In this document: piece after piece, positions 1 to 64,000 of the stretch
How the letters are laid out: each line of letters opens with the position of its first letter
How positions within the stretch are numbered: position 1 is the first letter of the stretch
Source: Verrucomicrobiota bacterium
GTDB taxonomy: Bacteria; Verrucomicrobiota; Verrucomicrobiia; Limisphaerales; DSYF01
Direction: 5' to 3'
Assembly (NCBI GenBank): GCA_041181065.1
Contig: JBEGQI010000022.1
Location: 2,863 to 66,862, forward strand
Length of the DNA: 64,000 bases
The notes under the pieces: model-generated
Database searches by the model: none
The model's input: only the letters and a program-made list of their open reading frames with translations
What the model was told of the DNA's origin: nothing
Program-made: the position numbers and the translations under genes

Positions 1-173
1 TCTTCCAACGTGTCTCGGTGATTCCCCATGACCCAGAGGCCTTCGCTCGAGCCCTGTATGCCGAACTGCATCTGTGCGACGGACTCAGCGCTCACGAAAT
101 CATAGTCGAACAGTTGCCCGATGCGCCCGAATGGCGGGCCATCGCAGATCGTCTCGCTCGCGCATCGGCCTGA
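1..173 (+). CDS. 3' end of a CDS truncated by the window edge; tentatively the C-terminal Sua5-domain tail of L-threonylcarbamoyladenylate synthase (TsaC/Sua5 family)
   Basis: Frame 3 is open from the window edge to TGA at 171-173 and reads ...VIPHDPEAFARALYAELHLCDGLSAHEIIVEQLPDAPEWRAIADRLARASA. The LY..L...D....I.VE.LP.....AI.DRL.RA pattern resembles Sua5/YwlC C-termini. It is too short for the ORF track and was recognised by eye only. Confidence 0.35.
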   Translation, partial: FQRVSVIPHDPEAFARALYAELHLCDGLSAHEIIVEQLPDAPEWRAIADRLARASA

Positions 174-273
174 CAACCCACCAGACCGCCGGATTGGTAT
201 CAGGATGATTGCTCCGGCAAATGAGGTGGTGGCATTTGACGAATCCATCCCGATACCGCAATCTCCACGCACA

Positions 274-1785
274 ATGAGAATACTGATTTGTCTTTCGATG
301 CTTGCCGCTGCGACCGGGGTTGCAAGCGCCGCTGAAGCCATAGCCAGCCGCGACCTCTCGCTGCAGGATTGCGTGCAGATGGCCCTCGAGAAGAATCTCG
401 ACATCCGCATCGAGCGCATCAACCCGCAACTCGCCCAATTCAATTTGGCCGCGGCCCGCGCGGGATATCAACCCTCGCTCAGCCTTTCCGGCGAACACAG
501 CCATGACGAATCCGGTTCGCGACTGCTCACCGGCGGCTTCCTGATCCCCGGTTCCACCACCGATGCGAACTCCTTCAGCGGCAGCCTCGGCGGCTCGACC
601 CCTTGGGGAATGAGCTACAGTTTGGGCGGGAAGTCCGGCGAATCCTACGGCAAGAGCTTCACCATCGATACGAACAACACCCTCATCTCGCTGCCCTTTG
701 ACAGCAGCCAGAGTTCTGTCGAACTCACGTTGACCCAGCCGTTGTTGAAAAACTTCCTGATCGACGGCACGCGCCTCGGCATCGCCGTGGCCAAGAACCG
801 GCTGAAATATTCGGAGCTCGGTTTGCGCGGGCGGATCATCGAAGTCATCACCCGCGTTGAATTGGCCTACTACGATCTGGAGTTCGCCCACGAAAGCGTG
901 AAGGTGCAGCAAAAGGCCCTTGAACTTGCCCAGCGGCTGCTCGAAGAAAACAAGAAGCGCGTCGAGGTCGGCGCGCTCGCCCCGCTGGACGAAAAGCAAT
1001 CTGAAGCCGAAGTGGCCGGGCGTCAGGCGGACCTGATCGCAGCGCAGCGCAATCTCGATGTGCTGGAGAATAATCTGAAACAGTTGCTCAGCGACAATTT
1101 CAGCCAGTGGAACAGCCAGCGCCTCGTCCCGTCCGACTCGCTCGCCGCCAACCGCGAGCCGCTCAGCTTGTCGGACAGCTGGTCAAAAGGTCTGTCGCTG
1201 CGCCCGGAATATCAACAGGCGAAACTCGATGTGGAACGGGAAGGCATCCAGTTGAAATACGACAAGAACCAGGTCTTTCCGCAATTGGATGTGTTCGCCA
1301 GTTTCGGCTACAACGGCTCTGGCGTTGAATTCAGCGATTCGCTCTACGAGGTCAGCCAGCGCGACCGCCCGTTCTATTCCTACGGCGGACAGATCACGAT
1401 TCCGCTCGGCAACGGCGCGGCCCGCAATCGTTACAAAAACACCAAGGCCGCCCGCGAGCAGACGCTCATCGGCCTGAAAAAGCTGGAGCAGGACATCATG
1501 ATCCAGATCGACAACGCCATCAAACTGGCCCAGTCGAATTACGAACGCATCTCGGCCACCCGCAAGGCGCGCGAATACGCCGAGGCTGCGCTCGCCGCCG
1601 AACAGAAGAAGCTCGAGAACGGCAAGAGCACCAGCTTCGTCGTCCTCTCGCTGCAACGCGACCTCACCGCCGCGCGCTCGGACGAGATCAGTGCGCTCGT
1701 TCAATACAAACGCTCGCTCGCGCTGGTGGCACAAGCCGATGGCACAACGCTCGAGCGCCGCAAGGTCGATCTGACGGTGAAGTAA
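274..1785 (+). CDS. TolC-family outer membrane efflux protein
   Basis: ORF 121..1785. I chose the ATG at 274 because MRILICLSMLAAATGVASA is a typical signal peptide. The sequence looks like a two-repeat outer-membrane-factor (LSLQDCVQMALEKNLDIRIERINPQLA..., ...ALVQYKRSLALVAQADG). A strong terminator follows. Confidence 0.85.
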   Translation: MRILICLSMLAAATGVASAAEAIASRDLSLQDCVQMALEKNLDIRIERINPQLAQFNLAAARAGYQPSLSLSGEHSHDESGSRLLTGGFLIPGSTTDANSFSGSLGGSTPWGMSYSLGGKSGESYGKSFTIDTNNTLISLPFDSSQSSVELTLTQPLLKNFLIDGTRLGIAVAKNRLKYSELGLRGRIIEVITRVELAYYDLEFAHESVKVQQKALELAQRLLEENKKRVEVGALAPLDEKQSEAEVAGRQADLIAAQRNLDVLENNLKQLLSDNFSQWNSQRLVPSDSLAANREPLSLSDSWSKGLSLRPEYQQAKLDVEREGIQLKYDKNQVFPQLDVFASFGYNGSGVEFSDSLYEVSQRDRPFYSYGGQITIPLGNGAARNRYKNTKAAREQTLIGLKKLEQDIMIQIDNAIKLAQSNYERISATRKAREYAEAALAAEQKKLENGKSTSFVVLSLQRDLTAARSDEISALVQYKRSLALVAQADGTTLERRKVDLTVK

Positions 1786-1804
1786 TCACCCATTCCCTTT
1801 ACCC

Positions 1805-1838
1805 AGACGCACGGCAAAACCGTGCGTCTTCTTTTTTG
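1805..1838 (+). terminator. Rho-independent terminator after the TolC-family gene
   Basis: Perfect 10-bp stem agacgcacgg (1805-1814) / ccgtgcgtct (1820-1829), loop caaaa, followed by tcttttttg. Confidence 0.75.
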
Positions 1839-1867
1839 CGCTTTGAACTTGGCGTGATGAATTTACG

Positions 1868-2443
1868 ATGACGCGCATGACACAGGACGAAGTCATCCAG
1901 ATCTTTCGCAAAAGCGGCGCCTTGCTCGAAGGGCATTTCATCCTTCGCAGCAGGTTGCACAGTCGGCAATTCTTTCAATGCGCCCTGGCGCTTCAACACA
2001 TGCCCGATGTCGAGAAGCTCGGCGCGGCGCTGGCAGCCAAGGTGCGCCCGCTCGGCGTCACCACCGTGATTTCGCCCGCGATGGGGGGACTGGTCATCGG
2101 CCAGGAAGTAGCGCGCCAACTAGGCGTGCGGTTCATCTTCGTCGAGAAGGAAGATGGCAAGCTCGTCTTGCGGCGTGGATTTAAGATTTCGGCCGGGGAA
2201 AAAATGCTCATCGTCGAGGACGTTGTGACCAAAGGCGGGCGCGTGCAGGAAACCATCGACATCGTTCGGGCTCACAGCGGCGTGGTGGCGGGCGTGGCAA
2301 TGGTGGTGGATCGCTCGAATGGTGCGGTGAACCTTGGCGTGCCGCTGGTCAGCCTGCTCGCGCTCAACGTGCAAACCTTCGAGCCTGACAAATTGCCCGC
2401 GGACCTCGCAGCCATCCCGGCGATGAAGCCCGGAAGCAAATAG
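1868..2443 (+). CDS. pyrE: Orotate phosphoribosyltransferase
   Basis: 191 aa. N-terminus GALLEGHFILRSRLHSRQFFQC and PRPP-binding loop KMLIVEDVVTKGGRVQE are typical of short PyrE proteins. Confidence 0.9.
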   Translation: MTRMTQDEVIQIFRKSGALLEGHFILRSRLHSRQFFQCALALQHMPDVEKLGAALAAKVRPLGVTTVISPAMGGLVIGQEVARQLGVRFIFVEKEDGKLVLRRGFKISAGEKMLIVEDVVTKGGRVQETIDIVRAHSGVVAGVAMVVDRSNGAVNLGVPLVSLLALNVQTFEPDKLPADLAAIPAMKPGSK

Positions 2444-2480
2444 CCATTGATGTTCGCGCCACCCGGCCTAGCCTTGCGCC

Positions 2481-3158
2481 ATGTTCAAGCCCTCTGATTT
2501 GTTCGACCTGTCGCAGACGGAGCATGCTGCGTTGTTTGATGGCTGCGAATTCGCCTGGGACGCGCTCAAACGTCTGAAGGATTACATCGACGCGCATGTG
2601 CGCCCAGGCTTGCACAACTCGTGCGAAGGCGCGGCGTTCATCGGCAAAAATGTTTTCATCGGTGAAGGCACCGTGGTCGAGGATGGCGTGATGATCAAGG
2701 GCCCGGCGATCATCGGTCGTAATTGCCAGATCCGCCACAACGCCTATTTCCGCGAGCACGTGATCGTGGGTGATAATTGCGTGGTCGGAAATTCGTGCGA
2801 GCTGAAAGGTGCGATCCTGTTCAACAACTCGCAGGTGCCGCATTTCAATTACGTGGGTGATTCCATCATCGGCTACAAGGCACATCTCGGCGCGGGCTCG
2901 ATCCTCTCGAACGTGAAATCCCTCAAAGGCAATGTGGCCGTGCAACACGATGGCAAGACGATCGACACCGGCTTGCGTAAGTTCGGCGCGCTCGTCGGTG
3001 ATGGTGTTGAGATCGGTTGCAACACCGTGCTCAATCCCGGCAGCATCGTCGGTCGGAAGTCGGTGATCTATCCCGGCTTAAACTGGCGCGGTGTCCTGCC
3101 GGCCAGTTCGATTGCCAAGAACCGGGCCTCCGTGGAAGTCGTCTCCCGCCGCTCCTGA
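2481..3158 (+). CDS. Left-handed beta-helix (hexapeptide-repeat) transferase, GlmU C-terminal-domain-like
   Basis: 225 aa with successive hexapeptide repeats (IGKNVFIGEGTVVEDGVMIKGPAIIGRNCQIRHNAYFREHVIVGDNCVVGNSCELKGAILF...). Confidence 0.7.
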   Translation: MFKPSDLFDLSQTEHAALFDGCEFAWDALKRLKDYIDAHVRPGLHNSCEGAAFIGKNVFIGEGTVVEDGVMIKGPAIIGRNCQIRHNAYFREHVIVGDNCVVGNSCELKGAILFNNSQVPHFNYVGDSIIGYKAHLGAGSILSNVKSLKGNVAVQHDGKTIDTGLRKFGALVGDGVEIGCNTVLNPGSIVGRKSVIYPGLNWRGVLPASSIAKNRASVEVVSRRS

Positions 3159-3249
3159 CTCTCGTCAAAAAAAGTTGAATGATGGGCAACCGCTGTGTGG
3201 TGTTGATTAATTTGTCTAAGTTTATTACGCATGTAATCCAGAAATTATT

Positions 3250-3996
3250 ATGACAATAACCAACGACCGCGCCGCTTGGATCAAGGGTGGATCGGAGTTG
3301 TGCAGTCTTCCGCCCCGGCCTAACCCACAGCCGATCCGACTCGTTTTGCTGGGAGCTCCAGGGGTTGGAAAAGGCACTCAAGCCGAGTTGCTCCACGTGC
3401 GGTTAGGTGCGTGCCAGTTGTCCACCGGCGACGTCTTCCGCGCGGCTGGGAAAATATGTGAGGGCGAGCGCAGTCCGGCTTTGACGGCGGCGCTGGCTTT
3501 CATGAAACATGGTGATCTGGTTCCAGACGCAACGGTTTTGGAAATGGTGCGAGAGCGCGCCCGCTGCTTGCGCTGCTATGGCGGCATCCTGCTTGATGGC
3601 TTTCCCCGAACAGTGGCGCAGGCAGAAGTATTGGACCAACTGTTCCTCGAACTGGGAGTCAGACTGAATGCCGCCATCAGTTACGATTTGCCGATTGAAA
3701 AAATTGTCGCCCGTTTGAGCGGTCGACGAACCTGCGAAAAGTGCAAGGCCGTCTTCCACACGGAAACACTGCCATCGAAATCGCCCGGGGTATGCGATCA
3801 TTGCGGCGGCGGCCTCGTTCAACGCGAGGATGACCAACCCGATGCCGTGCGTATTCGCATGCACGCCTACGAAAGCAGCACCGCGCCGCTGGCCGACTAC
3901 TATCGCCAGCGCAATCTGTTGCTTTCCATCCCAGCCTGTGGCTCTCCCGAGGAAATTTTTACTCGCACAATCTCGGCTTTGAACACCTTCAAATAG
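3250..3996 (+). CDS. adk: Adenylate kinase with a Zn-finger lid
   Basis: P-loop LLGAPGVGKGTQ, STGDVFR motif, and lid cysteines CEKC...CDHCGG. There are about 35 extra N-terminal residues, so the start is uncertain. Confidence 0.88.
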   Translation: MTITNDRAAWIKGGSELCSLPPRPNPQPIRLVLLGAPGVGKGTQAELLHVRLGACQLSTGDVFRAAGKICEGERSPALTAALAFMKHGDLVPDATVLEMVRERARCLRCYGGILLDGFPRTVAQAEVLDQLFLELGVRLNAAISYDLPIEKIVARLSGRRTCEKCKAVFHTETLPSKSPGVCDHCGGGLVQREDDQPDAVRIRMHAYESSTAPLADYYRQRNLLLSIPACGSPEEIFTRTISALNTFK

Positions 3997-4177
3997 TAGT
4001 TCGCCGACTTTCTTGCCGCTGCCAATAACTATTTTGGGCCGCGCACGCGTATTCATAACACCCTGTCTTACAATATAATGTATTCCGTTCGCCTTTATTG
4101 CCCCGCCTGAATACAATCGGAAGCGCCCTAGTCGAATGCGTTGATGGCGGCCTTGGTCGCCGGCAAAAAGGTGAACT

Positions 4178-6400
4178 ATGAAAACTGGATTTACTCTGTT
4201 GGTTTTGGCCGGTCTCCCGTTCTTGAACGGGTGCACGAGTGCAAAGTCCGAAGCGGACGATTCGCGCCCGAACGTCGTCGTCGTAGAATCTGCGCCCTCA
4301 GCTGCACCTGCGGTATCTGTCGCCCCTGCGTCGGAAAACGTCCCCGCTGCCGCCCCAATGAGCGCGAGTTTTTCCGCGCCCAGCTCGGTCAATCTTTCCC
4401 CGGCGGCAAGAGAAATCGCTAAACTCGCACAGTCCGGCGTGGATCAAGGTGTGATGATCGCCTACATCACCAACTCCTCATCTGCCTTTCGCCTGCAAGC
4501 CGATGACATCGTTTATCTGAACGACATCGGCGTGGCTCCAACGGTTGTGACCGCCATGATTCAACACGACCAGCGGCTCCGTCAGTCGGCGCAATCGGGG
4601 CCGACGGTAGCCGAAGTCAGCCAGGCAGGTGCGTCTTCCTATGTTGCTTCGACTGTAAGTGGCCCCGCGCCCGTTGCTCAAGCGGAGCAAATTCCCACCG
4701 CGCCGCCGCCGCCGCCGGCAGAACTTCCAGCACAAGAAACAGTAACTTACTTCTATGACTCGTTGAGCCCTTACGGCACTTGGGTCGATGTGTCTGGTTA
4801 CGGGCGTTGCTGGCGACCGACAGTAGCAGTGACGTCAGTTGGCTGGCGCCCATATTGCAACGGCGGTCGCTGGATGTGGACGGACGCTGGCTGGTATTGG
4901 TATTCGGATTACTCGTGGGGCTGGGCTCCGTTTCACTATGGCCGCTGGTTCTATCACTCGAACTGGGGCTGGTGCTGGATGCCCGGTTCGGACTGGGGTC
5001 CGTCCTGGGTAAGTTGGCGCTACTCGGATGATTATTGCGGCTGGGCGCCGCTGCCACCGGCGGCGTGCTACTCTTCGAGCATTGGATTTACCTACTTCGG
5101 TAGTTCATGTGGCTCGAGCTTCGCATTCGGCTTGTCGTTTGATTGCTTCACCTTTGTTTCCTATAACAATTTCCACAGCCATCGCTACGATCGCGATTGC
5201 GTTCCTCATCATCAGGCAGGTCACATCTACAACAACACGACCGTCGTCAACAACATCATCCGCGGCAACAACAACACCATCATCAATCAAGGCATTGCTC
5301 CGACACGAATTACTGCTGCCAGCGGCGTGGCCATTCAACAGGTCAACATACGTGATACTCGGTCCTCTCATGGCAGCCATGGTCCCCGCAATGAGCAACT
5401 GGGTCAGGACGGTCGTTCGATTCAAATCGTGCGTGGCAACGTCCCCGTCGGCCACCCGCAGACGGTTTCGACACCGACATCTCCTGCGCATTCAACAACA
5501 CCAGCCGCACCACCAACTCGCGGAGGCGCTCATGGTTTGGTTCAGCCGACCGCTCCAGCTTCGCCCGCGCCCACAGTCCAGCACAGTTTGCCCACCGACA
5601 GATCCGTTCCTCCGCGCGGGACTCACCCCGTGCCGGGCAATGCGGTTGCACAATCCCCCTCTGCCGCACCTGCACCGACATCGCCTTTAACGCCAACGCA
5701 GCCCACGGCAAATGGCAGCCCCAGTTCGGCTCCCAATACTCGTAATACGCCCGCGGCTCCTCCCACTGCTCATTCTGCCCCGGCGTCTGCGCCAACGCAC
5801 AACGCATCGTCTCCCGGTTCGCTCGTGATCCGGTCTTCACACCCAGAGAATGACCGCAACACGCGGACTACCCCTTCTCTCAATGCCTCCGCGCCCGCGG
5901 CACAACCCGTCGCGCCAACATCACCCTCGACGTCTGCTCCTGTGCCGCCGCGCAACAACCACTCCAGTGCAACCCCCTGGCTGAGCGGTCCGCGCACAGA
6001 TCAACCGTCACAACCATCAACCCGCGGCGAGCCCACGTCGCGCTCTCATTATTACGAAGCTCCGAGCACCCGCATCATCCAGTCGCCCGCTGCCTCCGCC
6101 CCGGCAGCGCCCAGTTACTCGGCGCCTTTGTATCAAGCTCCGAGCACACCTCGTTCACCGGCACCGGCGCCCAGTTACAATCCCCCGGCTCAAACGGTCC
6201 GCGAGCAGCCGTCTCACACGCCGGCCCCGCAACCATCCTATTCGGCTCCGACACGCCAAAGCGCTCCGAGTCAGCCAAGTTACTCGGCGCCCGCACGATC
6301 CGAACCACGCCCGGAGCCACGTTCCGAATCACGTGGCTCTTCGTCCTCAAGTTCTTCGTCGAAGTCCAACAATGACGACCGCTCCTCACGCGGTCGCTGA
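4178..6400 (+). CDS. Lipoprotein with a Trp-rich YXWGXW/DUF6600-like domain and a long Pro/Ser/Ala/Thr-rich disordered tail
   Basis: Signal peptide plus lipobox MKTGFTLLVLAGLPFLNGC. Trp-rich core WYWYSDYSWGWAPFHYGRWFYHSNWGWCWMPGSDWGPSWVSW. The C-terminal third is low complexity with PSYSAP-type repeats and ends in a poly-Ser run. Confidence 0.7.
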   Translation: MKTGFTLLVLAGLPFLNGCTSAKSEADDSRPNVVVVESAPSAAPAVSVAPASENVPAAAPMSASFSAPSSVNLSPAAREIAKLAQSGVDQGVMIAYITNSSSAFRLQADDIVYLNDIGVAPTVVTAMIQHDQRLRQSAQSGPTVAEVSQAGASSYVASTVSGPAPVAQAEQIPTAPPPPPAELPAQETVTYFYDSLSPYGTWVDVSGYGRCWRPTVAVTSVGWRPYCNGGRWMWTDAGWYWYSDYSWGWAPFHYGRWFYHSNWGWCWMPGSDWGPSWVSWRYSDDYCGWAPLPPAACYSSSIGFTYFGSSCGSSFAFGLSFDCFTFVSYNNFHSHRYDRDCVPHHQAGHIYNNTTVVNNIIRGNNNTIINQGIAPTRITAASGVAIQQVNIRDTRSSHGSHGPRNEQLGQDGRSIQIVRGNVPVGHPQTVSTPTSPAHSTTPAAPPTRGGAHGLVQPTAPASPAPTVQHSLPTDRSVPPRGTHPVPGNAVAQSPSAAPAPTSPLTPTQPTANGSPSSAPNTRNTPAAPPTAHSAPASAPTHNASSPGSLVIRSSHPENDRNTRTTPSLNASAPAAQPVAPTSPSTSAPVPPRNNHSSATPWLSGPRTDQPSQPSTRGEPTSRSHYYEAPSTRIIQSPAASAPAAPSYSAPLYQAPSTPRSPAPAPSYNPPAQTVREQPSHTPAPQPSYSAPTRQSAPSQPSYSAPARSEPRPEPRSESRGSSSSSSSSKSNNDDRSSRGR

Positions 6401-6418
6401 CCTTTACCTTATACGACT

Positions 6419-7375
6419 ATGAATACTGCGACGTTTCTGTCGCGGCTGTCGGTAATGCTGTTGGCCGGACTGGTGTTCATCGGTCGTTCGCAGGCAGCGA
6501 CCGCCACCCTCTACACCACCGGCTTTGAGCCGAGCGAAGGCTTTAACCTCAGCTATTATCTGTCAGGGCAGGGCGGCTGGACCAACGCCGGCAATGGCGG
6601 TAACGGCCTCATTTCAAATTCCATCAGCGGCTACGGTCAACAAGCCTATGTCGGCTACTTTGCGCCGTCGTCGGGCTCCTCTTTGTCCGTCTGGAAACCC
6701 ATCAACTTCGCGCCCAGCAACGCCACACTCGTTCGCTTCTCCACGGTCATGTCGTTGATCGATTCAACCACGACCAACCGCGATGAATTCTACTGGAGCA
6801 TCTACAACCGCGCCGGCCAACGCCTCTGTGGGTTGCTCTTCGACAACCGCGACCTATCCATCTGGCGCGAAGCCGACGACGGCTATGTTTACGACACCGG
6901 TTGGGGCTTTGTGAACGGCGCCGGAACGAACGGCTTCTACACACTGGAAATCGCCCTCAACTTCTCGTCGAACCGCTGGAGCGCGTTTTTCGGCGGCACG
7001 CAAATCATCAGCAACGCGCTCATCACCACGACAAACTCGGCACTCAACCTCGGCGACGTGGATGCCGAGTGGGTGCTCGCCGTGCCCACCAAGCCGGGCA
7101 ACAACTTCCTCGTCTTCGACAACTACACCATCACCGCCGACGCCGTGCCGCAGGTGATTCCCTCGGTGCAACCGCCCACCCCGCTCACGGGCGGACAACA
7201 TTCCGTCCGCGTCACCGGACGAGCTGGCGTTTCCTACGCCCTCGAAGCGAGCACGAATTTGACAAGCTGGTCGGCCCTAAAAACCAACGTGGCGACCGGC
7301 GGTTTCTTTGACTTCACCGACGCGGCCTCGACCAACGCTCCCCGCAAATTCTATCGCGCTCGCTGGATTCCCTGA
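6419..7375 (+). CDS. Secreted lectin/LamG-like protein carrying the shared C-terminal FYR-type domain (paralogue 1)
   Basis: Signal peptide MNTATFLSRLSVMLLAGLVFIGRSQA. N-terminal motif GFEPSEGF...GQGGW. The jelly-roll-like domain ends in LVFDNYTI. The C-terminus reads ...SYALEASTNLTSWSALKTN...RKFYRARWIP. Confidence 0.7.
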   Translation: MNTATFLSRLSVMLLAGLVFIGRSQAATATLYTTGFEPSEGFNLSYYLSGQGGWTNAGNGGNGLISNSISGYGQQAYVGYFAPSSGSSLSVWKPINFAPSNATLVRFSTVMSLIDSTTTNRDEFYWSIYNRAGQRLCGLLFDNRDLSIWREADDGYVYDTGWGFVNGAGTNGFYTLEIALNFSSNRWSAFFGGTQIISNALITTTNSALNLGDVDAEWVLAVPTKPGNNFLVFDNYTITADAVPQVIPSVQPPTPLTGGQHSVRVTGRAGVSYALEASTNLTSWSALKTNVATGGFFDFTDAASTNAPRKFYRARWIP

Positions 7376-7435
7376 CCCCAACATTGAATCCTGCTCGACT
7401 CTGCCCCTTTGCAGCTTAGGCTGGCGGCGTTGCGC

Positions 7436-8461
7436 ATGAGTTCATGTTCTGCCCCGATCCGCTTCCTTGGCGCCGCCCTTAAAAAAGCCGCCTCGATGCT
7501 TTTCCTCGGCTGTGCCTGCTCCGGGTTGGCGGCGGTCACTAACTTCTCCGTCGGATTTGAAAGCGCCGAGGGGTTCGTCAGCCGCAGTGCGCTGGCAGGG
7601 CAGGGCGGCTGGGTCGGCTTGATGTATCACACCAACACCGCGCTCTTCACCAACTCCGGCGCTGCCGGCAATGGGGTCGTCGGCCCCGGCTTGAACGGTT
7701 CAGGCCAAGCGGCCTACGTCGGTCTCACCCCCTTGCCGACGAACTACAGCAAGTTCGTGGAACTCTCTCACTTGCTCCCGCTCGACCCGATTGGTTCAGG
7801 TCTGCCCGTGGTCAGCTTCTCCGCGCGGATCAAAATCATCGATTCCACTTCCCCGTCCGGTCCCTGGGACTTCTTCTCTCTCGACTTCTACAATGGGAGC
7901 GATGTCCGCCTCTTCAGCATTCTCTTCGACAACGGACCGCAGGAAATTCGGCACACCTTGAAATCCGGCAGCACCAACATCGAAACATTTCTTGCCCCAT
8001 TCTCAGCCGGAGTGGAATACGACCTTGCCGTCATGATGAACTTCGCCAGCAACCGCTGCACCGTCAGCATCAACGGCGCGCTCCCGCCCACCAACACTTT
8101 CGCCCTCGCCTCGTCCGGTTCAGCCCTCAACCTCGGCACCCTCTCCGCCGTCTGGCAAGTGGATACACCCGGCTCGCCCGGCGACAACTACATGCTGTTC
8201 GACAACCTACGAGTCATCTCGTCACCACTGGTTCCCCCCAACCCGACGTTGACCTTGCTCAAGGCGGGCGGAACCAATGCCGCCGCCGCTGCGCGCGTCT
8301 CCGGATCCGACGGCTACAAGTTCGCACTGGAAAGCACGACCAATCTGACCTCTTGGCAACCCATCAGCACGAACCTCATCTCGAGTGGCATCGCAAACTA
8401 CACGGATGCCGGCGCAACGAATAAACCCGCACGCTACTACCGCGCCCGCTGGGTGCGGTAG
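7436..8461 (+). CDS. Secreted lectin/LamG-like protein carrying the shared C-terminal FYR-type domain (paralogue 2)
   Basis: ORF 7409..8461 starts on TTG. I prefer the ATG at 7436 (MSSCSAPIRFLGAALKKAASMLFLGCACSGLAAV). It shares GFESAEGF...GQGGW, ...MLFDNLRV and a C-terminal ...KFALESTTNLTSWQPISTN...ARYYRARWVR with the upstream gene. Confidence 0.7.
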   Translation: MSSCSAPIRFLGAALKKAASMLFLGCACSGLAAVTNFSVGFESAEGFVSRSALAGQGGWVGLMYHTNTALFTNSGAAGNGVVGPGLNGSGQAAYVGLTPLPTNYSKFVELSHLLPLDPIGSGLPVVSFSARIKIIDSTSPSGPWDFFSLDFYNGSDVRLFSILFDNGPQEIRHTLKSGSTNIETFLAPFSAGVEYDLAVMMNFASNRCTVSINGALPPTNTFALASSGSALNLGTLSAVWQVDTPGSPGDNYMLFDNLRVISSPLVPPNPTLTLLKAGGTNAAAAARVSGSDGYKFALESTTNLTSWQPISTNLISSGIANYTDAGATNKPARYYRARWVR

Positions 8462-8482
8462 CAGAGCCCTTGAGTCACGGCA

Positions 8483-9688
<1,206 letters not shown>

Positions 9689-9781
9689 GCTGGCATTTTC
9701 ACGCAAAGGCGGCGGGCTGGCAAAGGGAATAATCGCCGCGGATTCCTTGTAACTTCGCCGCCGTCGCCCGCGTCCATCGCA

Positions 9782-11536
9782 ATGAAATCAACAAAGGCGA
9801 GACGTATGAAGAAGTGGATGCTTGGGGTCGCGGTTCTGTTCGGGATGGTTTTCATTTCACCTACGGCGCCCGCCCAGTCGCCACCACCGTTTCGCATCGG
9901 CCTGAACTTCGCGTTCATCGGCGGCTCCAACGCCGCGACGGTGGCCGGAGTCTTCACGAACATCACGCCGCTCGGCCTGCGCGGCACGCGGCATTCCAAT
10001 CCCGGCGACGTCAACTGGCTGCACATCCATCCGTCCATCAGCACCTACGACTTCACCAACACCGACCTGATCTTCTTCAACACGAACGGCGTGATGCCAA
10101 TTGGCACGTTCTACGAAGACCCGAACGCGACGAACATCCTCAACCCCGGCCTGCAAGTGCCTTGGCTCGCCGGCTCAGGTTTCAGTTTCACGACTAACGA
10201 ACTCGTGCAGGCGTCGAACTACGTCACCACCGTGGTGGCGCATTACACGAACGCGACGCATCTCTGGGAGATCGCCAACGAAGTCAGCGGCATCACGAAT
10301 CGTCCGCGCAGCCTGCCGCCGGAAACGTTCGCGGGGTTTCTCGTGACGAACCGGAATTGGATCCGTGCCGTTGATCCGCAGGCGCAGGTGTTGCTGCCCG
10401 GTTGCCTCGGCGGTTACGGCCTGCCGTTCACGAACAATTACATCTGGCTGCGGCAATTGCTGACGAGCCTGAATGAACTCGGCGCGACGGGCTTCGACGT
10501 GATGAACTATCACGACTACAAATCGTGGTGGGTCCTGCCGGTGGATTTCGACGGCTACCGCGCGGTGCTCGCGGAGTTCAACCTCACCAACATGCCCATC
10601 TGGATCACCGAGTGCAGCAGCGCGAGCACGAACAATCCCGTGAACCCGAACACCGTCGTGCCTTACGCCTCGGAGGATCAGCAGGCCGCCGACGTATGGC
10701 GGCGTTCGTGCCTGCTCTTCGGCAAAGGCGCGAGCGTGTGGTTCTGGCATTCGCTTTACTCGGACCCGTTCGGGAATTTCGCGAACCAAGGATTGCTAAC
10801 GCCGAACTCCGGGACCGTGCAGAAAAAGAAATCGTGGCACGCGTTCAAGCTGCTCGTGGAAAAGATCGAAGGTTTTCAATCCGCGTCCATCCTCCAGCTT
10901 GGCGTCGTCTCGACGAACAATCTGAACGGGGGCGGCGGCCAGTGGGCGGTGCAATTCGACTGCCGCGACGGCCTGCGCCGCTACGTCGTGTGGAGCGGGA
11001 CGAATCTGAATTACACGCTCACCAACCTCGACACGAACGCCGCGCCGTATCGCATCACCACCGTGGTGCCCGCATCGCTGGCGTCCGGCGGCGAAACCGC
11101 AACGTTCACAGTCGTCACGAATGCCTTGGCCGGAAGTTCGCTTGCGCTGACGGGCACGAATCTGCCGGTGCTGGTCGAATCCACGCTTAGCCCGTTTCAA
11201 ATCTGGGCGAACACGCGCATCCCCGACGCCGCACAACGCGGCGAAACCAGCGACGCCGATAATGACGGTCAGAACAACTACGCGGAATTTTTGGCGGGCA
11301 CCGATCCGAACAATTCAGCCTCGGCGTTGCGCGTCACGGGCATCTCACCGGAAGGCGCGGGCTGGCGCGTTTATTGGACGAGCGAGAGCAACAAGGTTTA
11401 CACCGTCGAGCGCGCCAGCAGTTGGCCAACCTTCTTGCCGGCGCAAACGAATCTTTCCGCCACCGCGCCGCAGAACAGTTGGCTGGATACGAACGCCAGC
11501 ACCGCATCGCTGTTTTATCGCATCTGGCTGGAGTGA
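9782..11536 (+). CDS. Secreted clan GH-A (TIM-barrel) glycoside hydrolase with a Ca-binding-like linker and the C-terminal FYR-type domain
   Basis: The track ORF 8726..11536 is antisense to trpB over its first 352 codons. The real start is the in-frame ATG at 9782 ([33 protein letters not shown]). Acid/base-like WEIANEVSG and nucleophile-like IWITECSS motifs are present, followed by the linker [21 protein letters not shown] and a C-terminus ...LFYRIWLE. Confidence 0.7.
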
Positions 11537-11596
11537 CCGTTCGCCGCGGGACATTTTGCCCTTGCACGAACCGGCGCGGAGTCGCCAGATGACGTC

Positions 11597-12061
11597 ATGC
11601 GTGAATTGCCTCACACCCATTCGTGCTTCGTCTGCGGCGACACCAACACCATCGGCTTGCGCCAACGTTTTGAAACGGATGGACGCATCGTGCGGGCGCG
11701 CTTCACGCCGCGCGCCGAGCACGTGGGATTTCAAGGCGTCGTGCATGGCGGAATTCTTGCCACATTGATGGATGAAATCATGGTCTGGGCCTGCGCGGTC
11801 GGCGCGAAGAAGTTCGGGTTCTGCGCAGAGATGACGGTGCGCTTCCAGCGGCCGGCTGCGCCGGGACAAGAATTGATTGTGGAAGCGGAACTCGTCGAGA
11901 ACCGGCGAGGCCGTGTGTTCGAGGCGAAGGCGGAGGTGCGCAATTCAGCGGGCGAAGTGCTGGCAACTGCCACCGGCAAATACATGCCCATCCGCGACGC
12001 CGACCTCGCCGAGTTGCAACGCGATCTGGTCGGCAACTTGGATTGGCTGTTCGCCTCGTGA
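11597..12061 (+). CDS. PaaI-family hotdog-fold thioesterase
   Basis: 154 aa. CFVCG...G...F...H.GFQGVVHGGILATLMDE is typical of PaaI/YbgC-like thioesterases. Confidence 0.8.
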   Translation: MRELPHTHSCFVCGDTNTIGLRQRFETDGRIVRARFTPRAEHVGFQGVVHGGILATLMDEIMVWACAVGAKKFGFCAEMTVRFQRPAAPGQELIVEAELVENRRGRVFEAKAEVRNSAGEVLATATGKYMPIRDADLAELQRDLVGNLDWLFAS

Positions 12062-12115
12062 GTCCCTGCTGCTTTCGGCTGGTCTCGTCGGCGCGCTTTT
12101 CGTTCCCTTTTCGCC

Positions 12116-12781
12116 GTGCCGAAGTGGTTCAAATGCATTGTCGCGATATTGCTCCTGCCCGTGTGTGCCGGCGCGGCGATGGCTTTGTGGCGGGTGATTC
12201 TGGCCACTGGAAATGCGGACTCCGTCTGGATCGCCGCCGCCACCGGCGTCGCGTGCTGGTTGGTGATCTTCTTCATGATGCCGAAACCGATGTGGATTTA
12301 CGTCCTCGGCCATGAACTGACGCACGCCCTGTGGGCTTGGCTGTTCGGCGGCGAAGTGAAACGGCTGAAGGTCACATCCAAGGGCGGCCATGTGATCGTC
12401 ACGAAGACCAACTTCCTCATCGCGCTGGCGCCGTATTTCTTCCCGCTCTATGCCGCCATCGTGGTCGCGGTATTCGTCGTGGGCCATTTGATCTGGAATT
12501 GGCAGGGGCTGCTCGTTTGGTTCCACCTGCTGCTCGGGGCGGCTTATGCGTTCCACGTCACGCTGACCCTCTACATCCTGCAAACGCGCCAGACGGACAT
12601 CACTGAACATGGCTACCTTTTCTCTGCCGTCGTCATTTTCATCGGCAACGTGCTGGTCCTGCTCGTAAGTCTTCCGCTGTTGGCAGGCAAACCACCGTTG
12701 TGGCATGCGCTGTCATGGTGGGGTGAGGAGATTTGGCGTCTGCTGCAACTACTTTTTAGAATCACTCAAGGCCATTCGTAA
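12116..12781 (+). CDS. Polytopic membrane protein with an M50-like HExxH metalloprotease motif
   Basis: GTG start. About 6 hydrophobic helices. LGHELTHALWAWLFGGEVKRL resembles the site-2-protease HExxH-x3-A-x3-G signature. Confidence 0.55.
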   Translation: MPKWFKCIVAILLLPVCAGAAMALWRVILATGNADSVWIAAATGVACWLVIFFMMPKPMWIYVLGHELTHALWAWLFGGEVKRLKVTSKGGHVIVTKTNFLIALAPYFFPLYAAIVVAVFVVGHLIWNWQGLLVWFHLLLGAAYAFHVTLTLYILQTRQTDITEHGYLFSAVVIFIGNVLVLLVSLPLLAGKPPLWHALSWWGEEIWRLLQLLFRITQGHS

Positions 12782-12829
12782 CGTGTCTGACATAATTCTG
12801 TCTTGAATTGCCCGGGCGATTGAGGCGAA

Positions 12830-13315
12830 ATGCTAGCGCGGATTGATTCTATGGACTTGGGCGACATACTTTCCAAAGAGCAGATCATCCCCGACTTGCA
12901 AGCGGCGGATCGCTGGGCGGCTATCGACGAGTTGATCAACAACCTCGTGGCCACCGGTAAGATCAAGGCCGAGCATCGGGAGGCGATCACGGCGGTCGTC
13001 CGCAAACGCGAGACGTCCATGAGCACGGGCATCGGCTTCGGCATCGGCATCCCGCACGCCTCCACCGACTTGATCTACGAAGTCGTCGGCGCGCTGGGCC
13101 GGTCCAAGAAAGGCGTGGACTTCAACGCCCTCGACAACCAGCCCGTCCACCTCGTGATGCTCTTCCTCGTTCCCCAAGGCCAGTTTCAGAAACACCTCCA
13201 CACCCTCGCCAATATCGCCAAGATGCTCCACAAGTCCGAATTCCGTCAGGCGCTCGAACAAGCCCCCGACGCGGACACGATGCTCGCGGCGATCCGGGAT
13301 CAGGGGAAGAAGTAA
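12830..13315 (+). CDS. ptsN: PTS EIIA(Ntr)-type nitrogen regulatory protein
   Basis: IIPDLQAADRWAAIDELI..., RETSMSTGIGFGIGIPHA (phospho-His region), VHLVMLFLVP. GAGG lies 5 nt upstream of the ATG at 12830. Confidence 0.8.
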   Translation: MLARIDSMDLGDILSKEQIIPDLQAADRWAAIDELINNLVATGKIKAEHREAITAVVRKRETSMSTGIGFGIGIPHASTDLIYEVVGALGRSKKGVDFNALDNQPVHLVMLFLVPQGQFQKHLHTLANIAKMLHKSEFRQALEQAPDADTMLAAIRDQGKK

Positions 13316-13449
13316 AGCCCGAATTTTTCGGGATTCGGTTCAATTGCCTCTGGTTTTCAACGCGCTGTTTGGTTTAGGCTCGGCGCATTCCTTTTTTGAC
13401 CGCTGACCATGGAGGTTTGAACGCCTCAAAAAGAGAATGGAATTTTGCC

Positions 13450-16400
13450 ATGCGCTCAACTCGCCAAACCGGAGGGCCTTTGAACATTCCCACTCTTCGC
13501 CAACTCAATGCGAGGCTCCTGATGCTGGGATGGGCCGTCATTGCAGCTAGTCGCACAAGCGCCGCAACGCCCTACGCCGCCACTCAGCCGGCATTCCCGG
13601 TCAAAAGCACCTCCGCCACGCTAAACGGCATGGCTGTGGCCAATGGTGAGCCGACCTTTGCGTGGTTCGAGTGGGGCACCAACTTCAGCTTCGGACAAAC
13701 CACCGCGCCCTTGGATGTGGGCAGCGATTTCGCCGTCTTGCGGACAAACACCCCGATCAGCGGACTCAATCCCGGCGAGGTTTATGCCTTCCGCTTAGTC
13801 GTCAGCAATGCCTCGGGCGTTGCTTGGGGCGCACCACAAATGCTCACAACCGGCAAGAAGATCGCCGCCTGGGGCGACAACACTTACAACCAAAGCGCCG
13901 CGCCGCTCGGCCTGACCCAAATCGTCGCCGTCGCTTGCGGCTCTTATCATTCGCTAGCTCTCGACGTGACGGGCAAGGTGGCTGCGTGGGGTTACAACGT
14001 TTACAACCAAACGAATGTGCCGGCCACTTTGTCCAACGTCGTGGCCATCGCAGGCGGCATTTATCATAGCCTAGCCTTGCGGGATGACGGGACGATCACC
14101 GGCTGGGGACGAAATTTTTCCAGCGAAGCCACTCCGCCGGCTTCCGCCACCAACGTCATTGCCATCGCTGCTGGCGACTACTTCTCCCTCGCGCTCCGGA
14201 CGGACGGCACTCCCATCGCTTGGGGAGACGGGTTCTTCGGCCAGACGAACATCCCCTTTGGTCTGGCCAACGTCGTCGCCATCGCGTGTGGGGATGCTCA
14301 TTGCCTAGCTCTGTTGGCGGACGGAACGGTGCAAGCTTGGGGCGACAATATTTTTGGTCAAACCACCGTGCCCGCCGGGTTGAATAATGTCATCGGCATT
14401 GCTGGCGGCAATGGTTTCAGCGTCGCCGTCAAAGCCGACGGCAGCGTTGTCGAGTGGGGCTGGCCCTATACTTCGCCGGGTTCCATTGGGGCAATCGCAG
14501 CGGGCGCCGGGTGGGCTCATTTCCTTGCGTTGAACACCAACCGCGTCGTGACCTACTGGGGTTCAGACACCGCCGCCAGCGTGCCGCCGCCCGGACTCAT
14601 CAACGTCTCCGCATTGACCGCGCAATGGCGCCACAATCTGGCCATCGCCGACAACACCCCGCCCGTCGCGGACCCACTAACTTTTGTCGGCCCGCATAAT
14701 CAAGACCTCACCGTGACCATCAGCGCCCTCGACCCAAACGGCGACGCCCTCAACTATCAGATCACCGGCCTGCCAACCAACGGCGTGCTCTATCAATACT
14801 CCGGAGGCGCTCGCGGAGCGGCCATCGTCGCGACCAACACGCCCGTCACGGACCCACTGGGCCGGGTCATCTACGCACCACCGGCACACGCCTTCGGCAG
14901 TCCCTATACCAGCTTCAACTTCCTCGCCAACGACGGTTCCACGAATTCATCCGTCGCCACACTCACGATTTTTCTCGTCCCCACAAAATCCTTCACTGAC
15001 CGACCGACCGACATCGCGTCCAACACCGCCACGCTCAACGGAACTGTTCTGCCCAACGGCGAACCGACTTCCGCGTGGTTCGAGTGGGGAGCGAACGGCA
15101 CGTTCAACAACTCAACCGCGCTCACAAGTCTTGGTTCGAGCAATCTCATCTCGCGCTTCAAAGCCGCCATTTCCGGACTGACTCCCGGCGTCATCTATCA
15201 ATCGCGCTTGATGGTGAGCAACGCATCGGTCGGCGTGATGCCCGCAGCGACTCAGCGATTCACCACTGGCCTGCGGCTCGCTGGTTGGGGCAGTGGCACT
15301 TCGGGGCAGACAAATTTTCCGGCTGCCACGACTAACATCGTCGCCCTCGCGGCGGGTGGTTCGCACAACGTCGCCTTGCGGGCGGGCGGAACGATTCTCT
15401 CGTGGGGACTCAATACGTCCGGCCAAACCAATGTCCCCGCCAACCTCACGAACACCGTCGCGGTCGCGGCGGGCAGCGCGCACAGTCTCGCGCTCCTTTC
15501 CGACGGTCGCGTGCGCGCGTGGGGCCGCAACACCTCCGGCCAAACGAACGTCCCCGCCAGCGTGACTAACATCGTCGCCATTGCCGCCGGTGCGAATCAT
15601 TGTCTCGCGGTCCGTAACGATGGCCGCGTCATCGCTTGGGGCGACAACGCCGCCGGTCAAACCAATATTCCCGTGAACACAACCAACGTGGTCGCACTCG
15701 CGGCGGGCGTCAGCAACAGCTTTGCGCTTCGCGTGGATGGTGTGGTGGTGGCTTGGGGCGGGAGCGGCGGAAACTTGTTGTCCGTGCCATCGGCAGCCAC
15801 GAATGTGATCGCCATTGCCGCCGGAAATTTTCACGCGCTGGCGTTGCGTTCAAACGGCACGGTGGTCACGTGGGGAACGAACAACTTTGGTCAGACGAAT
15901 CTGCCGGCGGGTTTGAGCAACGTCGTCGCCATTGCTGCTGGCGCGAACCACAGCCTCGCCATCAAGTCAGACGGCTCCACGGTAGCGTGGGGTGGCGGCA
16001 GTTTGGGACAGACGAATGTGCCCGCCACGTTGACCGCGCTGGCCGCGGCGGGTGGAGACTCGCACAGCGTGGCTTTGGGAAATGTCGTGCCCACCGCCAA
16101 CGCGCTCACCAGCTCCGGTTACGTAAGCCACGATGTCGTCCTCACATTGACCGGCGCGGACCTGAACAAGGATGCGCTCGGCTTCCGCCTCTTGTCGCTG
16201 CCGCTCTCGGGAACTCTCTATCAATACAACGCAGGCAGCCGTGGTGCCGCCATCAGTGGCGGCAACCCCAATGTCACCGACGCTGCTGGTCGCATCATTT
16301 TCGCTCCGGGCTCGGGTCTGTTGGGCGCCAACTTTGCTTCCTTCGTCGCGAACGATGGTTTGGCTGATTCTCCTCCTGCGTTGCTTACCGTGAACGTCGG

Positions 16401-16629
16401 TCTTCCCGCCACACCATCGTTCACGAGCGGATCTATCGACACCAATGGTGCGTTCAGCGCCATCTTCACTGGATCTTCCAACGCGACCTACAGCGTCTGG
16501 GCTTCCACCAACCTGTCGTCGTGGGAGTTCTTGGGCTCTGCCACACCGACCACGGGAACTTCATATCAATGGCTGGATGCCAGCGCTACCAATTGGATGC
16601 AGCGATTCTACCGGGCGACCGCGCCCTGA
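13450..16629 (+). CDS. Giant secreted protein: 2 x (FN3-like + RCC1/BLIP-II beta-propeller repeats + cadherin-like Ig) plus the C-terminal FYR-type domain
   Basis: The ATG at 13450 gives MRSTRQTGGPLNIPTLRQLNARLLMLGWAVIAASRTSA. There are many RCC1 repeats (AWGxNxxGQTNVPxxLxNVVAIAAGxxHSLAL). The C-terminus reads ...YSVWASTNLSSWEFLGS...QRFYRATAP. Confidence 0.8.
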   Translation: MRSTRQTGGPLNIPTLRQLNARLLMLGWAVIAASRTSAATPYAATQPAFPVKSTSATLNGMAVANGEPTFAWFEWGTNFSFGQTTAPLDVGSDFAVLRTNTPISGLNPGEVYAFRLVVSNASGVAWGAPQMLTTGKKIAAWGDNTYNQSAAPLGLTQIVAVACGSYHSLALDVTGKVAAWGYNVYNQTNVPATLSNVVAIAGGIYHSLALRDDGTITGWGRNFSSEATPPASATNVIAIAAGDYFSLALRTDGTPIAWGDGFFGQTNIPFGLANVVAIACGDAHCLALLADGTVQAWGDNIFGQTTVPAGLNNVIGIAGGNGFSVAVKADGSVVEWGWPYTSPGSIGAIAAGAGWAHFLALNTNRVVTYWGSDTAASVPPPGLINVSALTAQWRHNLAIADNTPPVADPLTFVGPHNQDLTVTISALDPNGDALNYQITGLPTNGVLYQYSGGARGAAIVATNTPVTDPLGRVIYAPPAHAFGSPYTSFNFLANDGSTNSSVATLTIFLVPTKSFTDRPTDIASNTATLNGTVLPNGEPTSAWFEWGANGTFNNSTALTSLGSSNLISRFKAAISGLTPGVIYQSRLMVSNASVGVMPAATQRFTTGLRLAGWGSGTSGQTNFPAATTNIVALAAGGSHNVALRAGGTILSWGLNTSGQTNVPANLTNTVAVAAGSAHSLALLSDGRVRAWGRNTSGQTNVPASVTNIVAIAAGANHCLAVRNDGRVIAWGDNAAGQTNIPVNTTNVVALAAGVSNSFALRVDGVVVAWGGSGGNLLSVPSAATNVIAIAAGNFHALALRSNGTVVTWGTNNFGQTNLPAGLSNVVAIAAGANHSLAIKSDGSTVAWGGGSLGQTNVPATLTALAAAGGDSHSVALGNVVPTANALTSSGYVSHDVVLTLTGADLNKDALGFRLLSLPLSGTLYQYNAGSRGAAISGGNPNVTDAAGRIIFAPGSGLLGANFASFVANDGLADSPPALLTVNVGLPATPSFTSGSIDTNGAFSAIFTGSSNATYSVWASTNLSSWEFLGSATPTTGTSYQWLDASATNWMQRFYRATAP

Positions 16630-16713
16630 TGCTTGGCTGAGTCAATCATCTGGTTTTTCGTCCGCCTTTCCGGATAATTCCGCCCGCGTGACGTGTTCAC
16701 GCGCCAAGTTTTC

Positions 16714-18474
16714 ATGCTGCCCAACAAACAGATCGAAGCCGCGCTGCAAGCCGCCGTCCGCGCCGTCCTTCCGGACGCCGATGTGAGCGCCGTGCTCGTG
16801 CGCCCGTGCCCGGACCCGAAATTTGGCGATTACCAGAGCAACGCCCTGATGGCCCTTGCCAAGGCGCGCAAGTTGAACCCGCGCCAGTTCGCCACCGACG
16901 TCGTCGCCAAGCTCGACGTGTCCACGTTCTGCGAGAAGGTTGAGATCGCCGGCGCCGGCTTCCTGAATTTCCGGCTCAAGCCCGCAGCGCTTTGCGCCTG
17001 TCTCGATGAAGCGGTTGCGGGCAAGCATCTGTTCTTTGCGCCCGCTGCGTCGCCGCGCACCATCGTCGTGGATTTCAGTTCGCCCAACGTCGCCAAGCCG
17101 ATGCACGTCGGCCACATCCGCTCCACGGGCATTGGTGACGCGCTTCAACGCATCCTGCGGCTGCTCGGTCATCACGTCATCACCGATAACCACATCGGCG
17201 ATTGGGGCACGCAGTTCGGTCTGTTGCTGGTGGGCTGGAAACAGTCGCTCGATAAAGCCGCGCTGGAAAAGGATCCCATTGCGGAATTGGAACGCCTTTA
17301 CAAAGCGACGAACGCCAAATGCGAAGCGGAACCGGTCTTGCGCGAAGAAGCGAAGCGTGAGTTGGTGAAGCTCCAAGCAGGCGACGCCGAGAACACCGCC
17401 ATCTGGAAGGAGATGATTCGGTTGTCGCAGGTGCAGTTCGATACGATCTACGGCCGGCTCGGCGTGAAGTTCGACCAAACGTTGGGTGAAAGTTTTTACA
17501 ACCCGTGGCTGGGTGAAGTCGTTAACGACCTGCTCAAACGCGGCATCGCCCGCGAGAGCGAAGGCGCCGTGGGCATTTTCAGCGACGGCTCGTTGCCGCC
17601 AAAGGAAGATCCGTTTCTCGTCAATCGTGACGGCGAATGGGTGGCCGACCCCGCGCTAGTCCGCAAGAGCGACGGTGGTTTCAACTACATGACCACGGAC
17701 CTCGCGACGATTGATTACCGGCTCAAGACGTGGTCACCGCACGACATCGTGTATGTGGTGGACGACCGACAGGCGCCGCATTTCAAGAAGCTATTTCTCG
17801 CGTTCACTCGCTGGCAGGCCGACGCCGCAAAGAAAGTGAAGTTGGTGCATGTCGGCTTCGGCAAAATTTTGGGCGACGACGGCAAGCCCTTCAAGACGCG
17901 CAGCGGTGACACGGTTAAACTTGGCGATTTGATGGATGAAGCCGAGTCGCGCGCGCTGGCGGTGGTGAACGAAAAAAATCCCGACCTGCCCGAAGCGCAA
18001 CGCCGCGAGATTGCACGCGTCGTCGGCCTTGGCGCCGTGAAATACGCCGACCTGCTGCCGAACCGGCAGAGCGATTACGTGTTCAGCTGGGACAAGATGC
18101 TGTCGCTGCAAGGCAACACCGCGCCTTACCTGCAATACGCCTACGCGCGCATCGCGAGCATTTTGAGAAAAGCGGAAAGCGGAAAGCGGAAAGCGGAAAT
18201 TGCTTTGGCAGCGCCCGAAGAACTCGCGCTTGCCAAGCAACTACTCAACTTCGGTGGTGTGTTGGAAGCCGTGGCGGATGATTATCGCCCGAACTATCTC
18301 TGCAATTATCTCTACGAAGTCGCCGGTGCTTTTGCGAAGTTCTACGAAGGGTGCCCGGTTTTGAAGTCGGAGGGAGAAACCCGCGCCAGCCGCCTCGCGC
18401 TCTGCAAACTCACGGGTCGAGTCCTCAAGCAAGGTTTGGACGTGCTAGGCATCGAAGTGCTGGAGCAGATGTAG
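16714..18474 (+). CDS. argS: Arginine--tRNA ligase
   Basis: SSPNVAKPMHVGHIRST (HIGH region) and a typical ArgRS N-terminal add-on and anticodon-binding end (...GIEVLEQM). The ATG at 16714 is preferred to the GTG at 16693. Confidence 0.95.
   Translation: MLPNKQIEAALQAAVRAVLPDADVSAVLVRPCPDPKFGDYQSNALMALAKARKLNPRQFATDVVAKLDVSTFCEKVEIAGAGFLNFRLKPAALCACLDEAVAGKHLFFAPAASPRTIVVDFSSPNVAKPMHVGHIRSTGIGDALQRILRLLGHHVITDNHIGDWGTQFGLLLVGWKQSLDKAALEKDPIAELERLYKATNAKCEAEPVLREEAKRELVKLQAGDAENTAIWKEMIRLSQVQFDTIYGRLGVKFDQTLGESFYNPWLGEVVNDLLKRGIARESEGAVGIFSDGSLPPKEDPFLVNRDGEWVADPALVRKSDGGFNYMTTDLATIDYRLKTWSPHDIVYVVDDRQAPHFKKLFLAFTRWQADAAKKVKLVHVGFGKILGDDGKPFKTRSGDTVKLGDLMDEAESRALAVVNEKNPDLPEAQRREIARVVGLGAVKYADLLPNRQSDYVFSWDKMLSLQGNTAPYLQYAYARIASILRKAESGKRKAEIALAAPEELALAKQLLNFGGVLEAVADDYRPNYLCNYLYEVAGAFAKFYEGCPVLKSEGETRASRLALCKLTGRVLKQGLDVLGIEVLEQM
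18169..18199 (+). repeat. Heptanucleotide tandem repeat (AAAGCGG) x4 plus a partial copy inside argS
   Basis: Direct reading: aaagcgg aaagcgg aaagcgg aaagcgg aaa. It encodes KAESGKRKAE in a variable ArgRS loop. Confidence 0.9.
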
Positions 18475-18500
18475 ACATCCACTATCTAGTAGAAGACACA

Positions 18501-18530
18501 AAAAAGGCGCGGATTGCTCCGCGCCTTTTG
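18501..18530. terminator. Bidirectional rho-independent terminator between convergent argS and dnaN
   Basis: aaaaa-ggcgcgga (18506-18513), loop ttgc, tccgcgcc (18518-18525)-tttt. An A-tract and a T-tract flank a perfect 8-bp GC stem. Confidence 0.75.
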
Positions 18531-18546
18531 CTTTCATTTCTGTGCC

Positions 18547-19656
18547 TCAGCTCAATCGCATCGGCATCACGACATAGAGGAAAGGGCCGTTGATTTTCAA
18601 GACGCCCGGGCTCAACTCGTCGATCAGTTCGAAGAAGACTTCGTCTTCGGCCAGCGAGTTCAGCGGATCAATCATGTATTTCGGATTGAAGGCGATGGCC
18701 ATGTCCTTGCCCTTGTAGTTCACCGCGATGCTTTCGCGCGCTTCACCGACTTCCGGCGAGTTGGCCGTAATAGCAAGATTGTTCTTTGTGAAGGTGAGCT
18801 TCACTGAGTTCGACTTCTCGCTCGTCATGATTTCCGCGCGGCGCAGGGCATGGAGGAATTCTTCGCGCACCAACTGCACGCGCTCCTTGGCCTCACCCGG
18901 AATGACCTGACGGTAGTTGGGATAGTTGCCTTCAATGAGCTTGCTTATGATCAAAATGGAAAATCCTTTGTCATCTTTAAGGTTGAAAGCCGCTTGGTTC
19001 TCACTGTAACGGATTTCTATCTCTCCCGTTCCTTGGAGCAAACGATTCAACTCGTTAACCGCCTTTGCCGGAACAATGAATTCGCCCTGGCTTTGCTCGG
19101 TCACGTCCACTTCCTCATCCACCAGCGCAAGTCGACGGCCATCGGTGGCCACCATCGTCAGCTTGTGATCTTTAAGGCTCATGAAAATACCGTTCAAGAC
19201 GTAGCGGGATTCGTCGGTGGAGATGGCGAAGGAGGTCTTGCGCATCATGGACTTCACCGTTTCCTGCTTGAGAGCGACTTTCTTTTCGTCCTTGAACTTT
19301 GGCATCGGCGGATATTCTTCCGCCGCGAGGCCGTTCACTTTGTAGAAGGAGGCACCCGCCCGGATGCTGCAATTGTTCTTCTCGTCCACCTCGAGTTCTA
19401 TGTCGCCGCTGTTCAACTCGCGGATGATGCCGAAAAGCTTCTTCACTGGAACGGTCGTTGAGCCGCCCTTTTTGACCTGCGCTTCAACCGCACAGGAAAC
19501 GGTGACATCCAGATCGGTGGCGGTGAGTTTGAGGCGGTTCCCCTCGGCTTCGAGCAGGACGTTGGAGAGAATTGGCAGCGTCGTGCGTGTGCTGACCACG
19601 TTTTGGACCGCCTGCAGTCCGTGGATGATTTGATCCTTCGAGATGGTCAGGTTCAT
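18547..19656 (-). CDS. dnaN: DNA polymerase III beta sliding clamp
   Basis: 369 aa. MNLTISKDQIIHGLQAVQNVVSTRTTLPILSNVLLEA...LKLTATDLDV... ending ...PMRL. No dnaA lies upstream. Confidence 0.95.
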   Translation of the reverse strand: MNLTISKDQIIHGLQAVQNVVSTRTTLPILSNVLLEAEGNRLKLTATDLDVTVSCAVEAQVKKGGSTTVPVKKLFGIIRELNSGDIELEVDEKNNCSIRAGASFYKVNGLAAEEYPPMPKFKDEKKVALKQETVKSMMRKTSFAISTDESRYVLNGIFMSLKDHKLTMVATDGRRLALVDEEVDVTEQSQGEFIVPAKAVNELNRLLQGTGEIEIRYSENQAAFNLKDDKGFSILIISKLIEGNYPNYRQVIPGEAKERVQLVREEFLHALRRAEIMTSEKSNSVKLTFTKNNLAITANSPEVGEARESIAVNYKGKDMAIAFNPKYMIDPLNSLAEDEVFFELIDELSPGVLKINGPFLYVVMPMRLS

Positions 19657-19862
19657 TGCGTAATTAAGAGTGGTTCCTCAGTTGAAAATTGGACCGATTT
19701 AATATGGGGTGTGAATAAGCAAAACAACCCGGGGTGTCAAGGAATCGGGCCGGAATTCGATTGGAATCAATGTCAAAAAAACACCAAACAAAAAAGAGCC
19801 GCGCCCTAAAGACGGAATTCTTCACACTACCCACAAACAATTCACAAGAAATCAGCAGACAA

Positions 19863-21035
19863 TCACCGGCCTTGTGCACGGCGGATGATGCCCGGAAGCA
19901 GTTCCACCACGCGGCTGATTTCAGTCTCGGTTGTTTCCCGGCCCAACGAGAAACGAACCAATGAACGAGCCAAGTCACGGTTCAAACCTAACGCCGAAAC
20001 AACGTGCGAAGGTTCCAGTGATCCAGCTGAGCAGGCCGCACCGGCTGAAGCACAAATGCCTTCGACGTCCAAACCTGCCAGAAGGGCGAAACTATCGGTG
20101 CCTTCGACGACAAAGCTGATGGTATTGGCAAGTCGGCGTGATTGAGAACCGACAAGGCGAGCACCCGCAACACCTGTGATGGAATCTGACAAACGGTTTG
20201 TCATCGCGCGCAGCGGAGCTGTGGCAAACGTTGGTAGCTTCACTAAGTTTTCCAAAGCAGTGACGAGCCCAGCGATTCCCGGCAGGTTTTCAGTTCCGGC
20301 GCGGCGCTCGTTTTCATGCCCGCCGCCGAAAAGGATTGGGTCGGGCAACAGTGGTGAACGGATGAACAATGCGCCCGCGCCCTTCGGACCATGGAATTTA
20401 TGAGCACAAAGGCTTACCAAGTCGGCGTTGAATTGATGGATTGTTGCAAATGGCTCCTTACCGAACCATTGGGCGGCGTCAGTGTGAAAGACCACGCCAC
20501 GATCACGACACAACGCGCCCAACTCCGCGATGGGTTGCAAGGTCCCAATCTCATTGTTGGCCGCCATCACTGAGACCAGGATGGTATCCGGCCGCAGCGC
20601 CTTTTTAAGAGCTTCCAGAGAGACCAACCCTTCCGAATCCACCTTTAAAATAGTCAACTCAAAGCCTTCACGCTTGGCGAGGTATTCGAAGCAGTGCAGC
20701 ACCGCATGATGTTCCACCGCGCTGGTGATCAGATGTCGACCTTTGGCGCGCAGGAGACGCGCCGTGCCGAAGATTGCCAGGTTGTTTGATTCGGTGCCGC
20801 CACTGGTGAAGATGACTTCACTGGGTTTTGTTCCGAGAAACTTCGCCGTGCGATCACGAAAATCATCCAGCAACGACCGCGCACGCCGTCCGACGTGATG
20901 GATGCTGGAAGGGTTGCCCCACAACTCATCGAGGAACGGCTGCATCGCCCCGCGCACCTGTGGGTCCAAAGGCGTGGTGGCGTTGTAATCGAAGTAGATG
21001 GTCTTTAGCACCGGCGACGCTGATTGAACATTCAC
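19863..21035 (-). CDS. Cysteine desulfurase (NifS/IscS class V aminotransferase)
   Basis: IYFDYNATTPLDP, TSGGTESNN, SLCAHKFHGPKGAGALF (PLP-Lys region), and a catalytic-loop ASAGAACSAG. The start is GTG at 21035, with an alternative GTG at 21011. Confidence 0.88.
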   Translation of the reverse strand: MNVQSASPVLKTIYFDYNATTPLDPQVRGAMQPFLDELWGNPSSIHHVGRRARSLLDDFRDRTAKFLGTKPSEVIFTSGGTESNNLAIFGTARLLRAKGRHLITSAVEHHAVLHCFEYLAKREGFELTILKVDSEGLVSLEALKKALRPDTILVSVMAANNEIGTLQPIAELGALCRDRGVVFHTDAAQWFGKEPFATIHQFNADLVSLCAHKFHGPKGAGALFIRSPLLPDPILFGGGHENERRAGTENLPGIAGLVTALENLVKLPTFATAPLRAMTNRLSDSITGVAGARLVGSQSRRLANTISFVVEGTDSFALLAGLDVEGICASAGAACSAGSLEPSHVVSALGLNRDLARSLVRFSLGRETTETEISRVVELLPGIIRRAQGR

Positions 21036-21159
21036 ACGCGCTTGTGTTCAAGGGCAGAACAACAGACAGGCCGTCAAAAGCAGCTGGACAAGCTGCCGTT
21101 CCTCAGGAATGGTCAAAGGAATCAGTCAGTAACCATTCCAACCTACTTAGAAGCGAAGT

Positions 21160-22130
21160 ATGAAGAAGGCCCTTAAAAATATCATCGGGACATTTGTGTT
21201 TACAGCGCTTGCGTTCAACCTCAAGGCGCAGTTGTTCCAGCAGGATTTTTCAACCTCCACAAACCTTGCGGATTACATCAGTGCGACTGCACCGAACAGC
21301 GGGCAGTTCAACTCGATCAGCACCTCCGGCGCCGCCGTTACCGTAGCGATTGTGAGCAACGCACTGCAATACGTCCGCACCAGCGGCAACTCCGGCTCAT
21401 TCTCACGCACCAATGAATTTGCCGGGCCACCGGCAGCGGTGGTTTGCAAATTCGATCTGACCGTGCTTGGCAACGGCAGCAGCAGCACGTCTGTGGCCAC
21501 CTGGCTTTGGGGCGCAGGATTTGGAACTGCCAACAGCGCCGATGCAAACGCCAAAGTCCACTCCCGCTTCTCCATCAACGTCCCACCACGCCGGACCAGT
21601 TTGTTGTGCGCGACATCAATGCCGGAAAAAACTGGCTGACAAATAGTGGCACGCAAACCATCACTTGGGTCATCAACAACTCCGGAAGCCCGCTCACTTA
21701 CACCGCCCCAAATGGCTCATCAGAGACCGTGACCAACGATGCCTCCGATCTCTGGGTGGGAACGACCCGTGCCATTGATGACATGGCGGCGACCAGCGGC
21801 TCGAATGCACTGGCCAACTTCAAGTTCGCTATCAGTGGCGGCAGCGAAACCATCACGATGGATAACTTTTCCATCACCGATCCTACCACCAGCGTGGTGG
21901 TGGTGCCGCAGCCGGCGCTCACGTTTGGCCCCATGCTTACCAATGGAAACTTACTTGCCCGCTTCAGCGGGTTGAGCGGCACCAACTACACAATTGAAGC
22001 TACGCCCACATTATCCCCTGCAAGCTGGTTCAAGTTCACCAATGTCACGGCGACGGCAGGAGAATTCGAAGTTGTCGCGCCCACCGCAAATCCATCGCAA
22101 CTTTTCCGAGCCGTATATCCAAGTTACTAA
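21160..22130 (+). pseudogene. Frameshifted secreted lectin-like protein with the C-terminal FYR-type domain (pseudogene or sequencing error)
   Basis: ORF 21160..21639 (signal peptide MKKALKNIIGTFVFTALAFNLKAQ ... VHSRFSINV) continues sensibly only in the frame of ORF 21444..22130 (PTTPDQFVVRDINAGKNW...TMDNFSITD...QLFRAVYPSY). The switch maps to the C-run at 21582-21584. Confidence 0.6.
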
Positions 22131-22149
22131 GACCGGTTGAGGCCGCGGC

Positions 22150-23121
22150 TCAGTAGAACGTCTGGAACAACGTCCCCATCACGCTGATGGGGCCTTGGTC
22201 CTCCAAACTTTCCGTGGCCTTGTCGAGCTTCTGCAAGGTGAGCTTGGCGTTGTTGTAGAATTCTTTTTCGTTCACCAGCTTTCCGATCGTGCCGTCGCCG
22301 CGGTTCACCTTTTGGAGGATCTCCTTCAAGTTCGTCATCGATTCGGTCGTCTCGGTGTAAAGCTTGTCGTCCGTCAGCAGCTTGCCGAGCGAACCTTTGC
22401 CGGCCTTCGCGTCCGCGATGACGGTCTTGGCATCTGCAATGGTCGCGCGCAGATCGGAAGCCGTGTCCTGCAGGTTGGAAACCGTGGCGAGCGTGGACGT
22501 GTAAAGCGTGTCGTCCATGATGAGCTTGCCGATGGTGCCTTTGCCGTCGGCAATCTGGGAGGAGATGCGGTTCATGTTGGAAAGCGAGCCGGAGATATTC
22601 GTCTGGTTCTGCTTCAGCAGGTCGGTGAGCGGGCCGAGGATGTTCTCGATCTTGTCGCCGGAGAAACTCGCCGTCATGCGGTCCACGTTGCCCGCCACGT
22701 TATCGAGCTTCTGCATGATGGCGTTCAAGTCAGCCTGCTCGGTGGATTGGATGTCCGAGCCGTCATCGGCCACTTTTGCGGTCGGCGAACCGAAATCAAC
22801 GGACACAAAATTCTGGCCCATCAAACCGGCGAACTGGATGGTCGCGATGCTGTCGATCTTCACGATGGCGCCTTCCTTGAGCTTCATCATGACCTTCACC
22901 TTGTTGTTCTCGATGCGAATCTTTTCAACGCGGCCGATCTCGACGCCCGCCATCTTGACGCGGTCGCCTTCCTTGAGTTCGCGCGCGGTGTTGAAGCGGG
23001 CGTTGATGCGTTTGCCACCGCGAATGCCGTCGAAGCTGCCGAGCGTTTCCAGGATGAGCACGGCGGCGATGACGATGAGCGCGGCGAACAACCCGAGCCG
23101 GGTTTCAAGGGAGTTTTTCAT
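22150..23121 (-). CDS. mlaD: MlaD/MCE-domain periplasmic component of an ABC lipid transporter
   Basis: N-terminal TM helix, then an MCE domain (FNTARELKEGDRVKMAGVEIGRVEKIRIENNKVKVMMKL) and a long helical C-terminal extension. The start overlaps the mlaF stop (ATGA). Confidence 0.85.
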   Translation of the reverse strand: MKNSLETRLGLFAALIVIAAVLILETLGSFDGIRGGKRINARFNTARELKEGDRVKMAGVEIGRVEKIRIENNKVKVMMKLKEGAIVKIDSIATIQFAGLMGQNFVSVDFGSPTAKVADDGSDIQSTEQADLNAIMQKLDNVAGNVDRMTASFSGDKIENILGPLTDLLKQNQTNISGSLSNMNRISSQIADGKGTIGKLIMDDTLYTSTLATVSNLQDTASDLRATIADAKTVIADAKAGKGSLGKLLTDDKLYTETTESMTNLKEILQKVNRGDGTIGKLVNEKEFYNNAKLTLQKLDKATESLEDQGPISVMGTLFQTFY

Positions 23122-23879
23122 AGTGTTGAATTGCGTTTGAAGGATGCGTGCAAAAAGTCGCGGACTTCCGGCACCATGGAATTACGGATCTCCTCCGGCG
23201 TGCCGATGGCGTGGATGCGGCCTTCGAGGATGACGGCGATGCGGTCGGCGATGCCGAAAGAAAGATCGCGGTCATGCGAGACGATGAGCGAAGTGACGCC
23301 GGAACGCTGGTTCAACTTGGCGATCTCCTCGCCGACGATCACGGAGGATACCGGGTCCAGCTCGCTGGTCGGTTCATCGTAAAGGATGAGTTGCGGCTCG
23401 CTGACCAGCGCACGTGCGATGGCTGCGCGTTTCTTCATGCCGCCGGAAAGTTCGCTGGGGAGCTTTTCCTCGGTGCCCTTGAGGCCGACGGCTTCGAGCT
23501 GTTCGGAAACCACGCGCGCGATTTCGTCCTCCGATTTGAGGGCGTGTTCGCTGAGATAGAGGCCGACATTCTCGCCGACGGTCAACGAGTTCAACAACGC
23601 GCCTGACTGAAACACCATCGCGCAATGATGCCGATCCATCACGCCTTCGGCGGTGATGGGTTCGCCGCCGATGAAGATCTCGCCGGCGTCTGCGGGTTCG
23701 AGGCCGATGATGTGCCGCAGCAACACGCTCTTGCCGCTGCCGCTCGGGCCCATCAACACGAAGACCTCGCCGGGCTGCACCTCGAAATCCACGCCCTTGA
23801 GCACTTCCTGCCCGGCAAAAGATTTCTTCAAGCCGCGCACGGCCACGCTGACTCCACGATGGTTGGCGTTGGTGCTCAT
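23118..23879 (-). CDS. mlaF: ABC transporter ATP-binding protein, MlaF-like
   Basis: Walker A GPSGSGKS, signature LSGGMKKR, Walker B LILYDEP. ATGA overlaps on both sides. Confidence 0.9.
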   Translation of the reverse strand: MSTNANHRGVSVAVRGLKKSFAGQEVLKGVDFEVQPGEVFVLMGPSGSGKSVLLRHIIGLEPADAGEIFIGGEPITAEGVMDRHHCAMVFQSGALLNSLTVGENVGLYLSEHALKSEDEIARVVSEQLEAVGLKGTEEKLPSELSGGMKKRAAIARALVSEPQLILYDEPTSELDPVSSVIVGEEIAKLNQRSGVTSLIVSHDRDLSFGIADRIAVILEGRIHAIGTPEEIRNSMVPEVRDFLHASFKRNSTL

Positions 23880-24613
23880 TTCTGGAGAACGCGCGTGATG
23901 AGATAGTCAAACACCACGATCAACACGATCGAGTTGACCACCGACTTTGTCACCGACCGGCCGATGCCGCGCGGGCCACCACGCGTGACGAGACCTTGAT
24001 GACACGCCACCAAGGCGATGATGATGGAGAAACAGAACCCTTTCACCACGCCGTGAATGACGTCGCCCAGTTCGACAACATTGCGCAAATCCTGGAAGAA
24101 CACCTTGAACGCGATCTCGATCTGGTGGTTCGAGGCCGCCACCGTGCCGCCGCCGAGCCAGCCCACAAGGATAGCGAACGTCACCAGCATCGGCACGGCG
24201 ATACCCATGGCTACAATGCGCGGCAGCACGAGGTAATGCACCGGGTTGATGTTCATCGTGCGCAACGCATCAATCTCCTGATACACGCGCATCGAGCCGA
24301 TTTCTGCGGTCATGGCGGAGCCGATGCGGCCGGCGAGCAGCACACCCATCATGATGGGCGCCAGTTCGCGCGCGATGGAATAGCCGACCATCCCGCCGAC
24401 GTAGCTGTGCAACCCTTGCTGGCAAAGGATGGGCCCGGTCTGGAGCGCGATGACCGCGCCGATGAAGAACGAGAGCACGCACACCATGAGCAGGCTGGCA
24501 TTGCCGATTTCGAAGAGCTGCTCAAACACCTTGCGACGCTGGCGCCACGTCAGCGGCAGGGCCGCGAGCGTGCGCCAGAACAGAATCACAAGTTCGCCGA
24601 TGTTTTGAAACAT
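23876..24613 (-). CDS. mlaE: MlaE-family ABC transporter permease
   Basis: 245 aa polytopic protein. ...FEQLFEIGNASLLMVCVLSFFIGAVIALQTG... is typical of MlaE/YrbE. Confidence 0.85.
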   Translation of the reverse strand: MFQNIGELVILFWRTLAALPLTWRQRRKVFEQLFEIGNASLLMVCVLSFFIGAVIALQTGPILCQQGLHSYVGGMVGYSIARELAPIMMGVLLAGRIGSAMTAEIGSMRVYQEIDALRTMNINPVHYLVLPRIVAMGIAVPMLVTFAILVGWLGGGTVAASNHQIEIAFKVFFQDLRNVVELGDVIHGVVKGFCFSIIIALVACHQGLVTRGGPRGIGRSVTKSVVNSIVLIVVFDYLITRVLQK

Positions 24614-24628
24614 GAGTGCGGGTCGGGT

Positions 24629-26257
24629 TCAACGTTTCCCGGCGGGAAGGTGCGTTAATTGGTGCGTGGAATCAACTGCCGCCGTGACTGCTGGCTTGGC
24701 CGATTTCACCGGCACGAAGAATAAACGCAGCGAAGTGCCGTCGGCGGTGCGCTTGTGTTGGAAGAGGCCGAGCAGGAAGGAGGTTTTACTGGAGCCGTCG
24801 CCTAGGGTTTGGTGGCGGTAGAGGTTCCACAGTAATGACTGGCTCGTCGCGCTATTGGTGGCGTTCTTCTCGGAGCGCCAGAGGGACCAGAGCGGCGAGT
24901 AGTTGCGTTCGATGCTCTTGCCCTTGAGGACGGGTTCCAGCAGTGCGAGGGCTTGAAAGCGCGTGCTGCCGTCGAAATCTTTGCGGTAGGAGAACAGGGG
25001 CCATTGATCGACGCGGCGCGCGGCGTGGCCAGTTTTGGTGTTGGCCTCGTGGGTGTCGGAGTAGAGGAAGAGCAGGATGCGCGTGCGGTCGCGGTCGAGC
25101 GGGTCGGATTTGATGCGGCTGTATTTGTAGAGCGGCCAGAGGTAGAAGTCGCTTTCGAGCACGTCGCTGCGGGCGTTGCCGAACAACGGCCAGACGCGGG
25201 TGGAGGTCTTGCCTTCGCCGCGCGCATAGACGTAAACGGGCCAAAGGAAATCGGTCTCGCGATATTTCTTGGCGCGGTCGTCGGTGCGCGTGAGGCCAAA
25301 GGGCCAGCCGTAGGAGGTGGAATCGCGCAGGGGCGAACGGTATTTGGTGTAGAACGGCAGCAGCGCAGAGAAGTGGCTGGCGTTAGTGGTGCCGATGTCG
25401 CGGGTTTCCTCGGACCAAATCGGCCACGCGATGAACGATTTTTCGTAGCCGGGGATGGACTCGGGGTCGCCCCACATGTTGGTGCGCGTGGTGACGGCCT
25501 TGGTTTCGCGGCCGACGACGGGCCAGAGTTGCCAGCCGCGCAGACCTTCGCCGTAGCGGAGGTGGAAGAAGGGCGCGACGTAATTGTAGGTGGTGACGTC
25601 GCCGCGCCGGGCTTTCGCGTAACGATTGGCGAGGGAAAGGAATTCCTCGGCGCCAACGGACCCGAAACCGGGCTTGCGCTTGGTTTTGATGTAAAGCGGC
25701 CAGAGGGTGAAATTGATTTCGTCGCGGAAGAGGCGGTTCTTCAACGTGCCATGAAACGGGAAGAACGCGGTGTAGTTCTGGTTTGTGTCAACGGAACGTT
25801 GTTGGAAGTAGAACGGGAACAGGGTGAATTGATCTTTCGTCGCGCCTGATTGCAATCCGCCGCCGGAGAAGCTGAGGAGTTGCAGGAACTGGAGGCGGTA
25901 TTCGAGGCCAAAACGGTCGTAAGTGATGATGGGGTAGAGAAAATCCAATTCTGCCGAATCCGTGCCCGCATCATGCGTGGACGAGAGCAACGGCGGGATG
26001 GCCCAAGTCTCTTGATTACCCGCTTCTTGATCGTAAAAAAATGGTCCGACAGACTCGGATTGAGTGCCGGGACGCAGCGTGAGCTGGTATTCGTCAAACA
26101 GGGGACCAGCGTCCAGTTCCGCGGCGGAAACAGGCGTTGTAAAGAGGTCACCCAAAGTTGTCAAAAGGGCTAAAAATACTAAAAAAAACGCAAGTTTCAG
26201 CCAGAACCGAAGTCCTGCCGTTCGCACTGAACCTAACGATGAAAATAAACCTGACAT
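24629..26257 (-). CDS. Signal-peptide protein built from about 16 aromatic-Pro-aromatic (hWP[LF][YF]) repeats; function unknown, candidate outer-membrane partner of the Mla/MMPL genes
   Basis: The ATG at 26257 gives MSGLFSSLGSVRTAGLRFWLKLAFFLVFLALLTTLG. Repeats include LFPFYF, FFPFHG, LWPLYI, LWPVVG, AWPIWS, LLPFYT, GWPFGL, LWPVYV, VWPLFG, LWPLYK, QWPLFS and SPLWS. I recognise no family. It lies 15 bp upstream of mlaE. Confidence 0.6.
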   Translation of the reverse strand: MSGLFSSLGSVRTAGLRFWLKLAFFLVFLALLTTLGDLFTTPVSAAELDAGPLFDEYQLTLRPGTQSESVGPFFYDQEAGNQETWAIPPLLSSTHDAGTDSAELDFLYPIITYDRFGLEYRLQFLQLLSFSGGGLQSGATKDQFTLFPFYFQQRSVDTNQNYTAFFPFHGTLKNRLFRDEINFTLWPLYIKTKRKPGFGSVGAEEFLSLANRYAKARRGDVTTYNYVAPFFHLRYGEGLRGWQLWPVVGRETKAVTTRTNMWGDPESIPGYEKSFIAWPIWSEETRDIGTTNASHFSALLPFYTKYRSPLRDSTSYGWPFGLTRTDDRAKKYRETDFLWPVYVYARGEGKTSTRVWPLFGNARSDVLESDFYLWPLYKYSRIKSDPLDRDRTRILLFLYSDTHEANTKTGHAARRVDQWPLFSYRKDFDGSTRFQALALLEPVLKGKSIERNYSPLWSLWRSEKNATNSATSQSLLWNLYRHQTLGDGSSKTSFLLGLFQHKRTADGTSLRLFFVPVKSAKPAVTAAVDSTHQLTHLPAGKR

Positions 26258-26397
26258 CAGAATCACGTTAACGATGTCGTTCCAGCCAAAGGCTGTGAAC
26301 AAGTCACCGGGACACCATCATTGACATTAAAACGCCACAGACTATTCTTTCACTACCTTGAGGTTTTTAACCTCGGTTCCTCCCAACCCAGTGCGGG

Positions 26398-29229
26398 TCA
26401 CTCAGTGGCCCCACTGGGTTGATTCTTTACAACTTTAAACTTCCGCATCAGCACGATGAGCAGTGCGGGCAAAAACGTCAGGCCCGCGAACATGCATACC
26501 GCCGTGCCGATGGCCATCACGAGTCCAAGACTTTGGATGCCTTGATGCGCCGCCGGAATCAGACTGCCAAAACCGGCGATGGTGGTCAGGCCAGAAACCA
26601 ACACGGCTTTGCCCGTGCTCTTGGCCAAGATGCCGGGATTTTGTTCTTCTGCAAACCGGTTCAGGATGTGGATGCCGTTCGTCACGCCGATGCCGATGAC
26701 GAGCGGCAACGTCATAATGTTTGCAGGATTGAACGGGATGCCCGTCGCGCCCATCCAGCCGACCAGCCACAACGAGCCGATGCCCACTGGCAACAACGCC
26801 AGCACCACTGCCAGCGGACTGCGGAAATGCAGTAACACCATCAGGGAAATCGCCGCAAGCGAATACCAGGCTGCTTCTTCATAACTTTCCTTGAGCAACG
26901 TGGTGTATTGGTAGAGTTGGACTGGGGTGCCAGTGGCGTTGGGGTCCACCTTGCGCATATCCTCGATGAACACGCGCTGATGTTCGCGGTCCCAGATGTC
27001 TGCCTTCGGATTCACCTGCAACATGATCATGCCGTGATGGCCGATGAAGCGGTCGCGTAGGAACGCCGGCAAATCCTCGGCGCGTAAACGGTCATCCGCA
27101 TCTTGTGTGCGCAACGCGTTGAATGTATCCCGGATGTCGCTGAACAAGGCTTGTTGATAGGCGGCGAGTTGCGACGCCTTGAACGACAGCGCCCGAGCAT
27201 CGCCCGCGAGCATTTCCTTGCGGAGCGAGTCGATCGCGGTGCGGAGGGACATCACGGTCTTTGCCAGCGCCGGGTCATTCGTTCGCACTTCGTCCAGCAC
27301 CGCGCCCATGTAGCCGTGCAACGAGTAAAGTGTGCGGCTCAACTCCGCGATGTTCACCGCATTGGTGTCCGGTGCGATGAAGTTAAGCGAGGCCACGTCG
27401 CCTTTGATCTCGCGGATGAGCGCGAGTTTTGTGGTCGGGTTCTGGCGCAGGAAACGCGTGATCGAATCCACGCTGGCGATGGAAGGCAGATTTGTCAGCG
27501 CGCCTTCCCAAGCGGCGGCTTGCTCCAGATTGGTCGCGACGATCTGGCCGAAGATGATGGATTTGTCCGAGCTGCGCAGTTTGTCCACGGTCTGGACGGC
27601 TGGCAGCCCGCGGCTTTGCATGTGGAGCAAGTTGTAATCGAAGAACACGCGGCTGGACAAAATCGCCGCCACCACACAGAGCGCTACCGAAACACCCATC
27701 GTGGTCCACGGCCGGTTCAACCACAATTGCTCGATGCGCGCGCGGTGATCGGTCTGATGAATCTGGTGGTCCAGCACGTTTTGCCGACCGCGCAGTAGCA
27801 ACGCCGGGAGCAGCGTCATCATCGGCACGAGGCAGATGAGCAGGCCGCCACCGCAGATGACGCCCATTTCCTGGATGCCTTTGAAGCCGGTGAACGACAT
27901 GGCAAGGAAGCCCGCCGCCGTTGTCATCGCGCCGGTGAAGATTCCTTTGCCGGTGAACACCATCGCCTTTTCCAGCGCCTGCGCCTCGGTCTTGCCGTGG
28001 CGCAACTCCTCTTCGTAACGCGTCACCAGATGCACGCCGAAGTCGATCGCCAGGCCCACCAGCATCGGCACGAACGTGATTGTCAGGATGTTCAAGTGGC
28101 CGATGGTTGCCGTTGCAAACGCCATCGTGTAGCCGAGACCGATGACGAGGCAGAACGTCGCCTTCAACGGCCGGCCGGTCTCGTGATAGCCGTAAATGAA
28201 AATCAGCGCGCAGATGATCAATGACACCACGCTCGCCACGGTCGTGTCCTTCTGCGATTGCAGCATCTCATCGAGTTCCAACACCGGCTCACCCGTGAAA
28301 CCTACATTCACGCCCGGAACTTCCGCGCGGGTTTCCTCGATCAACGACCGCATCCGTTCGACGGCATCGCCGTTCAACTCGTCGGTCAGCGCGTGCGCAT
28401 TCACCACGAACAAACCGTTCCTGCCGAAGGTCAGGTAAATCGCCTGATCGGCTTCCGGCCCGGCATTGAACAAAGCGTTCAACCCCGGCGACGGCGCCCG
28501 GCCCGGACGTTGCAATGAAGCCGTCGCTTGCGACACGATCCGCTCCAGGGCGGGCAAGGCGCCGACGAGCGAGCGGTTCTCGGCATTATCCTCGCGGCTC
28601 GCGGTCCGAATCTGGGTGTTCACCAGTTCGAACAGCCGCACGAGATTCGTCGCCTGCGTGAACTGATGGATGAACGGCCGATACTCGCCGAGCGTTTTCT
28701 TCAGCTCGCGCAAATCGCCTTCCTCGGCGAACAGCAAAGCCTTTGAACCCATCTTCGGCAGGTCGCCCTTGTAGAACACATTGACGAATAGGTTCGTTTC
28801 GAGGGTCTCCGTGCGCTGCGAATCCGAGTGAATGGCATCGCGGAACCAGCCCAAGATCCGGCTGCCGCCCACCAGTTGGTTGGTCTCCGGATGCGCGGGG
28901 ATGCGAATCGTCGCGGCCTCGAGCTTCGCCCCCAACCGTTCGACGAATTGACGGCTCTTCTCCGCATCGTCGCTCTCGATCACAGCCACGAGATCGTCCT
29001 GCTGTGTGAACTCCTCGCGCAGCTTCAGGAAGTTCTCATGATACTTCTGGTTCCCGCCGACGAGGTCGTTGCGGTTCGTGCTGAACTGCAACCGATCAAT
29101 CGTGAAGAAGACGCAGACGAAGAACAGCAGCAGTTGCGGCCAGATGAACAGGCGCGGGCGCGCGCAAACTGCCGCCGCGAGTTTCGCGAGCAGCCGGCCG
29201 AAGAAAGTTTCGCCTGAGAGCGCCTGCAC
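26398..29229 (-). CDS. MMPL/RND-superfamily transporter (HpnN-like lipid exporter architecture)
   Basis: 943 aa with two 6-TM bundles, each preceded by a large loop. MMPL-like blocks are present (GVNVGFTGEPVLELDE...; LPLVIGIGVTNGIHILNRF). Lipid substrate is an inference. Confidence 0.8.
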   Translation of the reverse strand: MQALSGETFFGRLLAKLAAAVCARPRLFIWPQLLLFFVCVFFTIDRLQFSTNRNDLVGGNQKYHENFLKLREEFTQQDDLVAVIESDDAEKSRQFVERLGAKLEAATIRIPAHPETNQLVGGSRILGWFRDAIHSDSQRTETLETNLFVNVFYKGDLPKMGSKALLFAEEGDLRELKKTLGEYRPFIHQFTQATNLVRLFELVNTQIRTASREDNAENRSLVGALPALERIVSQATASLQRPGRAPSPGLNALFNAGPEADQAIYLTFGRNGLFVVNAHALTDELNGDAVERMRSLIEETRAEVPGVNVGFTGEPVLELDEMLQSQKDTTVASVVSLIICALIFIYGYHETGRPLKATFCLVIGLGYTMAFATATIGHLNILTITFVPMLVGLAIDFGVHLVTRYEEELRHGKTEAQALEKAMVFTGKGIFTGAMTTAAGFLAMSFTGFKGIQEMGVICGGGLLICLVPMMTLLPALLLRGRQNVLDHQIHQTDHRARIEQLWLNRPWTTMGVSVALCVVAAILSSRVFFDYNLLHMQSRGLPAVQTVDKLRSSDKSIIFGQIVATNLEQAAAWEGALTNLPSIASVDSITRFLRQNPTTKLALIREIKGDVASLNFIAPDTNAVNIAELSRTLYSLHGYMGAVLDEVRTNDPALAKTVMSLRTAIDSLRKEMLAGDARALSFKASQLAAYQQALFSDIRDTFNALRTQDADDRLRAEDLPAFLRDRFIGHHGMIMLQVNPKADIWDREHQRVFIEDMRKVDPNATGTPVQLYQYTTLLKESYEEAAWYSLAAISLMVLLHFRSPLAVVLALLPVGIGSLWLVGWMGATGIPFNPANIMTLPLVIGIGVTNGIHILNRFAEEQNPGILAKSTGKAVLVSGLTTIAGFGSLIPAAHQGIQSLGLVMAIGTAVCMFAGLTFLPALLIVLMRKFKVVKNQPSGATE

Positions 29230-29238
29230 TGTGTCGGG

Positions 29239-29577
29239 TTATTTGACGGGTTCCACGAACACGGCCGTGCCGTAGCACAACACTTCCGTGATGCCCGGCC
29301 CGATCTCGGTCGCGTCGTAGCGCACGCCGATGACGGCGTTCGCGCCGAGCTGACCGGCGTGGGCGAGCATTTGATTGAAGGTGTCCTCGCGCGCCCGTTC
29401 GCAGAGCGAGGTATAGAGCGTGATGTTTCCGCCGAACACGGCTTGAAGATTGGCGCCGATGTTGCCGATGACGGACCGCGAACGCACGATGATGCCGCGC
29501 ACGACGCCGAAATTGCGCGTCACGCGATAGCCGGGCAGCTCGAAGGCGGTGGTGGTCAGCGGATGGGTCTGGCTCAT
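29239..29577 (-). CDS. ybjQ: YbjQ/UPF0145 family protein
   Basis: 112 aa. GYRV....G.V.G..VRSR......GA.L....GG.....T.L....R..A...M...A...GANAV.G.R.D are family hallmarks. It lies 9 bp upstream of the MMPL gene. Confidence 0.85.
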
Positions 29578-29632
29578 ACGCGGAGCGATTCAACACGAAG
29601 GGCGAGGGCCGAAAAAGCGGAAACTCAATTCG

Positions 29633-29710
29633 TTCTTAATCGTAATCTTACTCTTAATCTCACGGTGGAGAGGAAGGGATTAAGATTACGAGAAAGAGTA
29701 AGATTAAGAA
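29633..29710. repeat. AT-rich composite inverted repeat in the pilT-ybjQ intergenic region
   Basis: The outer arms ttcttaatc (29633-29641) and gattaagaa (29702-29710) are perfect complements. Inner blocks cttaatc/gattaag, gtaatc/gattac and ttactc/gagtaa are complementary but permuted, which allows alternative pairings. This is a strong AT island in a GC-rich genome. Confidence 0.6.
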
Positions 29711-29722
29711 CTCCAGCACCCG

Positions 29723-30784
29723 CTACGCCTTCTGCGGCATGATGCGGTCGGGATGCCGCGCGCGGCTCACCGCGGTGTCGTAGGTGATGAGACACTTGCA
29801 GTAGAGGTCGTAGAGGCAATTGTCCATGAGCACCATGCCGTCCTTGCGGCCCATCTGCAGCGTGTTCTCCAACTGATGCAGCTGATTTTCGCGGATGAGA
29901 TTTCGCACAGCACCATTCGCCACGAGCATCTCGTAGGCAAGCACACGCCGCGTCCGGTCCGCGGCTGGCAACAACTCTTGCGAGATGATTCCCTGCAACG
30001 CATTCGCGAGCTGCAAGATGATTTGCCGCTGCGCGCTGCCCTCGAACACGCCGATGATGCGCTCCAGCGCGAGCGAAACATTGGGCGAATGCATCGTGGC
30101 CAGAACAAGATGACCCGTTTCAGCGGCGGTGAGCGCGGTGGAAATCGCTTCGTAATCGCGCATCTCGCCCACGACGATGACGTCCGGGTCCTGCCGCAGA
30201 ACGTGGATGAGCGCGCGGTTGAATGAGCGCACATCGGTCAACACCTCCTGTTGCACCACGATGGCGCGCTTGTTCTCGTGCACGAATTCAATCGGGTCCT
30301 CGATGGTTACGATCTTGCAGCGGCGCTCGGTGTTGATGAGGTCCACGAGGTAATTCAGCGTGGTCGTCTTGCCCGCGCCGGTGGGGCCAGTGATGAGCAC
30401 GAGGCCGTTCGGCTTGCGCGCGAGTTCGTCGATGCGCTCAGGCAAACCTAACTCTTCGCGCGACGCGATGCGGTCGCCGCAAAAGCGGAAGCTCAACTCG
30501 GGATGGCCATTGCGCCGATAGACCGTGACCCGCACGCGTCCGGCGACGCTATGCAGCAGGGAGATGCACAACTCCCACTCCGCCTCGAATTTTTTCCGCT
30601 GTTGTTCGTTGAGCAGGCAATTCGTGATCTCGATGACTTCAGCCTCTGAAAGCGCGTCCTCATCCGCGAGGATGATCTCGCCGTTCACGCGATACGCCGG
30701 AGGCACGCCTGCGACGAGGTGCAGGTCCGACGCGTCGAAGTCGGCGGCAGCGGCGAGGAAGCAATCGAGTTTGTCTGAGTTCAT
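29723..30784 (-). CDS. pilT: PilT-family (type IV pilus retraction-type) hexameric ATPase
   Basis: ASDLHL..G.PP..R..G, Walker A GPTGAGKTTT, TIEDPIEF, Asp/His boxes (GEMRD, TGHLVLATMH). The ATG at 30784 overlaps the upstream TPR gene stop (ATGA at 30781-30784). Confidence 0.85.
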   Translation of the reverse strand: MNSDKLDCFLAAAADFDASDLHLVAGVPPAYRVNGEIILADEDALSEAEVIEITNCLLNEQQRKKFEAEWELCISLLHSVAGRVRVTVYRRNGHPELSFRFCGDRIASREELGLPERIDELARKPNGLVLITGPTGAGKTTTLNYLVDLINTERRCKIVTIEDPIEFVHENKRAIVVQQEVLTDVRSFNRALIHVLRQDPDVIVVGEMRDYEAISTALTAAETGHLVLATMHSPNVSLALERIIGVFEGSAQRQIILQLANALQGIISQELLPAADRTRRVLAYEMLVANGAVRNLIRENQLHQLENTLQMGRKDGMVLMDNCLYDLYCKCLITYDTAVSRARHPDRIMPQKA

Positions 30785-31560
30785 CGTTGAAGGAGTTGGC
30801 GGATTGAGCCGCGCAGTCGCGACCACCAGCTGATGCGACCAACGGAAACCAAAGCCGCGTGCACGTCATCGGAACGCGGATTCAATTCCTTCGCGCGCTT
30901 GAAAGAAGTGGTCGCTGGGCCCGCGAGCCCGAGCGCTTGCTGACAACGGCCCAGCTCCAGCCAAAGCAGGAAATGCCCTGCGTTCCACTCCAGCGCCTGT
31001 TGCGCGAGCTTCATCGCGACGGCGAATTGCTCGTAGTAATAGCGCACGCGTGCCGCCAGCCACGCGATGACCCAATCGCCCGCCGCGAGCGACAGCGCTT
31101 TCTCGAAGCAGAAGTCCGCCCGCGTCTCGCGTCGCGCCAGCAACACATCGCCGCGCGCGAGCCAGATGTAGGGAGACTCGCCGCGCGCCTCGATGGCGGA
31201 GTCAGAAAAAGCGAGCGCGCCCTGAATGTCGCCGTCACGCGCGAGGGCGACGGCTTTGGCCGCGAGCAGTTCAGCCTCGTTGGGGAATTTCTCCAGCGCC
31301 TTGTCGGCCCACAGCTTGGCTTCGCGAAATTCGCCGAGCTCAATGAGCATACGCACCTGGCCAGTCCACGCGGCGGCGCTGCGCGGATTAAACTCGAGCA
31401 CCTTGGAAAAATAGCGGAGCGCGGACTCGAACTTCCCGTTCTCGAAAGCGGATTGAGCCTCGGCGAGAAAGTGCGCTTCGTCCGTGGTAGCCGCGTGCAG
31501 CGGTTCGACCGCTCGATCCTCGGAACCGTCCCCCAGCTCAAGATTTCCGAAGCGGCTCAT
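30781..31560 (-). CDS. TPR-repeat protein
   Basis: 259 aa with several 34-aa TPR-like units (A..AFENGKFESALRYFSKVLEFNPRSAAAW; EFREAKLWADKALEKFPNEAEL...). Confidence 0.75.
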   Translation of the reverse strand: MSRFGNLELGDGSEDRAVEPLHAATTDEAHFLAEAQSAFENGKFESALRYFSKVLEFNPRSAAAWTGQVRMLIELGEFREAKLWADKALEKFPNEAELLAAKAVALARDGDIQGALAFSDSAIEARGESPYIWLARGDVLLARRETRADFCFEKALSLAAGDWVIAWLAARVRYYYEQFAVAMKLAQQALEWNAGHFLLWLELGRCQQALGLAGPATTSFKRAKELNPRSDDVHAALVSVGRISWWSRLRGSIRQLLQR

Positions 31561-31578
31561 GACAACGTGATAGCAAGC

Positions 31579-31917
31579 TCATCCGGGCGTAACCAACGAA
31601 TTCTTCGGCGGCAATGGCGCCTGCTGCCGCACCAGTTTCATCCGCGCCTTGCGCAGTTCGTCGGCGGACAACTCCCTGCGGGCGACCCGTTCCTTCGCGC
31701 GTGCGCGGGCGTGCATCCATTCACGCAGGAGCAGCAATGTGCCGAGCAGGATCAGTCCGGCAAGGCCGGGCAGCGCGTAATGAAGAAACACATCCTCCGG
31801 CATCCGCGCGAGGATGACCGCTGCAATCAGGAGTGTGGGCAACACGACAAGGAACAAGCCGGCATTGCGCCCGCGTCCTTGCAGATTCTCAAACAAGCCT
31901 GCCCAGAATGGACTCAT
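31579..31917 (-). CDS. Small two-TM membrane protein with a basic coiled C-terminal tail
   Basis: 112 aa. Helices GLFLVVLPTLLIAAVILA and LPGLAGLILLGTLLLL, then REWMHARARAKERVARRELSADELRKARMKL. It is tightly spaced between the AAA+ and TPR genes (16 and 18 bp gaps). Confidence 0.5.
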   Translation of the reverse strand: MSPFWAGLFENLQGRGRNAGLFLVVLPTLLIAAVILARMPEDVFLHYALPGLAGLILLGTLLLLREWMHARARAKERVARRELSADELRKARMKLVRQQAPLPPKNSLVTPG

Positions 31918-31933
31918 AACAACTCAAAGGGGT

Positions 31934-33448
31934 TCATCGCGGCGCGTTCGCGTTGCGCGCACGACCATCCGCCCACGCGCGAAGCTGGCTGATTTGCTCG
32001 GCCATCGTCTTTGCGAGCGGCACGGTTTGCGCGATGGCGGCCTGCACGTGCACGGTCGTCAAATCGGTGCGGGCATGGAAAGCATCGTAGAGCGCGCTGT
32101 TGATGGCTTCCTCAATTTCCGCGCCGCTGAAATGATTTGTGGCATCCGCCAGCGCGCCCAGATCGAAGCCCGCCGCAACGCGACTTCGCTTGGTCAGATG
32201 GATGCGGAAAATGTCCTGACGCTCTTCACGGCTCGGCAGGTCCACGAAGAAGATTTCGTCGAGGCGACCTTTGCGCAGCAATTCCGGCGGCAGGTTGGAA
32301 ATGTCGTTCGCCGTCGCGACGACGAACACCGGCGCGGTCTTTTCCGAAAGCCACGTCAGGAAGGTGCCGAACACGCGCGCGGTGGTGCCACCGTCCGAAA
32401 TGCCGGAGCCTTGCGAACCGGCGAAGGCTTTGTCGATTTCGTCCACCCAGAGGATCGCGGGCGCGACGGACTCGGCCACGGAGATGGCATGGCGGACATT
32501 TTCCTCCGACGAGCCGATGAAGCTGCCGAACATGCGGCCCATGTCGAAGCGCAGCAACGGGAGTTGCCAGAGATTTGAAACCGCTTTCGCGCACAGGCTC
32601 TTGCCGCAACCTTGCACGCCGAGCAGCAACACGCCTTTGGGCGCAGGCAAGCCGAACGCCCGTGCCTCGTCCGTGAACGCTGCAGCGCGTTTGTTCAGCC
32701 AGTCTTTCAGCACGGCCATGCCGCCGACGTGGCTGAAGCTTTCATCCGTGGCGTAATATTCAAGCAGGCCACTCTTGCGAATGATTTGTTGCTTCTCGGC
32801 AAAAACGTCGGCCACGGCATCCACGCTCAGGCGCTCATCCTTCACGATGATCTTGGCAAAGACGTTCTCCGCCTCGCCGAGAGTCAGGCCGAGCGCGGCT
32901 TGCAACACGCGTTCGCGGCCCGCATCATCGAGGTCGATCTTCACCTGCTTGTGCGGCTTCACCTCGGCGATGATGTGGTCGAGCAACGCGGATAAATCTT
33001 CGCGCGACGGCAGCGGGTGATTCAGCACCGTGATTTCCTTTTCCAGCTCGGTTGGAATCTCGAGCGTCGGCGCGATGATGATGATGGTCTTGTGGCTGTT
33101 CTTCAGGTGCAACGCGATGTCCTTCAACTTGCGCGTCACGGCGAATTGGCTCTTCGTCAGGAACGGATGAAGGTCCTTGAAGACAAATACCGCGGGCTCG
33201 ACTTGCTCGATGACAAGGTCCAGTGCGGCGAGCGGATCCTTCGTGGCGGGGTTGCGGCTTTTCTGCGACTGGATGGACGTTCCCGCCGGCACGATGCCGG
33301 TGCTGCACGTCCATTCGAAGACGCGCTTCTGCCGCTTCTTCGCGATCTCGACGATGAGTTCCTGCACGCGCAGCTCCTCGCTCGAAAGCACGTAGAGGAT
33401 AGGATACCGTGCGCGGATCAGCGTCTCGATTTCGGTGGCGAAGGTCAT
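31934..33448 (-). CDS. Ycf46-like AAA+ ATPase
   Basis: 504 aa. N-terminal [22 protein letters not shown]...FEWTCSTG is typical of Ycf46-type proteins. C-terminal classical AAA module: Walker A GVQGCGKS, Walker [10 protein letters not shown], second region of homology [21 protein letters not shown]. Confidence 0.8.
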
Positions 33449-33464
33449 GTGAGTGCGTTTCGGT

Positions 33465-33680
33465 TCAGCTGATCAACCGTTTCCACCACGGCTTGCCGGG
33501 CTTCGGCAGTTTGGAAATGGATTCGCTGAGGCGCTGTTCAACTGTCGCAGGCACGACCGTCTGACGGATGTCTTCGCGCAACGCTTCCTCTGCCGAGTTG
33601 AATTCGCGGGCCGAGGTTTGCTGCGCCTGCGTGTGGGAAAGCAGTTCGCGTTCGCGGGATGTTTGCTTGTGCTGTTTCAT
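33465..33680 (-). CDS. Small hydrophilic protein of unknown function (first gene of the AAA+/PilT operon)
   Basis: The ATG at 33680 (the track ORF starts on TTG at 33692) gives 71 aa: MKQHKQTSRERELLSHTQAQQTSAREFNSAEEALREDIRQTVVPATVEQRLSESISKLPKPGKPWWKRLIS. It ends 16 bp before the AAA+ start. Coding status is unproven. Confidence 0.4.
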   Translation of the reverse strand: MKQHKQTSRERELLSHTQAQQTSAREFNSAEEALREDIRQTVVPATVEQRLSESISKLPKPGKPWWKRLIS

Positions 33681-33698
33681 GCGGGGCCTCAATCAGGG

Positions 33699-33871
33699 AA
33701 AATGAACAACCACGGATGGACACAGATAGACACGGATAGAAGCAAGGGACCGCCGCCACAATCCTGCCCCTTTGATACGCCGGGTATAAGAGCCAAGCGC
33801 GATCGAAGAGAACCGAAGTCCACGTTCTGGTCGCATCCGTGTCTATCTGTGTTCATCCGTGGTTTCATTTC
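33699..33871. repeat. MITE-like palindromic element (about 38-bp terminal inverted repeats, about 95-bp core)
   Basis: The left arm aaatgaacaaccacggatggacacagatagacacggata (33700-33738) is nearly the reverse complement of catccgtgtctatctgtgttcatccgtggtttcattt (33834-33870). The element sits exactly between the ECF sigma stop (33873-33875) and the next gene. Confidence 0.55.
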
Positions 33872-33872
33872 T

Positions 33873-34433
33873 TCAGGCGGTCTTTTCAAACTGGGCGGCA
33901 AAAGCTTTTCGGGCGCGGTGCAACTTACCACGCACAGCGTCAGCTGTCTGGCTCGTAAGTTCAGCAATCTCCTCGTAGCTCATCTCTTCGTCCGCGACGA
34001 GCAGGAGCAGCAGGCGGTATTCGGGAGTCAACCGGTCCATCGTCTTCGCGATGCGCTCGCCCAGCTCCTTCACTTCGAGGATGCGCAACGGCGAATCACT
34101 GGTGGCGGGCGTGGCGTCGAGGAGGGTTTCATCCGCGCCGGTGACGATGTGGCGGTTGTGCCAGCTTGCCTGAAGGTTGTGGCAATGGTTGATCGTGATT
34201 CGGTAGAGCCACGTGCGAAAGGCGGCCTCGCCGCGGAACTCATCGAGCTTGCGATAGACCTTGAGAAAAACGTCGTGGGTCACGTCCTCGGCGCGTTGCG
34301 GGTCGCCGAGGTAGCGGAGCGCGAGGTAATAGACCGCCTTGTTGTGTTCACGATAAAGGTCGGCGAACCCGGACGGTTCCAGTCCGGGCGGCGCCGTAGG
34401 TTCGACACCAGGTTCGTTCACGAGGGGCTCCAC
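33873..34433 (-). CDS. ECF-type sigma-70 family RNA polymerase sigma factor
   Basis: Region 2 (AEDVTHDVFLKVYRKLDEFRGEAAFRTWLYRITINHCHN) and region 4 (LTPEYRLLLLLVADEEMSYEEIAELTSQTADAVRGKLHRARKAF). GTG start. Confidence 0.9.
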   Translation of the reverse strand: MEPLVNEPGVEPTAPPGLEPSGFADLYREHNKAVYYLALRYLGDPQRAEDVTHDVFLKVYRKLDEFRGEAAFRTWLYRITINHCHNLQASWHNRHIVTGADETLLDATPATSDSPLRILEVKELGERIAKTMDRLTPEYRLLLLLVADEEMSYEEIAELTSQTADAVRGKLHRARKAFAAQFEKTA

Positions 34434-34501
34434 GGCTGATTAGACAGGAGCAGCCGAGGGTCGTCACGCAAAGAACAGCGGACGCAGTTTTGCCGGCTGG
34501 G

Positions 34502-35212
34502 TCAGTCTTCGTCGCCGTGAATGGTGATCACTTTGAGCAGCCCGAGCAGGACCACCAGCAGGATTAATCCGCTGGCGAGGGGAAGGATGCCCACGCCCAG
34601 AAACAACCACCGTAAGTTTGTGATCTCATGGGTCAGGTCGCGGCTGGATTCGAGCGACACGGTTTCAATCCGGTCTGTCAGCCGGTCACACGCTGTTTGA
34701 TAGGAGAGGAAACTGTGGAGAAGATCAACGGACCCGTCGTCATTGGCTGCGGTTGATTTGGGATCGGGCGTGCCTGCGGTGAACGCATCAGCTTGCTTGC
34801 GGCAGATGGCGCGCTTGTTGAGAACCTCTTCGAGACAGGCCCGCAAATCCGGGTCCTTCAAGGTGGATTTGAGCTGCGCGTAGAGCCGGTCGTTCGCGGC
34901 GCGTTCGTCGGCGATGGTGCGTGTTAGCTTCGCGCGCGCTGCAGGATCTTGCGTCTTCTGCAGTTCAATGATGTGGCCGTAGCTTGCAAATGCATGCAGG
35001 CCGACCTCCTGAAGCTCATTCAATGAAACCGTCGCTTCGGTCAAAACGCGGCTGTATCGGGCGTTGATGCTCGCCAAGCGCCACCAGCCAACCACACCCA
35101 GCGCCAGCAACATCGCTGTGATGATTGCGAGCGAATAGATTGCCAGCCTGCTCGCCCGCCGGGGGGCGGGTGCTACTGCGCGATTCGCAGCAAAGGATGA
35201 CGGAGTATTCAT
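34502..35212 (-). CDS. Membrane protein with an MCP-type four-helix-bundle (4HB_MCP-like) extracytoplasmic domain and no output domain
   Basis: TM1 (LAIYSLAIITAMLLALGVVGWW), then about 150 aa that are helical by composition (RLASINARYSRVLTEATVSLNELQEV...), then TM2 (WLFLGVGILPLASGLILLVVLLGLL), then 9 residues. It lies directly upstream of the ECF sigma gene. Confidence 0.55.
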   Translation of the reverse strand: MNTPSSFAANRAVAPAPRRASRLAIYSLAIITAMLLALGVVGWWRLASINARYSRVLTEATVSLNELQEVGLHAFASYGHIIELQKTQDPAARAKLTRTIADERAANDRLYAQLKSTLKDPDLRACLEEVLNKRAICRKQADAFTAGTPDPKSTAANDDGSVDLLHSFLSYQTACDRLTDRIETVSLESSRDLTHEITNLRWLFLGVGILPLASGLILLVVLLGLLKVITIHGDED

Positions 35213-35345
35213 GGGTCAATTGCTGGACAAGCGCTAATAAAACGGAGGGAGCCCCGAAGCTAAAGCGAAAACCTCTGCCCAACGGCTAAGACCTGGCCCC
35301 GGGTGTGCGCGCCCGGACCGCGATTCCTCAAGCAAAAGGAGCGAT

Positions 35346-35717
35346 CTACTTGCCCTTCGCTTTGACCACTGCTTCTGCTTGTTCGTAGGAACCCACGTTG
35401 AAGCAATTGGTGTAACCCGCGGCGCGCAGATCCTTTTCCGCAATGCCGCTGCGGCGCCCGGAGCGGCAGTGGAGCAGGATGACCGTCGATTTGTCCGGCA
35501 CCACGTTGGTGATGCTGGTCTTGACGGTGTCGAGCGGCAGGTTGGTGGCGCTGGCGAGGTGGTTAGAAGAGAACTCCTCGCGCGTCCGCACGTCCACCAG
35601 CACGGCGCCGGCCTTCAGCTTCTTGGCCGCCTCGGCGGTGGTGATCGAAGATTCGGCGTAGAGCGTGACGGCGAGCGCGCCCATCAACAGTGCGGCGAGA
35701 AGGGATTTGGTTTTCAT
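35346..35717 (-). CDS. Secreted single-domain rhodanese (sulfurtransferase)
   Basis: Signal peptide MKTKSLLAALLMGALAVTLYA, LVDVRTREEF...HL..A.N.P, and active-site loop CRSGRRS. Confidence 0.85.
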   Translation of the reverse strand: MKTKSLLAALLMGALAVTLYAESSITTAEAAKKLKAGAVLVDVRTREEFSSNHLASATNLPLDTVKTSITNVVPDKSTVILLHCRSGRRSGIAEKDLRAAGYTNCFNVGSYEQAEAVVKAKGK

Positions 35718-35778
35718 GTGACGTTACGGAGTGCAATTTCTGTCGTCGCCCAGAAATTGCAACTCGTTTGGCAACGTC

Positions 35779-38427
35779 TCAGGGCGAACGCAGCCGGAAG
35801 AATTGCTGGGCCGGAGCGGCGTTGACGGGGACAACCAGTTGCAACGAGCCCGCGCCGTTGGCGGTGTTGGTGCTCACCGGCGTCCAACTCAGCAAGTCCG
35901 GCGAAGCTTCCAGCACCCACGGTTGATTGGCGGCGGCTTGCGCGGCCAAGGCGACTGTGTTGCTGCTGGTGAGCGTTGAACTGGCGATGACCGGCGAAGG
36001 CAAATTGGTGAAGATCGCGGTCACTGTTGTGCTGTTCGTCGGCATGATGAACGAAGTGGTGGGCGCGCTCGGATTTGCGACTGCGGCGCCGCCCCAGCCG
36101 GCGAACAATTTGCCGCTGGAAGCGGCGTTGGCGGTGAGCGTCACGATGCTGCCCGCACCGAAGTTGCCGCTGCCGGTGCCGTTGCTGACCGTGAGCGAAT
36201 AAGCGTTCGCAGCATTGGTGCGCCAGAGTTGCAAAAGTTTTTGCAAGGCGAGCGGCGCATTCGTCGGCGCGGGGCGACCGAGTTGGTCGCCGGCGTTGAT
36301 GCCGTGGCAATTCGCGCAGGTGCGCACTTCGCCGGGGCGGAAGGTGATCCAATAACGCTCCTTCACCACGCTGTCGTTGTTGTTCGTGCCGGTGAGGTGC
36401 CAGGTCACGGCGCGGTTCGCTGGGACGATGGTGGCTTGCGAGCCGTCGGGCATTAACTCGGTGCCGCCGAGCGGCGCGCCGACTTTGGCGCTGACGTAAT
36501 TGAACGCCGCCGAATCGTGCATCGGCGTGGCGAGAACGCGGCGTCCGGGCTGCGGCAAACCGCCTTGGCCGTTCGTGTAGCCGCGTAGGAAGTCGGCTTG
36601 CAGAAATTGCAGATGCGAGATGTCATAAACCTTGCCGCCGTTCGCGATGGAGTTGGTGCCGCCAGGGATGCGGAGGTTGTAGGGCTGTTGTTTGTCGTTG
36701 CCGTCGCGCGCCGTGACGTTGCGGCTGACGACGAGTGCCAGGCCACGGTTTGCGAGGTCGGCTTGGAACGTGGCGAGGTCCACGCTGGCATTCGTGAACA
36801 CGGTGGCTTCGATGCCGGCCACGCCGGGATTCCACGGCGACGGCACCGGCCGCGCGCGCACTTCGACCGGTTGCAATTCCCAGAGCGCATTGCTTTGCGT
36901 TACGCGCGTGGTGCCGTCCCAATACGTAGCAACGTTGGTCAGCGGTGTGTCGATGAGGAACTGGTTGGTCATGTAGATCGGCGTGCTGGGATTGTTGGTC
37001 AACAGCATGAGCCGGAAATTGTAAGCGGACTTCGGCAGCGAAGCGGTGCCGAGGTTGGAATCAAAGCCGGAGACCGGGGTCGCGGCGGCGATGAGCGCGC
37101 CATCGGACATGGGCAGCGGATTGCGGAAGTTGATGGTCGTTGCGGCGGTGATGCGCGTGAAGAACATGTTGTTCGGGTTCAACGACGGCGGGCCCGTGAG
37201 TGTGAGGATGCGACCCGAGGTGTGGGTGCCGCCGTTCTGCGAAAAGTCCGGCGCGTCCACGCCGAAATAGACGCCGTTGGTGCGCGGGTCCTCGACGATC
37301 TGGAAAAAGTTTTCGATGAAATTTGTGTTAACGGAAACAACGCCCGCAGCAGTGCGGCTGGCCAGGCCGCCGAACGTGAGCAGGTTGGTGTCGGCCAGAA
37401 ATGAGTTAGTCATCAACTGGGCGAACTCATGACGCCCAAGATGGTTGATGATCTCTTCCTCGCCGCCGGCTTCGGGCAGCATCCACGGGAAGAAGTTGTT
37501 GAACGCGTTTCCGTTCACCCCCATCGCGACACGGTTGGTCGTGTCGAAATTGCGCGGTTCAGGAAATGTTTCGAGCGTGACGGGCACGTTGCTGGCGCCG
37601 AGCGCCTCGCTGAGGAAGTTGAACACGCCATTGGTCTGGTTGTGCAGGCGATCGTCGGCGGAGTTTGCGTCCTGCACGAGATGATCCCAGCGCGTTTCAA
37701 TCACGCGTCCGAAGCTGTCCACGAACGGATTGAACGCGCCGCTCGGCGTGTGGTTCAACTGCCGCAGGTTCCCCGTCGCCGGGTTGAGACTCCACGTGCC
37801 GGTCACGCTCGGCTGGCCTTTGTATTCCTCCAGTTGCGGATAGATCTGCGCCGCCGCAGCGATGGGTTTGTCGGTCATGAAAATGACGCGGTCGTCCGTC
37901 GCGTAAGTCGGGTTGACGTTGTTGAAGTTCGTCGGCTGGTTCGGAACGGGAATGATCGCCGGGACGATGTTTGTATCGGCGATGACGGCGGTGAGATTGG
38001 TGACCTCGTAAAGCTGCCAGTGGAATTGCGTCACATCGTTCGAACTCGCGGGCGCGCCCACGACCATGCTGAAAAGGGCTTTCTTTCCGCTCCAGTGCAT
38101 CGCGGGATCGCGCACCGCGATGCCGACGCCGTCCTGCACGCCGTTCGTGCCGAAACCGGCGCTGCGGGTGAGATTCACGAGCGCGCCATTCGTCATGCGC
38201 AACCACAGGTCGCCGCCGCGTCCGCAGTGCGCCGTGTCCGGCAGGTGGTTACCAAACAGCGACACGACGGACAGAAAGCTCGTGGCCACGGCGCCATTAT
38301 TCTCACGCGGCATGTGCACCTGCGTGACGAACAAGATGGGATTGGTCGTCATCACCGACGCGCGCGCGACGGGGACGAACAATAACGCAGCAGCCAACAC
38401 AGCTCCGATGCGGCAATGAATTTTCAT
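35779..38427 (-). CDS. Giant secreted protein with a single CxxCH motif, an InlB-B-repeat-like domain and the C-terminal FYR-type domain
   Basis: Signal peptide MKIHCRIGAVLAAALLFVPVARA. CANCH is encoded at 36304-36318 (ERYWITFRPGEVRTCANCHGIN). YSLTVSNGTGSGNFGAGSIVTLTANAASSGKLFAGWGG resembles an InlB B-repeat. The C-terminus reads ...WVLEASPDLLSWTPVSTN...QQFFRLRSP. Confidence 0.7.
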   Translation of the reverse strand: MKIHCRIGAVLAAALLFVPVARASVMTTNPILFVTQVHMPRENNGAVATSFLSVVSLFGNHLPDTAHCGRGGDLWLRMTNGALVNLTRSAGFGTNGVQDGVGIAVRDPAMHWSGKKALFSMVVGAPASSNDVTQFHWQLYEVTNLTAVIADTNIVPAIIPVPNQPTNFNNVNPTYATDDRVIFMTDKPIAAAAQIYPQLEEYKGQPSVTGTWSLNPATGNLRQLNHTPSGAFNPFVDSFGRVIETRWDHLVQDANSADDRLHNQTNGVFNFLSEALGASNVPVTLETFPEPRNFDTTNRVAMGVNGNAFNNFFPWMLPEAGGEEEIINHLGRHEFAQLMTNSFLADTNLLTFGGLASRTAAGVVSVNTNFIENFFQIVEDPRTNGVYFGVDAPDFSQNGGTHTSGRILTLTGPPSLNPNNMFFTRITAATTINFRNPLPMSDGALIAAATPVSGFDSNLGTASLPKSAYNFRLMLLTNNPSTPIYMTNQFLIDTPLTNVATYWDGTTRVTQSNALWELQPVEVRARPVPSPWNPGVAGIEATVFTNASVDLATFQADLANRGLALVVSRNVTARDGNDKQQPYNLRIPGGTNSIANGGKVYDISHLQFLQADFLRGYTNGQGGLPQPGRRVLATPMHDSAAFNYVSAKVGAPLGGTELMPDGSQATIVPANRAVTWHLTGTNNNDSVVKERYWITFRPGEVRTCANCHGINAGDQLGRPAPTNAPLALQKLLQLWRTNAANAYSLTVSNGTGSGNFGAGSIVTLTANAASSGKLFAGWGGAAVANPSAPTTSFIMPTNSTTVTAIFTNLPSPVIASSTLTSSNTVALAAQAAANQPWVLEASPDLLSWTPVSTNTANGAGSLQLVVPVNAAPAQQFFRLRSP

Positions 38428-38481
38428 GTTGGCTAGGATAGCCGACGATGACGTCCGCTCAATACGCCGTCGGGCGTATTC

Positions 38482-40488
38482 TCAATGCGGGCGCATCAGT
38501 CGGAAGAACTGCTGACCGTCGTCGGGCAGCGCAACGGTCTGTCCGCGCTCAAAGAAAAGCGGGGCGTTGGTGGCGAGAGCCCACGGACCGTTTGCTGAGG
38601 GCGATGACTCCAGGAAGAAGCCGTCCAGCTCCAGCGGCCACGACAACGCGACGTCGTTGGCTTGAGCTGGCTGGATGTTCAATCGCGCGGCCGTTGGCAG
38701 GATGGTGATGCGGACTGGCCGGCTCCATGTGCGGGCGCCCTTCGCGTCGAACGCGCGCGCTGAGAAGGTGTATTCACCCACCGGAAGGTTCGTCAGCGTG
38801 ATTGTGTAAGGCGGATTTGTGGCGCCGCCGAGGCCGTTGTTAAAACTGCCCGAGTAGAACAGCACTTGGGAGATTCCATCGGCGTCGCTGGCGTTCGCGC
38901 TGAGTGTGATGTCCGTGGGCGACGTGAAAACTTTTCCGTCCAGCGGGCTGGTGATCGTGACGGACGAAGGCGTGTTGGTGGATTGATTGACGTAAAGATT
39001 CACGAACACAGGCGCGGACGTCGCCTTGTTGTCAGTCACGGCAAACGTGAACGCATCGAGGCCGGCGAAGTTGTTGCTCGGGGTGTAGGTCACGTCCGGC
39101 GGTGTGCCCGAGAGCGAGCCGTGCGCCGGCGGATTCACGATCTGAAAGTCCAGCGCATCACTATCGGCGTCGTGGGCGGTGAGCGTGAGGTTGGTAGGCG
39201 CATTTTCGAACAGCGTCATGTTCTGCGGCAACGCAACGGGCGGACGGTTCGTGACGGGCGGTGGCGTGGTGTCGAAAGTGTAGATCGCGCCCGCCGTGCC
39301 GATGAAGACGACGTTGCTCAACGCCATGATGCAATCGCCCGGCCCAAAAGCGTTCGTGATGCCGGGCGCGAACGGGAAATCGAGCCCGCTGCCCTGATTG
39401 AACTGCGTCCAGTGGTGACCGTCGGTCTGCCGATACACGCCGCCCTGCAAAAGATAATTCTGCTTCAGGAAAATGAACGCCTCACCTGCCGGCGTGTTCA
39501 CGATGCGCCCGCCGCCGAGGTTCGTGGCGAGTCCGCTGCTGGCGTTGAAGATCAAGCCGTCGCGCGGCCGCCAGCCGATGAGCGGGACGTTGCCCCAGAT
39601 GTTTTGTGCAGGGCTTGCCACAGTGAGTCCGTTGCCGCAGATGAAATTTCCGTAGCGGTCGAGGCCTGCGACGCGTGCATCGCCGATGCGCCCGAGCGGG
39701 TTCACGCTGTTCGGATCGGTGAAATTCGGGTCGAGGCTCGTCCACGATGCGCCGCCATTCGTCGAGTGCAGATAGCCGCCCGTCTCCGTGCCGATGACGA
39801 CTTCGTTGTTCCAGCCCGCGCAGATGGAGAAGATTTCGCCGAAGCCGGAGATGTTGCTCGTGAGCGGGATGGGAAAATAATTCGTCGGCACACGCGCGTT
39901 GATGTCGATGGCGGTGTAACTTCGCCCGCCGTCGGTGCTGTGATAGACGTAGGGAAAAAATCCCGAGCCGGTCCAGAGCGAGCCGTCCGGCGCGATGGAG
40001 AAATTGCAGACGTTGCCGGTGTAGGGATAAGTCTTGCCCGAGATGGTCGCGGGTTGCCAGAGCTGGTTGGTTTCGTCCCACCAATAGATTACGGGAAGCG
40101 TGTTCGCCGCGCCGCCGGGCGGATTGAACGTGAGCGTGTTCGTGATGATGTTGAACGGGCTGCCTGCGATGACGAGCGTGCCTTGCGGCGTGACGGCGAT
40201 GTCCGTAAGCGCGAGAAGATTGGTAGTGCTGCCGTTGGTCCAGAGCGGGAAGCCGGTCATCGGCAGCGCGGTGAAATTGTGATCGGCGAACGAAGCGCGG
40301 AAGACGCCGTCGAGGATGGTCGAGTAGTAGAGGTTCGTGCCGTCCGATGCGAGGCGTGGACCGAAGGCGCCGAACTGAAGGTTCTGGTTGTTCAAGCTGC
40401 CCCAAGACGACCAGCCATCCGCATGACCCGCGGCGGCCATCAGGCAAATGGCCAGGACCACGGCATACTTCCTGGCAGTGATGAACAT
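38482..40488 (-). CDS. Secreted BNR/Asp-box beta-propeller protein with two Ig-like domains and the C-terminal FYR-type domain
   Basis: The ATG at 40488 gives MFITARKYAVVLAICLMAAAGHA. Asp-boxes STDGGRSYT and STNGGASWT. Cadherin-like LTAHDADSDALDFQIVNPPAHGSL and Ig-like ITSPLDGKVFTSPTDITLSANASDADGISQV. The C-terminus reads ...FFLESSPSANGPWAL...QQFFRLMRPH. Confidence 0.75.
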   Translation of the reverse strand: MFITARKYAVVLAICLMAAAGHADGWSSWGSLNNQNLQFGAFGPRLASDGTNLYYSTILDGVFRASFADHNFTALPMTGFPLWTNGSTTNLLALTDIAVTPQGTLVIAGSPFNIITNTLTFNPPGGAANTLPVIYWWDETNQLWQPATISGKTYPYTGNVCNFSIAPDGSLWTGSGFFPYVYHSTDGGRSYTAIDINARVPTNYFPIPLTSNISGFGEIFSICAGWNNEVVIGTETGGYLHSTNGGASWTSLDPNFTDPNSVNPLGRIGDARVAGLDRYGNFICGNGLTVASPAQNIWGNVPLIGWRPRDGLIFNASSGLATNLGGGRIVNTPAGEAFIFLKQNYLLQGGVYRQTDGHHWTQFNQGSGLDFPFAPGITNAFGPGDCIMALSNVVFIGTAGAIYTFDTTPPPVTNRPPVALPQNMTLFENAPTNLTLTAHDADSDALDFQIVNPPAHGSLSGTPPDVTYTPSNNFAGLDAFTFAVTDNKATSAPVFVNLYVNQSTNTPSSVTITSPLDGKVFTSPTDITLSANASDADGISQVLFYSGSFNNGLGGATNPPYTITLTNLPVGEYTFSARAFDAKGARTWSRPVRITILPTAARLNIQPAQANDVALSWPLELDGFFLESSPSANGPWALATNAPLFFERGQTVALPDDGQQFFRLMRPH

Positions 40489-40656
40489 TGGGAAAATGAT
40501 AATGCGAACTGCGGCGCGCTTCACGCACTTCCGCTCGCGGCGTTGCGGGCGCAAGCTAACGGGGCGGCGGCGGCGCTCACAATACGCCGAACGGCGTATC
40601 CGTGATTCGCGTGCGGGCGCTTAAAGTGATTGCGTGGCCAACGCCCTGCCTGTCGA

Positions 40657-42381
40657 ATGAGTCTCATGCCGGAAATTTCTCCCCGCCCTGCGCGCGGTCG
40701 CTGGATCGCGACGCTCGTGCTGGCACTGTCGCTGGCCGCGACGGTGTTCGCGTGGTGGCGTGAGAGCGAGCTACAGCAACGCAACCAGCAGCTGCGCTGG
40801 CAGGAAAGTTACGCGCCAGTCGGCAACATGCTCCGGGAACTCCTGATGGTGCGCTTCGAAGTGCTGCACGACCAGACGCGGGCGGCGTTGCGGCGCGGCA
40901 ACTTCACGGCTGCCGCGTGGCAGGAGTTCGCCGACCAATCCGAGTGGCGGCAGCATTTTCCCGGCATCAGCGAGATCGGCTACGCGGAATTCGACGGCGA
41001 GAAGTGCTACGTCAAATTCATCTCCACCGCGGGCGGTGCGGCGCTGCACCCCGCTGGTTTTGATCTGACGCGCGACCCGGCCATTCGTGAAGCCGCCCTC
41101 AAATCGCGCGATGCTGGCTACGGAATTCCGTCGCGGCCGATCAATACTGGTGACACGAACGCCGCGATGCTGGTGGTTTGCTTTCTGACCGTCCAACGCA
41201 TCGACGCGCGTCCCGGAACGGTCGATGAGAACCGGCAAAATTTGCGCGGGCTGGTCTTCTTCGCGCTGGATCAGCGGGAATATTTCGGCGCCGTCGCCAA
41301 AGAAATGCGGAGCAGCCCGTTCGAGTTCCGGCTGCTGCGGCCCGACGAGCCGGCTATCGTCAAGACACCGACGCAACGCACCATCACCAACGGGGGGATG
41401 ACGGGCGAATGGCGTTTTGCGGTCACCTTGAAGGCCGCGCCCGCCGCTGGCACGCCGTGGCTGGTGCTGGTGCTCGGTCTGGGCTTGAGCGGCTTGCTGT
41501 TCTGGCTCGTGTCAGTGCAGGCGCGGTTGCGAGCTGAGGCAGAGGCGGCGCGCGAAAAGGCGGTGGCACAGGAGGCGGAAATCCTGGCGTTGAACCGCGA
41601 GCTCGAACAGAAAGTCGCGCAGCGCACGTTGCAACTGAATGAGGCGCTTGCGGAGGAACGGGAGTTGAACCAGCTCAAAAGCAACTTCATCGCGATGGTC
41701 TCGCACGAGATTCGCACGCCGCTCGCGCTCATCCTCAGCTCGGCGGAGATATTGTCGCGCTATCTCGACAGGCTCGCGCCCGAGAAGCGCGCGCGGCATC
41801 TCGAACAGATCAACGAATCAGTCGAGCGGATGAGTTCGTTGATGGAGGATGTGTTGCTGTTCAGCAAGGCTGAGGCGGGGCGCATGGAGTTCAATCCTGC
41901 GTCACTCCAACTCACTGAATTCCTGCCGCAGCTCGTGGACGAGATGAGCTCCACGACCGCGCGGCGTTGTCCCATCGAACTCGAACTCGGCCCGTCGCTC
42001 GCTGAGGCGCGGGGCGATGAAGCGTTGTTGCGCCACATCCTCAGCAACCTATTGAGCAACGCCGTGAAATATTCCGCCGCCGGTGAAGCGGTGAAGTTGC
42101 GCGTGCGCCGCGAGGCTGGCGAAGCGGTGTTTGAGGTGATTGATCGCGGCATCGGCATTTCAGAAGCGGACCGCGAAAAACTTTTCCGTCCATTCCATCG
42201 AGGCGCGAACGCAAAGCACATCGCGGGAACGGGCCTTGGCTTGGTCATTGTGCGTCGTTGCGTGGAGAGGCACGGCGGAAGTTTTGACATCCAGAGCCGC
42301 GAGAACGCGGGCACAACTGCAACGGTGCGGTTGCCGATGTTTTCGCCGGCGCACACGGAGTTCGTCAAAAAGTTCAACTAA
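40657..42381 (+). CDS. Sensor histidine kinase (extracytoplasmic sensor domain, HisKA + HATPase_c)
   Basis: The ATG at 40657. TM, about 230-aa periplasmic domain (possibly CHASE-like), TM, coiled coil. H-box FIAMVSHEIRTPL, N-box LLSNAVKYS, G-boxes DRGIGI and GTGLGL. Confidence 0.85.
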   Translation: MSLMPEISPRPARGRWIATLVLALSLAATVFAWWRESELQQRNQQLRWQESYAPVGNMLRELLMVRFEVLHDQTRAALRRGNFTAAAWQEFADQSEWRQHFPGISEIGYAEFDGEKCYVKFISTAGGAALHPAGFDLTRDPAIREAALKSRDAGYGIPSRPINTGDTNAAMLVVCFLTVQRIDARPGTVDENRQNLRGLVFFALDQREYFGAVAKEMRSSPFEFRLLRPDEPAIVKTPTQRTITNGGMTGEWRFAVTLKAAPAAGTPWLVLVLGLGLSGLLFWLVSVQARLRAEAEAAREKAVAQEAEILALNRELEQKVAQRTLQLNEALAEERELNQLKSNFIAMVSHEIRTPLALILSSAEILSRYLDRLAPEKRARHLEQINESVERMSSLMEDVLLFSKAEAGRMEFNPASLQLTEFLPQLVDEMSSTTARRCPIELELGPSLAEARGDEALLRHILSNLLSNAVKYSAAGEAVKLRVRREAGEAVFEVIDRGIGISEADREKLFRPFHRGANAKHIAGTGLGLVIVRRCVERHGGSFDIQSRENAGTTATVRLPMFSPAHTEFVKKFN

Positions 42382-42387
42382 GCTGCC

Positions 42388-43005
42388 ATGCCGAAGATCC
42401 TCATCATTGAAGACGAACCGAGCATCCGCGAGAACCTCGTGGAAATTCTCGAGCTCGAAGGTCACGAGCCGTTCGCGGCGGCGGATGGCATTGCGGGCCG
42501 CGAGCTAGCGCGCCAGGCAAAACCGGACTTGATCCTGTGCGACGTGATGATGCCGGGCCTGGATGGTTACGCCGTGTTGAAGTCGCTCCGGGCCGACGAG
42601 CAAACAGCGCGAATCCCGTTCATCTTTCTTACCGCGCGCGGCGAACGCGCTGATGTGCGTGCCGGGATGAACCTGGGCGCAGACGATTATCTCATCAAGC
42701 CGGTGCGTGTGGATGAATTGCTTGGAGCCATCGAAGCGCGGCTTGAACGCGCGCAGCAGCACGCTGGCTTCAAGGCGGATTTCAGCTCCGCCGCCCCGCT
42801 GGAGGCGCTTGGTTTATCAGCGCGCGAAGCGGAGATCCTGCTTTGGGTGGCGCAGGGAAAATCGAACAGCGAAACAGGCGTCATCCTTCACATCAGCGCC
42901 GCGACGGTGAAGAAGCACCTCGAACACATCTACGAGAAGCTCGGCGTCGAAGGCCGCAACGGGGCGACGCTCCGCGCGGTGGAGTTGCTCTCGTCGCGCA
43001 GTTGA
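42388..43005 (+). CDS. Response regulator, REC + LuxR/NarL-type HTH
   Basis: ILIIEDEP...DLILCDVMMPGLDG (phospho-Asp), DDYLIKP, and a C-terminal LSAREAEILLWVAQGKSNSETGVILHISAATVKKHLEHIYEKLGV. Confidence 0.9.
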   Translation: MPKILIIEDEPSIRENLVEILELEGHEPFAAADGIAGRELARQAKPDLILCDVMMPGLDGYAVLKSLRADEQTARIPFIFLTARGERADVRAGMNLGADDYLIKPVRVDELLGAIEARLERAQQHAGFKADFSSAAPLEALGLSAREAEILLWVAQGKSNSETGVILHISAATVKKHLEHIYEKLGVEGRNGATLRAVELLSSRS

Positions 43006-43008
43006 TGG

Positions 43009-44124
43009 CTAATCGCCCGTGCTGTTGCGGAGGAACATCTTCCCCGGCAACTGGCGGATGAGCTTCTTCATTTCGAGGCTGAACAACGCCACGCTCGTGG
43101 CGGACGCGGGCAAGCCGCACTTGCGGATGACTTCGTCGATGCTCAATTCCTCCTTGCCGAGCACGTCGTAAACTTTCTGCTCGTTCTCGGATAGTTCCAA
43201 CGCGGGCAGCAAGCCGGTCTCGCTGGCCGAAGGCGGACGGTTGCTGCCGGGAAAGAGATATTCGAACTCGCTGAGGATGTCCTCGACGCCTTCGCAGAGC
43301 TTCGCGCCTTTCTTGATGAGGTCGTGGCAACCCTTGCTACGCGGTGAATCGATGCGCCCGGGCACGGCGAAGACTTGGCGGCCGTATTCGGTCGCGAAGT
43401 TCGCGGTGATCAAGGAGCCGCTGGTCATGTTGGCTTCAACGACGACAGTGCCGAGCGTCATGCCGGCGACGATGCGGTTGCGGATGGCGAAGGATTGGCG
43501 GTCGCCGTTGCGATTGAATGGGAACTGCGAGATGACGGCGCCGTTCGCGGCGATGCGCTCGAACAACTCGGCGTTCTCCGGCGGGAACACGACGTTGATC
43601 GCCGTGCCGAGGACCGCGATGGTGCGCCCTTTGCCACTCAACGCGCCTTGATGCGCCGCGGTATCAATCCCGCGCGCGCCACCGCTCACAACGGTGACGC
43701 CGGTGTAAGCAAGCTGGTAACCGAGCTTGCGCGCCGTCTCGATGCCGTAGTGCGTTGTCTGCCGCGAACCGACGATGGCCACGGAATTCTTGTCGCGCTC
43801 GGTTAGCGCGCCCTTCACGTAGAGAATGACCGGTGGGTCATAGATTTCGCGGAGCGAGGCCGGGTATTCCAGATCTTCCTGTGTTACGACGTGGCAGCCG
43901 TAATCCGCGATGCGCTTCAACTCGGCGGCGAGGTCCACGGACTTTTCCCAATCGCAGATGGCGCTGGCGGTTTCCTCGCCGATGCCACGAACGGCAAGGA
44001 GTTGTTGCTTGGATGCTTTTAAGATGGAAGGGGCGTCGCCGAAAAATTCCAACAACTGACGGACACGGATCGGCCCAACTCCTTCAACGAGATTCAACGC
44101 CACCAGTGCTTCACGTGACTCCAT
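43009..44124 (-). CDS. dprA: DNA-processing protein DprA
   Basis: Rossmann-like core VAIVGSRQTTHYG...VVSGGARGIDTAAHQGAL and a C-terminal winged-helix-like tail. The ATG at 44124 is preferred over the upstream ATG at 44190 that opens the track ORF. Confidence 0.82.
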   Translation of the reverse strand: MESREALVALNLVEGVGPIRVRQLLEFFGDAPSILKASKQQLLAVRGIGEETASAICDWEKSVDLAAELKRIADYGCHVVTQEDLEYPASLREIYDPPVILYVKGALTERDKNSVAIVGSRQTTHYGIETARKLGYQLAYTGVTVVSGGARGIDTAAHQGALSGKGRTIAVLGTAINVVFPPENAELFERIAANGAVISQFPFNRNGDRQSFAIRNRIVAGMTLGTVVVEANMTSGSLITANFATEYGRQVFAVPGRIDSPRSKGCHDLIKKGAKLCEGVEDILSEFEYLFPGSNRPPSASETGLLPALELSENEQKVYDVLGKEELSIDEVIRKCGLPASATSVALFSLEMKKLIRQLPGKMFLRNSTGD

Positions 44125-44208
44125 GCGTCCAGAGTAGGGAGCGCGCGCAGCCGGGCAAGCCTGAGATTTACGCTCGCCTGCCATTGGCACGGCTGGAAAA
44201 CTGCGCCC

Positions 44209-46038
44209 ATGAACTCTTGCCGCAGAATTCTGCGTCTCTGTGCGTTAGTCGCCGTCAGCTTACTCGGGGCGATGGGTTGTGCCGCGCAGCCTGGCAAACC
44301 CGATGTTGCCGACTGCTATCTCATGGCCACGTTCCGCAACAACGGCGAGGACGGCCTGCACCTGCAGTGGAGCACGAACGCCTTCAATTGGCAGACGCTG
44401 GGTGATGATCGTTCCTACCTCGCGCCGACTGTGGGTGAGAGCAAGTTGATGCGCGATCCGTGTCTGATTCAAGGGCCCGACGGCACGTTCCATCTCGTGT
44501 GGACGACTTCTTGGACGGGCAAGACCATCGGCTACGCGAGCTCAAAAGATCTCGTGAAGTGGACCGAGCCGGTAGCCATTCCGGTGATGGCGGACGTGCC
44601 GAATTGCAAACTCTGTTGGGCGCCCGAGATCCGCTACGACGCGCGGAACAACAACTATCTCATCTACTGGTCGTCGAGTTTGACGGACGAGAAGCCGGAG
44701 TATTGGCGCACCTACGCCTGCACGACGACGGACTTCAAGACGTTCACGAAGGCGAAATTGTTCTTCGATCCCGGTCACAGCCAGATCGACGGGAGCATTC
44801 TCGAAGCGGACGGAAAATTCCTGCTGTTCTACAAACACTCGTGGCAGGGCAACCGTTTCGCGACGGCGGACAAGCTCGAAGGCCCTTACACCAACTCGTC
44901 GCCGATGTTTTCGGACGAAGGTTGGGAAGGCGGCTGGCCGATGCGCTTCAGCGATGGCTACCTCCTTTACCTCGACCACTTCCGCAGCCGCGACCGCATG
45001 GGGCTGTGGTATTCCAAAGATCTCACAAGCTGGAGCAACATCACGTCGCAGGCGACGTTCCCGCGCGGGACGTTGCATTGCAGCGTGCTCAAGGTGAAGC
45101 GCGCGTTGCTGGAGCCGTTGATCTCACAAGCCGAGCGCGATCGCGCCATCACGCCGCCCAAGCCCATCCTCGAAGGTCACACCGCCGATCCGCATGTGTC
45201 GGTGTTTGACGACACGTATTACATCTACCCGACCTCGGACAAAGACGAGTGGAAGACGACGGACTTTTCCGCGTGGTCGTCGAAGGATCTGGTTCACTGG
45301 AAGAACGAAGGCGTGATCCTCGACGTCACGAAGGATTTGAAATGGGCGAATCTCCGTGCGTGGGCGCCCGCCATGATCCGCCGCGACGGCAACTACTTCT
45401 TCTACTTCTGCGCAGACGCGAAGATTGGGGTCGCGACGAACAACGCGCCGACGGGCCGCTTCAAAGACGCGCTCGATCGTCCGCTCATCACGTCGAGCAA
45501 AGAGTATCCCGGGCAGGCGATCGATCCGTTCGCGATGATTGACGACGACGGCCAAGCTTACCTCTATTACGGTCAGGGAAATCTTTACGCCTACAAACTC
45601 AAGCCTGACATGATCACGCTCGACGGCCCGCCGGCGAAGTTGACGCCGCGCCGCTTCAACGAAGGCGTTTGGGTCTTCAAGCGCAACGGGCTTTACTACT
45701 TCATGTGGTCGGAGAACGACGCGCGCGATGTGCGTTATCAAGTCGCTTACGGCACATCGAAATCGCCGCTCGGACCGATTGAAGTGCCGCCCGACAACGT
45801 CGTGTTGCGCCAGCGAGGGCAAGCCGTCGGCACCGGGCATCATGCGGTCGTCAACGTGCCGGGCACGGACCGCTGGTATATCATCTATCACCGCCACGCG
45901 ATCCCGAACGGCAACGGCTACACGCGCCAGACCTGTATCACGCGGATGGAGTTCGCGCCCGACGGCCGCATCAAGAAAGCCGACCCGCTGGAAGTAACGT
46001 TCCCGGAGGGTTCAAAAGGCGAGCCGATCAAGCGTTAA
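44209..46038 (+). CDS. Secreted/lipoprotein enzyme with two tandem GH43-type five-bladed propeller domains
   Basis: Signal plus possible lipobox LLGAMGC. First domain: MRDPCLIQGPDGTFHLVWT...CWAPEI. Second domain: HTADPHVSVFDDTYYIYPTSD...AWAPAMIRRDGNYFFYF...AIDPFAMIDDDGQAYLYYG...NEGVWVFKRNGLYYFMWSEND. Confidence 0.85.
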   Translation: MNSCRRILRLCALVAVSLLGAMGCAAQPGKPDVADCYLMATFRNNGEDGLHLQWSTNAFNWQTLGDDRSYLAPTVGESKLMRDPCLIQGPDGTFHLVWTTSWTGKTIGYASSKDLVKWTEPVAIPVMADVPNCKLCWAPEIRYDARNNNYLIYWSSSLTDEKPEYWRTYACTTTDFKTFTKAKLFFDPGHSQIDGSILEADGKFLLFYKHSWQGNRFATADKLEGPYTNSSPMFSDEGWEGGWPMRFSDGYLLYLDHFRSRDRMGLWYSKDLTSWSNITSQATFPRGTLHCSVLKVKRALLEPLISQAERDRAITPPKPILEGHTADPHVSVFDDTYYIYPTSDKDEWKTTDFSAWSSKDLVHWKNEGVILDVTKDLKWANLRAWAPAMIRRDGNYFFYFCADAKIGVATNNAPTGRFKDALDRPLITSSKEYPGQAIDPFAMIDDDGQAYLYYGQGNLYAYKLKPDMITLDGPPAKLTPRRFNEGVWVFKRNGLYYFMWSENDARDVRYQVAYGTSKSPLGPIEVPPDNVVLRQRGQAVGTGHHAVVNVPGTDRWYIIYHRHAIPNGNGYTRQTCITRMEFAPDGRIKKADPLEVTFPEGSKGEPIKR

Positions 46039-47474
46039 TCGCCACCCCCGCCGCACCCCCCGCAACCGCCGCCACACCCTCCCCCGCAACTGCTCCCGCA
46101 CGAGCTGCCGCAGCTGCTGGACGAGCCGGGTGGAAGCAGTTCCTTTCGCAGCCCTTCCCAGGGCGTGCCATCCAACGCGGTCAGACCAAAAAGGCCGACA
46201 CCCATCGTGAAGAGCACGGGGTCTATCGCTGAGCTGCCCAACGAACCTTTGAGCGTGGCATGCTGGGCTTGCAGCCGGGCGAGGACGTCATCGCCCAAGT
46301 GCGAGCGGAGCGGTCGCCGCGCAAAGGCGATCAAGCTGATCACGAAAGAGATGACGCACAGGAAAACCAGAATGCTCACCGGCTTGTCGCGCTGGATTCC
46401 GATAATAATTTTGATGACGCCGATCACCACGGCACTGAGTGATATCAAGAGCGGCAGCGCAATCGCCTTGGCGGCCTGAGCATTGCTGACTACGAGGCCC
46501 AGCGCCTTCAATCGATCAGCGATATCACCCACCACGGTTTTCGCTGCGAGCCGGACCTCCCCGATCTTCTCACCGCCAGAGCGGGAAGCCGCTGCACAAA
46601 GCACCCGCTCCAACTCACTCGTCTTGCTCGGCGGCACGGAGCCGGAAACGACTTTCTTCTCGCCGACTTCCAGGCGCAGAACTTTTTGGCGGATCAGGTT
46701 CGTTAGCGCGGTGTTGACCGCGAGGATCCGCCCGCCGTTCAAGTAAGCCAAGTCGTAGGGGGAAAGATCAGCATCGTTGAAACCGTCTGCTTGGGAAGGC
46801 TGGCGCATGCGCGAGCGCAACCACAGGCCCAGACTGAAGCACGCCATAAACAAAATGCCGTAGAACCACAGGAAGTCCGGCCCCCGCCAGTTGAACGGAT
46901 TCGCGCCGTTCGCAAACATCGCTGCCGAGCAGCACAGCAACAGTGTCATCAGGCCAAGCGAGCCTGCGAGTTCGCGCTTGATTCGCCAGGTCGGTTTGCG
47001 GAAGACCCAGTGTTGTTCGCGATCTACGCGGACGAAATATTGCCGGATTTTCTGCCGCGCCTCAGGCGTGGGCCAGATGTCCATCGGAGGTTTTTCTCCA
47101 AAGAACTGTTCGTAGCTTTGTAGCGTGCGCGCATACCAATCGTTGAACTTCGCGTGTTCCTCCGCGCCGCCCTTGGTGGGTTGGTGATGGAACGGTTGCC
47201 GGAGAACTTCCGGGCAGAACACGCGCCAGTAGTTCTGCGAGTAGGTCAGATGCAGGTGCCACGCTTGATCGACGTCCTCGGAGGGCGAGACCGGATGTCC
47301 GGCAGCCACGGCGAGGAAGGCGAAGCGTTTGTATTCGTCAATGACGCGGCGGGCATAAGCCGGTGACCACTGGTTCTCTTTCGCCAGTCGGCTGGAGAAG
47401 GGGAAGGTGGAGTCCGGTGAGTCGAGGTCGAATTCATTCAACCGCTGCAAGAGTTCGGCGTGCTCAAGTTTCAT
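46035..47474 (-). CDS. TIGR04222-like membrane protein with an N-terminal glycine-rich-domain-protein (DUF1399-like) module and a C-terminal Cys/Gly tail
   Basis: N-terminus FPFSSRLAKENQWSPAYARRVIDEYKRF...VDQAWHLHLTYSQNYW, several TM helices, and tail GSSSSCGSSCGSSCGGGCGGGCGGCGGGGD. Its stop overlaps the GH43 gene stop on the other strand (TTAA at 46035-46038). Confidence 0.7.
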   Translation of the reverse strand: MKLEHAELLQRLNEFDLDSPDSTFPFSSRLAKENQWSPAYARRVIDEYKRFAFLAVAAGHPVSPSEDVDQAWHLHLTYSQNYWRVFCPEVLRQPFHHQPTKGGAEEHAKFNDWYARTLQSYEQFFGEKPPMDIWPTPEARQKIRQYFVRVDREQHWVFRKPTWRIKRELAGSLGLMTLLLCCSAAMFANGANPFNWRGPDFLWFYGILFMACFSLGLWLRSRMRQPSQADGFNDADLSPYDLAYLNGGRILAVNTALTNLIRQKVLRLEVGEKKVVSGSVPPSKTSELERVLCAAASRSGGEKIGEVRLAAKTVVGDIADRLKALGLVVSNAQAAKAIALPLLISLSAVVIGVIKIIIGIQRDKPVSILVFLCVISFVISLIAFARRPLRSHLGDDVLARLQAQHATLKGSLGSSAIDPVLFTMGVGLFGLTALDGTPWEGLRKELLPPGSSSSCGSSCGSSCGGGCGGGCGGCGGGGD

Positions 47475-47587
47475 ACGTTTCTCCTGTCACCGGCATCGTG
47501 GCAAAAGTGCGTCCAACCTTCTTCTACAAAGTCGGTGCCGGTTTCTATGGCCGTAACTCAAACGTAACAATATGCCGAGCGAATCCG

Positions 47588-49054
47588 TTACAGCAGATCA
47601 ATCTGCGATTTCTCCTGCGCGAGCGCTTCGGAGAGGCTCGCGACGCGACGCTTCCGGTTTTCCATGATGTTCTTGTCGAGCGCCGGATCGTAGTGGACGG
47701 GATAATTGCCGTCGTAGCAGGCCATGCAGAACGAACTCGCCGGCTGGCCGGTCGCGCGGATCATGCCTTCCTGCGAGAGATAGTGCAGCGAGTCTGCGTT
47801 GAGATATTTGCGGATCTCTTCTTGGCTGTGGTTCGCCGCCATCAACTTGCTGCGGTCAGGGAAATCAATGCCATACACGCACGGGTTCATGTGCGGCGGA
47901 CAACTCACGAGCACGTGAACTTCCTTCGCGCCGGCTTCCTTCAAGTTGTTCACGCGTGATTTGCACGTTGTGCCGCGCACGATGGAGTCATCCACGATGA
48001 TGACGCGCTTCCCCTGCACCAGTTCGTGGATGAGGTTGAGCTTCACGCGCACATTGAAGTCACGGATGAGTTGCGACGGCTGGAGAAAGCTGCGGCCGAC
48101 GTAATGGTTGCGGACGAACGCCATCTCGAACGGGATGCCGCTCTGCAATGAATAGCCGAGCGCCGCGCAATTGCCGCTGTCCGGCACGGGCACCACGATG
48201 TCCGCCTCAATGGGGCATTCCTTCGCCAGCTCGCGGCCCATGTCCACGCGCACTTTGTAAACGCCGTGACCCGCGATGTGGCTGTCGGGCCGCGCGAAGT
48301 AAACGTATTCGAAGATGCAGAACGCGCGGCGCTTGTGCTCGGGGAACGCCTGCACGCTGGTCAGCCCGCTTTCGTTGATGATGACAATTTCGCCGGGCTC
48401 GACGTCGCGGATGTATTTCGCTTGGATCAAATCCAACGCCGTCGTCTCGCTCGAAAGCACGTAGGCGTCATCCTTCTTGCCGATGCACAGCGGACGGAAT
48501 CCATGCGGGTCGCGCACGCCGATGAGTTCCTTCTCCGTCATGATGACGAGCGAGTAGGCGCCCTCGATGCGGCGGACGGTTTGGATGAGATCGTTCGGAC
48601 GCTGGTTTAGCGAAGGCTGCGCCATCAAGTGCAGGATGATTTCGCTATCTACCGTCGTCTGGAAAATGGAGCCGCGCGCTTCGAGTTCCTCGCGGAGCTG
48701 GGAGGCGTTGGTCAGGTTGCCGTTGTGGGCGATGGCGATCTGGCCGCGGGCGCAATCCACCGCGAGCGGCTGGGCGTTGCGCAGGTGCGACGAGCCGGTC
48801 GTCGAGTAACGCGTGTGACCGACGGCCATCTTGCCGACGAGGCCGTGCAGGATCTCGCCGTTGAAGACCTGCGGCACGAGGCCCATGCCCTTGTGGATGC
48901 GGAACTGTTTGCCATCGCTCGTGGCGATGCCCGCGCTCTCCTGCCCGCGATGTTGCAGGGCATAGAGGCCGAAGTAGGTCAGTTCCGCTGCGTTTGGATG
49001 GCCATAAATGCCAAAAACGCCACAATAATGTTTGGGATATTCGGAGGATTGCAT
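47588..49054 (-). CDS. purF: Amidophosphoribosyltransferase
   Basis: Ntn-type CGVFGIYGH after a short propeptide, HRGQESAGI, a PRPP loop VIIVDDSIVRGTT, and C-terminal Cys ligands (CMACYDGNYP). The start is uncertain (49054, 49072 or 49099). Confidence 0.9.
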   Translation of the reverse strand: MQSSEYPKHYCGVFGIYGHPNAAELTYFGLYALQHRGQESAGIATSDGKQFRIHKGMGLVPQVFNGEILHGLVGKMAVGHTRYSTTGSSHLRNAQPLAVDCARGQIAIAHNGNLTNASQLREELEARGSIFQTTVDSEIILHLMAQPSLNQRPNDLIQTVRRIEGAYSLVIMTEKELIGVRDPHGFRPLCIGKKDDAYVLSSETTALDLIQAKYIRDVEPGEIVIINESGLTSVQAFPEHKRRAFCIFEYVYFARPDSHIAGHGVYKVRVDMGRELAKECPIEADIVVPVPDSGNCAALGYSLQSGIPFEMAFVRNHYVGRSFLQPSQLIRDFNVRVKLNLIHELVQGKRVIIVDDSIVRGTTCKSRVNNLKEAGAKEVHVLVSCPPHMNPCVYGIDFPDRSKLMAANHSQEEIRKYLNADSLHYLSQEGMIRATGQPASSFCMACYDGNYPVHYDPALDKNIMENRKRRVASLSEALAQEKSQIDLL

Positions 49055-49174
49055 CGCCGCGCGCCCGCTCATTTCAGCGGACGAACTCGCGCGCAGCAAG
49101 TTTCAAATTCTGGGAACCAAGAATTGATTTGTAGACTCGCGGTTCGGCTTCGGTGACGCGAACGAATTAAAAAC

Positions 49175-50215
49175 TCAACGCTGTCCCTGCATCACCAGCT
49201 TGGGCTTACGATCCACAGTGAAGAGGCCCCAGTGCTTCTCGGCGCCGAGCGGGTCGGCATCGCCCTTCCAATCCTCGTCGAAAGCCTCGAAGAAGAAGGT
49301 GGTGATGTTCATCTTGGCGGCCCAGGCGTAGAGGTCGTGATAGTATCGCTTCTCCTTCTCGTCACTCGCCCGTTCGCCAAATTCCTTGGCGGTCGTCGCC
49401 CAGCCTGCTTCAGTAATGACGAGCTTTGCTTTGGGCAGCGTGTTCCGCACGGCTTGCAGATTTGCGATGGTGAACGGCATCGCTTCGTCGATGTCCTTGT
49501 TTTCCCAGACAGGGTAGGTGTGGACGGAAACGAAATCCAACTCCTGCGCCAAACGTTGGCCGTGCTTGGCCCACCAATCGTAGTTGTCGCACACGGTGAC
49601 GGGCTGGCGGACGGCGGCTTTGACTTCGCGCACGTAACCGATCACTGCGTCTTCGCTCACCATGTGGTCGTTCCAGCTCACGAGGGCTTCGTTGCCGACG
49701 GCGACGGCGCAAACGATGTTCGAATACTGGTTCGCGAGTCGGATGGCTTCACGCACTTCAGCGACGTTGCCGCGACGATTGGCCTCCAGCACTTCCGGCG
49801 ACATCGGTTTGAGCCAGGAGCAACCGGGGTTGTTCATCTCTGCGGCTAGCCACGCGCCGAGCATCACCTTGAAATTGAAGCCGTGCTTTTGGATGAGCTT
49901 CAACACCACTTCGGAATTCGTCTTCGCATCGTAGAGTCGCAGCAGGCGAAAATCCGTCTGGCGGGCGAGGAGGCTCAAGTCCTCCAAGATTTGCGCGTCG
50001 GTGGGATTTACCGCGCCATCGCCGCGATCGGGATGTTGGCCGGTGCGAAATCCCGAGTAACAAACTCCCCGCAACTGCCCTGTGAGCAAGTCGGACTTCT
50101 TCTGTTGCAATGGAACCAAGGCCGAGTTTGTGTCGGCAACAGCGTTGGCCACCTTGAACGCGGCCAACACTGAGCAAAGGGAAATCAGTTTTTGAACTCT
50201 CATGGCCAACCTCAT
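49175..50215 (-). CDS. Secreted GH17-like beta-1,3-glucanase/transglycosylase
   Basis: Signal peptide ...LISLCSVLAAFKVANA. GVCYS, VAVGNEAL (acid/base-like), LVITEAGWAT (nucleophile-like), EKHWGLF. The start overlaps the transporter stop (ATGA at 50212-50215). Confidence 0.72.
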   Translation of the reverse strand: MRLAMRVQKLISLCSVLAAFKVANAVADTNSALVPLQQKKSDLLTGQLRGVCYSGFRTGQHPDRGDGAVNPTDAQILEDLSLLARQTDFRLLRLYDAKTNSEVVLKLIQKHGFNFKVMLGAWLAAEMNNPGCSWLKPMSPEVLEANRRGNVAEVREAIRLANQYSNIVCAVAVGNEALVSWNDHMVSEDAVIGYVREVKAAVRQPVTVCDNYDWWAKHGQRLAQELDFVSVHTYPVWENKDIDEAMPFTIANLQAVRNTLPKAKLVITEAGWATTAKEFGERASDEKEKRYYHDLYAWAAKMNITTFFFEAFDEDWKGDADPLGAEKHWGLFTVDRKPKLVMQGQR

Positions 50216-51615
50216 GCGCTGGCCAGCGATTCTGCACCTGCGCTGGCGGTTGGTTCATTCTTTGCGGTGGTGGATGGCGTCGCTGCCCGGCGCTTCGTGA
50301 GATCTTCGCGCATGGTCGTGCAGATGTGTTCGTTCAAGCCGTAGAGGGTGAACGATCCCGCCAGCAGGATCAGCCCGACAGCGGGAATCAAGCTATTGAG
50401 TAGCAGAATGCCGCGGAGGGCTTCCGGTGTTTGTTCAGCATTGGGCACGTAGCCGAAGTGCGAGATGAGAAATCCGGCGAATGCCGCACCGATGCCCATC
50501 CCCGCCTTTTGCGCGCAGGTCGTGGCGGAGAACACCACGCCGGTCGTGCGCGTCTTGAATTTCCATTCCTGAAAATCCGCCGTGTCGGCTACCAGCGCCC
50601 AGAAGAGCGTCGCGTTGATGCCGGCACACATCATGCCGAGGATCTGGAACGCATAGATCGCCGCCGTTTGGTCGGGTTTCATCCAGTAGAACGGGATGGC
50701 CGTGAGCGCGACCATCAGCAGGCTCACGATGAACGCCCACTTCTTGCCCATCGCTTTCACCGCGAACCGCGTCAGCATCGCGCCGAACACCATGCTCAAA
50801 CCGCCGACGAGGAACCACGTCGCGATCTGCTCGCCACCCCAGTGCAGGTAGCTCTTGAGATAATAGATGCCCGCCGAGCCGCGCACGACGGCCAGCGTGA
50901 TGTTGATGATGCCGACGATGAACATCATGAGCCAATGCCGGTTGAGAAACAGCGTCTTTAAATCTTGCGTCAGTTTCGTGTGCTGATCAGCCGGCGGATG
51001 GATGCGTTCCTTGGTGGTCCAGAATGAGACGAGGAACAGTACGATGGCGATGGCGGCGAACAGGAGCACGGTGCGCTGCGCACCGACCTGCTGGTTGTCA
51101 TTCGCCAGCTTCACGATGAGCACCATGAAACTGGAGTTGGCGATGATGCCGCCGATCTGTGCGAGCGCCATGCGATAGGAGTTCAGGCTCGTGCGTTCCA
51201 GTGGATCGTCGGTCATCACGCCGGACAACGCGCCGTAGGGGATGTTGATGGCGGAGTAGAGCAGCATGAGCGCGTTGTAGGTGACCCAGGCCCAGACGAG
51301 CTTGCCGGCGGGGCTGAAGTTCGGCGTGGTGAACGCGAGCACAAAGACGACCGCGAGCGGCACGCAGAGCCACACGAGATACGGACGGAACCGGCCCCAC
51401 TTGGATTTGGTGCGGTCGGCCATGGCGCCGATGAAAAAGTCCACGATGCCATCCGAGCTGCGCGCAAAGAGCAGCATTGTGCCCGCGGCGGCGGCGGTGA
51501 TGCCGAAGATGTCCGTGTAGTAGAACATGATGAAGTTCATCATGAGCGCCCAGACGAAGTTGCTCGCGGTGTCGCCGAGGCCGTAACCGAACTTCTCGAC
51601 GAAGGACAATTTCAT
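50212..51615 (-). CDS. GPH-family (MelB-like) glycoside:cation symporter
   Basis: MKLSFVEKFGYGLGDTASNF...YYTDIFGI...DGIVDFFIGAMADRT.SKWGRFRPY are GPH hallmarks. 12 TM by eye. There is an alternative ATG at 51636. Confidence 0.85.
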   Translation of the reverse strand: MKLSFVEKFGYGLGDTASNFVWALMMNFIMFYYTDIFGITAAAAGTMLLFARSSDGIVDFFIGAMADRTKSKWGRFRPYLVWLCVPLAVVFVLAFTTPNFSPAGKLVWAWVTYNALMLLYSAINIPYGALSGVMTDDPLERTSLNSYRMALAQIGGIIANSSFMVLIVKLANDNQQVGAQRTVLLFAAIAIVLFLVSFWTTKERIHPPADQHTKLTQDLKTLFLNRHWLMMFIVGIINITLAVVRGSAGIYYLKSYLHWGGEQIATWFLVGGLSMVFGAMLTRFAVKAMGKKWAFIVSLLMVALTAIPFYWMKPDQTAAIYAFQILGMMCAGINATLFWALVADTADFQEWKFKTRTTGVVFSATTCAQKAGMGIGAAFAGFLISHFGYVPNAEQTPEALRGILLLNSLIPAVGLILLAGSFTLYGLNEHICTTMREDLTKRRAATPSTTAKNEPTASAGAESLASA

Positions 51616-51640
51616 GGATGAGGTTTCGCTTCGCATAAAT

Positions 51641-54600
51641 CTATTGGGTTCGTTCCCACAGCGCGCTCGCCGGGATGGTGACGCTCAGCCGCGTGATCTC
51701 GCCGGTCCGTGTGAAGATTGCCGTGCTGTCGTCAGCACTGAGGCGCGCGCCGCGCACGGTGCGCGTTTGGCCGTCGCGCGATGTCACGGTGATGGTGAAT
51801 TCATTGCCGATGACATAACTCACCGGCACCTGACAACATGTGAAAGCCAAGCTGTGTGCGGGAAGATTCAAAGTTTGAGCGGCGCCATTCACATCGACAT
51901 ATGTGAATGCCTGCGGCTTGGATGAAAACTCGGAGCGACACAACAGCGTCGGTGCAAAGACGAGTTGCCCGCGCTCGACGCGCACCCCGAGTTCGGCGCG
52001 GCGCGTGAGGATTTCTTCCTTCACCTGACCGGTCATGCCGGGCTGTTGCGCGCCGAGATGACGGGGTGTGTGCGAGTAAGGATCGGTCGGGAACGCGCCA
52101 TAGACTTCCGGCGACTTCGTGAAGCCGAGGCCGCGGCGGATGTCGTAGTAGGCGTCACGCAAGCCGGCGATGACTTCTGCCGGCGCGCCGCTTGCGACCG
52201 CGGCGCGATGACATTCCTCGGCGGCGAGCAGCAGCTTGGCGATCATGTGCCAGTAGATGCTCCCGAGCCCCTCGAACGCGAACATCGCGCCGCTGCGTCC
52301 GGTGAATTCGCTGTGTTGAAAGACGCCTTCCCAGATTTGCAGCAATACGGTGCGTTCGGCTTCTGATGTTGCGCCCGTGGGCAACTTGGCCAGGCGCGCT
52401 TCGAGTGTGGCGGCGTTCGTGAGGTCGCCGTTGAAGTGCGCTGCGCCGCTGGCGTCCACGGTGATTACGGTGCGGTCGCCTTGCTTCACGAGCGTGGCGA
52501 TGGCCGGGACTTTGGACTGCCAGTCCGCCGGCCATTGATTGCGTTCCAAGAACGGCGTCACCAATCGGTCGGGATAGAGCAGATAACTGTGCTGGTCGGC
52601 GCGGAAGAGATCGCTCTTGCGCAACGCGCGGAACAGCGCCAGCGCTTCTGTCGGCGACAGCAACCCGCTGCTCAGCACCGCGACCTGTCCTTCCAACATG
52701 AGATTCAGATGGCGAACGCGAGCCGCACTGCCCGTCAGCTCCAGCAAGTTGTAACTGTGGAATGTGCCGTCCGCGCGGCGATTGGCCTTGAGCGTTTCCT
52801 CGACGGCGTGCGTCGCTGCTGCGAGCCAACGCCGGATCTCAGCCAACGCCACCGGGCGCGGCTCGCCGAGTTTGCCTTGATACACTGCCGCGCGATGATT
52901 TTCCCCGGCGCCGCCCAGCGCGGTGAGAGTTTTCAGCCGCACTACGTCGTCGCTTGTGTTGAAGTTGCCGAGTGCTGCGCAAATCTCTTGTCCGAACTTT
53001 TCAACGGCGGGGGACAACCAAACGGTTTCGCCGCTCGTTGCGAGCACGCGTTCCAAGAAGCCGAGGTAGCGGCGCAGGTAACCGACCGTGACCATGGAAA
53101 GTCCCCAGCCGGCTAGCGCGTTGTTGGCGTCGTTCCACTCGGGTCGCTGCGTGTTGAGCCAGATGCCGCCGCCGGGAACGAGGTTGCTCAACTTGGCGAG
53201 CAGCGGAACGAGCAGCTTTTCGCCGAGGGAGACGAGCCGGACTTCGCCATTGTCATCAGCGAGCAACTTCGCGTCGTTGCCGATCTCTGCGGCGCGCGCG
53301 AGCAGTTCTTTGTGCAGTGTGGTGTTGAAGCGAATGCCGTGGCGCGGATTGCCGAGCAGTTCCGCGAACGATTTGATCTCGTAAGGAACGCGCGCGTAGG
53401 CGAAGCGGCGTTGGTTCAGCTCCTGCGCGAGACGGCTAGGCGCGTAATCTTCCAGCGACTCCAGCAATCGCAGCAGATAGATGATTTGGTGATCGCCCCA
53501 GTAGCCGATGTGGCTCCACGGGTCGTGCGGGTCTTCGACTTCCCAATCAATCCCGGCGCGCGTGATGCGATAGGGATTGTAGCCGTCGGCGGTTGAGGCG
53601 TTCAGGAACACCGCGATCATGGATTCGAGGCAGAGCGGATAACTCTGCGCGAGGCTCTCCCAGTTTTGGAAGATGTCGCGCCAGTTGCCTTGATAATCGT
53701 AGATCGTGCGCCCGGCTTCGTCGCGGGTGCGGATGGAAAAGCGGTTCCACGGCCGGCTCGGATCGCCGTGCCGACGGCTGAACGTGATGGGCAGATACTC
53801 ACGCACGAGCCGGACGAGATGCGCGTCGCCGGTCGCTTCAGCAGACGTGTGCGCCGCGGCGAGATCCAATTGCGCGGGCAACGATTTCAACCACGCCGCG
53901 TGACGGGCGTAAATGTGCTTGTTGCGCACAGATAAAAACGCCGCGAGGTCGGCGACCGGAAAACGATAGCCATCCGGCAGCGTGCCGCCGCGCATGCAGT
54001 TGAACAGGACGTTGGCGAAGTGATGTGGGCTCGCGGGGTCTTGCGTCTGTTGCAACCCATCGGCGGCGGCGATGCGGGCGCGCAAGGCATCACGCGTGGC
54101 GATGACATCAGCTCGCAGCGCCTCGGCCAGAGCATCAGGTGCAGCGAGTTGCTGACGAAGTTGGATGAGCGCGGAGTGGTCGAGTCCAGTGTCGGCGACG
54201 GCAAACCATTCGTGCGCGCCGTCTGGCGAAATTTCCGTGGCGGCGCAGACCAGATGCGCTCCGAACACGCCGCGCACTTCGGTCTCGGGTGTGACGGCTT
54301 GGCCATGCCGAAACGCGGCGATCTGACGGTCCGACAACAGCACCACGGGATTCTGGTGACCATACGACCACGCGGCGGCGACGCGGAGCATTTCGCACGG
54401 TTCGGCGCGGTCGGTGATGCCAGAGTTGAGCGTGTAGATGCCGAGACCGTTGGTGCATTCGTGCCGCATGTAGGCGGCGGCGAGGTAGCTGTAACGCTCG
54501 AATAAATCCTGACCGACGCCTGCGGGCAGCAGCTGATGAAAGCCGTCGAGATAGCGCACGCGCACTGGTTGTGAACCGAGGTTGCGCAGTTCGCAGAAGC

Positions 54601-55111
54601 GAACGAGGCCGAACTTGTCCGACGAGGTCAGCGTCCACGTGATCGCCAGTTGCAAATCTTCGTTGATCTCCTCAAAGACGGCGCTGGTGCCGAGCTGGCT
54701 TTTGAACAGGTGGCGGCGGAGGCGATACAAACCGGCGTCGCCGAGCCACGGCTCCCACAAAGCCGAGCCGCCATCGCGTTCGACGAGCAGGTGCGTGCGC
54801 GCACCGGTGCCGCAGGGTTGCGCAAGAATCTTGTCCGCCGTGCGATAGGGAAAGAGCGCGTGGTCCGCATCGCCGCGGCCGGAGGTGAACGCGCCGTTGC
54901 TGCCGAGAAACGTCCATACATTGCCGTCGCTGACGATGCTCATCAGGAACGGCGGCATCGCGTTGACGTCGGTGATGCCGACGAACGGTTCGCCGCGGAT
55001 GACACGTGACGTGGCGCCGGCGTGGGCGGGTAATTCGTGCTGCGGGGTGTGGCCGATGAAAACGCGTTCCCCCGAGTGCCGCGACGCGTCCTGGTTCGAT
55101 GGTCCAGACAT
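51641..55111 (-). CDS. 1156-aa cytoplasmic protein, candidate GH94/GH149/GH161-type glycoside (beta-glucan) phosphorylase
   Basis: No signal peptide. Motifs reminiscent of the GH94 clan catalytic region: RPEWNDANNALAG (D/E-W-N-D), GSIYWHMIAKLLL, PYSHTP...QPGMTGQVKE. Size and neighbours (GH17, GPH symporter, GH-A) fit a beta-1,3-glucan phosphorylase. The CDS is confident; the function is an inference. Confidence 0.5.
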   Translation of the reverse strand: MSGPSNQDASRHSGERVFIGHTPQHELPAHAGATSRVIRGEPFVGITDVNAMPPFLMSIVSDGNVWTFLGSNGAFTSGRGDADHALFPYRTADKILAQPCGTGARTHLLVERDGGSALWEPWLGDAGLYRLRRHLFKSQLGTSAVFEEINEDLQLAITWTLTSSDKFGLVRFCELRNLGSQPVRVRYLDGFHQLLPAGVGQDLFERYSYLAAAYMRHECTNGLGIYTLNSGITDRAEPCEMLRVAAAWSYGHQNPVVLLSDRQIAAFRHGQAVTPETEVRGVFGAHLVCAATEISPDGAHEWFAVADTGLDHSALIQLRQQLAAPDALAEALRADVIATRDALRARIAAADGLQQTQDPASPHHFANVLFNCMRGGTLPDGYRFPVADLAAFLSVRNKHIYARHAAWLKSLPAQLDLAAAHTSAEATGDAHLVRLVREYLPITFSRRHGDPSRPWNRFSIRTRDEAGRTIYDYQGNWRDIFQNWESLAQSYPLCLESMIAVFLNASTADGYNPYRITRAGIDWEVEDPHDPWSHIGYWGDHQIIYLLRLLESLEDYAPSRLAQELNQRRFAYARVPYEIKSFAELLGNPRHGIRFNTTLHKELLARAAEIGNDAKLLADDNGEVRLVSLGEKLLVPLLAKLSNLVPGGGIWLNTQRPEWNDANNALAGWGLSMVTVGYLRRYLGFLERVLATSGETVWLSPAVEKFGQEICAALGNFNTSDDVVRLKTLTALGGAGENHRAAVYQGKLGEPRPVALAEIRRWLAAATHAVEETLKANRRADGTFHSYNLLELTGSAARVRHLNLMLEGQVAVLSSGLLSPTEALALFRALRKSDLFRADQHSYLLYPDRLVTPFLERNQWPADWQSKVPAIATLVKQGDRTVITVDASGAAHFNGDLTNAATLEARLAKLPTGATSEAERTVLLQIWEGVFQHSEFTGRSGAMFAFEGLGSIYWHMIAKLLLAAEECHRAAVASGAPAEVIAGLRDAYYDIRRGLGFTKSPEVYGAFPTDPYSHTPRHLGAQQPGMTGQVKEEILTRRAELGVRVERGQLVFAPTLLCRSEFSSKPQAFTYVDVNGAAQTLNLPAHSLAFTCCQVPVSYVIGNEFTITVTSRDGQTRTVRGARLSADDSTAIFTRTGEITRLSVTIPASALWERTQ

Positions 55112-55119
55112 GGTCTGCG

Positions 55120-56448
55120 CTATTTCGAGCGGCTGGCAGTTTCGGGCATTGTGGGCCGCGTCTGCGTGGTGGAGACCGTCACCAGGAACGGCACGTTGCC
55201 AACGCAGGCGCCCGTGTCGTTGTGGACGTAGGCGAACACGCGGTAAGCCCCGGCCGTTTCGGGAGCAACCAGTTCACAACCTTTTTCGTCGCCGTGTTTG
55301 ATGACGGAGCGCAATTCGGGCAGCTGCTGTTCCTCGCGACCGGCGCTGAGCGTCTTGGTCTGCTCGGGTTGCACGATCCAGCGCACGCGCAATGGCCGTT
55401 GATCCGAGTTCACTGCGATGAGCTGTATCTTGAGCGGCGCGCCGGGGTTGAGTTGGGTCGAGCCTTCCGCGCGGAGCTGCTTGATGACGGGACAGGTGGC
55501 TTGCGGCGGTTTGCCGGACCAGAGTTCCGTCATCGTGTCCACGGCGTTCACCTTGGTGCCATCGGGCAGGAACATGCCGAACCATGTCGCGGTGCGTTCC
55601 TGCTTGTTGCCCCAAAGGAAAGCGTAGGAGCCGAGGCACAGCGGCTTCTGCTGGATGGAGCCGACATACGCGCGGCGATACGACTCGGCTTTCTCGGAGC
55701 TGGTCGGCTCGAACGGCGCATCCCACGAGGTCTTGCCCACTTCCCAGAAACCGGCCGGGCCGAATTCCGTGATGATGTAAGGCTTGGTTGGTTTCTGCGC
55801 TGTGTAACGCGCCGCAATGCTGGACGCACCGGCGTAACTGTTGATGCCCACGATGTCCACGTCGGGGCAATATTGGTTCACGGACTGGACGCGTTTGCCG
55901 CCGAGTTCGACCATGACGGTCATGACGGGATGATTGGTGTCCAGCGATTTGGCGAGCTTCGCGGCTTCGTTCACGTGCTTCCAGATCACGGGACGATCGC
56001 CGTCGCCGTAACCTTCCATTTCGTTGCCGATGCCCCACATCAACACCGCGGGATGATCCTTGTAACGCAACACCGCCTGGCGGACGAGTTCCAGTTGCTC
56101 CTTGAGCATCTCCGGCTTGTCGTAACTGAACCCGCCTTCGTCGCCTTCGTGCCGGAGCCAGATGCCAACGGTCACGGTCAGCCCATGCTTGTGAGCCTCA
56201 TCCAACAAGGGCGCAAGGTTGTCCACGCCCCAAGTGCGGACGGAGTTGGCGCCGGCTGCTGCGAGCAGGTCGAGCCGCGTCGTGCCGCCTGCGCCCTTGA
56301 CGAAGAACGGTTTGCCCTCGCGACGAAGGCTCCACGCATCGCCCTTGCGCACGAGTTCGACTTTTGCCGCCCAGCCTGCGGTCGGACCAACCACGCCTGC
56401 CAGGGCGAGCAAAGCCGAGGCTAATATGAGTGACCTTGTGAATTTCAT
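55120..56448 (-). CDS. Secreted clan GH-A TIM-barrel glycoside hydrolase with a C-terminal beta-sandwich
   Basis: The ATG at 56448 gives MKFTRSLILASALLALAGVVGPTAGWA. NSVRTWG, LMWGIGNEMEG (acid/base-like), YIITEFG (nucleophile-like). Confidence 0.72.
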   Translation of the reverse strand: MKFTRSLILASALLALAGVVGPTAGWAAKVELVRKGDAWSLRREGKPFFVKGAGGTTRLDLLAAAGANSVRTWGVDNLAPLLDEAHKHGLTVTVGIWLRHEGDEGGFSYDKPEMLKEQLELVRQAVLRYKDHPAVLMWGIGNEMEGYGDGDRPVIWKHVNEAAKLAKSLDTNHPVMTVMVELGGKRVQSVNQYCPDVDIVGINSYAGASSIAARYTAQKPTKPYIITEFGPAGFWEVGKTSWDAPFEPTSSEKAESYRRAYVGSIQQKPLCLGSYAFLWGNKQERTATWFGMFLPDGTKVNAVDTMTELWSGKPPQATCPVIKQLRAEGSTQLNPGAPLKIQLIAVNSDQRPLRVRWIVQPEQTKTLSAGREEQQLPELRSVIKHGDEKGCELVAPETAGAYRVFAYVHNDTGACVGNVPFLVTVSTTQTRPTMPETASRSK

Positions 56449-56655
56449 AAGCGCGTCAGTTTGATGCGGGACGCGGAACGGTCCAGGCCCGCACATTCAA
56501 CGGGGAAGCCCGAAAAGGCGCTGACCCTGGACTCGGTGACCTGAATGGTCAATTGCTTGGTGACCGACATAAAATTCTATTTGCCTGCCGTCCGCTCTGC
56601 CCTGGCCCATGCCCGGGCCGCTGCTGTCAAAGGTTACTTGGGGGGAACCCGGCTG

Positions 56656-58089
56656 CTACAGTCCCCGAGCAGTCCGTGCGTGGAGTTTCCTTCTCAACAC
56701 CACCACCCAGCCCAGCAGCCCCGCCGCCAGGATCACGAGACCGACAATCATCGAAGTGCCCTCGGGCATCTTCACTTGAGACGGAGCCTGGACGAGGGTC
56801 ACGTCCTTGGGAGACCGCAGCAGCAGGCGGAAGGAGCTTGCGCGCCATTCATCGCCAGCCTGCCATTGGTTGCCGCGCTCGATGACGCACACGCCGCGCA
56901 CAACCACTTCGCTGCCCTCCTTCAAATCCGCGAGGTTGCCATAGATGAAGCCCTGGGGGATGAACGCCTGGAAAGTGAGGCCGCCTGATTCCAACAGGAA
57001 AAAGCGATTGAGGCCGCGCTGGACATTGCCTAGCACCTTGGCTGGCAACTGGACCAGCCGGCAGTCATGGGCGCCGGTCAGGATTTCATTCACGTCCACG
57101 GAAGGAATTTCCGGCTCTTTGCCCGTGCCTATCTTCCGGACAACGGCATCCTCCAATACCGGCGTATATTCACCGCGGGCCGGAAACCCGACCACTTCAA
57201 CCTTGGACCCAAGCTCGGGCAGTTCGCGTTGAGCGGTCTGGCAATGCAGGCCTCCTTCGTCATCCTGGAGGAACAGCGCTTTGCCTGGCTCGGCGAAAAC
57301 CACCGTGCCGGTCATCTTAATCCGCCCCGTCACTTTGGCCGCCGGTGCGAAGCGCAACAGGGCGTTGATCTTCTGCGCGGGCAGTTCAAATGGTTTCATA
57401 CTCGCGGCCTGCTCGACCACGAGTCCGTCCCTATTCGGAACCAGAAGTTGCACGCCGAACAACTGGCGTTGGTGATTAAATAGGGTGGCGCACACCCCGC
57501 GAACAAGGACAGTGGCCTCGACGAGGTCATCGGGTTGAGCCACCGGCAGTTCTTTCGCGTAAACGCTGAAACGCTCACTGCCCTTGGCAAAATCCAGCAC
57601 ATGATAACCGGTCACCCGCTCATAGCGGACCGCGCGCACGCGGTCGCGGAACTCGACCCATTGGCTGTCCTGCGTGCCGCTGACCATTTCCTCCAAGTCC
57701 ACCGCCTTGGGCGACGGCAGCGTTCCCTGGCCGACGACCCTGACGGACGCAGGCCTCACGACCGGGGCGAATTCTCCCGGCGCCGTGGTGCCTTCAAGCT
57801 CGACCAACTGCCCGGACTTAAGCGGCGGCGTGTTGGTGCTCTCCAGAAGATAGATGCCCGCCGTGTCATCCTGCACGAAGCGCGAATACAAGCCGTCATC
57901 GTAAAACGTCACCACGCCACGCAGCTTGACGGACAGTCCGCGGGCGGCGTCCTCGGCGGACAGGCTCCGGACCCCGGCGACGGACGTGATGACCTTGGCG
58001 GGGCTTTGGGCAGCGGCCGGACTGGCGAGGAGCCCCCCCAGGAACAGGACAAGAACCACCTTTCGTATGCTGGACAGAGTGTATGGCAT
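56656..58089 (-). CDS. Sensor-domain-only paralogue of the histidine kinase at 62027..64000 (signal peptide + about 410-aa periplasmic domain + 1 TM + 12-aa tail)
   Basis: The ATG at 58089 gives MPYTLSSIRKVVLVLFLGGLLASPAAAQS. It is colinear with the kinase sensor region by eye over its whole length (LRGVVTF..LYSRF.QD.TAGIYL, VRGVC...FNHQRQLF, LFLQD..G, GEYTPVL.DA, HDC.L, VTGVC/VRGVC...WQAG.EWRA.SF). It ends ...IVGLVILAAGLLGWVVVLRRKLHARTARGL with no kinase module. Confidence 0.7.
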   Translation of the reverse strand: MPYTLSSIRKVVLVLFLGGLLASPAAAQSPAKVITSVAGVRSLSAEDAARGLSVKLRGVVTFYDDGLYSRFVQDDTAGIYLLESTNTPPLKSGQLVELEGTTAPGEFAPVVRPASVRVVGQGTLPSPKAVDLEEMVSGTQDSQWVEFRDRVRAVRYERVTGYHVLDFAKGSERFSVYAKELPVAQPDDLVEATVLVRGVCATLFNHQRQLFGVQLLVPNRDGLVVEQAASMKPFELPAQKINALLRFAPAAKVTGRIKMTGTVVFAEPGKALFLQDDEGGLHCQTAQRELPELGSKVEVVGFPARGEYTPVLEDAVVRKIGTGKEPEIPSVDVNEILTGAHDCRLVQLPAKVLGNVQRGLNRFFLLESGGLTFQAFIPQGFIYGNLADLKEGSEVVVRGVCVIERGNQWQAGDEWRASSFRLLLRSPKDVTLVQAPSQVKMPEGTSMIVGLVILAAGLLGWVVVLRRKLHARTARGL

Positions 58090-58186
58090 AGCCTTTGTGA
58101 GGTTTATTTGCTCCATTTTTGAGAACGCACGCTTTCCAGCCATGCGTCTCTTTTGATCCGACTAACGACGTATCGAGGTTCCGGGA

Positions 58187-58972
58187 CTAGAACGAATTCA
58201 CGGCGAACACGTCCTGCTTGTTCTCGAACAAATCCTTCCAGCTCCAAGACTCCACGTGCCCGTCACACGCGGCGAAGGCGGCACGTCCGCCGTGCCGGCA
58301 CGCAGCCTGTTTGCTGGGCGTGAGGGTGTTCCAACCCGTGCCAGGCTTCGGCTTGAACACTGCAATCTCGGTGTAATAACTGGTCGGGCGCGAAGTGGAC
58401 GGCGGATAGCTGATGGCGGATCCGTTCTTCACGGTGCCGGGAACGCCCACATCGCCGATGAGCCAGATCTGGCTTGTGCGCTGGATGGTGCTCATCTTGC
58501 GCGGCCCCTGATAACCGGTAGAGCTGAGCGCGTAGCGGACAATTCCGTTGGCCGAGTTCTGCTGGTCTTCGAGCGGGCCGTAACCCTCGCAGGGGTTGCC
58601 GTTGAAATAGCTCACCACATCCGGCGCGATGTCCTGTTCGCGCACGGCCGAGCAACGCCAGACGTTGTTGGAGGTGGTGCTCTTGGTGATGTAATTGCCC
58701 TCATCAAGAACGTTGAACCACCAGTTCGTGCCATAGGCGCCGTAACGCCCGTTGTTCAGGATGGGCAGGTAATCTTCGTTGTCATTCACGTGCATTGTGA
58801 TGGCCAGCGCAATCTGCTTGTTGTTGCTGACGCAGGCGATCGCCTTCGCCTTTTCTTTGGCCTTGGAGAGGGCGGGCAACAGCATGGCGGCCAAAATCGC
58901 GATGATCGCAATGACAACCAGCAGCTCAATCAGCGTGAATCCCTGACGACTTTTGGAGGCGGACATTTTCAT
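58187..58972 (-). CDS. DUF1559-type protein with a prepilin N-terminal cleavage/methylation domain (type II secretion pseudopilin-like, H-X9-DG)
   Basis: [32 protein letters not shown] at the N-terminus and a C-terminal [14 protein letters not shown] (H-X9-DG). Confidence 0.9.
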
Positions 58973-58991
58973 ACTTTTTACCTATTTTGGG

Positions 58992-59015
58992 CCGGGCCTG
59001 CCGGTGCAGGCCCGG
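58992..59015 (-). other. Intercistronic GC hairpin between the 742-aa gene and the pseudopilin gene
   Basis: Perfect 10-bp stem ccgggcctgc / gcaggcccgg with loop cggt. No U-tract follows on the transcribed strand, so it may be a processing or stabilising element rather than a classical terminator. Confidence 0.35.
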
Positions 59016-59049
59016 TCCAAGTTAATGCATTCTAGCGGGCGCGCATCAG

Positions 59050-61278
59050 TTACTGAATGGACAGGCGGTAGAACCGCTTGCTGCCACTGGTCGGATCGCT
59101 GATGACGATGTTCGAACCCGTTCCGTTGGTTGTGGTCAGCGTGAGCCACGAGGCGTCGGGCAGGTTGTTCTTGTATTGGACCGTGTAAACTTTGCCGAGC
59201 TGGCTGGCAAAGGCGAGGTTGATGTTGCTGCCGCCGGCGCTGGCGTTGATGCTCGTCGGCAGCGTGCCCGCATTGCCGATGATGACATTGCCGAACGGCG
59301 CCACGTCCGTGACCCAGACGTTGGGCCCGACCGTCTCGAAGCCATACTGCACGTGACGCGCCGGGTCGTTGATCGTATTCAGGTTGATGCTGAATGCGCC
59401 GGGCGTCAGCGGCACCGTCGCCGAGTTGAACGACGAGTAGTCAGGCGCGTAGTCTTTGATGAACGCAACGCTGGTCCAGCCATTGCCAAGCGCGTTGGTG
59501 TTGGAGGCGCTTACCAAGGTGTTCGAGAGCACGTTGCCGGAGAAGATCAGCTTGCGCCCGGGCAGTGAACCGATTTCCACATACATGCTGGCATCCATGG
59601 TCTTGTTGCCGACGGAGCCGGGCCCGCCGCTGGGGGTATACCAGTAGGAGTTGGGGTCGCCGATCACGTTGGGCGAGAGCACCAGACCGCTGCCGTTAAA
59701 GACCGCGCACAAGTCTGCCGTTCCCCAGCCGCTGCCGAACTGATAACCGCCGCCATCCTGCGGCTTGTTGAACACATTCATGAAGCCGAGCCAGCTTGAC
59801 GAGTGGTTCACAACAACATTTGTGGGGCTGACATCCAACGAGTTGATTTGCACCACACCGTAATTGTTTACGTCCGTCTGCCACACATTCGGGCCACGGG
59901 TGACAAATCCATATTGGACGTGCCGGGCAGGGTCGGGAATCGTGGCCAAGCTAACGGAGAACGGAACGCCGCTGGTCAGGGCGACAAACGAATCGACGGA
60001 AGAGGAATAGTCCGGCGCAAAATCCTTGACGAAGGCGTAATTAGTCCAGCCGTTGCCGATGCCGTTGGTGCTGCCGGGATTGAGCGTGATGTCGAGCGTG
60101 TTGGTTTTGCAGGAGCCCTTGAAGACCACCACGTTGCCGCTAACCGAACCGTCCGGGACCTGCACGTAATAGCTAGCTTCCATTTCTTTGAATCCCACCG
60201 CGCCGACGAAGTTGGACGGATTGGAAAGCAGCGGCTCAACGGTGTAATCGAGCCAGAACGTGCTGCTGTCACCTGGCGCGGTGCCGGGCTTCAACGTCAA
60301 CACCGACGACGGGCCAACGCCAGAGAATTCAGCGGTCAGCGCGCCCGCGCCCCACGGGCTTCCAAACACATATCCATTTCCGTTCTGCGGCGTGTTCCGC
60401 ACATTCATGAAGGCAGACCACGCGGCGAAAGGATCCACCACGAAAGTGTTCGTGGGAGCCGCGCCACCTGTGACGGTCACGTTCACGACGGATGACGTAA
60501 CCGTGCCGCCATTGTCATCCATGGCCACAACTTTCAAGGCCGCCGCACCGAGTGCCGCGCCTGTGACATTGAGGCTGAATGGCAACGATGTATCGCTGCC
60601 AATCAACGTCGCACCGCGGTAGAAATCCACATTCGTGACCGAACCGGGAACCACCCCGGTGCTGACCACGATGAGGAAGTTGGTGCTCACGGTGCTCGAA
60701 TCGGCCGGGCTGGTGATTTGCGCGAACAGCGGCGTGGAGGCGGGGGCCACCACACCCAGATTATCGAAACCGACCGTGGATCCGGGACCCCACAGCGGCA
60801 CGATCTTGAGACCGGTCGCACTCAGCGAGACAGTGTAGTTGAACGAATAAGTCGCCCAGCCATTCGTCGTCCAGCTTCCGGGTCGCATGTCGCCGCTGCT
60901 GGAGATCAAGCCGCTCGGCCCCCAAGATTCAATTTTAAGCCCGCCGGTGTTGGTGCCAGCCAGGGTGATCATGTCCTGTAGAAAAGTGTAGGTGCCGCCG
61001 GGAACAATGCCCAATGACCCAAGCGGCAGCGGCGTGGTATCGCCGGCAACCAACACGGCCCATTGGGTCGAGTTCGTGCCATCAATGACGGCATACTGCC
61101 CGGGATTACCTCCGGAGGCGGGATAACTGAAGACAAACCCGCCGCCCTGGGCCTCCGCCCAGTCGGCCGTGGGTCCGCCCAAGGCAAAATTCCCGTTGGG
61201 GAATAGATTGGTGACATTTTGAGCCTGACCGATGCCAGCCGCGGTAAGGGCGGCAAGGAGTGTGAGTAGTTTCTTCAT
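59050..61278 (-). CDS. Giant secreted protein: CBM-like jelly roll + Ig-like + 2 x about 190-aa duplicated module + the C-terminal FYR-type domain
   Basis: Signal peptide MKKLLTLLAALTAAGIGQA. The N-terminal domain ends in GFDNLGVV. The duplicated modules share W..FMNV.N.PQ.G.GY.FGS.WG...L.A.F, NG.GNGWT..AF.KD.APDYSS and DPARHVQYGF...GPNVW.TDV. The C-terminus reads ...VYTVQYKNNLPDASWLTL...KRFYRLSIQ. Confidence 0.75.
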   Translation of the reverse strand: MKKLLTLLAALTAAGIGQAQNVTNLFPNGNFALGGPTADWAEAQGGGFVFSYPASGGNPGQYAVIDGTNSTQWAVLVAGDTTPLPLGSLGIVPGGTYTFLQDMITLAGTNTGGLKIESWGPSGLISSSGDMRPGSWTTNGWATYSFNYTVSLSATGLKIVPLWGPGSTVGFDNLGVVAPASTPLFAQITSPADSSTVSTNFLIVVSTGVVPGSVTNVDFYRGATLIGSDTSLPFSLNVTGAALGAAALKVVAMDDNGGTVTSSVVNVTVTGGAAPTNTFVVDPFAAWSAFMNVRNTPQNGNGYVFGSPWGAGALTAEFSGVGPSSVLTLKPGTAPGDSSTFWLDYTVEPLLSNPSNFVGAVGFKEMEASYYVQVPDGSVSGNVVVFKGSCKTNTLDITLNPGSTNGIGNGWTNYAFVKDFAPDYSSSVDSFVALTSGVPFSVSLATIPDPARHVQYGFVTRGPNVWQTDVNNYGVVQINSLDVSPTNVVVNHSSSWLGFMNVFNKPQDGGGYQFGSGWGTADLCAVFNGSGLVLSPNVIGDPNSYWYTPSGGPGSVGNKTMDASMYVEIGSLPGRKLIFSGNVLSNTLVSASNTNALGNGWTSVAFIKDYAPDYSSFNSATVPLTPGAFSINLNTINDPARHVQYGFETVGPNVWVTDVAPFGNVIIGNAGTLPTSINASAGGSNINLAFASQLGKVYTVQYKNNLPDASWLTLTTTNGTGSNIVISDPTSGSKRFYRLSIQ

Positions 61279-61367
61279 ACGTTGGTTGATGTCTCGGGTA
61301 TTGATCTAGGGAACGTGTGCAGCCTACCCCGGTTTCTCGGGACGCCTAGCTCCCTAAGTAGATAGTT

Positions 61368-61392
61368 TGTAAGAAGGCCGGAAACCGGCCCA
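61368..61392 (-). terminator. Possible terminator after the response-regulator gene
   Basis: On the minus strand: GGCCGG-ttt-CCGGCC (61376-61390) followed by ttcttac. The stem is short and the U-tract modest. Confidence 0.35.
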
Positions 61393-61403
61393 AAACACCG
61401 CCC

Positions 61404-62030
61404 TTACACCGCCGACCGAACCTTCAACACCGCCTCCGTGCGCGAATGCACGTGGAGCTTCTGGTAGATGTGCTTGAGATGAAAACGCACCGCCGCCAGC
61501 GTGACCGTCAGGCGGTCGGCGATTTCTTTGTTCGACAATCCGTGCACAACGAGCTCGAGCACCTCGCGTTCGCGTGCCGTGAGCTGATCCACTTCGGTCG
61601 TCGCGGTCTTCTGTTCGCGGAAATAACCGATGACCTTCCGGGCTATCTCGCCGCTCATCGCGCCGCCGCCCTGCTGCACTTCGCGCATCGCGTTTAAGAC
61701 GTCCTCCGGCGCCGAGCGTTTGAGCAGATAACCCGACGCGCCCGCGCGCAACGCACGGAAGATGCGGTCCGGATCTTCATACACCGTCACCATGATGGCG
61801 TGCACGGAAGGCAGCAGCTCCTTCAATTTGCCCACGCATTCCACGCCGGACATGTTCGGCAGTTGGATGTCCATGAGCACGATCTCCGGCGCAAGCTTGG
61901 GCAGCACGCGCAACGCTTCTTCCGCCGTCGGGCACGTGGCGATGCAGCGGAAGTCCGACGACATGTTCACGATGGTTTCCAACCCTTCGCGAGTCGTCTT
62001 GTTGTCTTCAACGATGGCAACCTTGGTCAT
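61404..62030 (-). CDS. Response regulator, REC + LuxR/NarL-type HTH
   Basis: The ATG at 62030 (MTKVAIVEDNKTTREGL...) overlaps the kinase stop (ATGA at 62027-62030). VLMDIQLPNMSG, then a C-terminal LTAREREVLELVVHGLSNKEIADRLTVTLAAVRFHLKHIYQKLHV. Confidence 0.9.
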   Translation of the reverse strand: MTKVAIVEDNKTTREGLETIVNMSSDFRCIATCPTAEEALRVLPKLAPEIVLMDIQLPNMSGVECVGKLKELLPSVHAIMVTVYEDPDRIFRALRAGASGYLLKRSAPEDVLNAMREVQQGGGAMSGEIARKVIGYFREQKTATTEVDQLTAREREVLELVVHGLSNKEIADRLTVTLAAVRFHLKHIYQKLHVHSRTEAVLKVRSAV

Positions 62031-64000
62031 GTCTGTCGCTCTCCCAGTGGTAGATAAAATTCGATCGTCGTGCCGCGGCCGGGCTCGCTCTTGATGCCGC
62101 AACGGCCGCCAAGCTTCTCCATTCGCGCCCGCATGCTGGCCAGCCCGTCGCTGCCGGGCGCGGCGGCGCTGCCCGCGAAACCCTTGCCGTTGTCGGCGAC
62201 GACGATGTGCAATTGGTTTGCCTCAACGAGCATCTCGATGACAACTTCGTTGGCGCCCGAGTGCTGGACGGCGTTGTTCAACGCCTCCTTGAACGCGAGG
62301 AACACGCCGTGGCGCCGCCGCGAATCCATCGGCGTTTCGGGAAATGATTCCGCCACGCGCAGACGGCAGGCGATGCCCGCAAGATTCAGGAAGCGCTGTG
62401 CGAACAGCGAATAGTAGCTCGCGAGTTCCGCGACGGAATCGTATTTGGGATTCACCGCCCACACGATTTCGTCGAGCGTCGCGACCACGGCGCGGGCGAC
62501 GTTCGACAACTGCTTGAGATAACGGTCGCGGCTTTCAGTGGGCATCGACGGCGTGCTCGCCAACGAACTGAGCATGCTGACTTCCGTCAACGTGGCGCCG
62601 AGTTCATCATGCAGATCCTGCGCCACGCGCGTGCGCTCCTCTTCGATCTCGCGGCGACGCTCTGCCTGTTGACGCTCTTGTATCTCCTGTTCAAGTGCGC
62701 GGGTTCGCAGCAGGACCTGACGTTGCAGGACCGCGATCCAACCAAACGCCGCGAGCACCACGATGCCGAGCGCCGCAGCGATCCACAGAACGCGCCGCAA
62801 CGTCCACCATGATGGCGCCGCCAGCACCGTCACGTCCGCGACCGAGCGCATGTCCACTTGGAACGACCGCGCGCGCCAGTCTTCGCCCGCTTGCCACACG
62901 CCGGGGTTGATGCGGCAAACACCCGTCACCGCGACGCGGCTGCCGTTCTGCAATCCGGCGAACACGTCTTCAGCATCGTGCCGGCGAAGATTCGCCTGAA
63001 AGATAAAGTTCTCGTCCTGCAAAATCAGATAACGCTCATTGCCATGCACGGCGCGGTCGAGCACGCGGGCCGAAATGCGAATCAACTGGCAGTCGTGTTT
63101 CCCCTTCAACGCCTCATCGTGCGTGAGCATGAACGGCTCGACGGGCTGGCCGTTGGTGACTCTGCGGTAGATGGCGTCCTGCAATACCGGCGTGTATTGC
63201 CCCTGGCCCACAAAGCCCAGCGCCTCGACGCGGTCGCCGAGTTGCACCGGCTCGCGTGACGACGTTTGCACGCCGATGCCTTCATCGCCGTCCTGGAGAA
63301 ACAATTCCCGACCGGGATCGAAGTAGATGACCGTGCCGGAGACTTTCACCCGATGGCCGAATGATTCCTGAGGCGTGAATTGCAGCAGGCTGCTGATGGG
63401 CCGCGCGCTCACGGCAAACGGGTTGGCGGGCGCAGCTTCTTCGATGACCAGATCCTCGGGGCGCGGCACCATCAATCGGATCGCGAACAACTGGCGTTGA
63501 TGATTGAACTGCGTCGAGCAAACGCCGCGCACGCGCACGGTGCTGTCGAGCAATTCATCGGTCAACTTGACCGGCAGTTCGCGCACGTAAACGGAAAGGC
63601 GTCCGCCGCCGGTGGCGAGTTCAACGAGATAAAACCGCGATGCTTCCAGAAACTGGACCGACCGGACGATGCCGGCGATCTCGACGAACTGGCTGTCCTC
63701 CTGACCGCTCGCGAGCCGTTCGTAGGTCGCGCGCTTCGGCGCGGGCAGGTCGGACTTGCCGAGGATGTTGATCCGCGACGGCATGATGATCGGCGCGTAT
63801 TCGCCGGGGCTGCTCACGCCATCCACTTCCACGAGCTGCCCGGCTTCGAGCAACGGCGTCGGCGTGTTGGTGGAGTATTGCAGGTAAATGCCGGCGGTTT
63901 CGTCCTGGATGAAGCGCGAATAGAGGTTCTCGTTAAAGAAGGTGACGACGCCGCGCAGCTTGATGCGCACACCGGCTTGCGCCTGTTCCACGCTTAACTC
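62027..64000 (-). CDS. NarX/LiaS-type (HisKA_3) sensor histidine kinase with a large periplasmic sensor domain; N-terminus lies outside the window
   Basis: The frame stays open to the window edge (ELS precedes the GTG codon at 63989-63991 that the track reads as Met). Periplasmic domain, then TM (VLWIAAALGIVVLAAFGWIAVL), coiled coil, H-box RVAQDLHDELGATLT, N-box ALNNAVQHS, G-box DNGKGF. Confidence 0.85.
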   Translation of the reverse strand, partial: ELSVEQAQAGVRIKLRGVVTFFNENLYSRFIQDETAGIYLQYSTNTPTPLLEAGQLVEVDGVSSPGEYAPIIMPSRINILGKSDLPAPKRATYERLASGQEDSQFVEIAGIVRSVQFLEASRFYLVELATGGGRLSVYVRELPVKLTDELLDSTVRVRGVCSTQFNHQRQLFAIRLMVPRPEDLVIEEAAPANPFAVSARPISSLLQFTPQESFGHRVKVSGTVIYFDPGRELFLQDGDEGIGVQTSSREPVQLGDRVEALGFVGQGQYTPVLQDAIYRRVTNGQPVEPFMLTHDEALKGKHDCQLIRISARVLDRAVHGNERYLILQDENFIFQANLRRHDAEDVFAGLQNGSRVAVTGVCRINPGVWQAGEDWRARSFQVDMRSVADVTVLAAPSWWTLRRVLWIAAALGIVVLAAFGWIAVLQRQVLLRTRALEQEIQERQQAERRREIEEERTRVAQDLHDELGATLTEVSMLSSLASTPSMPTESRDRYLKQLSNVARAVVATLDEIVWAVNPKYDSVAELASYYSLFAQRFLNLAGIACRLRVAESFPETPMDSRRRHGVFLAFKEALNNAVQHSGANEVVIEMLVEANQLHIVVADNGKGFAGSAAAPGSDGLASMRARMEKLGGRCGIKSEPGRGTTIEFYLPLGERQT

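Follow-up and report, generated by a model that had tools for sequence, protein, structure and literature searches.

What could one compact gene block do with a stress-type sigma factor, an AAA+ ATPase of the Ycf46 kind and a PilT-family ATPase? Genes for all three lie on the minus strand at positions 29723-35212 of a 64,000-nt stretch from a Verrucomicrobiota bacterium (GCA_041181065.1, JBEGQI010000022.1:2863-66862), the whole of which we call the window. All seven minus-strand ORFs of the original prediction are present, and recomputed coordinates bear out their tight spacing: 16 nt separate the 71-aa and AAA+ genes, 16 nt the AAA+ and 2-TM genes and 18 nt the 2-TM and TPR genes, and the TPR and PilT genes overlap by 4 nt (ATGA). 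Upstream, 68 nt lie between the 4HB_MCP and sigma genes; downstream, PilT is followed by YbjQ after 145 nt. Profile scores likewise uphold the family assignments (4HB_MCP, ECF sigma, AAA+, TPR and PilT), and, as described, the genes form a compact block of one orientation with an ECF sigma gene at its head. Public gene calls on the same contig give identical products of 71, 504, 112, 259 and 353 aa.

The sigma factor and its predicted promoter

The sigma gene (33873-34433, minus strand; 186 aa) has a GTG start at 34433 that is backed by relatives. Its product contains Sigma70_r2 and r4_2 domains and scores 96.4 bits against TIGR02937 (cutoff 42.9), with AlgU, SigE, RpoE and SigW as the closest solved structures (E 5e-20 to 4e-15). 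Judged by sequence, it is of the RpoE/AlgU/SigW-like type, ECF group 4. Immediately upstream we found a conserved, predicted ECF-type promoter (34431-34473, minus strand), GCGTGAC-N16-TGTCTAAT, in which the -35 element GCGTGAC (34469-34463) is followed by a 16-nt spacer and the -10 element TGTCTAAT (34446-34439), leaving 5 nt before the GTG start codon (34433-34431). The promoter was recognized by a dyad, aligned instances and a weight matrix. Of 68 loci, 52 had the dyad CGTGA-N17-TGTC in the region upstream of the sigma gene, whereas shuffled sequences gave no more than 3. Alignment of 45 instances gave the consensus GCGTGACAT-N14-TTGTCTAATCAnCA(G/A)TG with the start codon at its end, which stands at a fixed distance from the promoter across loci. 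The weight matrix matched at the sigma gene in 55 loci from genomes and 27 from metagenomes, and the sigma promoter (score 29.9) was the sole site scoring at least 10 in the 64-kb window. As the promoter ends 5 nt before the sigma start, the sigma transcript is probably self-regulated and leaderless or nearly so. The same promoter motif precedes DUF1257 and a gene for a TPR membrane protein (f39) in other loci, suggesting the sigma regulon includes cluster genes.

The gene further upstream encodes a 4HB_MCP-like protein (34502-35212, minus strand; 4HB_MCP_1, E 3.9e-11), which had been proposed as an anti-sigma or sensor partner. As no homologue occurs in about 165 related loci and the sigma promoter sits between its gene and that of sigma, we abandoned this proposal and rejected the protein as a member of the system.

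An invariant trio within a conserved cluster

Synteny in related genomes had been set beforehand as a test, and it holds: sigma/71-aa/AAA+ and TPR-PilT recur across Verrucomicrobiota. About 80 genomes at species level and 80 metagenome contigs have the gene arrangement, a recurrence far beyond chance. Sigma, the 71-aa protein and the AAA+ ATPase occurred together in 57-58 of 61 Verrucomicrobiota species loci (sigma in 58/61, the 71-aa protein in 57/61). This trio is the sole invariant part of the cluster, kept in minimal loci without the other genes. Most relatives also carry a radical-SAM gene, DUF1257 (Ycf35) and DUF2997, together with a rhomboid and an S26 peptidase that are both catalytically dead. 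The window copy is a reduced form of this chromosomal cluster conserved across Verrucomicrobiota.

Where the original prediction saw just a tiny hydrophilic protein (33465-33680, minus strand), comparison reveals the invariant downstream partner of sigma, encoded directly after it in relatives. Its ATG start at 33680 is backed by relatives' alignments, which retain the motif EF-x-S-x-EE-x-LR-x-D...VPP...RL and a Trp/Arg-rich C-terminus, PWWKRLI. Searches against Pfam, NCBIfam and PADLOC found no family for it, and no fold matched. The protein has no TM segment, and AlphaFold2 placed helices at residues 3-40, 45-56 and 65-70 (pLDDT 77, pTM 0.33); it is predicted to be soluble and all-helical. 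We regard it as a candidate anti-sigma factor or adaptor, although it has neither a recognisable anti-sigma domain nor a zinc motif, which counts against an anti-sigma role.

A p97-like ATPase of the Ycf46 kind

The AAA+ gene (31934-33448, minus strand) encodes a 504-aa protein (PF00004, E 5e-28). Its N-terminal part, up to about residue 245, is a D1-like alpha/beta domain that is degenerate and has no Walker motifs; the remainder is a classical, p97-D2-like AAA domain with intact motifs, namely Walker A (G277-S284), pore loop (F310-I-G312), Walker B (332-337), sensor-1 (N381) and Arg fingers (R392 and R395), all invariant in alignments of relatives. The C-terminal R-R-M-E-L/F tail of long-form relatives is absent. 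PDB sequence matches were to p97/Cdc48 D2 (E 1e-54). AlphaFold2 gave pLDDT values of 70-90 for 10-residue blocks across residues 1-160, and Foldseek aligned the whole chain of the model with p97 D1D2 (E about 1e-19). By these features the protein is a p97-like unfoldase with an intact pore loop, a degenerate D1-like domain and a D2-like domain that is predicted to be active.

Assignment to the Ycf46 kind stood as well. Like Ycf46 (slr0374/Synpcc7942_0417), the protein has about 500 aa and combines a family-specific N-domain of about 245 aa with one classical AAA domain; this likeness was measured on a Geminocystis homologue (44% identity over 502 aa), slr0374 itself being compared by description. 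The N-domain is widespread, occurring in 4127 clusters at 50% identity. The Geminocystis gene lies 1-2 kb from DUF1257 (Ycf35) and DUF2997, and both also adjoin the AAA+ gene in long-form Verrucomicrobiota loci, an Asgard archaeon and an Omnitrophica genome; across red-algal plastids, ycf35 and ycf46 show similar patterns of retention and loss (PMC5940233). The window copy departs from this pairing in having no DUF1257, DUF2997 or radical-SAM module, which it either lost or never acquired. Cyanobacterial Ycf46 (slr0374) belongs to the compact, strongly stress-induced operon slr0373-slr0374-slr0376 (PMC7496141; bioRxiv 10.1101/2025.07.21.665879), and its function is unsettled (PMC7496141), as the original prediction had it. 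Here, the regulator is instead an ECF sigma with its 71-aa partner rather than RpoD-type or RpaB control, and TPR-PilT is attached. In other phyla, including cyanobacteria, Asgard archaea, Omnitrophica and Armatimonadota, AAA+ proteins of this family are encoded without sigma, TPR or PilT, either with DUF1257 and DUF2997 or alone, and the substrate thus need not concern sigma or pili.

The adjacent gene (31579-31917, minus strand) encodes the 112-aa 2-TM protein, which has hydrophobic windows beginning near residues 16 and 48, conserved ends (N-terminal MSPFW..L.GRGRN, C-terminal LS-x-DEL-x-x-AR-x-KL) and no Pfam, NCBIfam or PADLOC family. It has 33 distinct homologues, usually encoded immediately after the AAA+ gene, and shares 38% identity with a 104-aa protein of one relative (L001). 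It is a variable accessory, seen in some loci only; most medium-form loci lack it. Should both termini lie in the cytoplasm, as the flanking basic residues suggest, it is probably the membrane anchor or partner of the AAA+ ATPase.

Cdc48/p97 works with Derlin, an inactive rhomboid, in ER-associated degradation. Besides the whole-length fold alignment, long-form relatives offer a parallel to this pairing in their inactive rhomboid and inactive signal-peptidase-fold membrane protein. However, D1 is degenerate here, there are no ubiquitin-system genes and the window has no pseudo-proteases; we treat the resemblance as an analogy only.

Is the AAA+ ATPase a dedicated regulator of sigma?

Anti-sigma factors of RpoE/AlgU/SigW are removed by proteolysis whose last step is an AAA+ protease, ClpXP, which plays this role for RseA and RsiW. 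The cluster shares with such modules a predicted self-regulated ECF promoter, a sigma factor, a small partner and a linked AAA+ unfoldase. By analogy, the AAA+ ATPase might serve to unfold or strip the 71-aa protein, as an anti-sigma, from sigma via the PWWKRLI tail, the other genes being output. The persistence of the trio down to minimal loci, the RpoE/AlgU/SigW-like sigma and the intact pore loop are all consistent with this, as is the predicted helical 71-aa protein without a globular core, typical of partner-dependent folding. In contrast to the known modules, however, the 71-aa partner is a soluble protein with no anti-sigma domain, zinc motif or TM helix; the operon itself encodes the AAA+, which is p97-like and not ClpX-like; the mRNA seems to have no leader; and no peptidase partner is encoded. 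Moreover, the 44%-identical family works without sigma in cyanobacteria, and sigma-less members also exist in Asgard archaea, Omnitrophica and Armatimonadota. We consider this reading unlikely.

TPR and PilT form a separable pair

The 259-aa TPR protein (30781-31560, minus strand) matches several TPR Pfam families, lacks a TM segment and is read as cytoplasmic. It has an invariant N-terminal MSRF-x-NLE motif and a mean column identity of 70% in alignments. PilT (29723-30784, minus strand; 353 aa) starts at ATG 30784, and the ATGA (-4) overlap recurs in 84 of 93 TPR-PilT pairs; in a TPR-centred scan, PilT followed TPR in 45/45 loci. TPR is the obligate upstream partner of PilT, translationally coupled to it via the overlap. 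PilT itself scores 376.8 bits against the PilT/PilU model TIGR01420 (cutoff 319.1) and shows full-length similarity to type IVa PilT (Geobacter metallireducens PilT4, 6ojx, E 9e-89 over residues 15-348; P. aeruginosa, 3jvu). Its motif set is complete: Walker A (133-141), Asp box (162-166), Walker B (199-210), His box (223-232) and, as AVRNLIRE (292-299), the PilT-specific AIRNLIRE-type motif. It is 68-89% identical to counterparts in related loci and, by its motifs, is a PilT-family ATPase predicted to assemble as a hexamer.

Its genetic setting is unlike that of type IVa PilT, as it is not encoded with pilB, pilC or pilM-Q, is always preceded, with a 4-nt overlap, by the gene of a dedicated cytoplasmic TPR protein and is usually embedded in the sigma/AAA+ cluster; what some relatives have downstream is T2SS-type (gspF, pseudopilins, gspK), not T4P. 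Another 36 ORFs of the window matched 55 Pfam families, and the 25 most frequent of these include no T4P or T2SS family. TPR-PilT could simply be the module that retracts the cell's pilus or pseudopilus, regulated by TPR and functionally unconnected to the AAA+ ATPase, whose gene it would adjoin through inherited gene order. The canonical sequence and motifs of PilT point this way, as do 7 genome loci and 13 metagenome loci in which gspF, pseudopilin and gspK genes follow PilT at a distance of 1-3 kb, and a locus that retains the order TPR-PilT-f39-gspF without the AAA+ cluster (L154). However, adjacency to the AAA+ gene is commoner than adjacency to gspF: TPR and PilT were each present downstream of AAA+ in 32 of 47 loci, and AAA+ was upstream in 23 of 25 loci of the TPR-centred scan. 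This adjacency also survives rearrangement, as in two loci (L061, L064) where a (S26)-TPR-PilT block has moved upstream of sigma, still beside the cluster. Furthermore, at least two medium-form loci (L067, L137) have a variant of the sigma-type promoter ahead of TPR, and YbjQ and MMPL rather than secretion genes come after PilT in the window and its closest relative. This explanation seems to us as improbable as that of a dedicated sigma regulator.

The original prediction had pictured a TPR adaptor and a small membrane anchor coupling two motors. In such a machine, the AAA+ and PilT hexamers would be joined at the membrane via the 2-TM and TPR proteins and act on the same substrate. Conserved gene order and orientation, tight spacing in the window, the 23/25 linkage and the relocated block staying next to the cluster would all suit such a machine. 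Yet only the reduced form has 2-TM and TPR side by side: most genomes carry DUF1257, DUF2997 and a pseudo-S26 gene between the two, and most medium-form loci have no 2-TM protein. AAA+ also occurs without TPR-PilT nearby in 15/47 loci and without PilT in every other phylum sampled, and TPR-PilT occurs without the AAA+ cluster (2/25 loci in the TPR-centred scan; L154 and L132). As the modules are separable, one physically coupled two-motor machine is not supported, and we judge it somewhat less probable than either alternative above. Of the earlier interpretation, the operon block, its synteny and the Ycf46 kind stand, whereas the 4HB partner and the coupled machine do not.

That the locus is an anti-phage defence system or mobile-element cargo is highly improbable: some plasmids carry N-domain homologues and the AAA domain weakly matches IetA/IteA (E 1e-20 and 3e-17, below the PADLOC/NCBIfam cutoff), but these matches cover the generic AAA domain only, no IetS-like protease is present, the 64-kb window has no tRNA genes, no integrase/transposase families among the 25 commonest of 55 Pfam families matched and no atypical base composition, and both the 70-90% cross-species identity of the AAA+ ATPase and the housekeeping neighbourhood (ArgRS, DnaN, Adk, DprA, MlaE) fit a vertically inherited cellular function.

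An ECF-controlled stress operon as the best reading

Our best reading, which we hold at about even confidence, is an ECF-sigma-controlled, membrane-proximal stress operon rather than one fixed machine. The place of cyanobacterial Ycf46 in a general stress-induced operon is a parallel from the literature. In such an operon, the 71-aa protein would hold sigma inactive, possibly at the membrane via its Trp/Arg-rich tail, until an envelope or membrane signal releases it. Freed sigma would then transcribe sigma through PilT as a single unit, as suggested by the lack of a second sigma-type promoter in the window. The AAA+ hexamer, docked on the 2-TM hairpin protein, would unfold or extract proteins at the inner face of the membrane and may also act on the 71-aa protein itself. 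PilT would be recruited or regulated by TPR and may work in parallel on a pilus or pseudopilus platform whose genes lie elsewhere. Common regulation and location would link the two ATPases, and direct contact between them would not necessarily be needed.

One feature of the window speaks against such an operon. The spacer between the sigma and 71-aa genes is unusually long (192 nt; 6-8 nt in relatives L002 and L001) and contains an inverted repeat (33711-33861) whose 28-bp arms (33711-33738 and 33834-33861) differ by 2 mismatches, with a chance expectation of 0 such pairs. The minus strand of 33681-33880 folds at -93.4 kcal/mol (z = -7.5). The repeat is absent from all other loci compared and has no Rfam match; it is a genome-specific insertion predicted to give a very stable RNA hairpin, which could be an attenuator or a MITE/REP-like element. 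Placed after the sigma gene, the hairpin might stop or attenuate read-through.

In the literature searched we found no description of an arrangement of sigma, Ycf46-kind AAA+ and PilT. Overall, these data point to a conserved cluster in which one promoter, predicted to be self-regulated, fronts a stress-type sigma factor, an unfolding ATPase of the Ycf46 kind and an ATPase of the pilus-retraction type.

A conserved gene block extending from a sigma factor promoter to PilT

A six-frame ORF list of the window contained all seven minus-strand genes at the coordinates claimed for them: a 4HB_MCP-like membrane protein (34502-35212), a sigma factor (33873-34433), a small protein of 71 aa (33465-33680), an AAA+ ATPase (31934-33448), a 112-aa protein with two transmembrane segments (2-TM protein; 31579-31917), a TPR protein (30781-31560) and PilT (29723-30784). 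Public gene calls on the same contig gave identical products for the last five (71, 504, 112, 259 and 353 aa). Recomputed spacings were 68 nt between the 4HB and sigma genes, 192 nt between sigma and the small-protein gene, and then 16, 16, 18 and −4 nt, the last being an ATGA overlap. The neighbourhood is that of an ordinary chromosome, with genes for arginyl-tRNA synthetase, DnaN, Adk, DprA and MlaE. We found no tRNA genes and no anomaly of base composition in scans of the window, no Rfam match in the region, and no pilus or secretion families among the 25 of 55 Pfam families listed for the window.

The system extends from the sigma promoter through PilT. At its upstream end, the product of the 4HB gene matches Pfam 4HB_MCP_1 (E 3.9e-11) and had been proposed as an anti-sigma or sensor partner. 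This proposal had to be given up, as a homologue is absent from all ~165 other loci and as the sigma promoter separates the 4HB gene from sigma and so leaves it outside the transcription unit. Directly downstream of PilT (window 26398-29577), a YbjQ-family gene starts 145 nt beyond PilT and is followed after 9 nt by a gene for a 943-aa MMPL/RND-type transporter. These two were rejected as operon members, the pair being kept only in the closest relative.

The AAA+ protein retains at least 80% identity in its best 120 protein clusters and is 70–84% identical in the best 80 species-representative genomes, nearly all of which are Verrucomicrobiota MAGs. The window proteins served as queries against the 10-kb flanks at each of the 80 loci, and all ORFs there were grouped into clusters. 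Of the 61 loci with at least 3.2 kb of readable upstream sequence, 58 carry sigma and 57 the small protein directly downstream of it; of the 47 loci readable for at least 7 kb downstream, 32 have TPR and 32 have PilT. Most related loci are longer than the cluster in the window. Their full gene order runs sigma, small protein, (rhomboid-like), radical SAM, small ORF, AAA+, (2-TM), DUF1257, DUF2997, S26-like, TPR and PilT, with DUF1257 in 23 and DUF2997 in 22 of 47 related loci. Among the 39 loci with both flanks readable, 18 had the long form with these extra genes and 8 the medium form seen in the window (AAA+, optional 2-TM, TPR, PilT), while 6 had the radical-SAM module only, 4 had bare sigma, small protein and AAA+, and 3 had other architectures. 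An independent metagenome scan centred on TPR placed PilT directly after it in 45 of 45 cases and AAA+ upstream in 23 of 25, and 84 of 93 TPR-PilT pairs share the ATGA overlap. Gene order is kept in related genomes, so that the refutation by lack of synteny foreseen in the original prediction fails. Sigma, the 71-aa protein and the AAA+ protein form an invariant trio, TPR and PilT are an obligate coupled pair, and the other modules are separable.

The sigma factor and its promoter

The sigma factor consists of Sigma70_r2 and r4_2 regions only and scores 96.4 bits against TIGR02937 (cutoff 42.9), which makes it an ECF (group 4) sigma; the nearest solved structures are AlgU, SigE, RpoE and SigW. 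Spaced-dyad enumeration upstream of sigma returned CGTGA-N17-TGTC in 52 of 68 loci, compared with a shuffled maximum of 3. The consensus of 45 aligned instances is GCGTGACAT-N14-TTGTCTAATCAnCA(G/A)TG, in which the final triplet is the sigma start codon. The promoter, GCGTGAC-N16-TGTCTAAT, keeps a constant distance to the start codon in 45-55 genome and 27 metagenome loci, and a weight matrix placed a site at sigma in 55 genome and 27 metagenome loci. Judged by sequence, both elements (−35 and −10) and their 16-nt spacing follow the ECF pattern, and autoregulation of sigma from its own ECF-type promoter is implied. The constant 5 nt between the −10 element and the start codon indicates a leaderless or nearly leaderless mRNA.

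In the window, the sigma promoter (34473-34431, minus strand; weight-matrix score 29.9) is the sole match scoring at least 10 within the 64 kb. No internal ECF-type promoter was detected within the window cluster, where the best score was 4.4; a consensus sigma-70 promoter scan found 0, and terminator-like sites were at chance level. Variants found with the promoter matrix precede DUF1257, f39 (a TPR membrane protein family) and, in at least two loci, TPR in relatives, which places cluster genes in the sigma regulon.

One such variant, CGCGTGACGAATTG...GCCCGGTCTAAAC, occurs ~22 nt before DUF1257 (related loci L111, L124-L127, L079, L080, L028 and others), either at the 3' end of the 2-TM gene or in the spacer preceding DUF1257. 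At least in some loci it overlaps the codons of the 2-TM C-terminal peptide S-R-D-E-L-R-x-A-R-S-K-L, and peptide and promoter may constrain each other. The window peptide, S-A-D-E-L-R-K-A-R-M-K-L, gave no match to the DUF1257-type variant. The f39 protein is membrane-bound and TPR/YfiO-like (~370-420 aa); its gene flanks the cluster on either side in 16 of 80 loci (for example L024:7740, L042:5802, L047:5536, L093:224, L094:3882, L106:4026 and L154:9855) and is missing from the window. It often has the ECF promoter terminating at its start codon and is probably, from this arrangement, a further leaderless regulon member.

The spacer between sigma and the small-protein gene measures 192 nt in the window, rather than less than 30 nt, and 6-8 nt in the relatives with gene calls (n=2). 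It contains an inverted repeat (33711-33861) of 28 bp with 2 mismatches and arms ~95 nt apart, unique to the genome of the window among the loci compared, and its transcript folds at -93.4 kcal/mol (z = -7.5). The repeat may have inserted as a MITE/REP-like element or may serve as an attenuator uncoupling sigma from the downstream genes, and the hairpin may attenuate read-through.

The 71-aa protein as candidate sigma partner

Homologues of the 71-aa protein have the core sequence EF-x-S-x-EE-x-LR-x-D ... VPP ... RL in common and finish in the Trp/Arg-rich PWWKRLI. AlphaFold2 predicted three helices with no globular core, no TM segment was predicted, and the protein has no Cys and one His. We found no anti-sigma domain and no H-x3-C-x2-C zinc motif in it. 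Neither the 71-aa nor the 112-aa protein had a Pfam (E up to 10), NCBIfam or PADLOC match, a Foldseek search of the PDB with the 71-aa model returned 0 matches, and a homologue search with the 71-aa protein returned only 15 close relatives. These negative results make it less likely that this is a known anti-sigma factor, but they do not bear on whether it acts in the manner of one. Among the conserved proteins it alone is a candidate sigma partner, a role to which its position and its co-occurrence with sigma point.

Trp/Arg-rich C-termini are common to 71-aa proteins, related TPR proteins and related pseudo-S26 proteins (PWWKRLI, GWWRRLF, RWFWRKQ). The tail of the window TPR protein (WWSRLRGSIRQLLQR; region 30781-30830) is a weaker version, and that of the 71-aa protein is encoded in region 33465-33500. 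Such tails could be amphipathic anchors at the membrane surface.

An AAA+ ATPase of the Ycf46 type

The AAA+ protein matches PF00004 (E 5e-28), preceded by ~245 residues without family assignment. It carries Walker A (GVQGCGKS 277-284), a pore loop (FIG 310-312), Walker B (ILWVDE 332-337), sensor 1 (ATAN 378-381) and the two SRH arginines (RKGRLD 392-397), and the catalytic residues are invariant in alignments of homologues. Going by these motifs, no catalytic element of a threading unfoldase is missing from the C-terminal half, which matched p97/Cdc48 D2 at E 1e-54. The AlphaFold2 model was of moderate overall quality (pLDDT 66), with pLDDT 70-90 in 10-residue blocks over residues 1-160; the predicted N-terminus is a beta-alpha-beta domain followed by a helical bundle. 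Foldseek aligned the whole chain onto p97 D1D2 (E about 1e-19) and, as the N-terminal half has no Walker A, it is best read from this model as a degenerate D1.

A search with the N-domain returned 4127 clusters at 50% identity, many of about 500-550 aa. Members of the family occur in Armatimonadota, Elusimicrobiota, Omnitrophica, Nitrospinota, Spirochaetota, Bacillota, Actinomycetota, cyanobacteria and an Asgard archaeon, with matches on Nostoc, Planktothrix, Pseudanabaena and Geminocystis plasmids. Source annotations of some homologues read generically 'SpoVK/Ycf46/Vps4 family', and ten distant representatives have generic names only. The Geminocystis plasmid homologue (508 aa) is 44% identical over 502 residues and has DUF1257 and DUF2997 1-2 kb away. 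The N-domain/AAA architecture, the length of ~500 aa and the identity to the Geminocystis protein speak for the original description of the protein as Ycf46-like. DUF1257 and DUF2997 are absent from the window, and the neighbourhood link is true of the family but not of the window copy. On these similarities the label is reasonable at family level, via cyanobacterial homologues rather than slr0374 (Ycf46 of Synechocystis) itself.

DUF1257 is Ycf35, and a DUF2997-ycf35-fed7 cluster is kept in cyanobacteria (PMC4284462). Both ycf35 and ycf46 are missing from the plastid genomes of most freshwater red algae and kept in most marine species (PMC5940233). Ycf46 (slr0374) belongs to a three-gene operon that many stresses induce, and its function is unknown (PMC7496141; bioRxiv 10.1101/2025.07.21.665879). 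In six contexts outside Verrucomicrobiota, the AAA+ gene was never beside sigma, TPR or PilT; three were solitary and one had unrelated neighbours only. The order was DUF1257, DUF2997, AAA+ in the Asgard locus (L086:6301-8533) and AAA+, zinc-ribbon protein, DUF1257, DUF2997 in an Omnitrophica locus (L171:6001-8920). Together with the Geminocystis locus (L173:3168-6527), these show the DUF1257, DUF2997 and AAA+ genes near one another in both bacteria and archaea, as a candidate ancient functional unit joining Ycf35 and Ycf46.

In L001, L008-L015 and many other long-form loci, the AAA+ protein is extended at its C-terminus by 13 residues that end in R-[RK]-[ML]-E-[LFM], almost only where a PflX-like radical-SAM gene (and the small ORF) precedes AAA+. 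In a homologue on a Treponema succinifaciens plasmid (L174:5085-6509) the C-terminus reads VRKLEM, and a '4Fe-4S cluster-binding' gene lies ahead of the gene for it. The window AAA+ protein is without this tail, and the window is without a radical-SAM gene. The co-occurrence suggests that the radical-SAM enzyme acts on this tail or docks there.

The 2-TM protein, the TPR-PilT pair and membrane proteins of longer clusters

The 2-TM protein has 33 distinct homologues, typically encoded directly 3' of AAA+ and found in only some loci, with conserved termini (MSPFW..GRGRN and LS-R-DEL-x-x-ARSKL). Basic residues beside the hairpin suggest that both termini are cytoplasmic, which suits the 2-TM protein as a putative membrane dock of the ATPase. 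The TPR protein has multiple TPR matches and an invariant N-terminal MSRF-x-NLE; no signal peptide or TM segment was predicted in it. PilT scores 376.8 bits against TIGR01420 (cutoff 319.1), matches Geobacter PilT4 (6ojx) at E 9e-89 and has the complete motif set, namely Walker A (GPTGAGKTT 133-141), Asp box (EDPIE 162-166), Walker B (DPDVIVVGEMRD 199-210), His box (TGHLVLATMH 223-232) and the PilT-specific AIRNLIRE-type motif (AVRNLIRE 292-299).

In 7 genome and 13 metagenome loci (for example L117:11350-15308, L154:12804-16201 and L048:17365-19596), PilT is followed at a distance of 1-3 kb by a T2SS-type set of gspF, three pseudopilins and gspK, with no gspE in between. PilT beside T2SS genes is unusual in itself. 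In L154 the order is TPR-PilT-f39-LarE-like-gspF, without the AAA+ cluster.

Long-form loci encode a rhomboid-family protein without catalytic Ser and His and with the conserved C-terminus SERIARLEL (L048:8252-8974 and 16 other loci), as well as a multi-TM S26-fold protein without catalytic Ser and Lys (L001:10588-11460 and 34 other loci). Two dead membrane proteases adjoining a p97-like ATPase would, by analogy, recall Derlin with p97.

Discussion

The protein families in the cluster are all known, and operons led by an ECF sigma are commonplace. The novelty lies in the conserved combination, in which a Ycf46-type AAA+ ATPase is linked with an ECF sigma and with a new partner of 71 aa, PilT is joined to a dedicated TPR protein, and fuller forms add a dead rhomboid, a dead S26 protein and a radical-SAM enzyme. 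No description of the combined cluster was found in the literature searched.

We propose an explanation at the level of a regulon, which taken as a whole might equally well prove right or wrong. The 71-aa protein would restrain sigma until a membrane or envelope signal frees it, and freed sigma would transcribe the block, its own promoter being the only recognisable one in the cluster of the window genome. The AAA+ hexamer, on its 2-TM dock at the inner face of the membrane, would unfold or extract clients, and may act on the 71-aa protein too. TPR would recruit or gate PilT, which would work on a pilus or pseudopilus platform encoded elsewhere.

That TPR-PilT is instead an unrelated housekeeping retraction module seems unlikely to us: gspF, pseudopilin and gspK genes do stand within 1-3 kb beyond PilT in the 7 genome and 13 metagenome loci, and L154 keeps TPR-PilT-f39-gspF alone, but linkage to the AAA+ cluster is commoner than linkage to gspF and persists without nearby secretion genes, for example in the window. 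We likewise think it unlikely that the AAA+ protein is a dedicated remover of a 71-aa anti-sigma, since its family is distributed without sigma elsewhere, even though the invariant trio and the RpoE-like sigma would fit such a role. A single, physically integrated machine with AAA+ and PilT as its two motors is quite doubtful. The 2-TM and TPR genes are usually separated by three other genes, the S26-TPR-PilT block precedes sigma in L061 and L064, L154 and L132 have TPR-PilT but no AAA+ cluster, and in 15 of 47 loci AAA+ is not accompanied by PilT. An ERAD-like reading, in which the p97-like Ycf46 AAA+ protein on small membrane partners extracts inner-membrane proteins under ECF-signalled envelope stress, we regard as improbable. 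Its partners would be the 2-TM hairpin in the window and the Derlin-like dead rhomboid and dead signal peptidase in fuller forms; its substrates could be pilin-like proteins with N-terminal hydrophobic helices, returned to the membrane by PilT retraction. An anti-phage defence system is almost certainly the wrong reading, favoured only by generic AAA-domain matches to IetA/IteA and ruled out also on conservation and genomic context, with IetAS/Ite membership itself rejected (IteA 62.8 bits against a cutoff of 510; PADLOC IetA match confined to the AAA domain; no gene for a protease).

Ycf46 is conserved in cyanobacteria and red-lineage algal plastids, has N-domain homologues in several bacterial phyla and an Asgard archaeon, and is among the most strongly stress-induced cyanobacterial genes, with its mechanism unknown. 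The cluster offers testable handles on this family: a defined sigma and promoter, an invariant 71-aa partner and a membrane hairpin partner, to which relatives add dead proteases and a radical-SAM enzyme tracking the C-terminal tail of the ATPase. The canonical PilT is always joined to a dedicated TPR protein, usually inside the cluster and sometimes adjoining T2SS-type genes, which bears on the roles of PilT paralogues outside classical pili. Shared regulation, if real, would define a new regulon for envelope stress in a phylum where experimental genetics hardly exists, and the ERAD-like reading, if true, would provide the first mechanism for the Ycf46/Ycf35/DUF2997 family.

Follow-up and report, generated by a model that had tools for sequence, protein, structure and literature searches.

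The window, that is, the whole stretch of 64,000 nucleotides analysed here, contains what we take, with a probability of roughly 85%, to be a Verrucomicrobiota locus for the catabolism of beta-1,3-glucan, with the core GH158–GH149–GPH–GH17 and a proposed mechanism of cutting, import and phosphorolysis. This core is probably a co-transcribed unit. An earlier note on this DNA had described four linked genes on the minus strand, and all four ORFs are present there, intact and close-set, in the order GH158, GH149, GPH and GH17. The spacings which it gave can likewise be read in the sequence: 8 bp between GH158 and GH149, 25 bp between GH149 and GPH (4 bp if GPH starts at 51636 rather than 51615), and a 4-bp ATGA overlap between GPH and GH17. 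The overlap holds with the ORF starts used in that note; in the public annotation of the identical contig, GPH starts at 51615 and GH17 at its second ATG (50203), so that a short gap replaces the overlap, a point against the reading. Scans for promoters and terminators gave no signal beyond shuffled expectation, and no terminator-like site was found by the scan within the intergenic gaps; the lack of a promoter or terminator signal likewise counts against the reading. The only sizeable gap on the upstream side of the unit (56449–56655, minus strand) is presumed to hold its promoter and operator. It contains two copies of GGTCACC 24 bp apart and one TGACC, and no sigma-70-like promoter was picked up there on the minus strand. 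Across the window GGTCACC shows no enrichment, and it was not seen in the related locus L005.

The 1156-aa protein (51641–55111, minus strand) is, on sequence grounds, a GH149 (clan GH-Q) beta-1,3-glucan (oligosaccharide) phosphorylase. With the GH149 equivalog model NF058639 of NCBIfam its score is 1379 bits (cut-off 1150), and it matches Pro_7066 [PDB 6HQ6] from end to end [6e-283, residues 38–1149 versus 46–1172], while the GH161 and GH94 structures reach only 65–68 bits. The assignment to the phosphorylases of the GH94 clan, for which GH149 and GH161 had both been named, thus settles on GH149. The E-W-N-D motif previously pointed out was found in RPEWNDANNALAG, and contains W659-N660-D661. 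In the alignment to Pro_7066 this catalytic loop corresponds to W651/N652/D653, the RD motif R478-D479 to R470/D471, and the phosphate-binding H955 to H959 (residue roles from PMC6771811); the protein has kept its catalytic Asp together with the residues for sugar-phosphate and phosphate. The surface binding site of Pro_7066 is kept in part, with Y993 conserved, E990 and E994 replaced by Asp, and Y841 by His. [quoted passage not shown]

The first gene of the unit (55120–56448, minus strand; ORF to 56496, 458 aa), previously placed in clan GH-A, specifies a GH158 beta-1,3-glucanase composed of a TIM barrel and a C-terminal Ig-like domain. Translation from the ATG at 56448 begins with a canonical signal peptide, MKFTRSLILASALLALAGVVGPTAGWA followed by AK, and the N-terminus has a single hydrophobic segment. 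Like its homologs GH158(Pro) [5e-93, PDB 9ORO; PMC13195107] and BuGH158 [2.5e-64, PDB 6PAL], with which it shares the fold, the catalytic Glu pair and, as predicted, the family activity, it possesses an acid/base (E159) and a nucleophile (E244, both in the numbering of the 458-aa ORF), and both motifs are kept relative to E143/E229 of GH158(Pro). It is closer to GH158(Pro) (43% identity over 385 aligned residues), a processive enzyme which releases mainly laminaribiose (PMC13195107), than to BuGH158 from the beta-1,3-glucan PUL of Bacteroides uniformis. Its partner here is a phosphorylase instead of a GH3 beta-glucosidase. The salt bridge published as gating processivity in GH158(Pro), R104/D382, is charge-swapped here to E120/R387, although the alignment of the loop is uncertain. 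The same swap occurs in L005, and R...D is retained in 17 of 19 other environmental GH158s aligned. That the bridge is not conserved as such counts against the pathway proposed below.

Utilisation had been described as laminarin-type. The beta-1,3-glucan part of this claim stands, and "beta-1,3-glucan" is the safer label, laminarin being narrower than the evidence. It is possible, though we lean the other way, that in nature the locus serves to use not algal laminarin but either a mixed-linkage beta-1,3/1,4-glucan or a beta-1,3-glucan that is linear or nearly so (callose, curdlan, paramylon or fungal wall glucan). Pfam searches found no GH30 debranching enzyme (beta-1,6-glucosidase) at the locus, nor is there a GH16, and both accompany GH149 in marine laminarin PULs. 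GH158(Pro), the closest characterised enzyme, is hindered by beta-1,6 branches and also cuts some mixed-linkage oligosaccharides (PMC13195107), and the DNA derives from the MAG of an uncultured Verrucomicrobiota bacterium with no known habitat. Laminarin itself is, however, only sparsely branched, GH149/GH17 loci have repeatedly been linked to it by experiment, and related Verrucomicrobiota loci carry an added GH16 and sometimes a GH30.

The last gene (49175–50215, alternative start 50203; minus strand) encodes a 346-aa protein identical (100%) to NCBI RLY20_209 of a Verrucomicrobiota MAG, in the public annotation of which both this protein and the 742-aa protein discussed below are "hypothetical." The earlier note called it GH17-like, and it exceeds the Pfam cut-off for PF00332 (34 bits versus 28.2). 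It aligns through both catalytic motifs with FbGH17A [4e-27, PDB 6FCG] and with PDB 4WTP [4e-16], and possesses both catalytic Glu residues, the acid/base E176 (VGNEAL) and the nucleophile E269 (ITEAGW). Those findings which might have spoken against the phosphorolytic reading are thus absent: the giant protein belongs to a phosphorylase family and has its catalytic residues, and its partner does not fall in a family with another substrate. The N-terminus of the GH17 protein has one hydrophobic segment and a Sec-type signal peptide, MRLAMRVQKLISLCSVLAAFKVANA followed by VAD; the orthologues of L042, L074 and L020 likewise have a signal peptide, and those of L061 and L023 do not. Both hydrolases had been called secreted. 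Their Sec-type signal peptides bear out export, to either an extracellular or a periplasmic site.

With the GH17 protein, the stand-alone GH17s (312–337 aa) of GH149 loci share 45–47% identity, the FbGH17A type 31% and the MFS-fused type about 26%. The protein belongs to a subgroup without characterised members, and its hydrolytic role is predicted. In such loci GH17 may be an endo-glucanase (FbGH17A and MlGH17A), an exo-glucosidase (FbGH17B) or a transglycosylase (MlGH17B), a diversity which also counts against the pathway. We regard it as unlikely that the pathway is unchanged but this GH17, like MlGH17B, acts as a transglycosylase or remodelling enzyme, reshaping oligosaccharides by, for example, branching or elongation, with GH158 alone making the imported products; extracellular trimming by GH17 would then be the wrong step. 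The second-best PDB match is a fungal beta-1,3-glucanosyltransferase, and the protein is short (346 aa versus 429 aa for the endo type), bacterial and fungal transglycosylases being shorter than endo-glucanases according to the MlGH17A paper. Nevertheless, its similarity to the endo type (31%, 134 bits) exceeds that to the fused exo or the post-MFS stand-alone types (about 26%, 81–94 bits), and it is not obvious what a catabolic operon would do with a secreted transglycosylase.

The remaining core gene (50212–51636, alternative start 51615; minus strand) encodes a 474-aa protein. As had been proposed, it is a GPH sugar:cation symporter, matching Pfam MFS_2 across the full length of the model (309 bits) and TIGR00792 [gph] with 360 bits (cut-off 231). 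It is 87% identical to the product of the gene which follows GH149 in L005. Based upon its context we presume that it imports laminaribiose and laminari-oligosaccharides.

The sequence of extracellular trimming, import and phosphorolysis put forward in the earlier note is an interpretation which family identities, signal peptides and synteny support. Beta-1,3-glucan would be depolymerised outside the cytoplasm by the exported GH158, probably processively and mainly to laminaribiose if GH158(Pro) is a guide, and the exported GH17 would add further cleavage or trimming. Laminaribiose and short laminari-oligosaccharides would be brought in by the GPH symporter on a cation gradient, and the cytoplasmic GH149 would convert them by phosphorolysis to alpha-glucose-1-phosphate and finally glucose. 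Because the GH149 enzymes that have been characterised accept substrates from DP2 upwards and phosphorolyse them as far as glucose, a beta-glucosidase would be dispensable and one ATP saved per glucosyl unit. Control of expression probably lies with the HisKA_3 kinase and LuxR-type regulator encoded next to the unit, and the CBM-like, prepilin-like and tandem-OB proteins encoded upstream are conserved and may serve as accessories for capture or sensing. Pfam searches revealed no TonB-dependent or SusCD transporter at the locus, a point against the pathway where the polymer would have to reach a periplasmic enzyme. The reverse arrangement, in which GH149 synthesises a beta-1,3-glucan reserve out of Glc-1-P that the hydrolases then remodel, is highly improbable: although GH149 phosphorolysis is reversible in vitro and there has been speculation that cytoplasmic GH17 transglycosylases act in storage, signal peptides put both hydrolases in another compartment than GH149, the importer, CBM-like secreted protein and two-component system form a typical catabolic layout, and published GH149 clusters are read as degradative and substrate-induced.

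Each of the four core genes separately matches a family or transporter type recurrent in beta-1,3-glucan loci. In a set of 80 GH149 loci, drawn from other genomes of many phyla and counted within the flanks fetched, GH17 is present in 50, GH158 in 14 (nine of the latter directly upstream of GH149 on the same strand) and one or the other in 61. These separate matches and this recurrence lead us to reject a chance grouping. L005 has GH158, GH149 and GPH in the same order (76, 72 and 87% identity, respectively), and in L042 the order is GH158–GPH–GH149–GH17.

Clusters of GH149, GH17 and MFS_2 are already published and are routine laminarin markers; those with a kinase and response regulator were described in 2018 (Kuhaudomlarp et al., PMC5827456). 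The Alteromonadales type II clusters of that study, together with the characterised enzyme Pro_7066 (PDB 6HQ6/6HQ8), are among the closest known systems: in them a GH149 with identical catalytic apparatus lies, as here, beside GH17, MFS_2 (pfam13347) and a kinase/response-regulator pair, and the same logic of outside cleavage, import and phosphorolysis was proposed. Unlike these, the present locus comes from Verrucomicrobiota, has neither a TonB-dependent receptor nor GH16, and has GH158 in the endo-glucanase slot; its GH17 has a signal peptide, whereas theirs is described as cytoplasmic, and its regulators are of the HisKA_3/LuxR type with a tandem-OB sensor instead of pfam06580 and COG3279. 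In the "variant 1" laminarin PULs of Bacteroidota (Formosa, Polaribacter and Muricauda; PMC6246565, PMC10108472, PMC13188888), which are laminarin-induced and strongly expressed in blooms, the arrangement is GH149–GH17–GH30–MFS(–GH17)–GH17 with SusCD. They resemble the window in having GH17 genes directly after GH149 and an MFS_2 transporter, but the window lacks SusC/SusD and GH30 and has just one GH17. This belongs to the subgroup which stands last in the Bacteroidota PULs (45–47% identity), where it has no signal peptide, while their MFS-GH17 fusion is of another subtype (26%). [quoted passage not shown]

The less ordinary part of the locus is the module upstream, which lies entirely on the minus strand. 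The regulators and CBM-like protein earlier reported as adjacent keep their synteny with GH158–GH149 in other Verrucomicrobiota; the module (CBM-like, prepilin-like and tandem-OB proteins with a LuxR-type regulator) recurs in Verrucomicrobiota without SusCD, the accessory genes being conserved in L081, L082, L084, L085 and L086. At its far end a histidine kinase (62027–64000, the N-terminus cut by the window end) shows Pfam HisKA_3 and HATPase_c motifs and a tandem-OB extracytoplasmic sensor with a weak tRNA_anti-codon OB match. Its stop codon is overlapped (ATGA) by the ATG of a LuxR/NarL-type response regulator (61404–62030; Pfam Response_reg and GerE). In L084 and L085 the same pair lies beside the locus.

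The adjoining gene (59050–61278) specifies a secreted 742-aa protein of several beta-sandwich domains: an N-terminal CBM4/22-like domain, a Big_7 Ig domain (Pfam), two repeated sandwiches and a C-terminal sandwich. Foldseek matches of its AF2 model (pLDDT 81.5) include CBM22 tandems, CBM4 and Bacteroides SGBP-B, which makes it a candidate glucan-binding protein. Pfam CBM_4_9 was found in two of 33 aligned relatives, and also in the larger gene at the same position in L084. Homologs lie near GH158/GH149 in L005, L031, L042, L079, L081, L082 and L086.

Next is a prepilin-type protein (58187–58972) with an N-methylation motif (Pfam N_methyl, 38 bits; TIGR02532), an H-X9-DG motif and a weak Pfam match to DUF1559; it has homologs at the equivalent position in L005, L081, L082, L084, L085 and L086. 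The gene closest to the core (56656–58143) encodes a 495-aa membrane protein with an N-terminal anchor, about four tandem OB-fold barrels and a C-terminal transmembrane helix. Its AF2 model (pLDDT 83.6, pTM 0.72) matches the OB arrays of RPA, HIN and CST in Foldseek, and family members give weak OB-type and DUF matches in Pfam. Over 432 aa it shares 44% identity with the N-terminal part of the histidine kinase and is, judged by that alignment, a kinase-less paralogue of its sensor part. Members of this family adjoin GH158–GH149 in L005, L081, L084, L085 and L086.

The ORF at 51641–55111 (minus strand) specifies a protein of 1156 aa which, judged by its sequence, is a member of the GH149 β-1,3-glucan phosphorylases (clan GH-Q), with that activity predicted. 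It scores 1379.1 bits against the NCBIfam equivalog model NF058639 [GH149_beta_1_3, cut-off 1150], residues 38–1146 being aligned to model positions 12–1133 of 1134. The best match to a solved structure is 6HQ6 [6e-283, 944.6 bits], that of the characterised bacterial enzyme Pro_7066, and takes the form of a single unbroken sequence alignment (residues 38–1149 against 46–1172; domain limits from PMC6771811). The GH161 and GH94 phosphorylase structures gave only 65–68 bits. The active site of Pro_7066 comprises the WND loop (W651, N652 and the catalytic D653), the RD motif (R470, D471) and the phosphate histidine H959 (PMC6771811), to which W659-N660-D661, R478-D479 and H955 correspond in the alignment. 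The motif which the earlier note had flagged, RPEWNDANNALAG, is the catalytic WND loop, and the giant phosphorylase suspected there is borne out by the above-cut-off model score, the near end-to-end match to Pro_7066 and the retention of the catalytic and phosphate residues. [quoted passage not shown] A Pfam search of the protein returned no family, because Pfam holds no GH149 model; reading that blank as evidence against a phosphorylase can be dismissed, since it reflects a gap in the library and the NCBIfam and PDB matches are decisive. Hydropathy analysis found no N-terminal hydrophobic segment, and the protein is therefore taken to be cytoplasmic, as is Pro_7066. Phosphorolysis of β-1,3-gluco-oligosaccharides (DP 2 and above) to α-Glc-1-P has been demonstrated for EgP1 and Pro_7066; in reaching DP2, GH149 enzymes differ from those of GH161. 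Since they act down to DP2, the operon would have no need of a β-glucosidase.

This gene is the second of four consecutive minus-strand ORFs in a window whose GC content is about 60% throughout. The first, at 55120–56496 (minus strand, 458 aa), specifies a GH158 enzyme and yields a classical signal peptide if translation begins at the ATG at 56448. The phosphorylase gene is followed by those for a GPH symporter (50212–51636, minus strand, 474 aa; alternative ATG at 51615) and a GH17 enzyme (49175–50215, minus strand, 346 aa; alternative ATG at 50203). The positions and the spacing, namely 8 bp, then 4 or 25 bp, then a 4-bp ATGA overlap, agree with those first read from the sequence. The public gene calls for the identical contig place the GPH start at 51615 and the GH17 start at 50203, which replaces the ATGA overlap by a short gap. 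Whichever starts are used, the four genes are too closely packed for independent promoters.

A promoter and terminator scan gave nothing above shuffled expectation, and the intergenic gaps of the unit carry no terminator-like site. The closest non-coding stretch of any size is formed by the 160–207 bp upstream of the GH158 gene. Two exact copies of GGTCACC, 24 bp apart and with TGACC between them, occur upstream of this gene at 56535–56565 (minus strand). As an operator the motif was rejected: the window shows no enrichment in it (11 copies against 7.6 expected), and none was seen upstream of the orthologue in L005, a Verrucomicrobiota MAG. An Rfam scan of the whole window gave no match, neither riboswitch nor leader RNA being found. 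Nor does composition point to horizontal transfer, the operon (GC 0.60–0.63) being no different from the window.

The protein previously described as a clan GH-A hydrolase proved to be a GH158 β-1,3-glucanase. It matches the characterised GH158(Pro) [PDB 9ORO, 5.3e-93] over residues 45–436, 43% of the 385 aligned residues being identical, and BuGH158 [PDB 6PAL, 2.5e-64] over residues 48–439. Both matches span the TIM barrel and the C-terminal Ig-like domain; Pfam recognised the GH2_C-like TIM barrel only. In the numbering of the 458-aa ORF, the catalytic glutamates are both kept, E159 in GIGNEME as acid/base and E244 in ITEFGP as nucleophile, equivalent to E143 and E229 of GH158(Pro). The N-terminus has a positive n-region, a hydrophobic core and an A-x-A cleavage motif.

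GH158(Pro) is processive, releases mainly laminaribiose, is hindered by β-1,6 branches and has a tunnel closed by an R104–D382 salt bridge (PMC13195107). We aligned the window enzyme with 19 other environmental GH158s, that is, 18 encoded beside a GH149 and GH158(Pro) itself. R and D occupy the two bridge positions, both in indel-bearing loops, in 17 of the 19. In the window enzyme the aligned residues, E120 and R387 by the same numbering, have the charges swapped, as do those of its closest relative, the enzyme of L005 (D/R; 5334–6578), whereas K and S stand at these places in the non-processive BuGH158. The E120/R387 pair looks like a compensatory charge swap, which is compatible with a conserved gate and could preserve the bridge. 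It offers a ready test case for the published gating model; if the tunnel is kept through the swap, it would constitute natural compensatory evidence for that mechanism.

As to the transporter, the earlier assignment holds. The protein exceeds the cut-off of TIGR00792 (360.2 bits against 231.35), matches Pfam MFS_2 [309 bits] over model positions 1–426 of 427, and shows nine strong hydrophobic peaks in a crude hydropathy scan. By these matches it is a bona fide GPH/MFS_2 (glycoside-pentoside-hexuronide:cation) symporter.

The last gene had been called GH17-like, and its product does belong to that family. Pfam PF00332 is found at 34 bits (gathering score 28.2), over residues 262–339 only. The protein also matches the Formosa laminarinase FbGH17A [6FCG, 4.3e-27] in two stretches which jointly cover most of its length, and a fungal GH17 glucanosyltransferase [4WTP, 4e-16]. 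GH17 enzymes carry two catalytic glutamates, at the ends of β-4 and β-7; here they are E176 in VGNEAL and E269 in ITEAGW, which align with VGNEAM and IGETGW of 6FCG. At least four types of GH17 occur in GH149 loci: endo-acting enzymes of 429 aa (FbGH17A, MlGH17A), exo-acting enzymes fused to an MFS transporter (FbGH17B), proteins of about 300 aa encoded after an MFS gene, which is where the transglycosylase MlGH17B sits in Muricauda, and proteins of 312–337 aa encoded last in the locus. Based upon identity, we assign the window protein to the last-placed type: it shares 45–47% with members of that type in the loci L023 (19620–20558), L061 (14247–15260) and L076 (18693–19673), 31% with the endo-acting enzymes and about 26% with the remaining types. 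No characterised member of this subgroup was identified among the GH17s compared, and the JGI name for it, “exo-beta-1,3-glucanase,” was assigned automatically and is generic.

Members of this subgroup from Bacteroidota and Alteromonadales, among them those of L023 and L061, have no signal peptide. Those of Verrucomicrobiota (the window and L042, a Limisphaerales MAG, 13490–14596), Terriglobia (L074) and the gammaproteobacterial L020 do, that of L020 being of the lipoprotein type. The distribution suggests that the compartment in which this GH17 type works varies with the phylum. A cytoplasmic GH17, as in type II clusters and the Bacteroidota orthologues, was considered for the window and rejected: its N-terminus shows the same three signal-peptide elements as that of the GH158 enzyme, and a signal-like extension is also present in L042, L074 and L020. 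We likewise rejected the idea that the GPH and GH17 genes represent, in two pieces, the MFS-GH17 fusion (FbGH17B) of Flavobacteriia, since the fused GH17 is 26% identical to the window protein, against 45–47% for the stand-alone GH17, and the implied topology differs. In L023 the MFS_2+GH17 fusion protein (800 aa) has a linker rich in positive charges, which suggests that its GH17 domain is cytoplasmic.

Searching with the window proteins was extended to 80 GH149 loci from GTDB species representatives, among them Verrucomicrobiota, Planctomycetota, Chloroflexota, Bacteroidota, Gammaproteobacteria and Acidobacteriota. A GH17 gene lay within the flanks of 50 of these and a GH158 gene within those of 14, one or the other being found in 61; nine of the 14 GH158 genes are directly upstream of the GH149 gene and on the same strand. 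The nearest locus is that of L005, where GH158, GH149 and GPH follow in the same order (76, 72 and 87% identity, respectively) before the contig ends. L042 has the order GH158-GPH-GH149-GH17 (7287–14596); its GH17 is 71% identical to that of the window, but its GH149 only 46% and its GPH 40%. At L060 2368–7380, in a MAG whose Bifidobacteriaceae label looks unlikely, the GPH is 86% identical and the GH149 only 46%. Such discordant identities suggest that modules have been shuffled between at least two GH149 lineages.

The paper which founded GH149 in 2018 named mainly Proteobacteria and Bacteroidetes, and described bacterial “type II” clusters composed of GH149, GH17, a pfam13347 MFS transporter, a kinase and response regulator, GH16 and a TonB-dependent receptor, for which a degradative role was proposed (PMC5827456). 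The window shares with these GH149, GH17, MFS_2 and the kinase/response regulator; it lacks the TonB-dependent receptor and GH16 and has GH158 instead. Its working is that of a type II cluster but its layout is different, and we do not class it as one. Bacteroidota laminarin PULs of the form GH149-GH17-GH30-MFS-GH17 are induced by laminarin in Formosa, and their expression is high in algal blooms and in sediments (PMC6246565, PMC10108472, PMC13188888). A canonical Bacteroidota PUL has SusC and SusD beside its CAZymes, unlike the window locus: neither a SusC-like TonB-dependent transporter nor a SusD family member is encoded by any gene at 44209–64000, or in the related Verrucomicrobiota loci L081, L082 and L084–L086.

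Upstream of the operon are three further minus-strand genes and a two-component system. The gene nearest to it (56656–58143, minus strand) specifies a 495-aa protein with no Pfam family, which is a kinase-less paralogue of the sensor part of the HisKA_3 kinase (62027 to beyond 63991, minus strand); over 432 residues, 44% are identical between it and the extracytoplasmic region of that kinase. Its model (pLDDT 83.6, pTM 0.72) consists of membrane-anchored tandem OB folds, about four by strand pattern, with a terminal TM helix, and has as structural neighbours the OB arrays of RPA, HIN and CST. The tandem-OB array occurs twice, on the kinase and on the membrane-anchored paralogue. The family includes hundreds of Verrucomicrobiota “hypothetical proteins” without a Pfam family, and adjoins GH158-GH149 in every contig where it was looked up. 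Next is a 261-aa prepilin-type protein (58187–58972, minus strand) with an H-X9-DG motif, a kind of protein which is kept inside the glucan locus of related Verrucomicrobiota. A literature search on DUF1559 prepilin-like proteins in connection with polysaccharides found almost nothing that ties this abundant PVC family to glycan use. The third is a 742-aa protein (59050–61278, minus strand) with a signal peptide and a Pfam Big_7 domain. Its AlphaFold model is all β-sandwich (pLDDT 81.5), and its Foldseek matches include CBM22 tandems, CBM4 and a Bacteroides surface glycan-binding protein B. Pfam CBM_4_9 was found in two of 33 aligned relatives, and in the larger gene at that position in L084. 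The LuxR-type response regulator (minus strand) has an ATG which overlaps the stop codon of the HisKA_3 kinase.

Synteny was examined on five further Verrucomicrobiota contigs on which the 742-aa or the 495-aa protein has a homologue (L081, L082, L084, L085 and L086). All five have a prepilin-like gene, an MFS transporter (Sugar_tr or MFS_2), a GH158-like gene of about 450 aa and a gene of about 1150 aa, the size of GH149, without a Pfam family; the L086 contig ends within the latter. Most have the Big_7/CBM/Ig protein and the tandem-OB protein, GH16 or GH30 is often present, two have the HisKA_3 kinase and regulator, and none has a SusC/SusD pair. By this conservation the three upstream genes and the two-component system are part of the same locus, and the functional unit probably spans 49175 to the window end. 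The synteny therefore also supports the earlier remark that the operon stands beside its regulators and a CBM-like protein. Ahead of the glucan module, three of these contigs (L081 1–1568, L082 1–1575, L086 1–231) have a gene for a protein of about 1150–1200 aa that combines TIG, fn3, cytochrome c and DHOR domains and, after it, one for a large GH16-malectin-Big_7 protein; the window locus has neither.

We tentatively propose, at a probability of about 0.3, that the four-gene operon is the enzymatic half of a conserved, SusCD-less β-glucan locus of Verrucomicrobiota type, in which the tandem-OB array would be a glucan or oligosaccharide sensor and the CBM-like and prepilin-like proteins a surface capture and uptake device replacing SusC/D; jointly with this, GH158 may retain a processive tunnel via its charge-swapped salt bridge. 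No characterised members of the tandem-OB, CBM-like multi-domain or prepilin-like families were found in the databases and literature searched.

The family memberships, intact catalytic residues, signal peptides on both hydrolases and not on the phosphorylase, operon-like packing and recurrent synteny are facts at the sequence level. By analogy with characterised relatives, GH158, probably processive and giving laminaribiose, would act together with GH17 outside the cytoplasm. The GPH symporter would bring in short oligosaccharides, its substrate being suggested by context, and GH149 would turn these into Glc-1-P and glucose. From their context, the tandem-OB kinase and LuxR pair presumably control expression, and the CBM-like and prepilin-like proteins might serve in capture. 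The same logic of outside cleavage, import and energy-saving phosphorolysis, put forward in the earlier note, is the published model for the GH149 family, because GH149 clusters, laminarin PULs and activity on DP2 had already been described. The note's label “laminarin-type” stands as regards β-1,3-glucan, laminarin being narrower than the evidence: since the window locus lacks GH30 and GH16 and its GH158 is of the branch-sensitive type, “β-1,3-glucan” is safer.

Both observation and interpretation were thus right, and the locus adds to a known kind of system rather than being a new one. It is an unsurprising GH149-centred β-1,3-glucan example, in a phylum where such loci are little discussed. 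To our knowledge PVC bacteria have no SusCD systems. For asking how they sense and take up glucan, the wider locus supplies a defined set of recurring genes: those for the tandem-OB sensor kinase, for the paralogue of its sensor part, and for the prepilin-like and CBM-like proteins. What is worth keeping is this uncharacterised Verrucomicrobiota accessory module and the GH158 salt-bridge swap. The practical value lies in annotation: in the Verrucomicrobiota MAG to which the window is 100% identical, the GH17 (RLY20_209) and the 742-aa protein (RLY20_215) are both labelled “hypothetical protein,” and Pfam-only pipelines, Pfam having no GH149 or GH158 model, miss the phosphorylase entirely.

Other neighbouring genes include one at 44209–46038 (plus strand), 3 kb downstream of the operon and on the opposite strand, for a secreted two-module GH43 enzyme (an arabinosidase BT_3657-like N-terminal domain and GH43). 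Convergent with it, at 46035–47474 (minus strand), is a gene for a 479-aa membrane protein with a Cys/Gly-rich tail, SSCGSSCGSSCGGGCGGGCGGCGGGGD. About 6 kb from the operon, at 40630–43005 (plus strand), there is a second two-component system, whose histidine kinase has a CHASE domain and whose response regulator is of the LuxR type.
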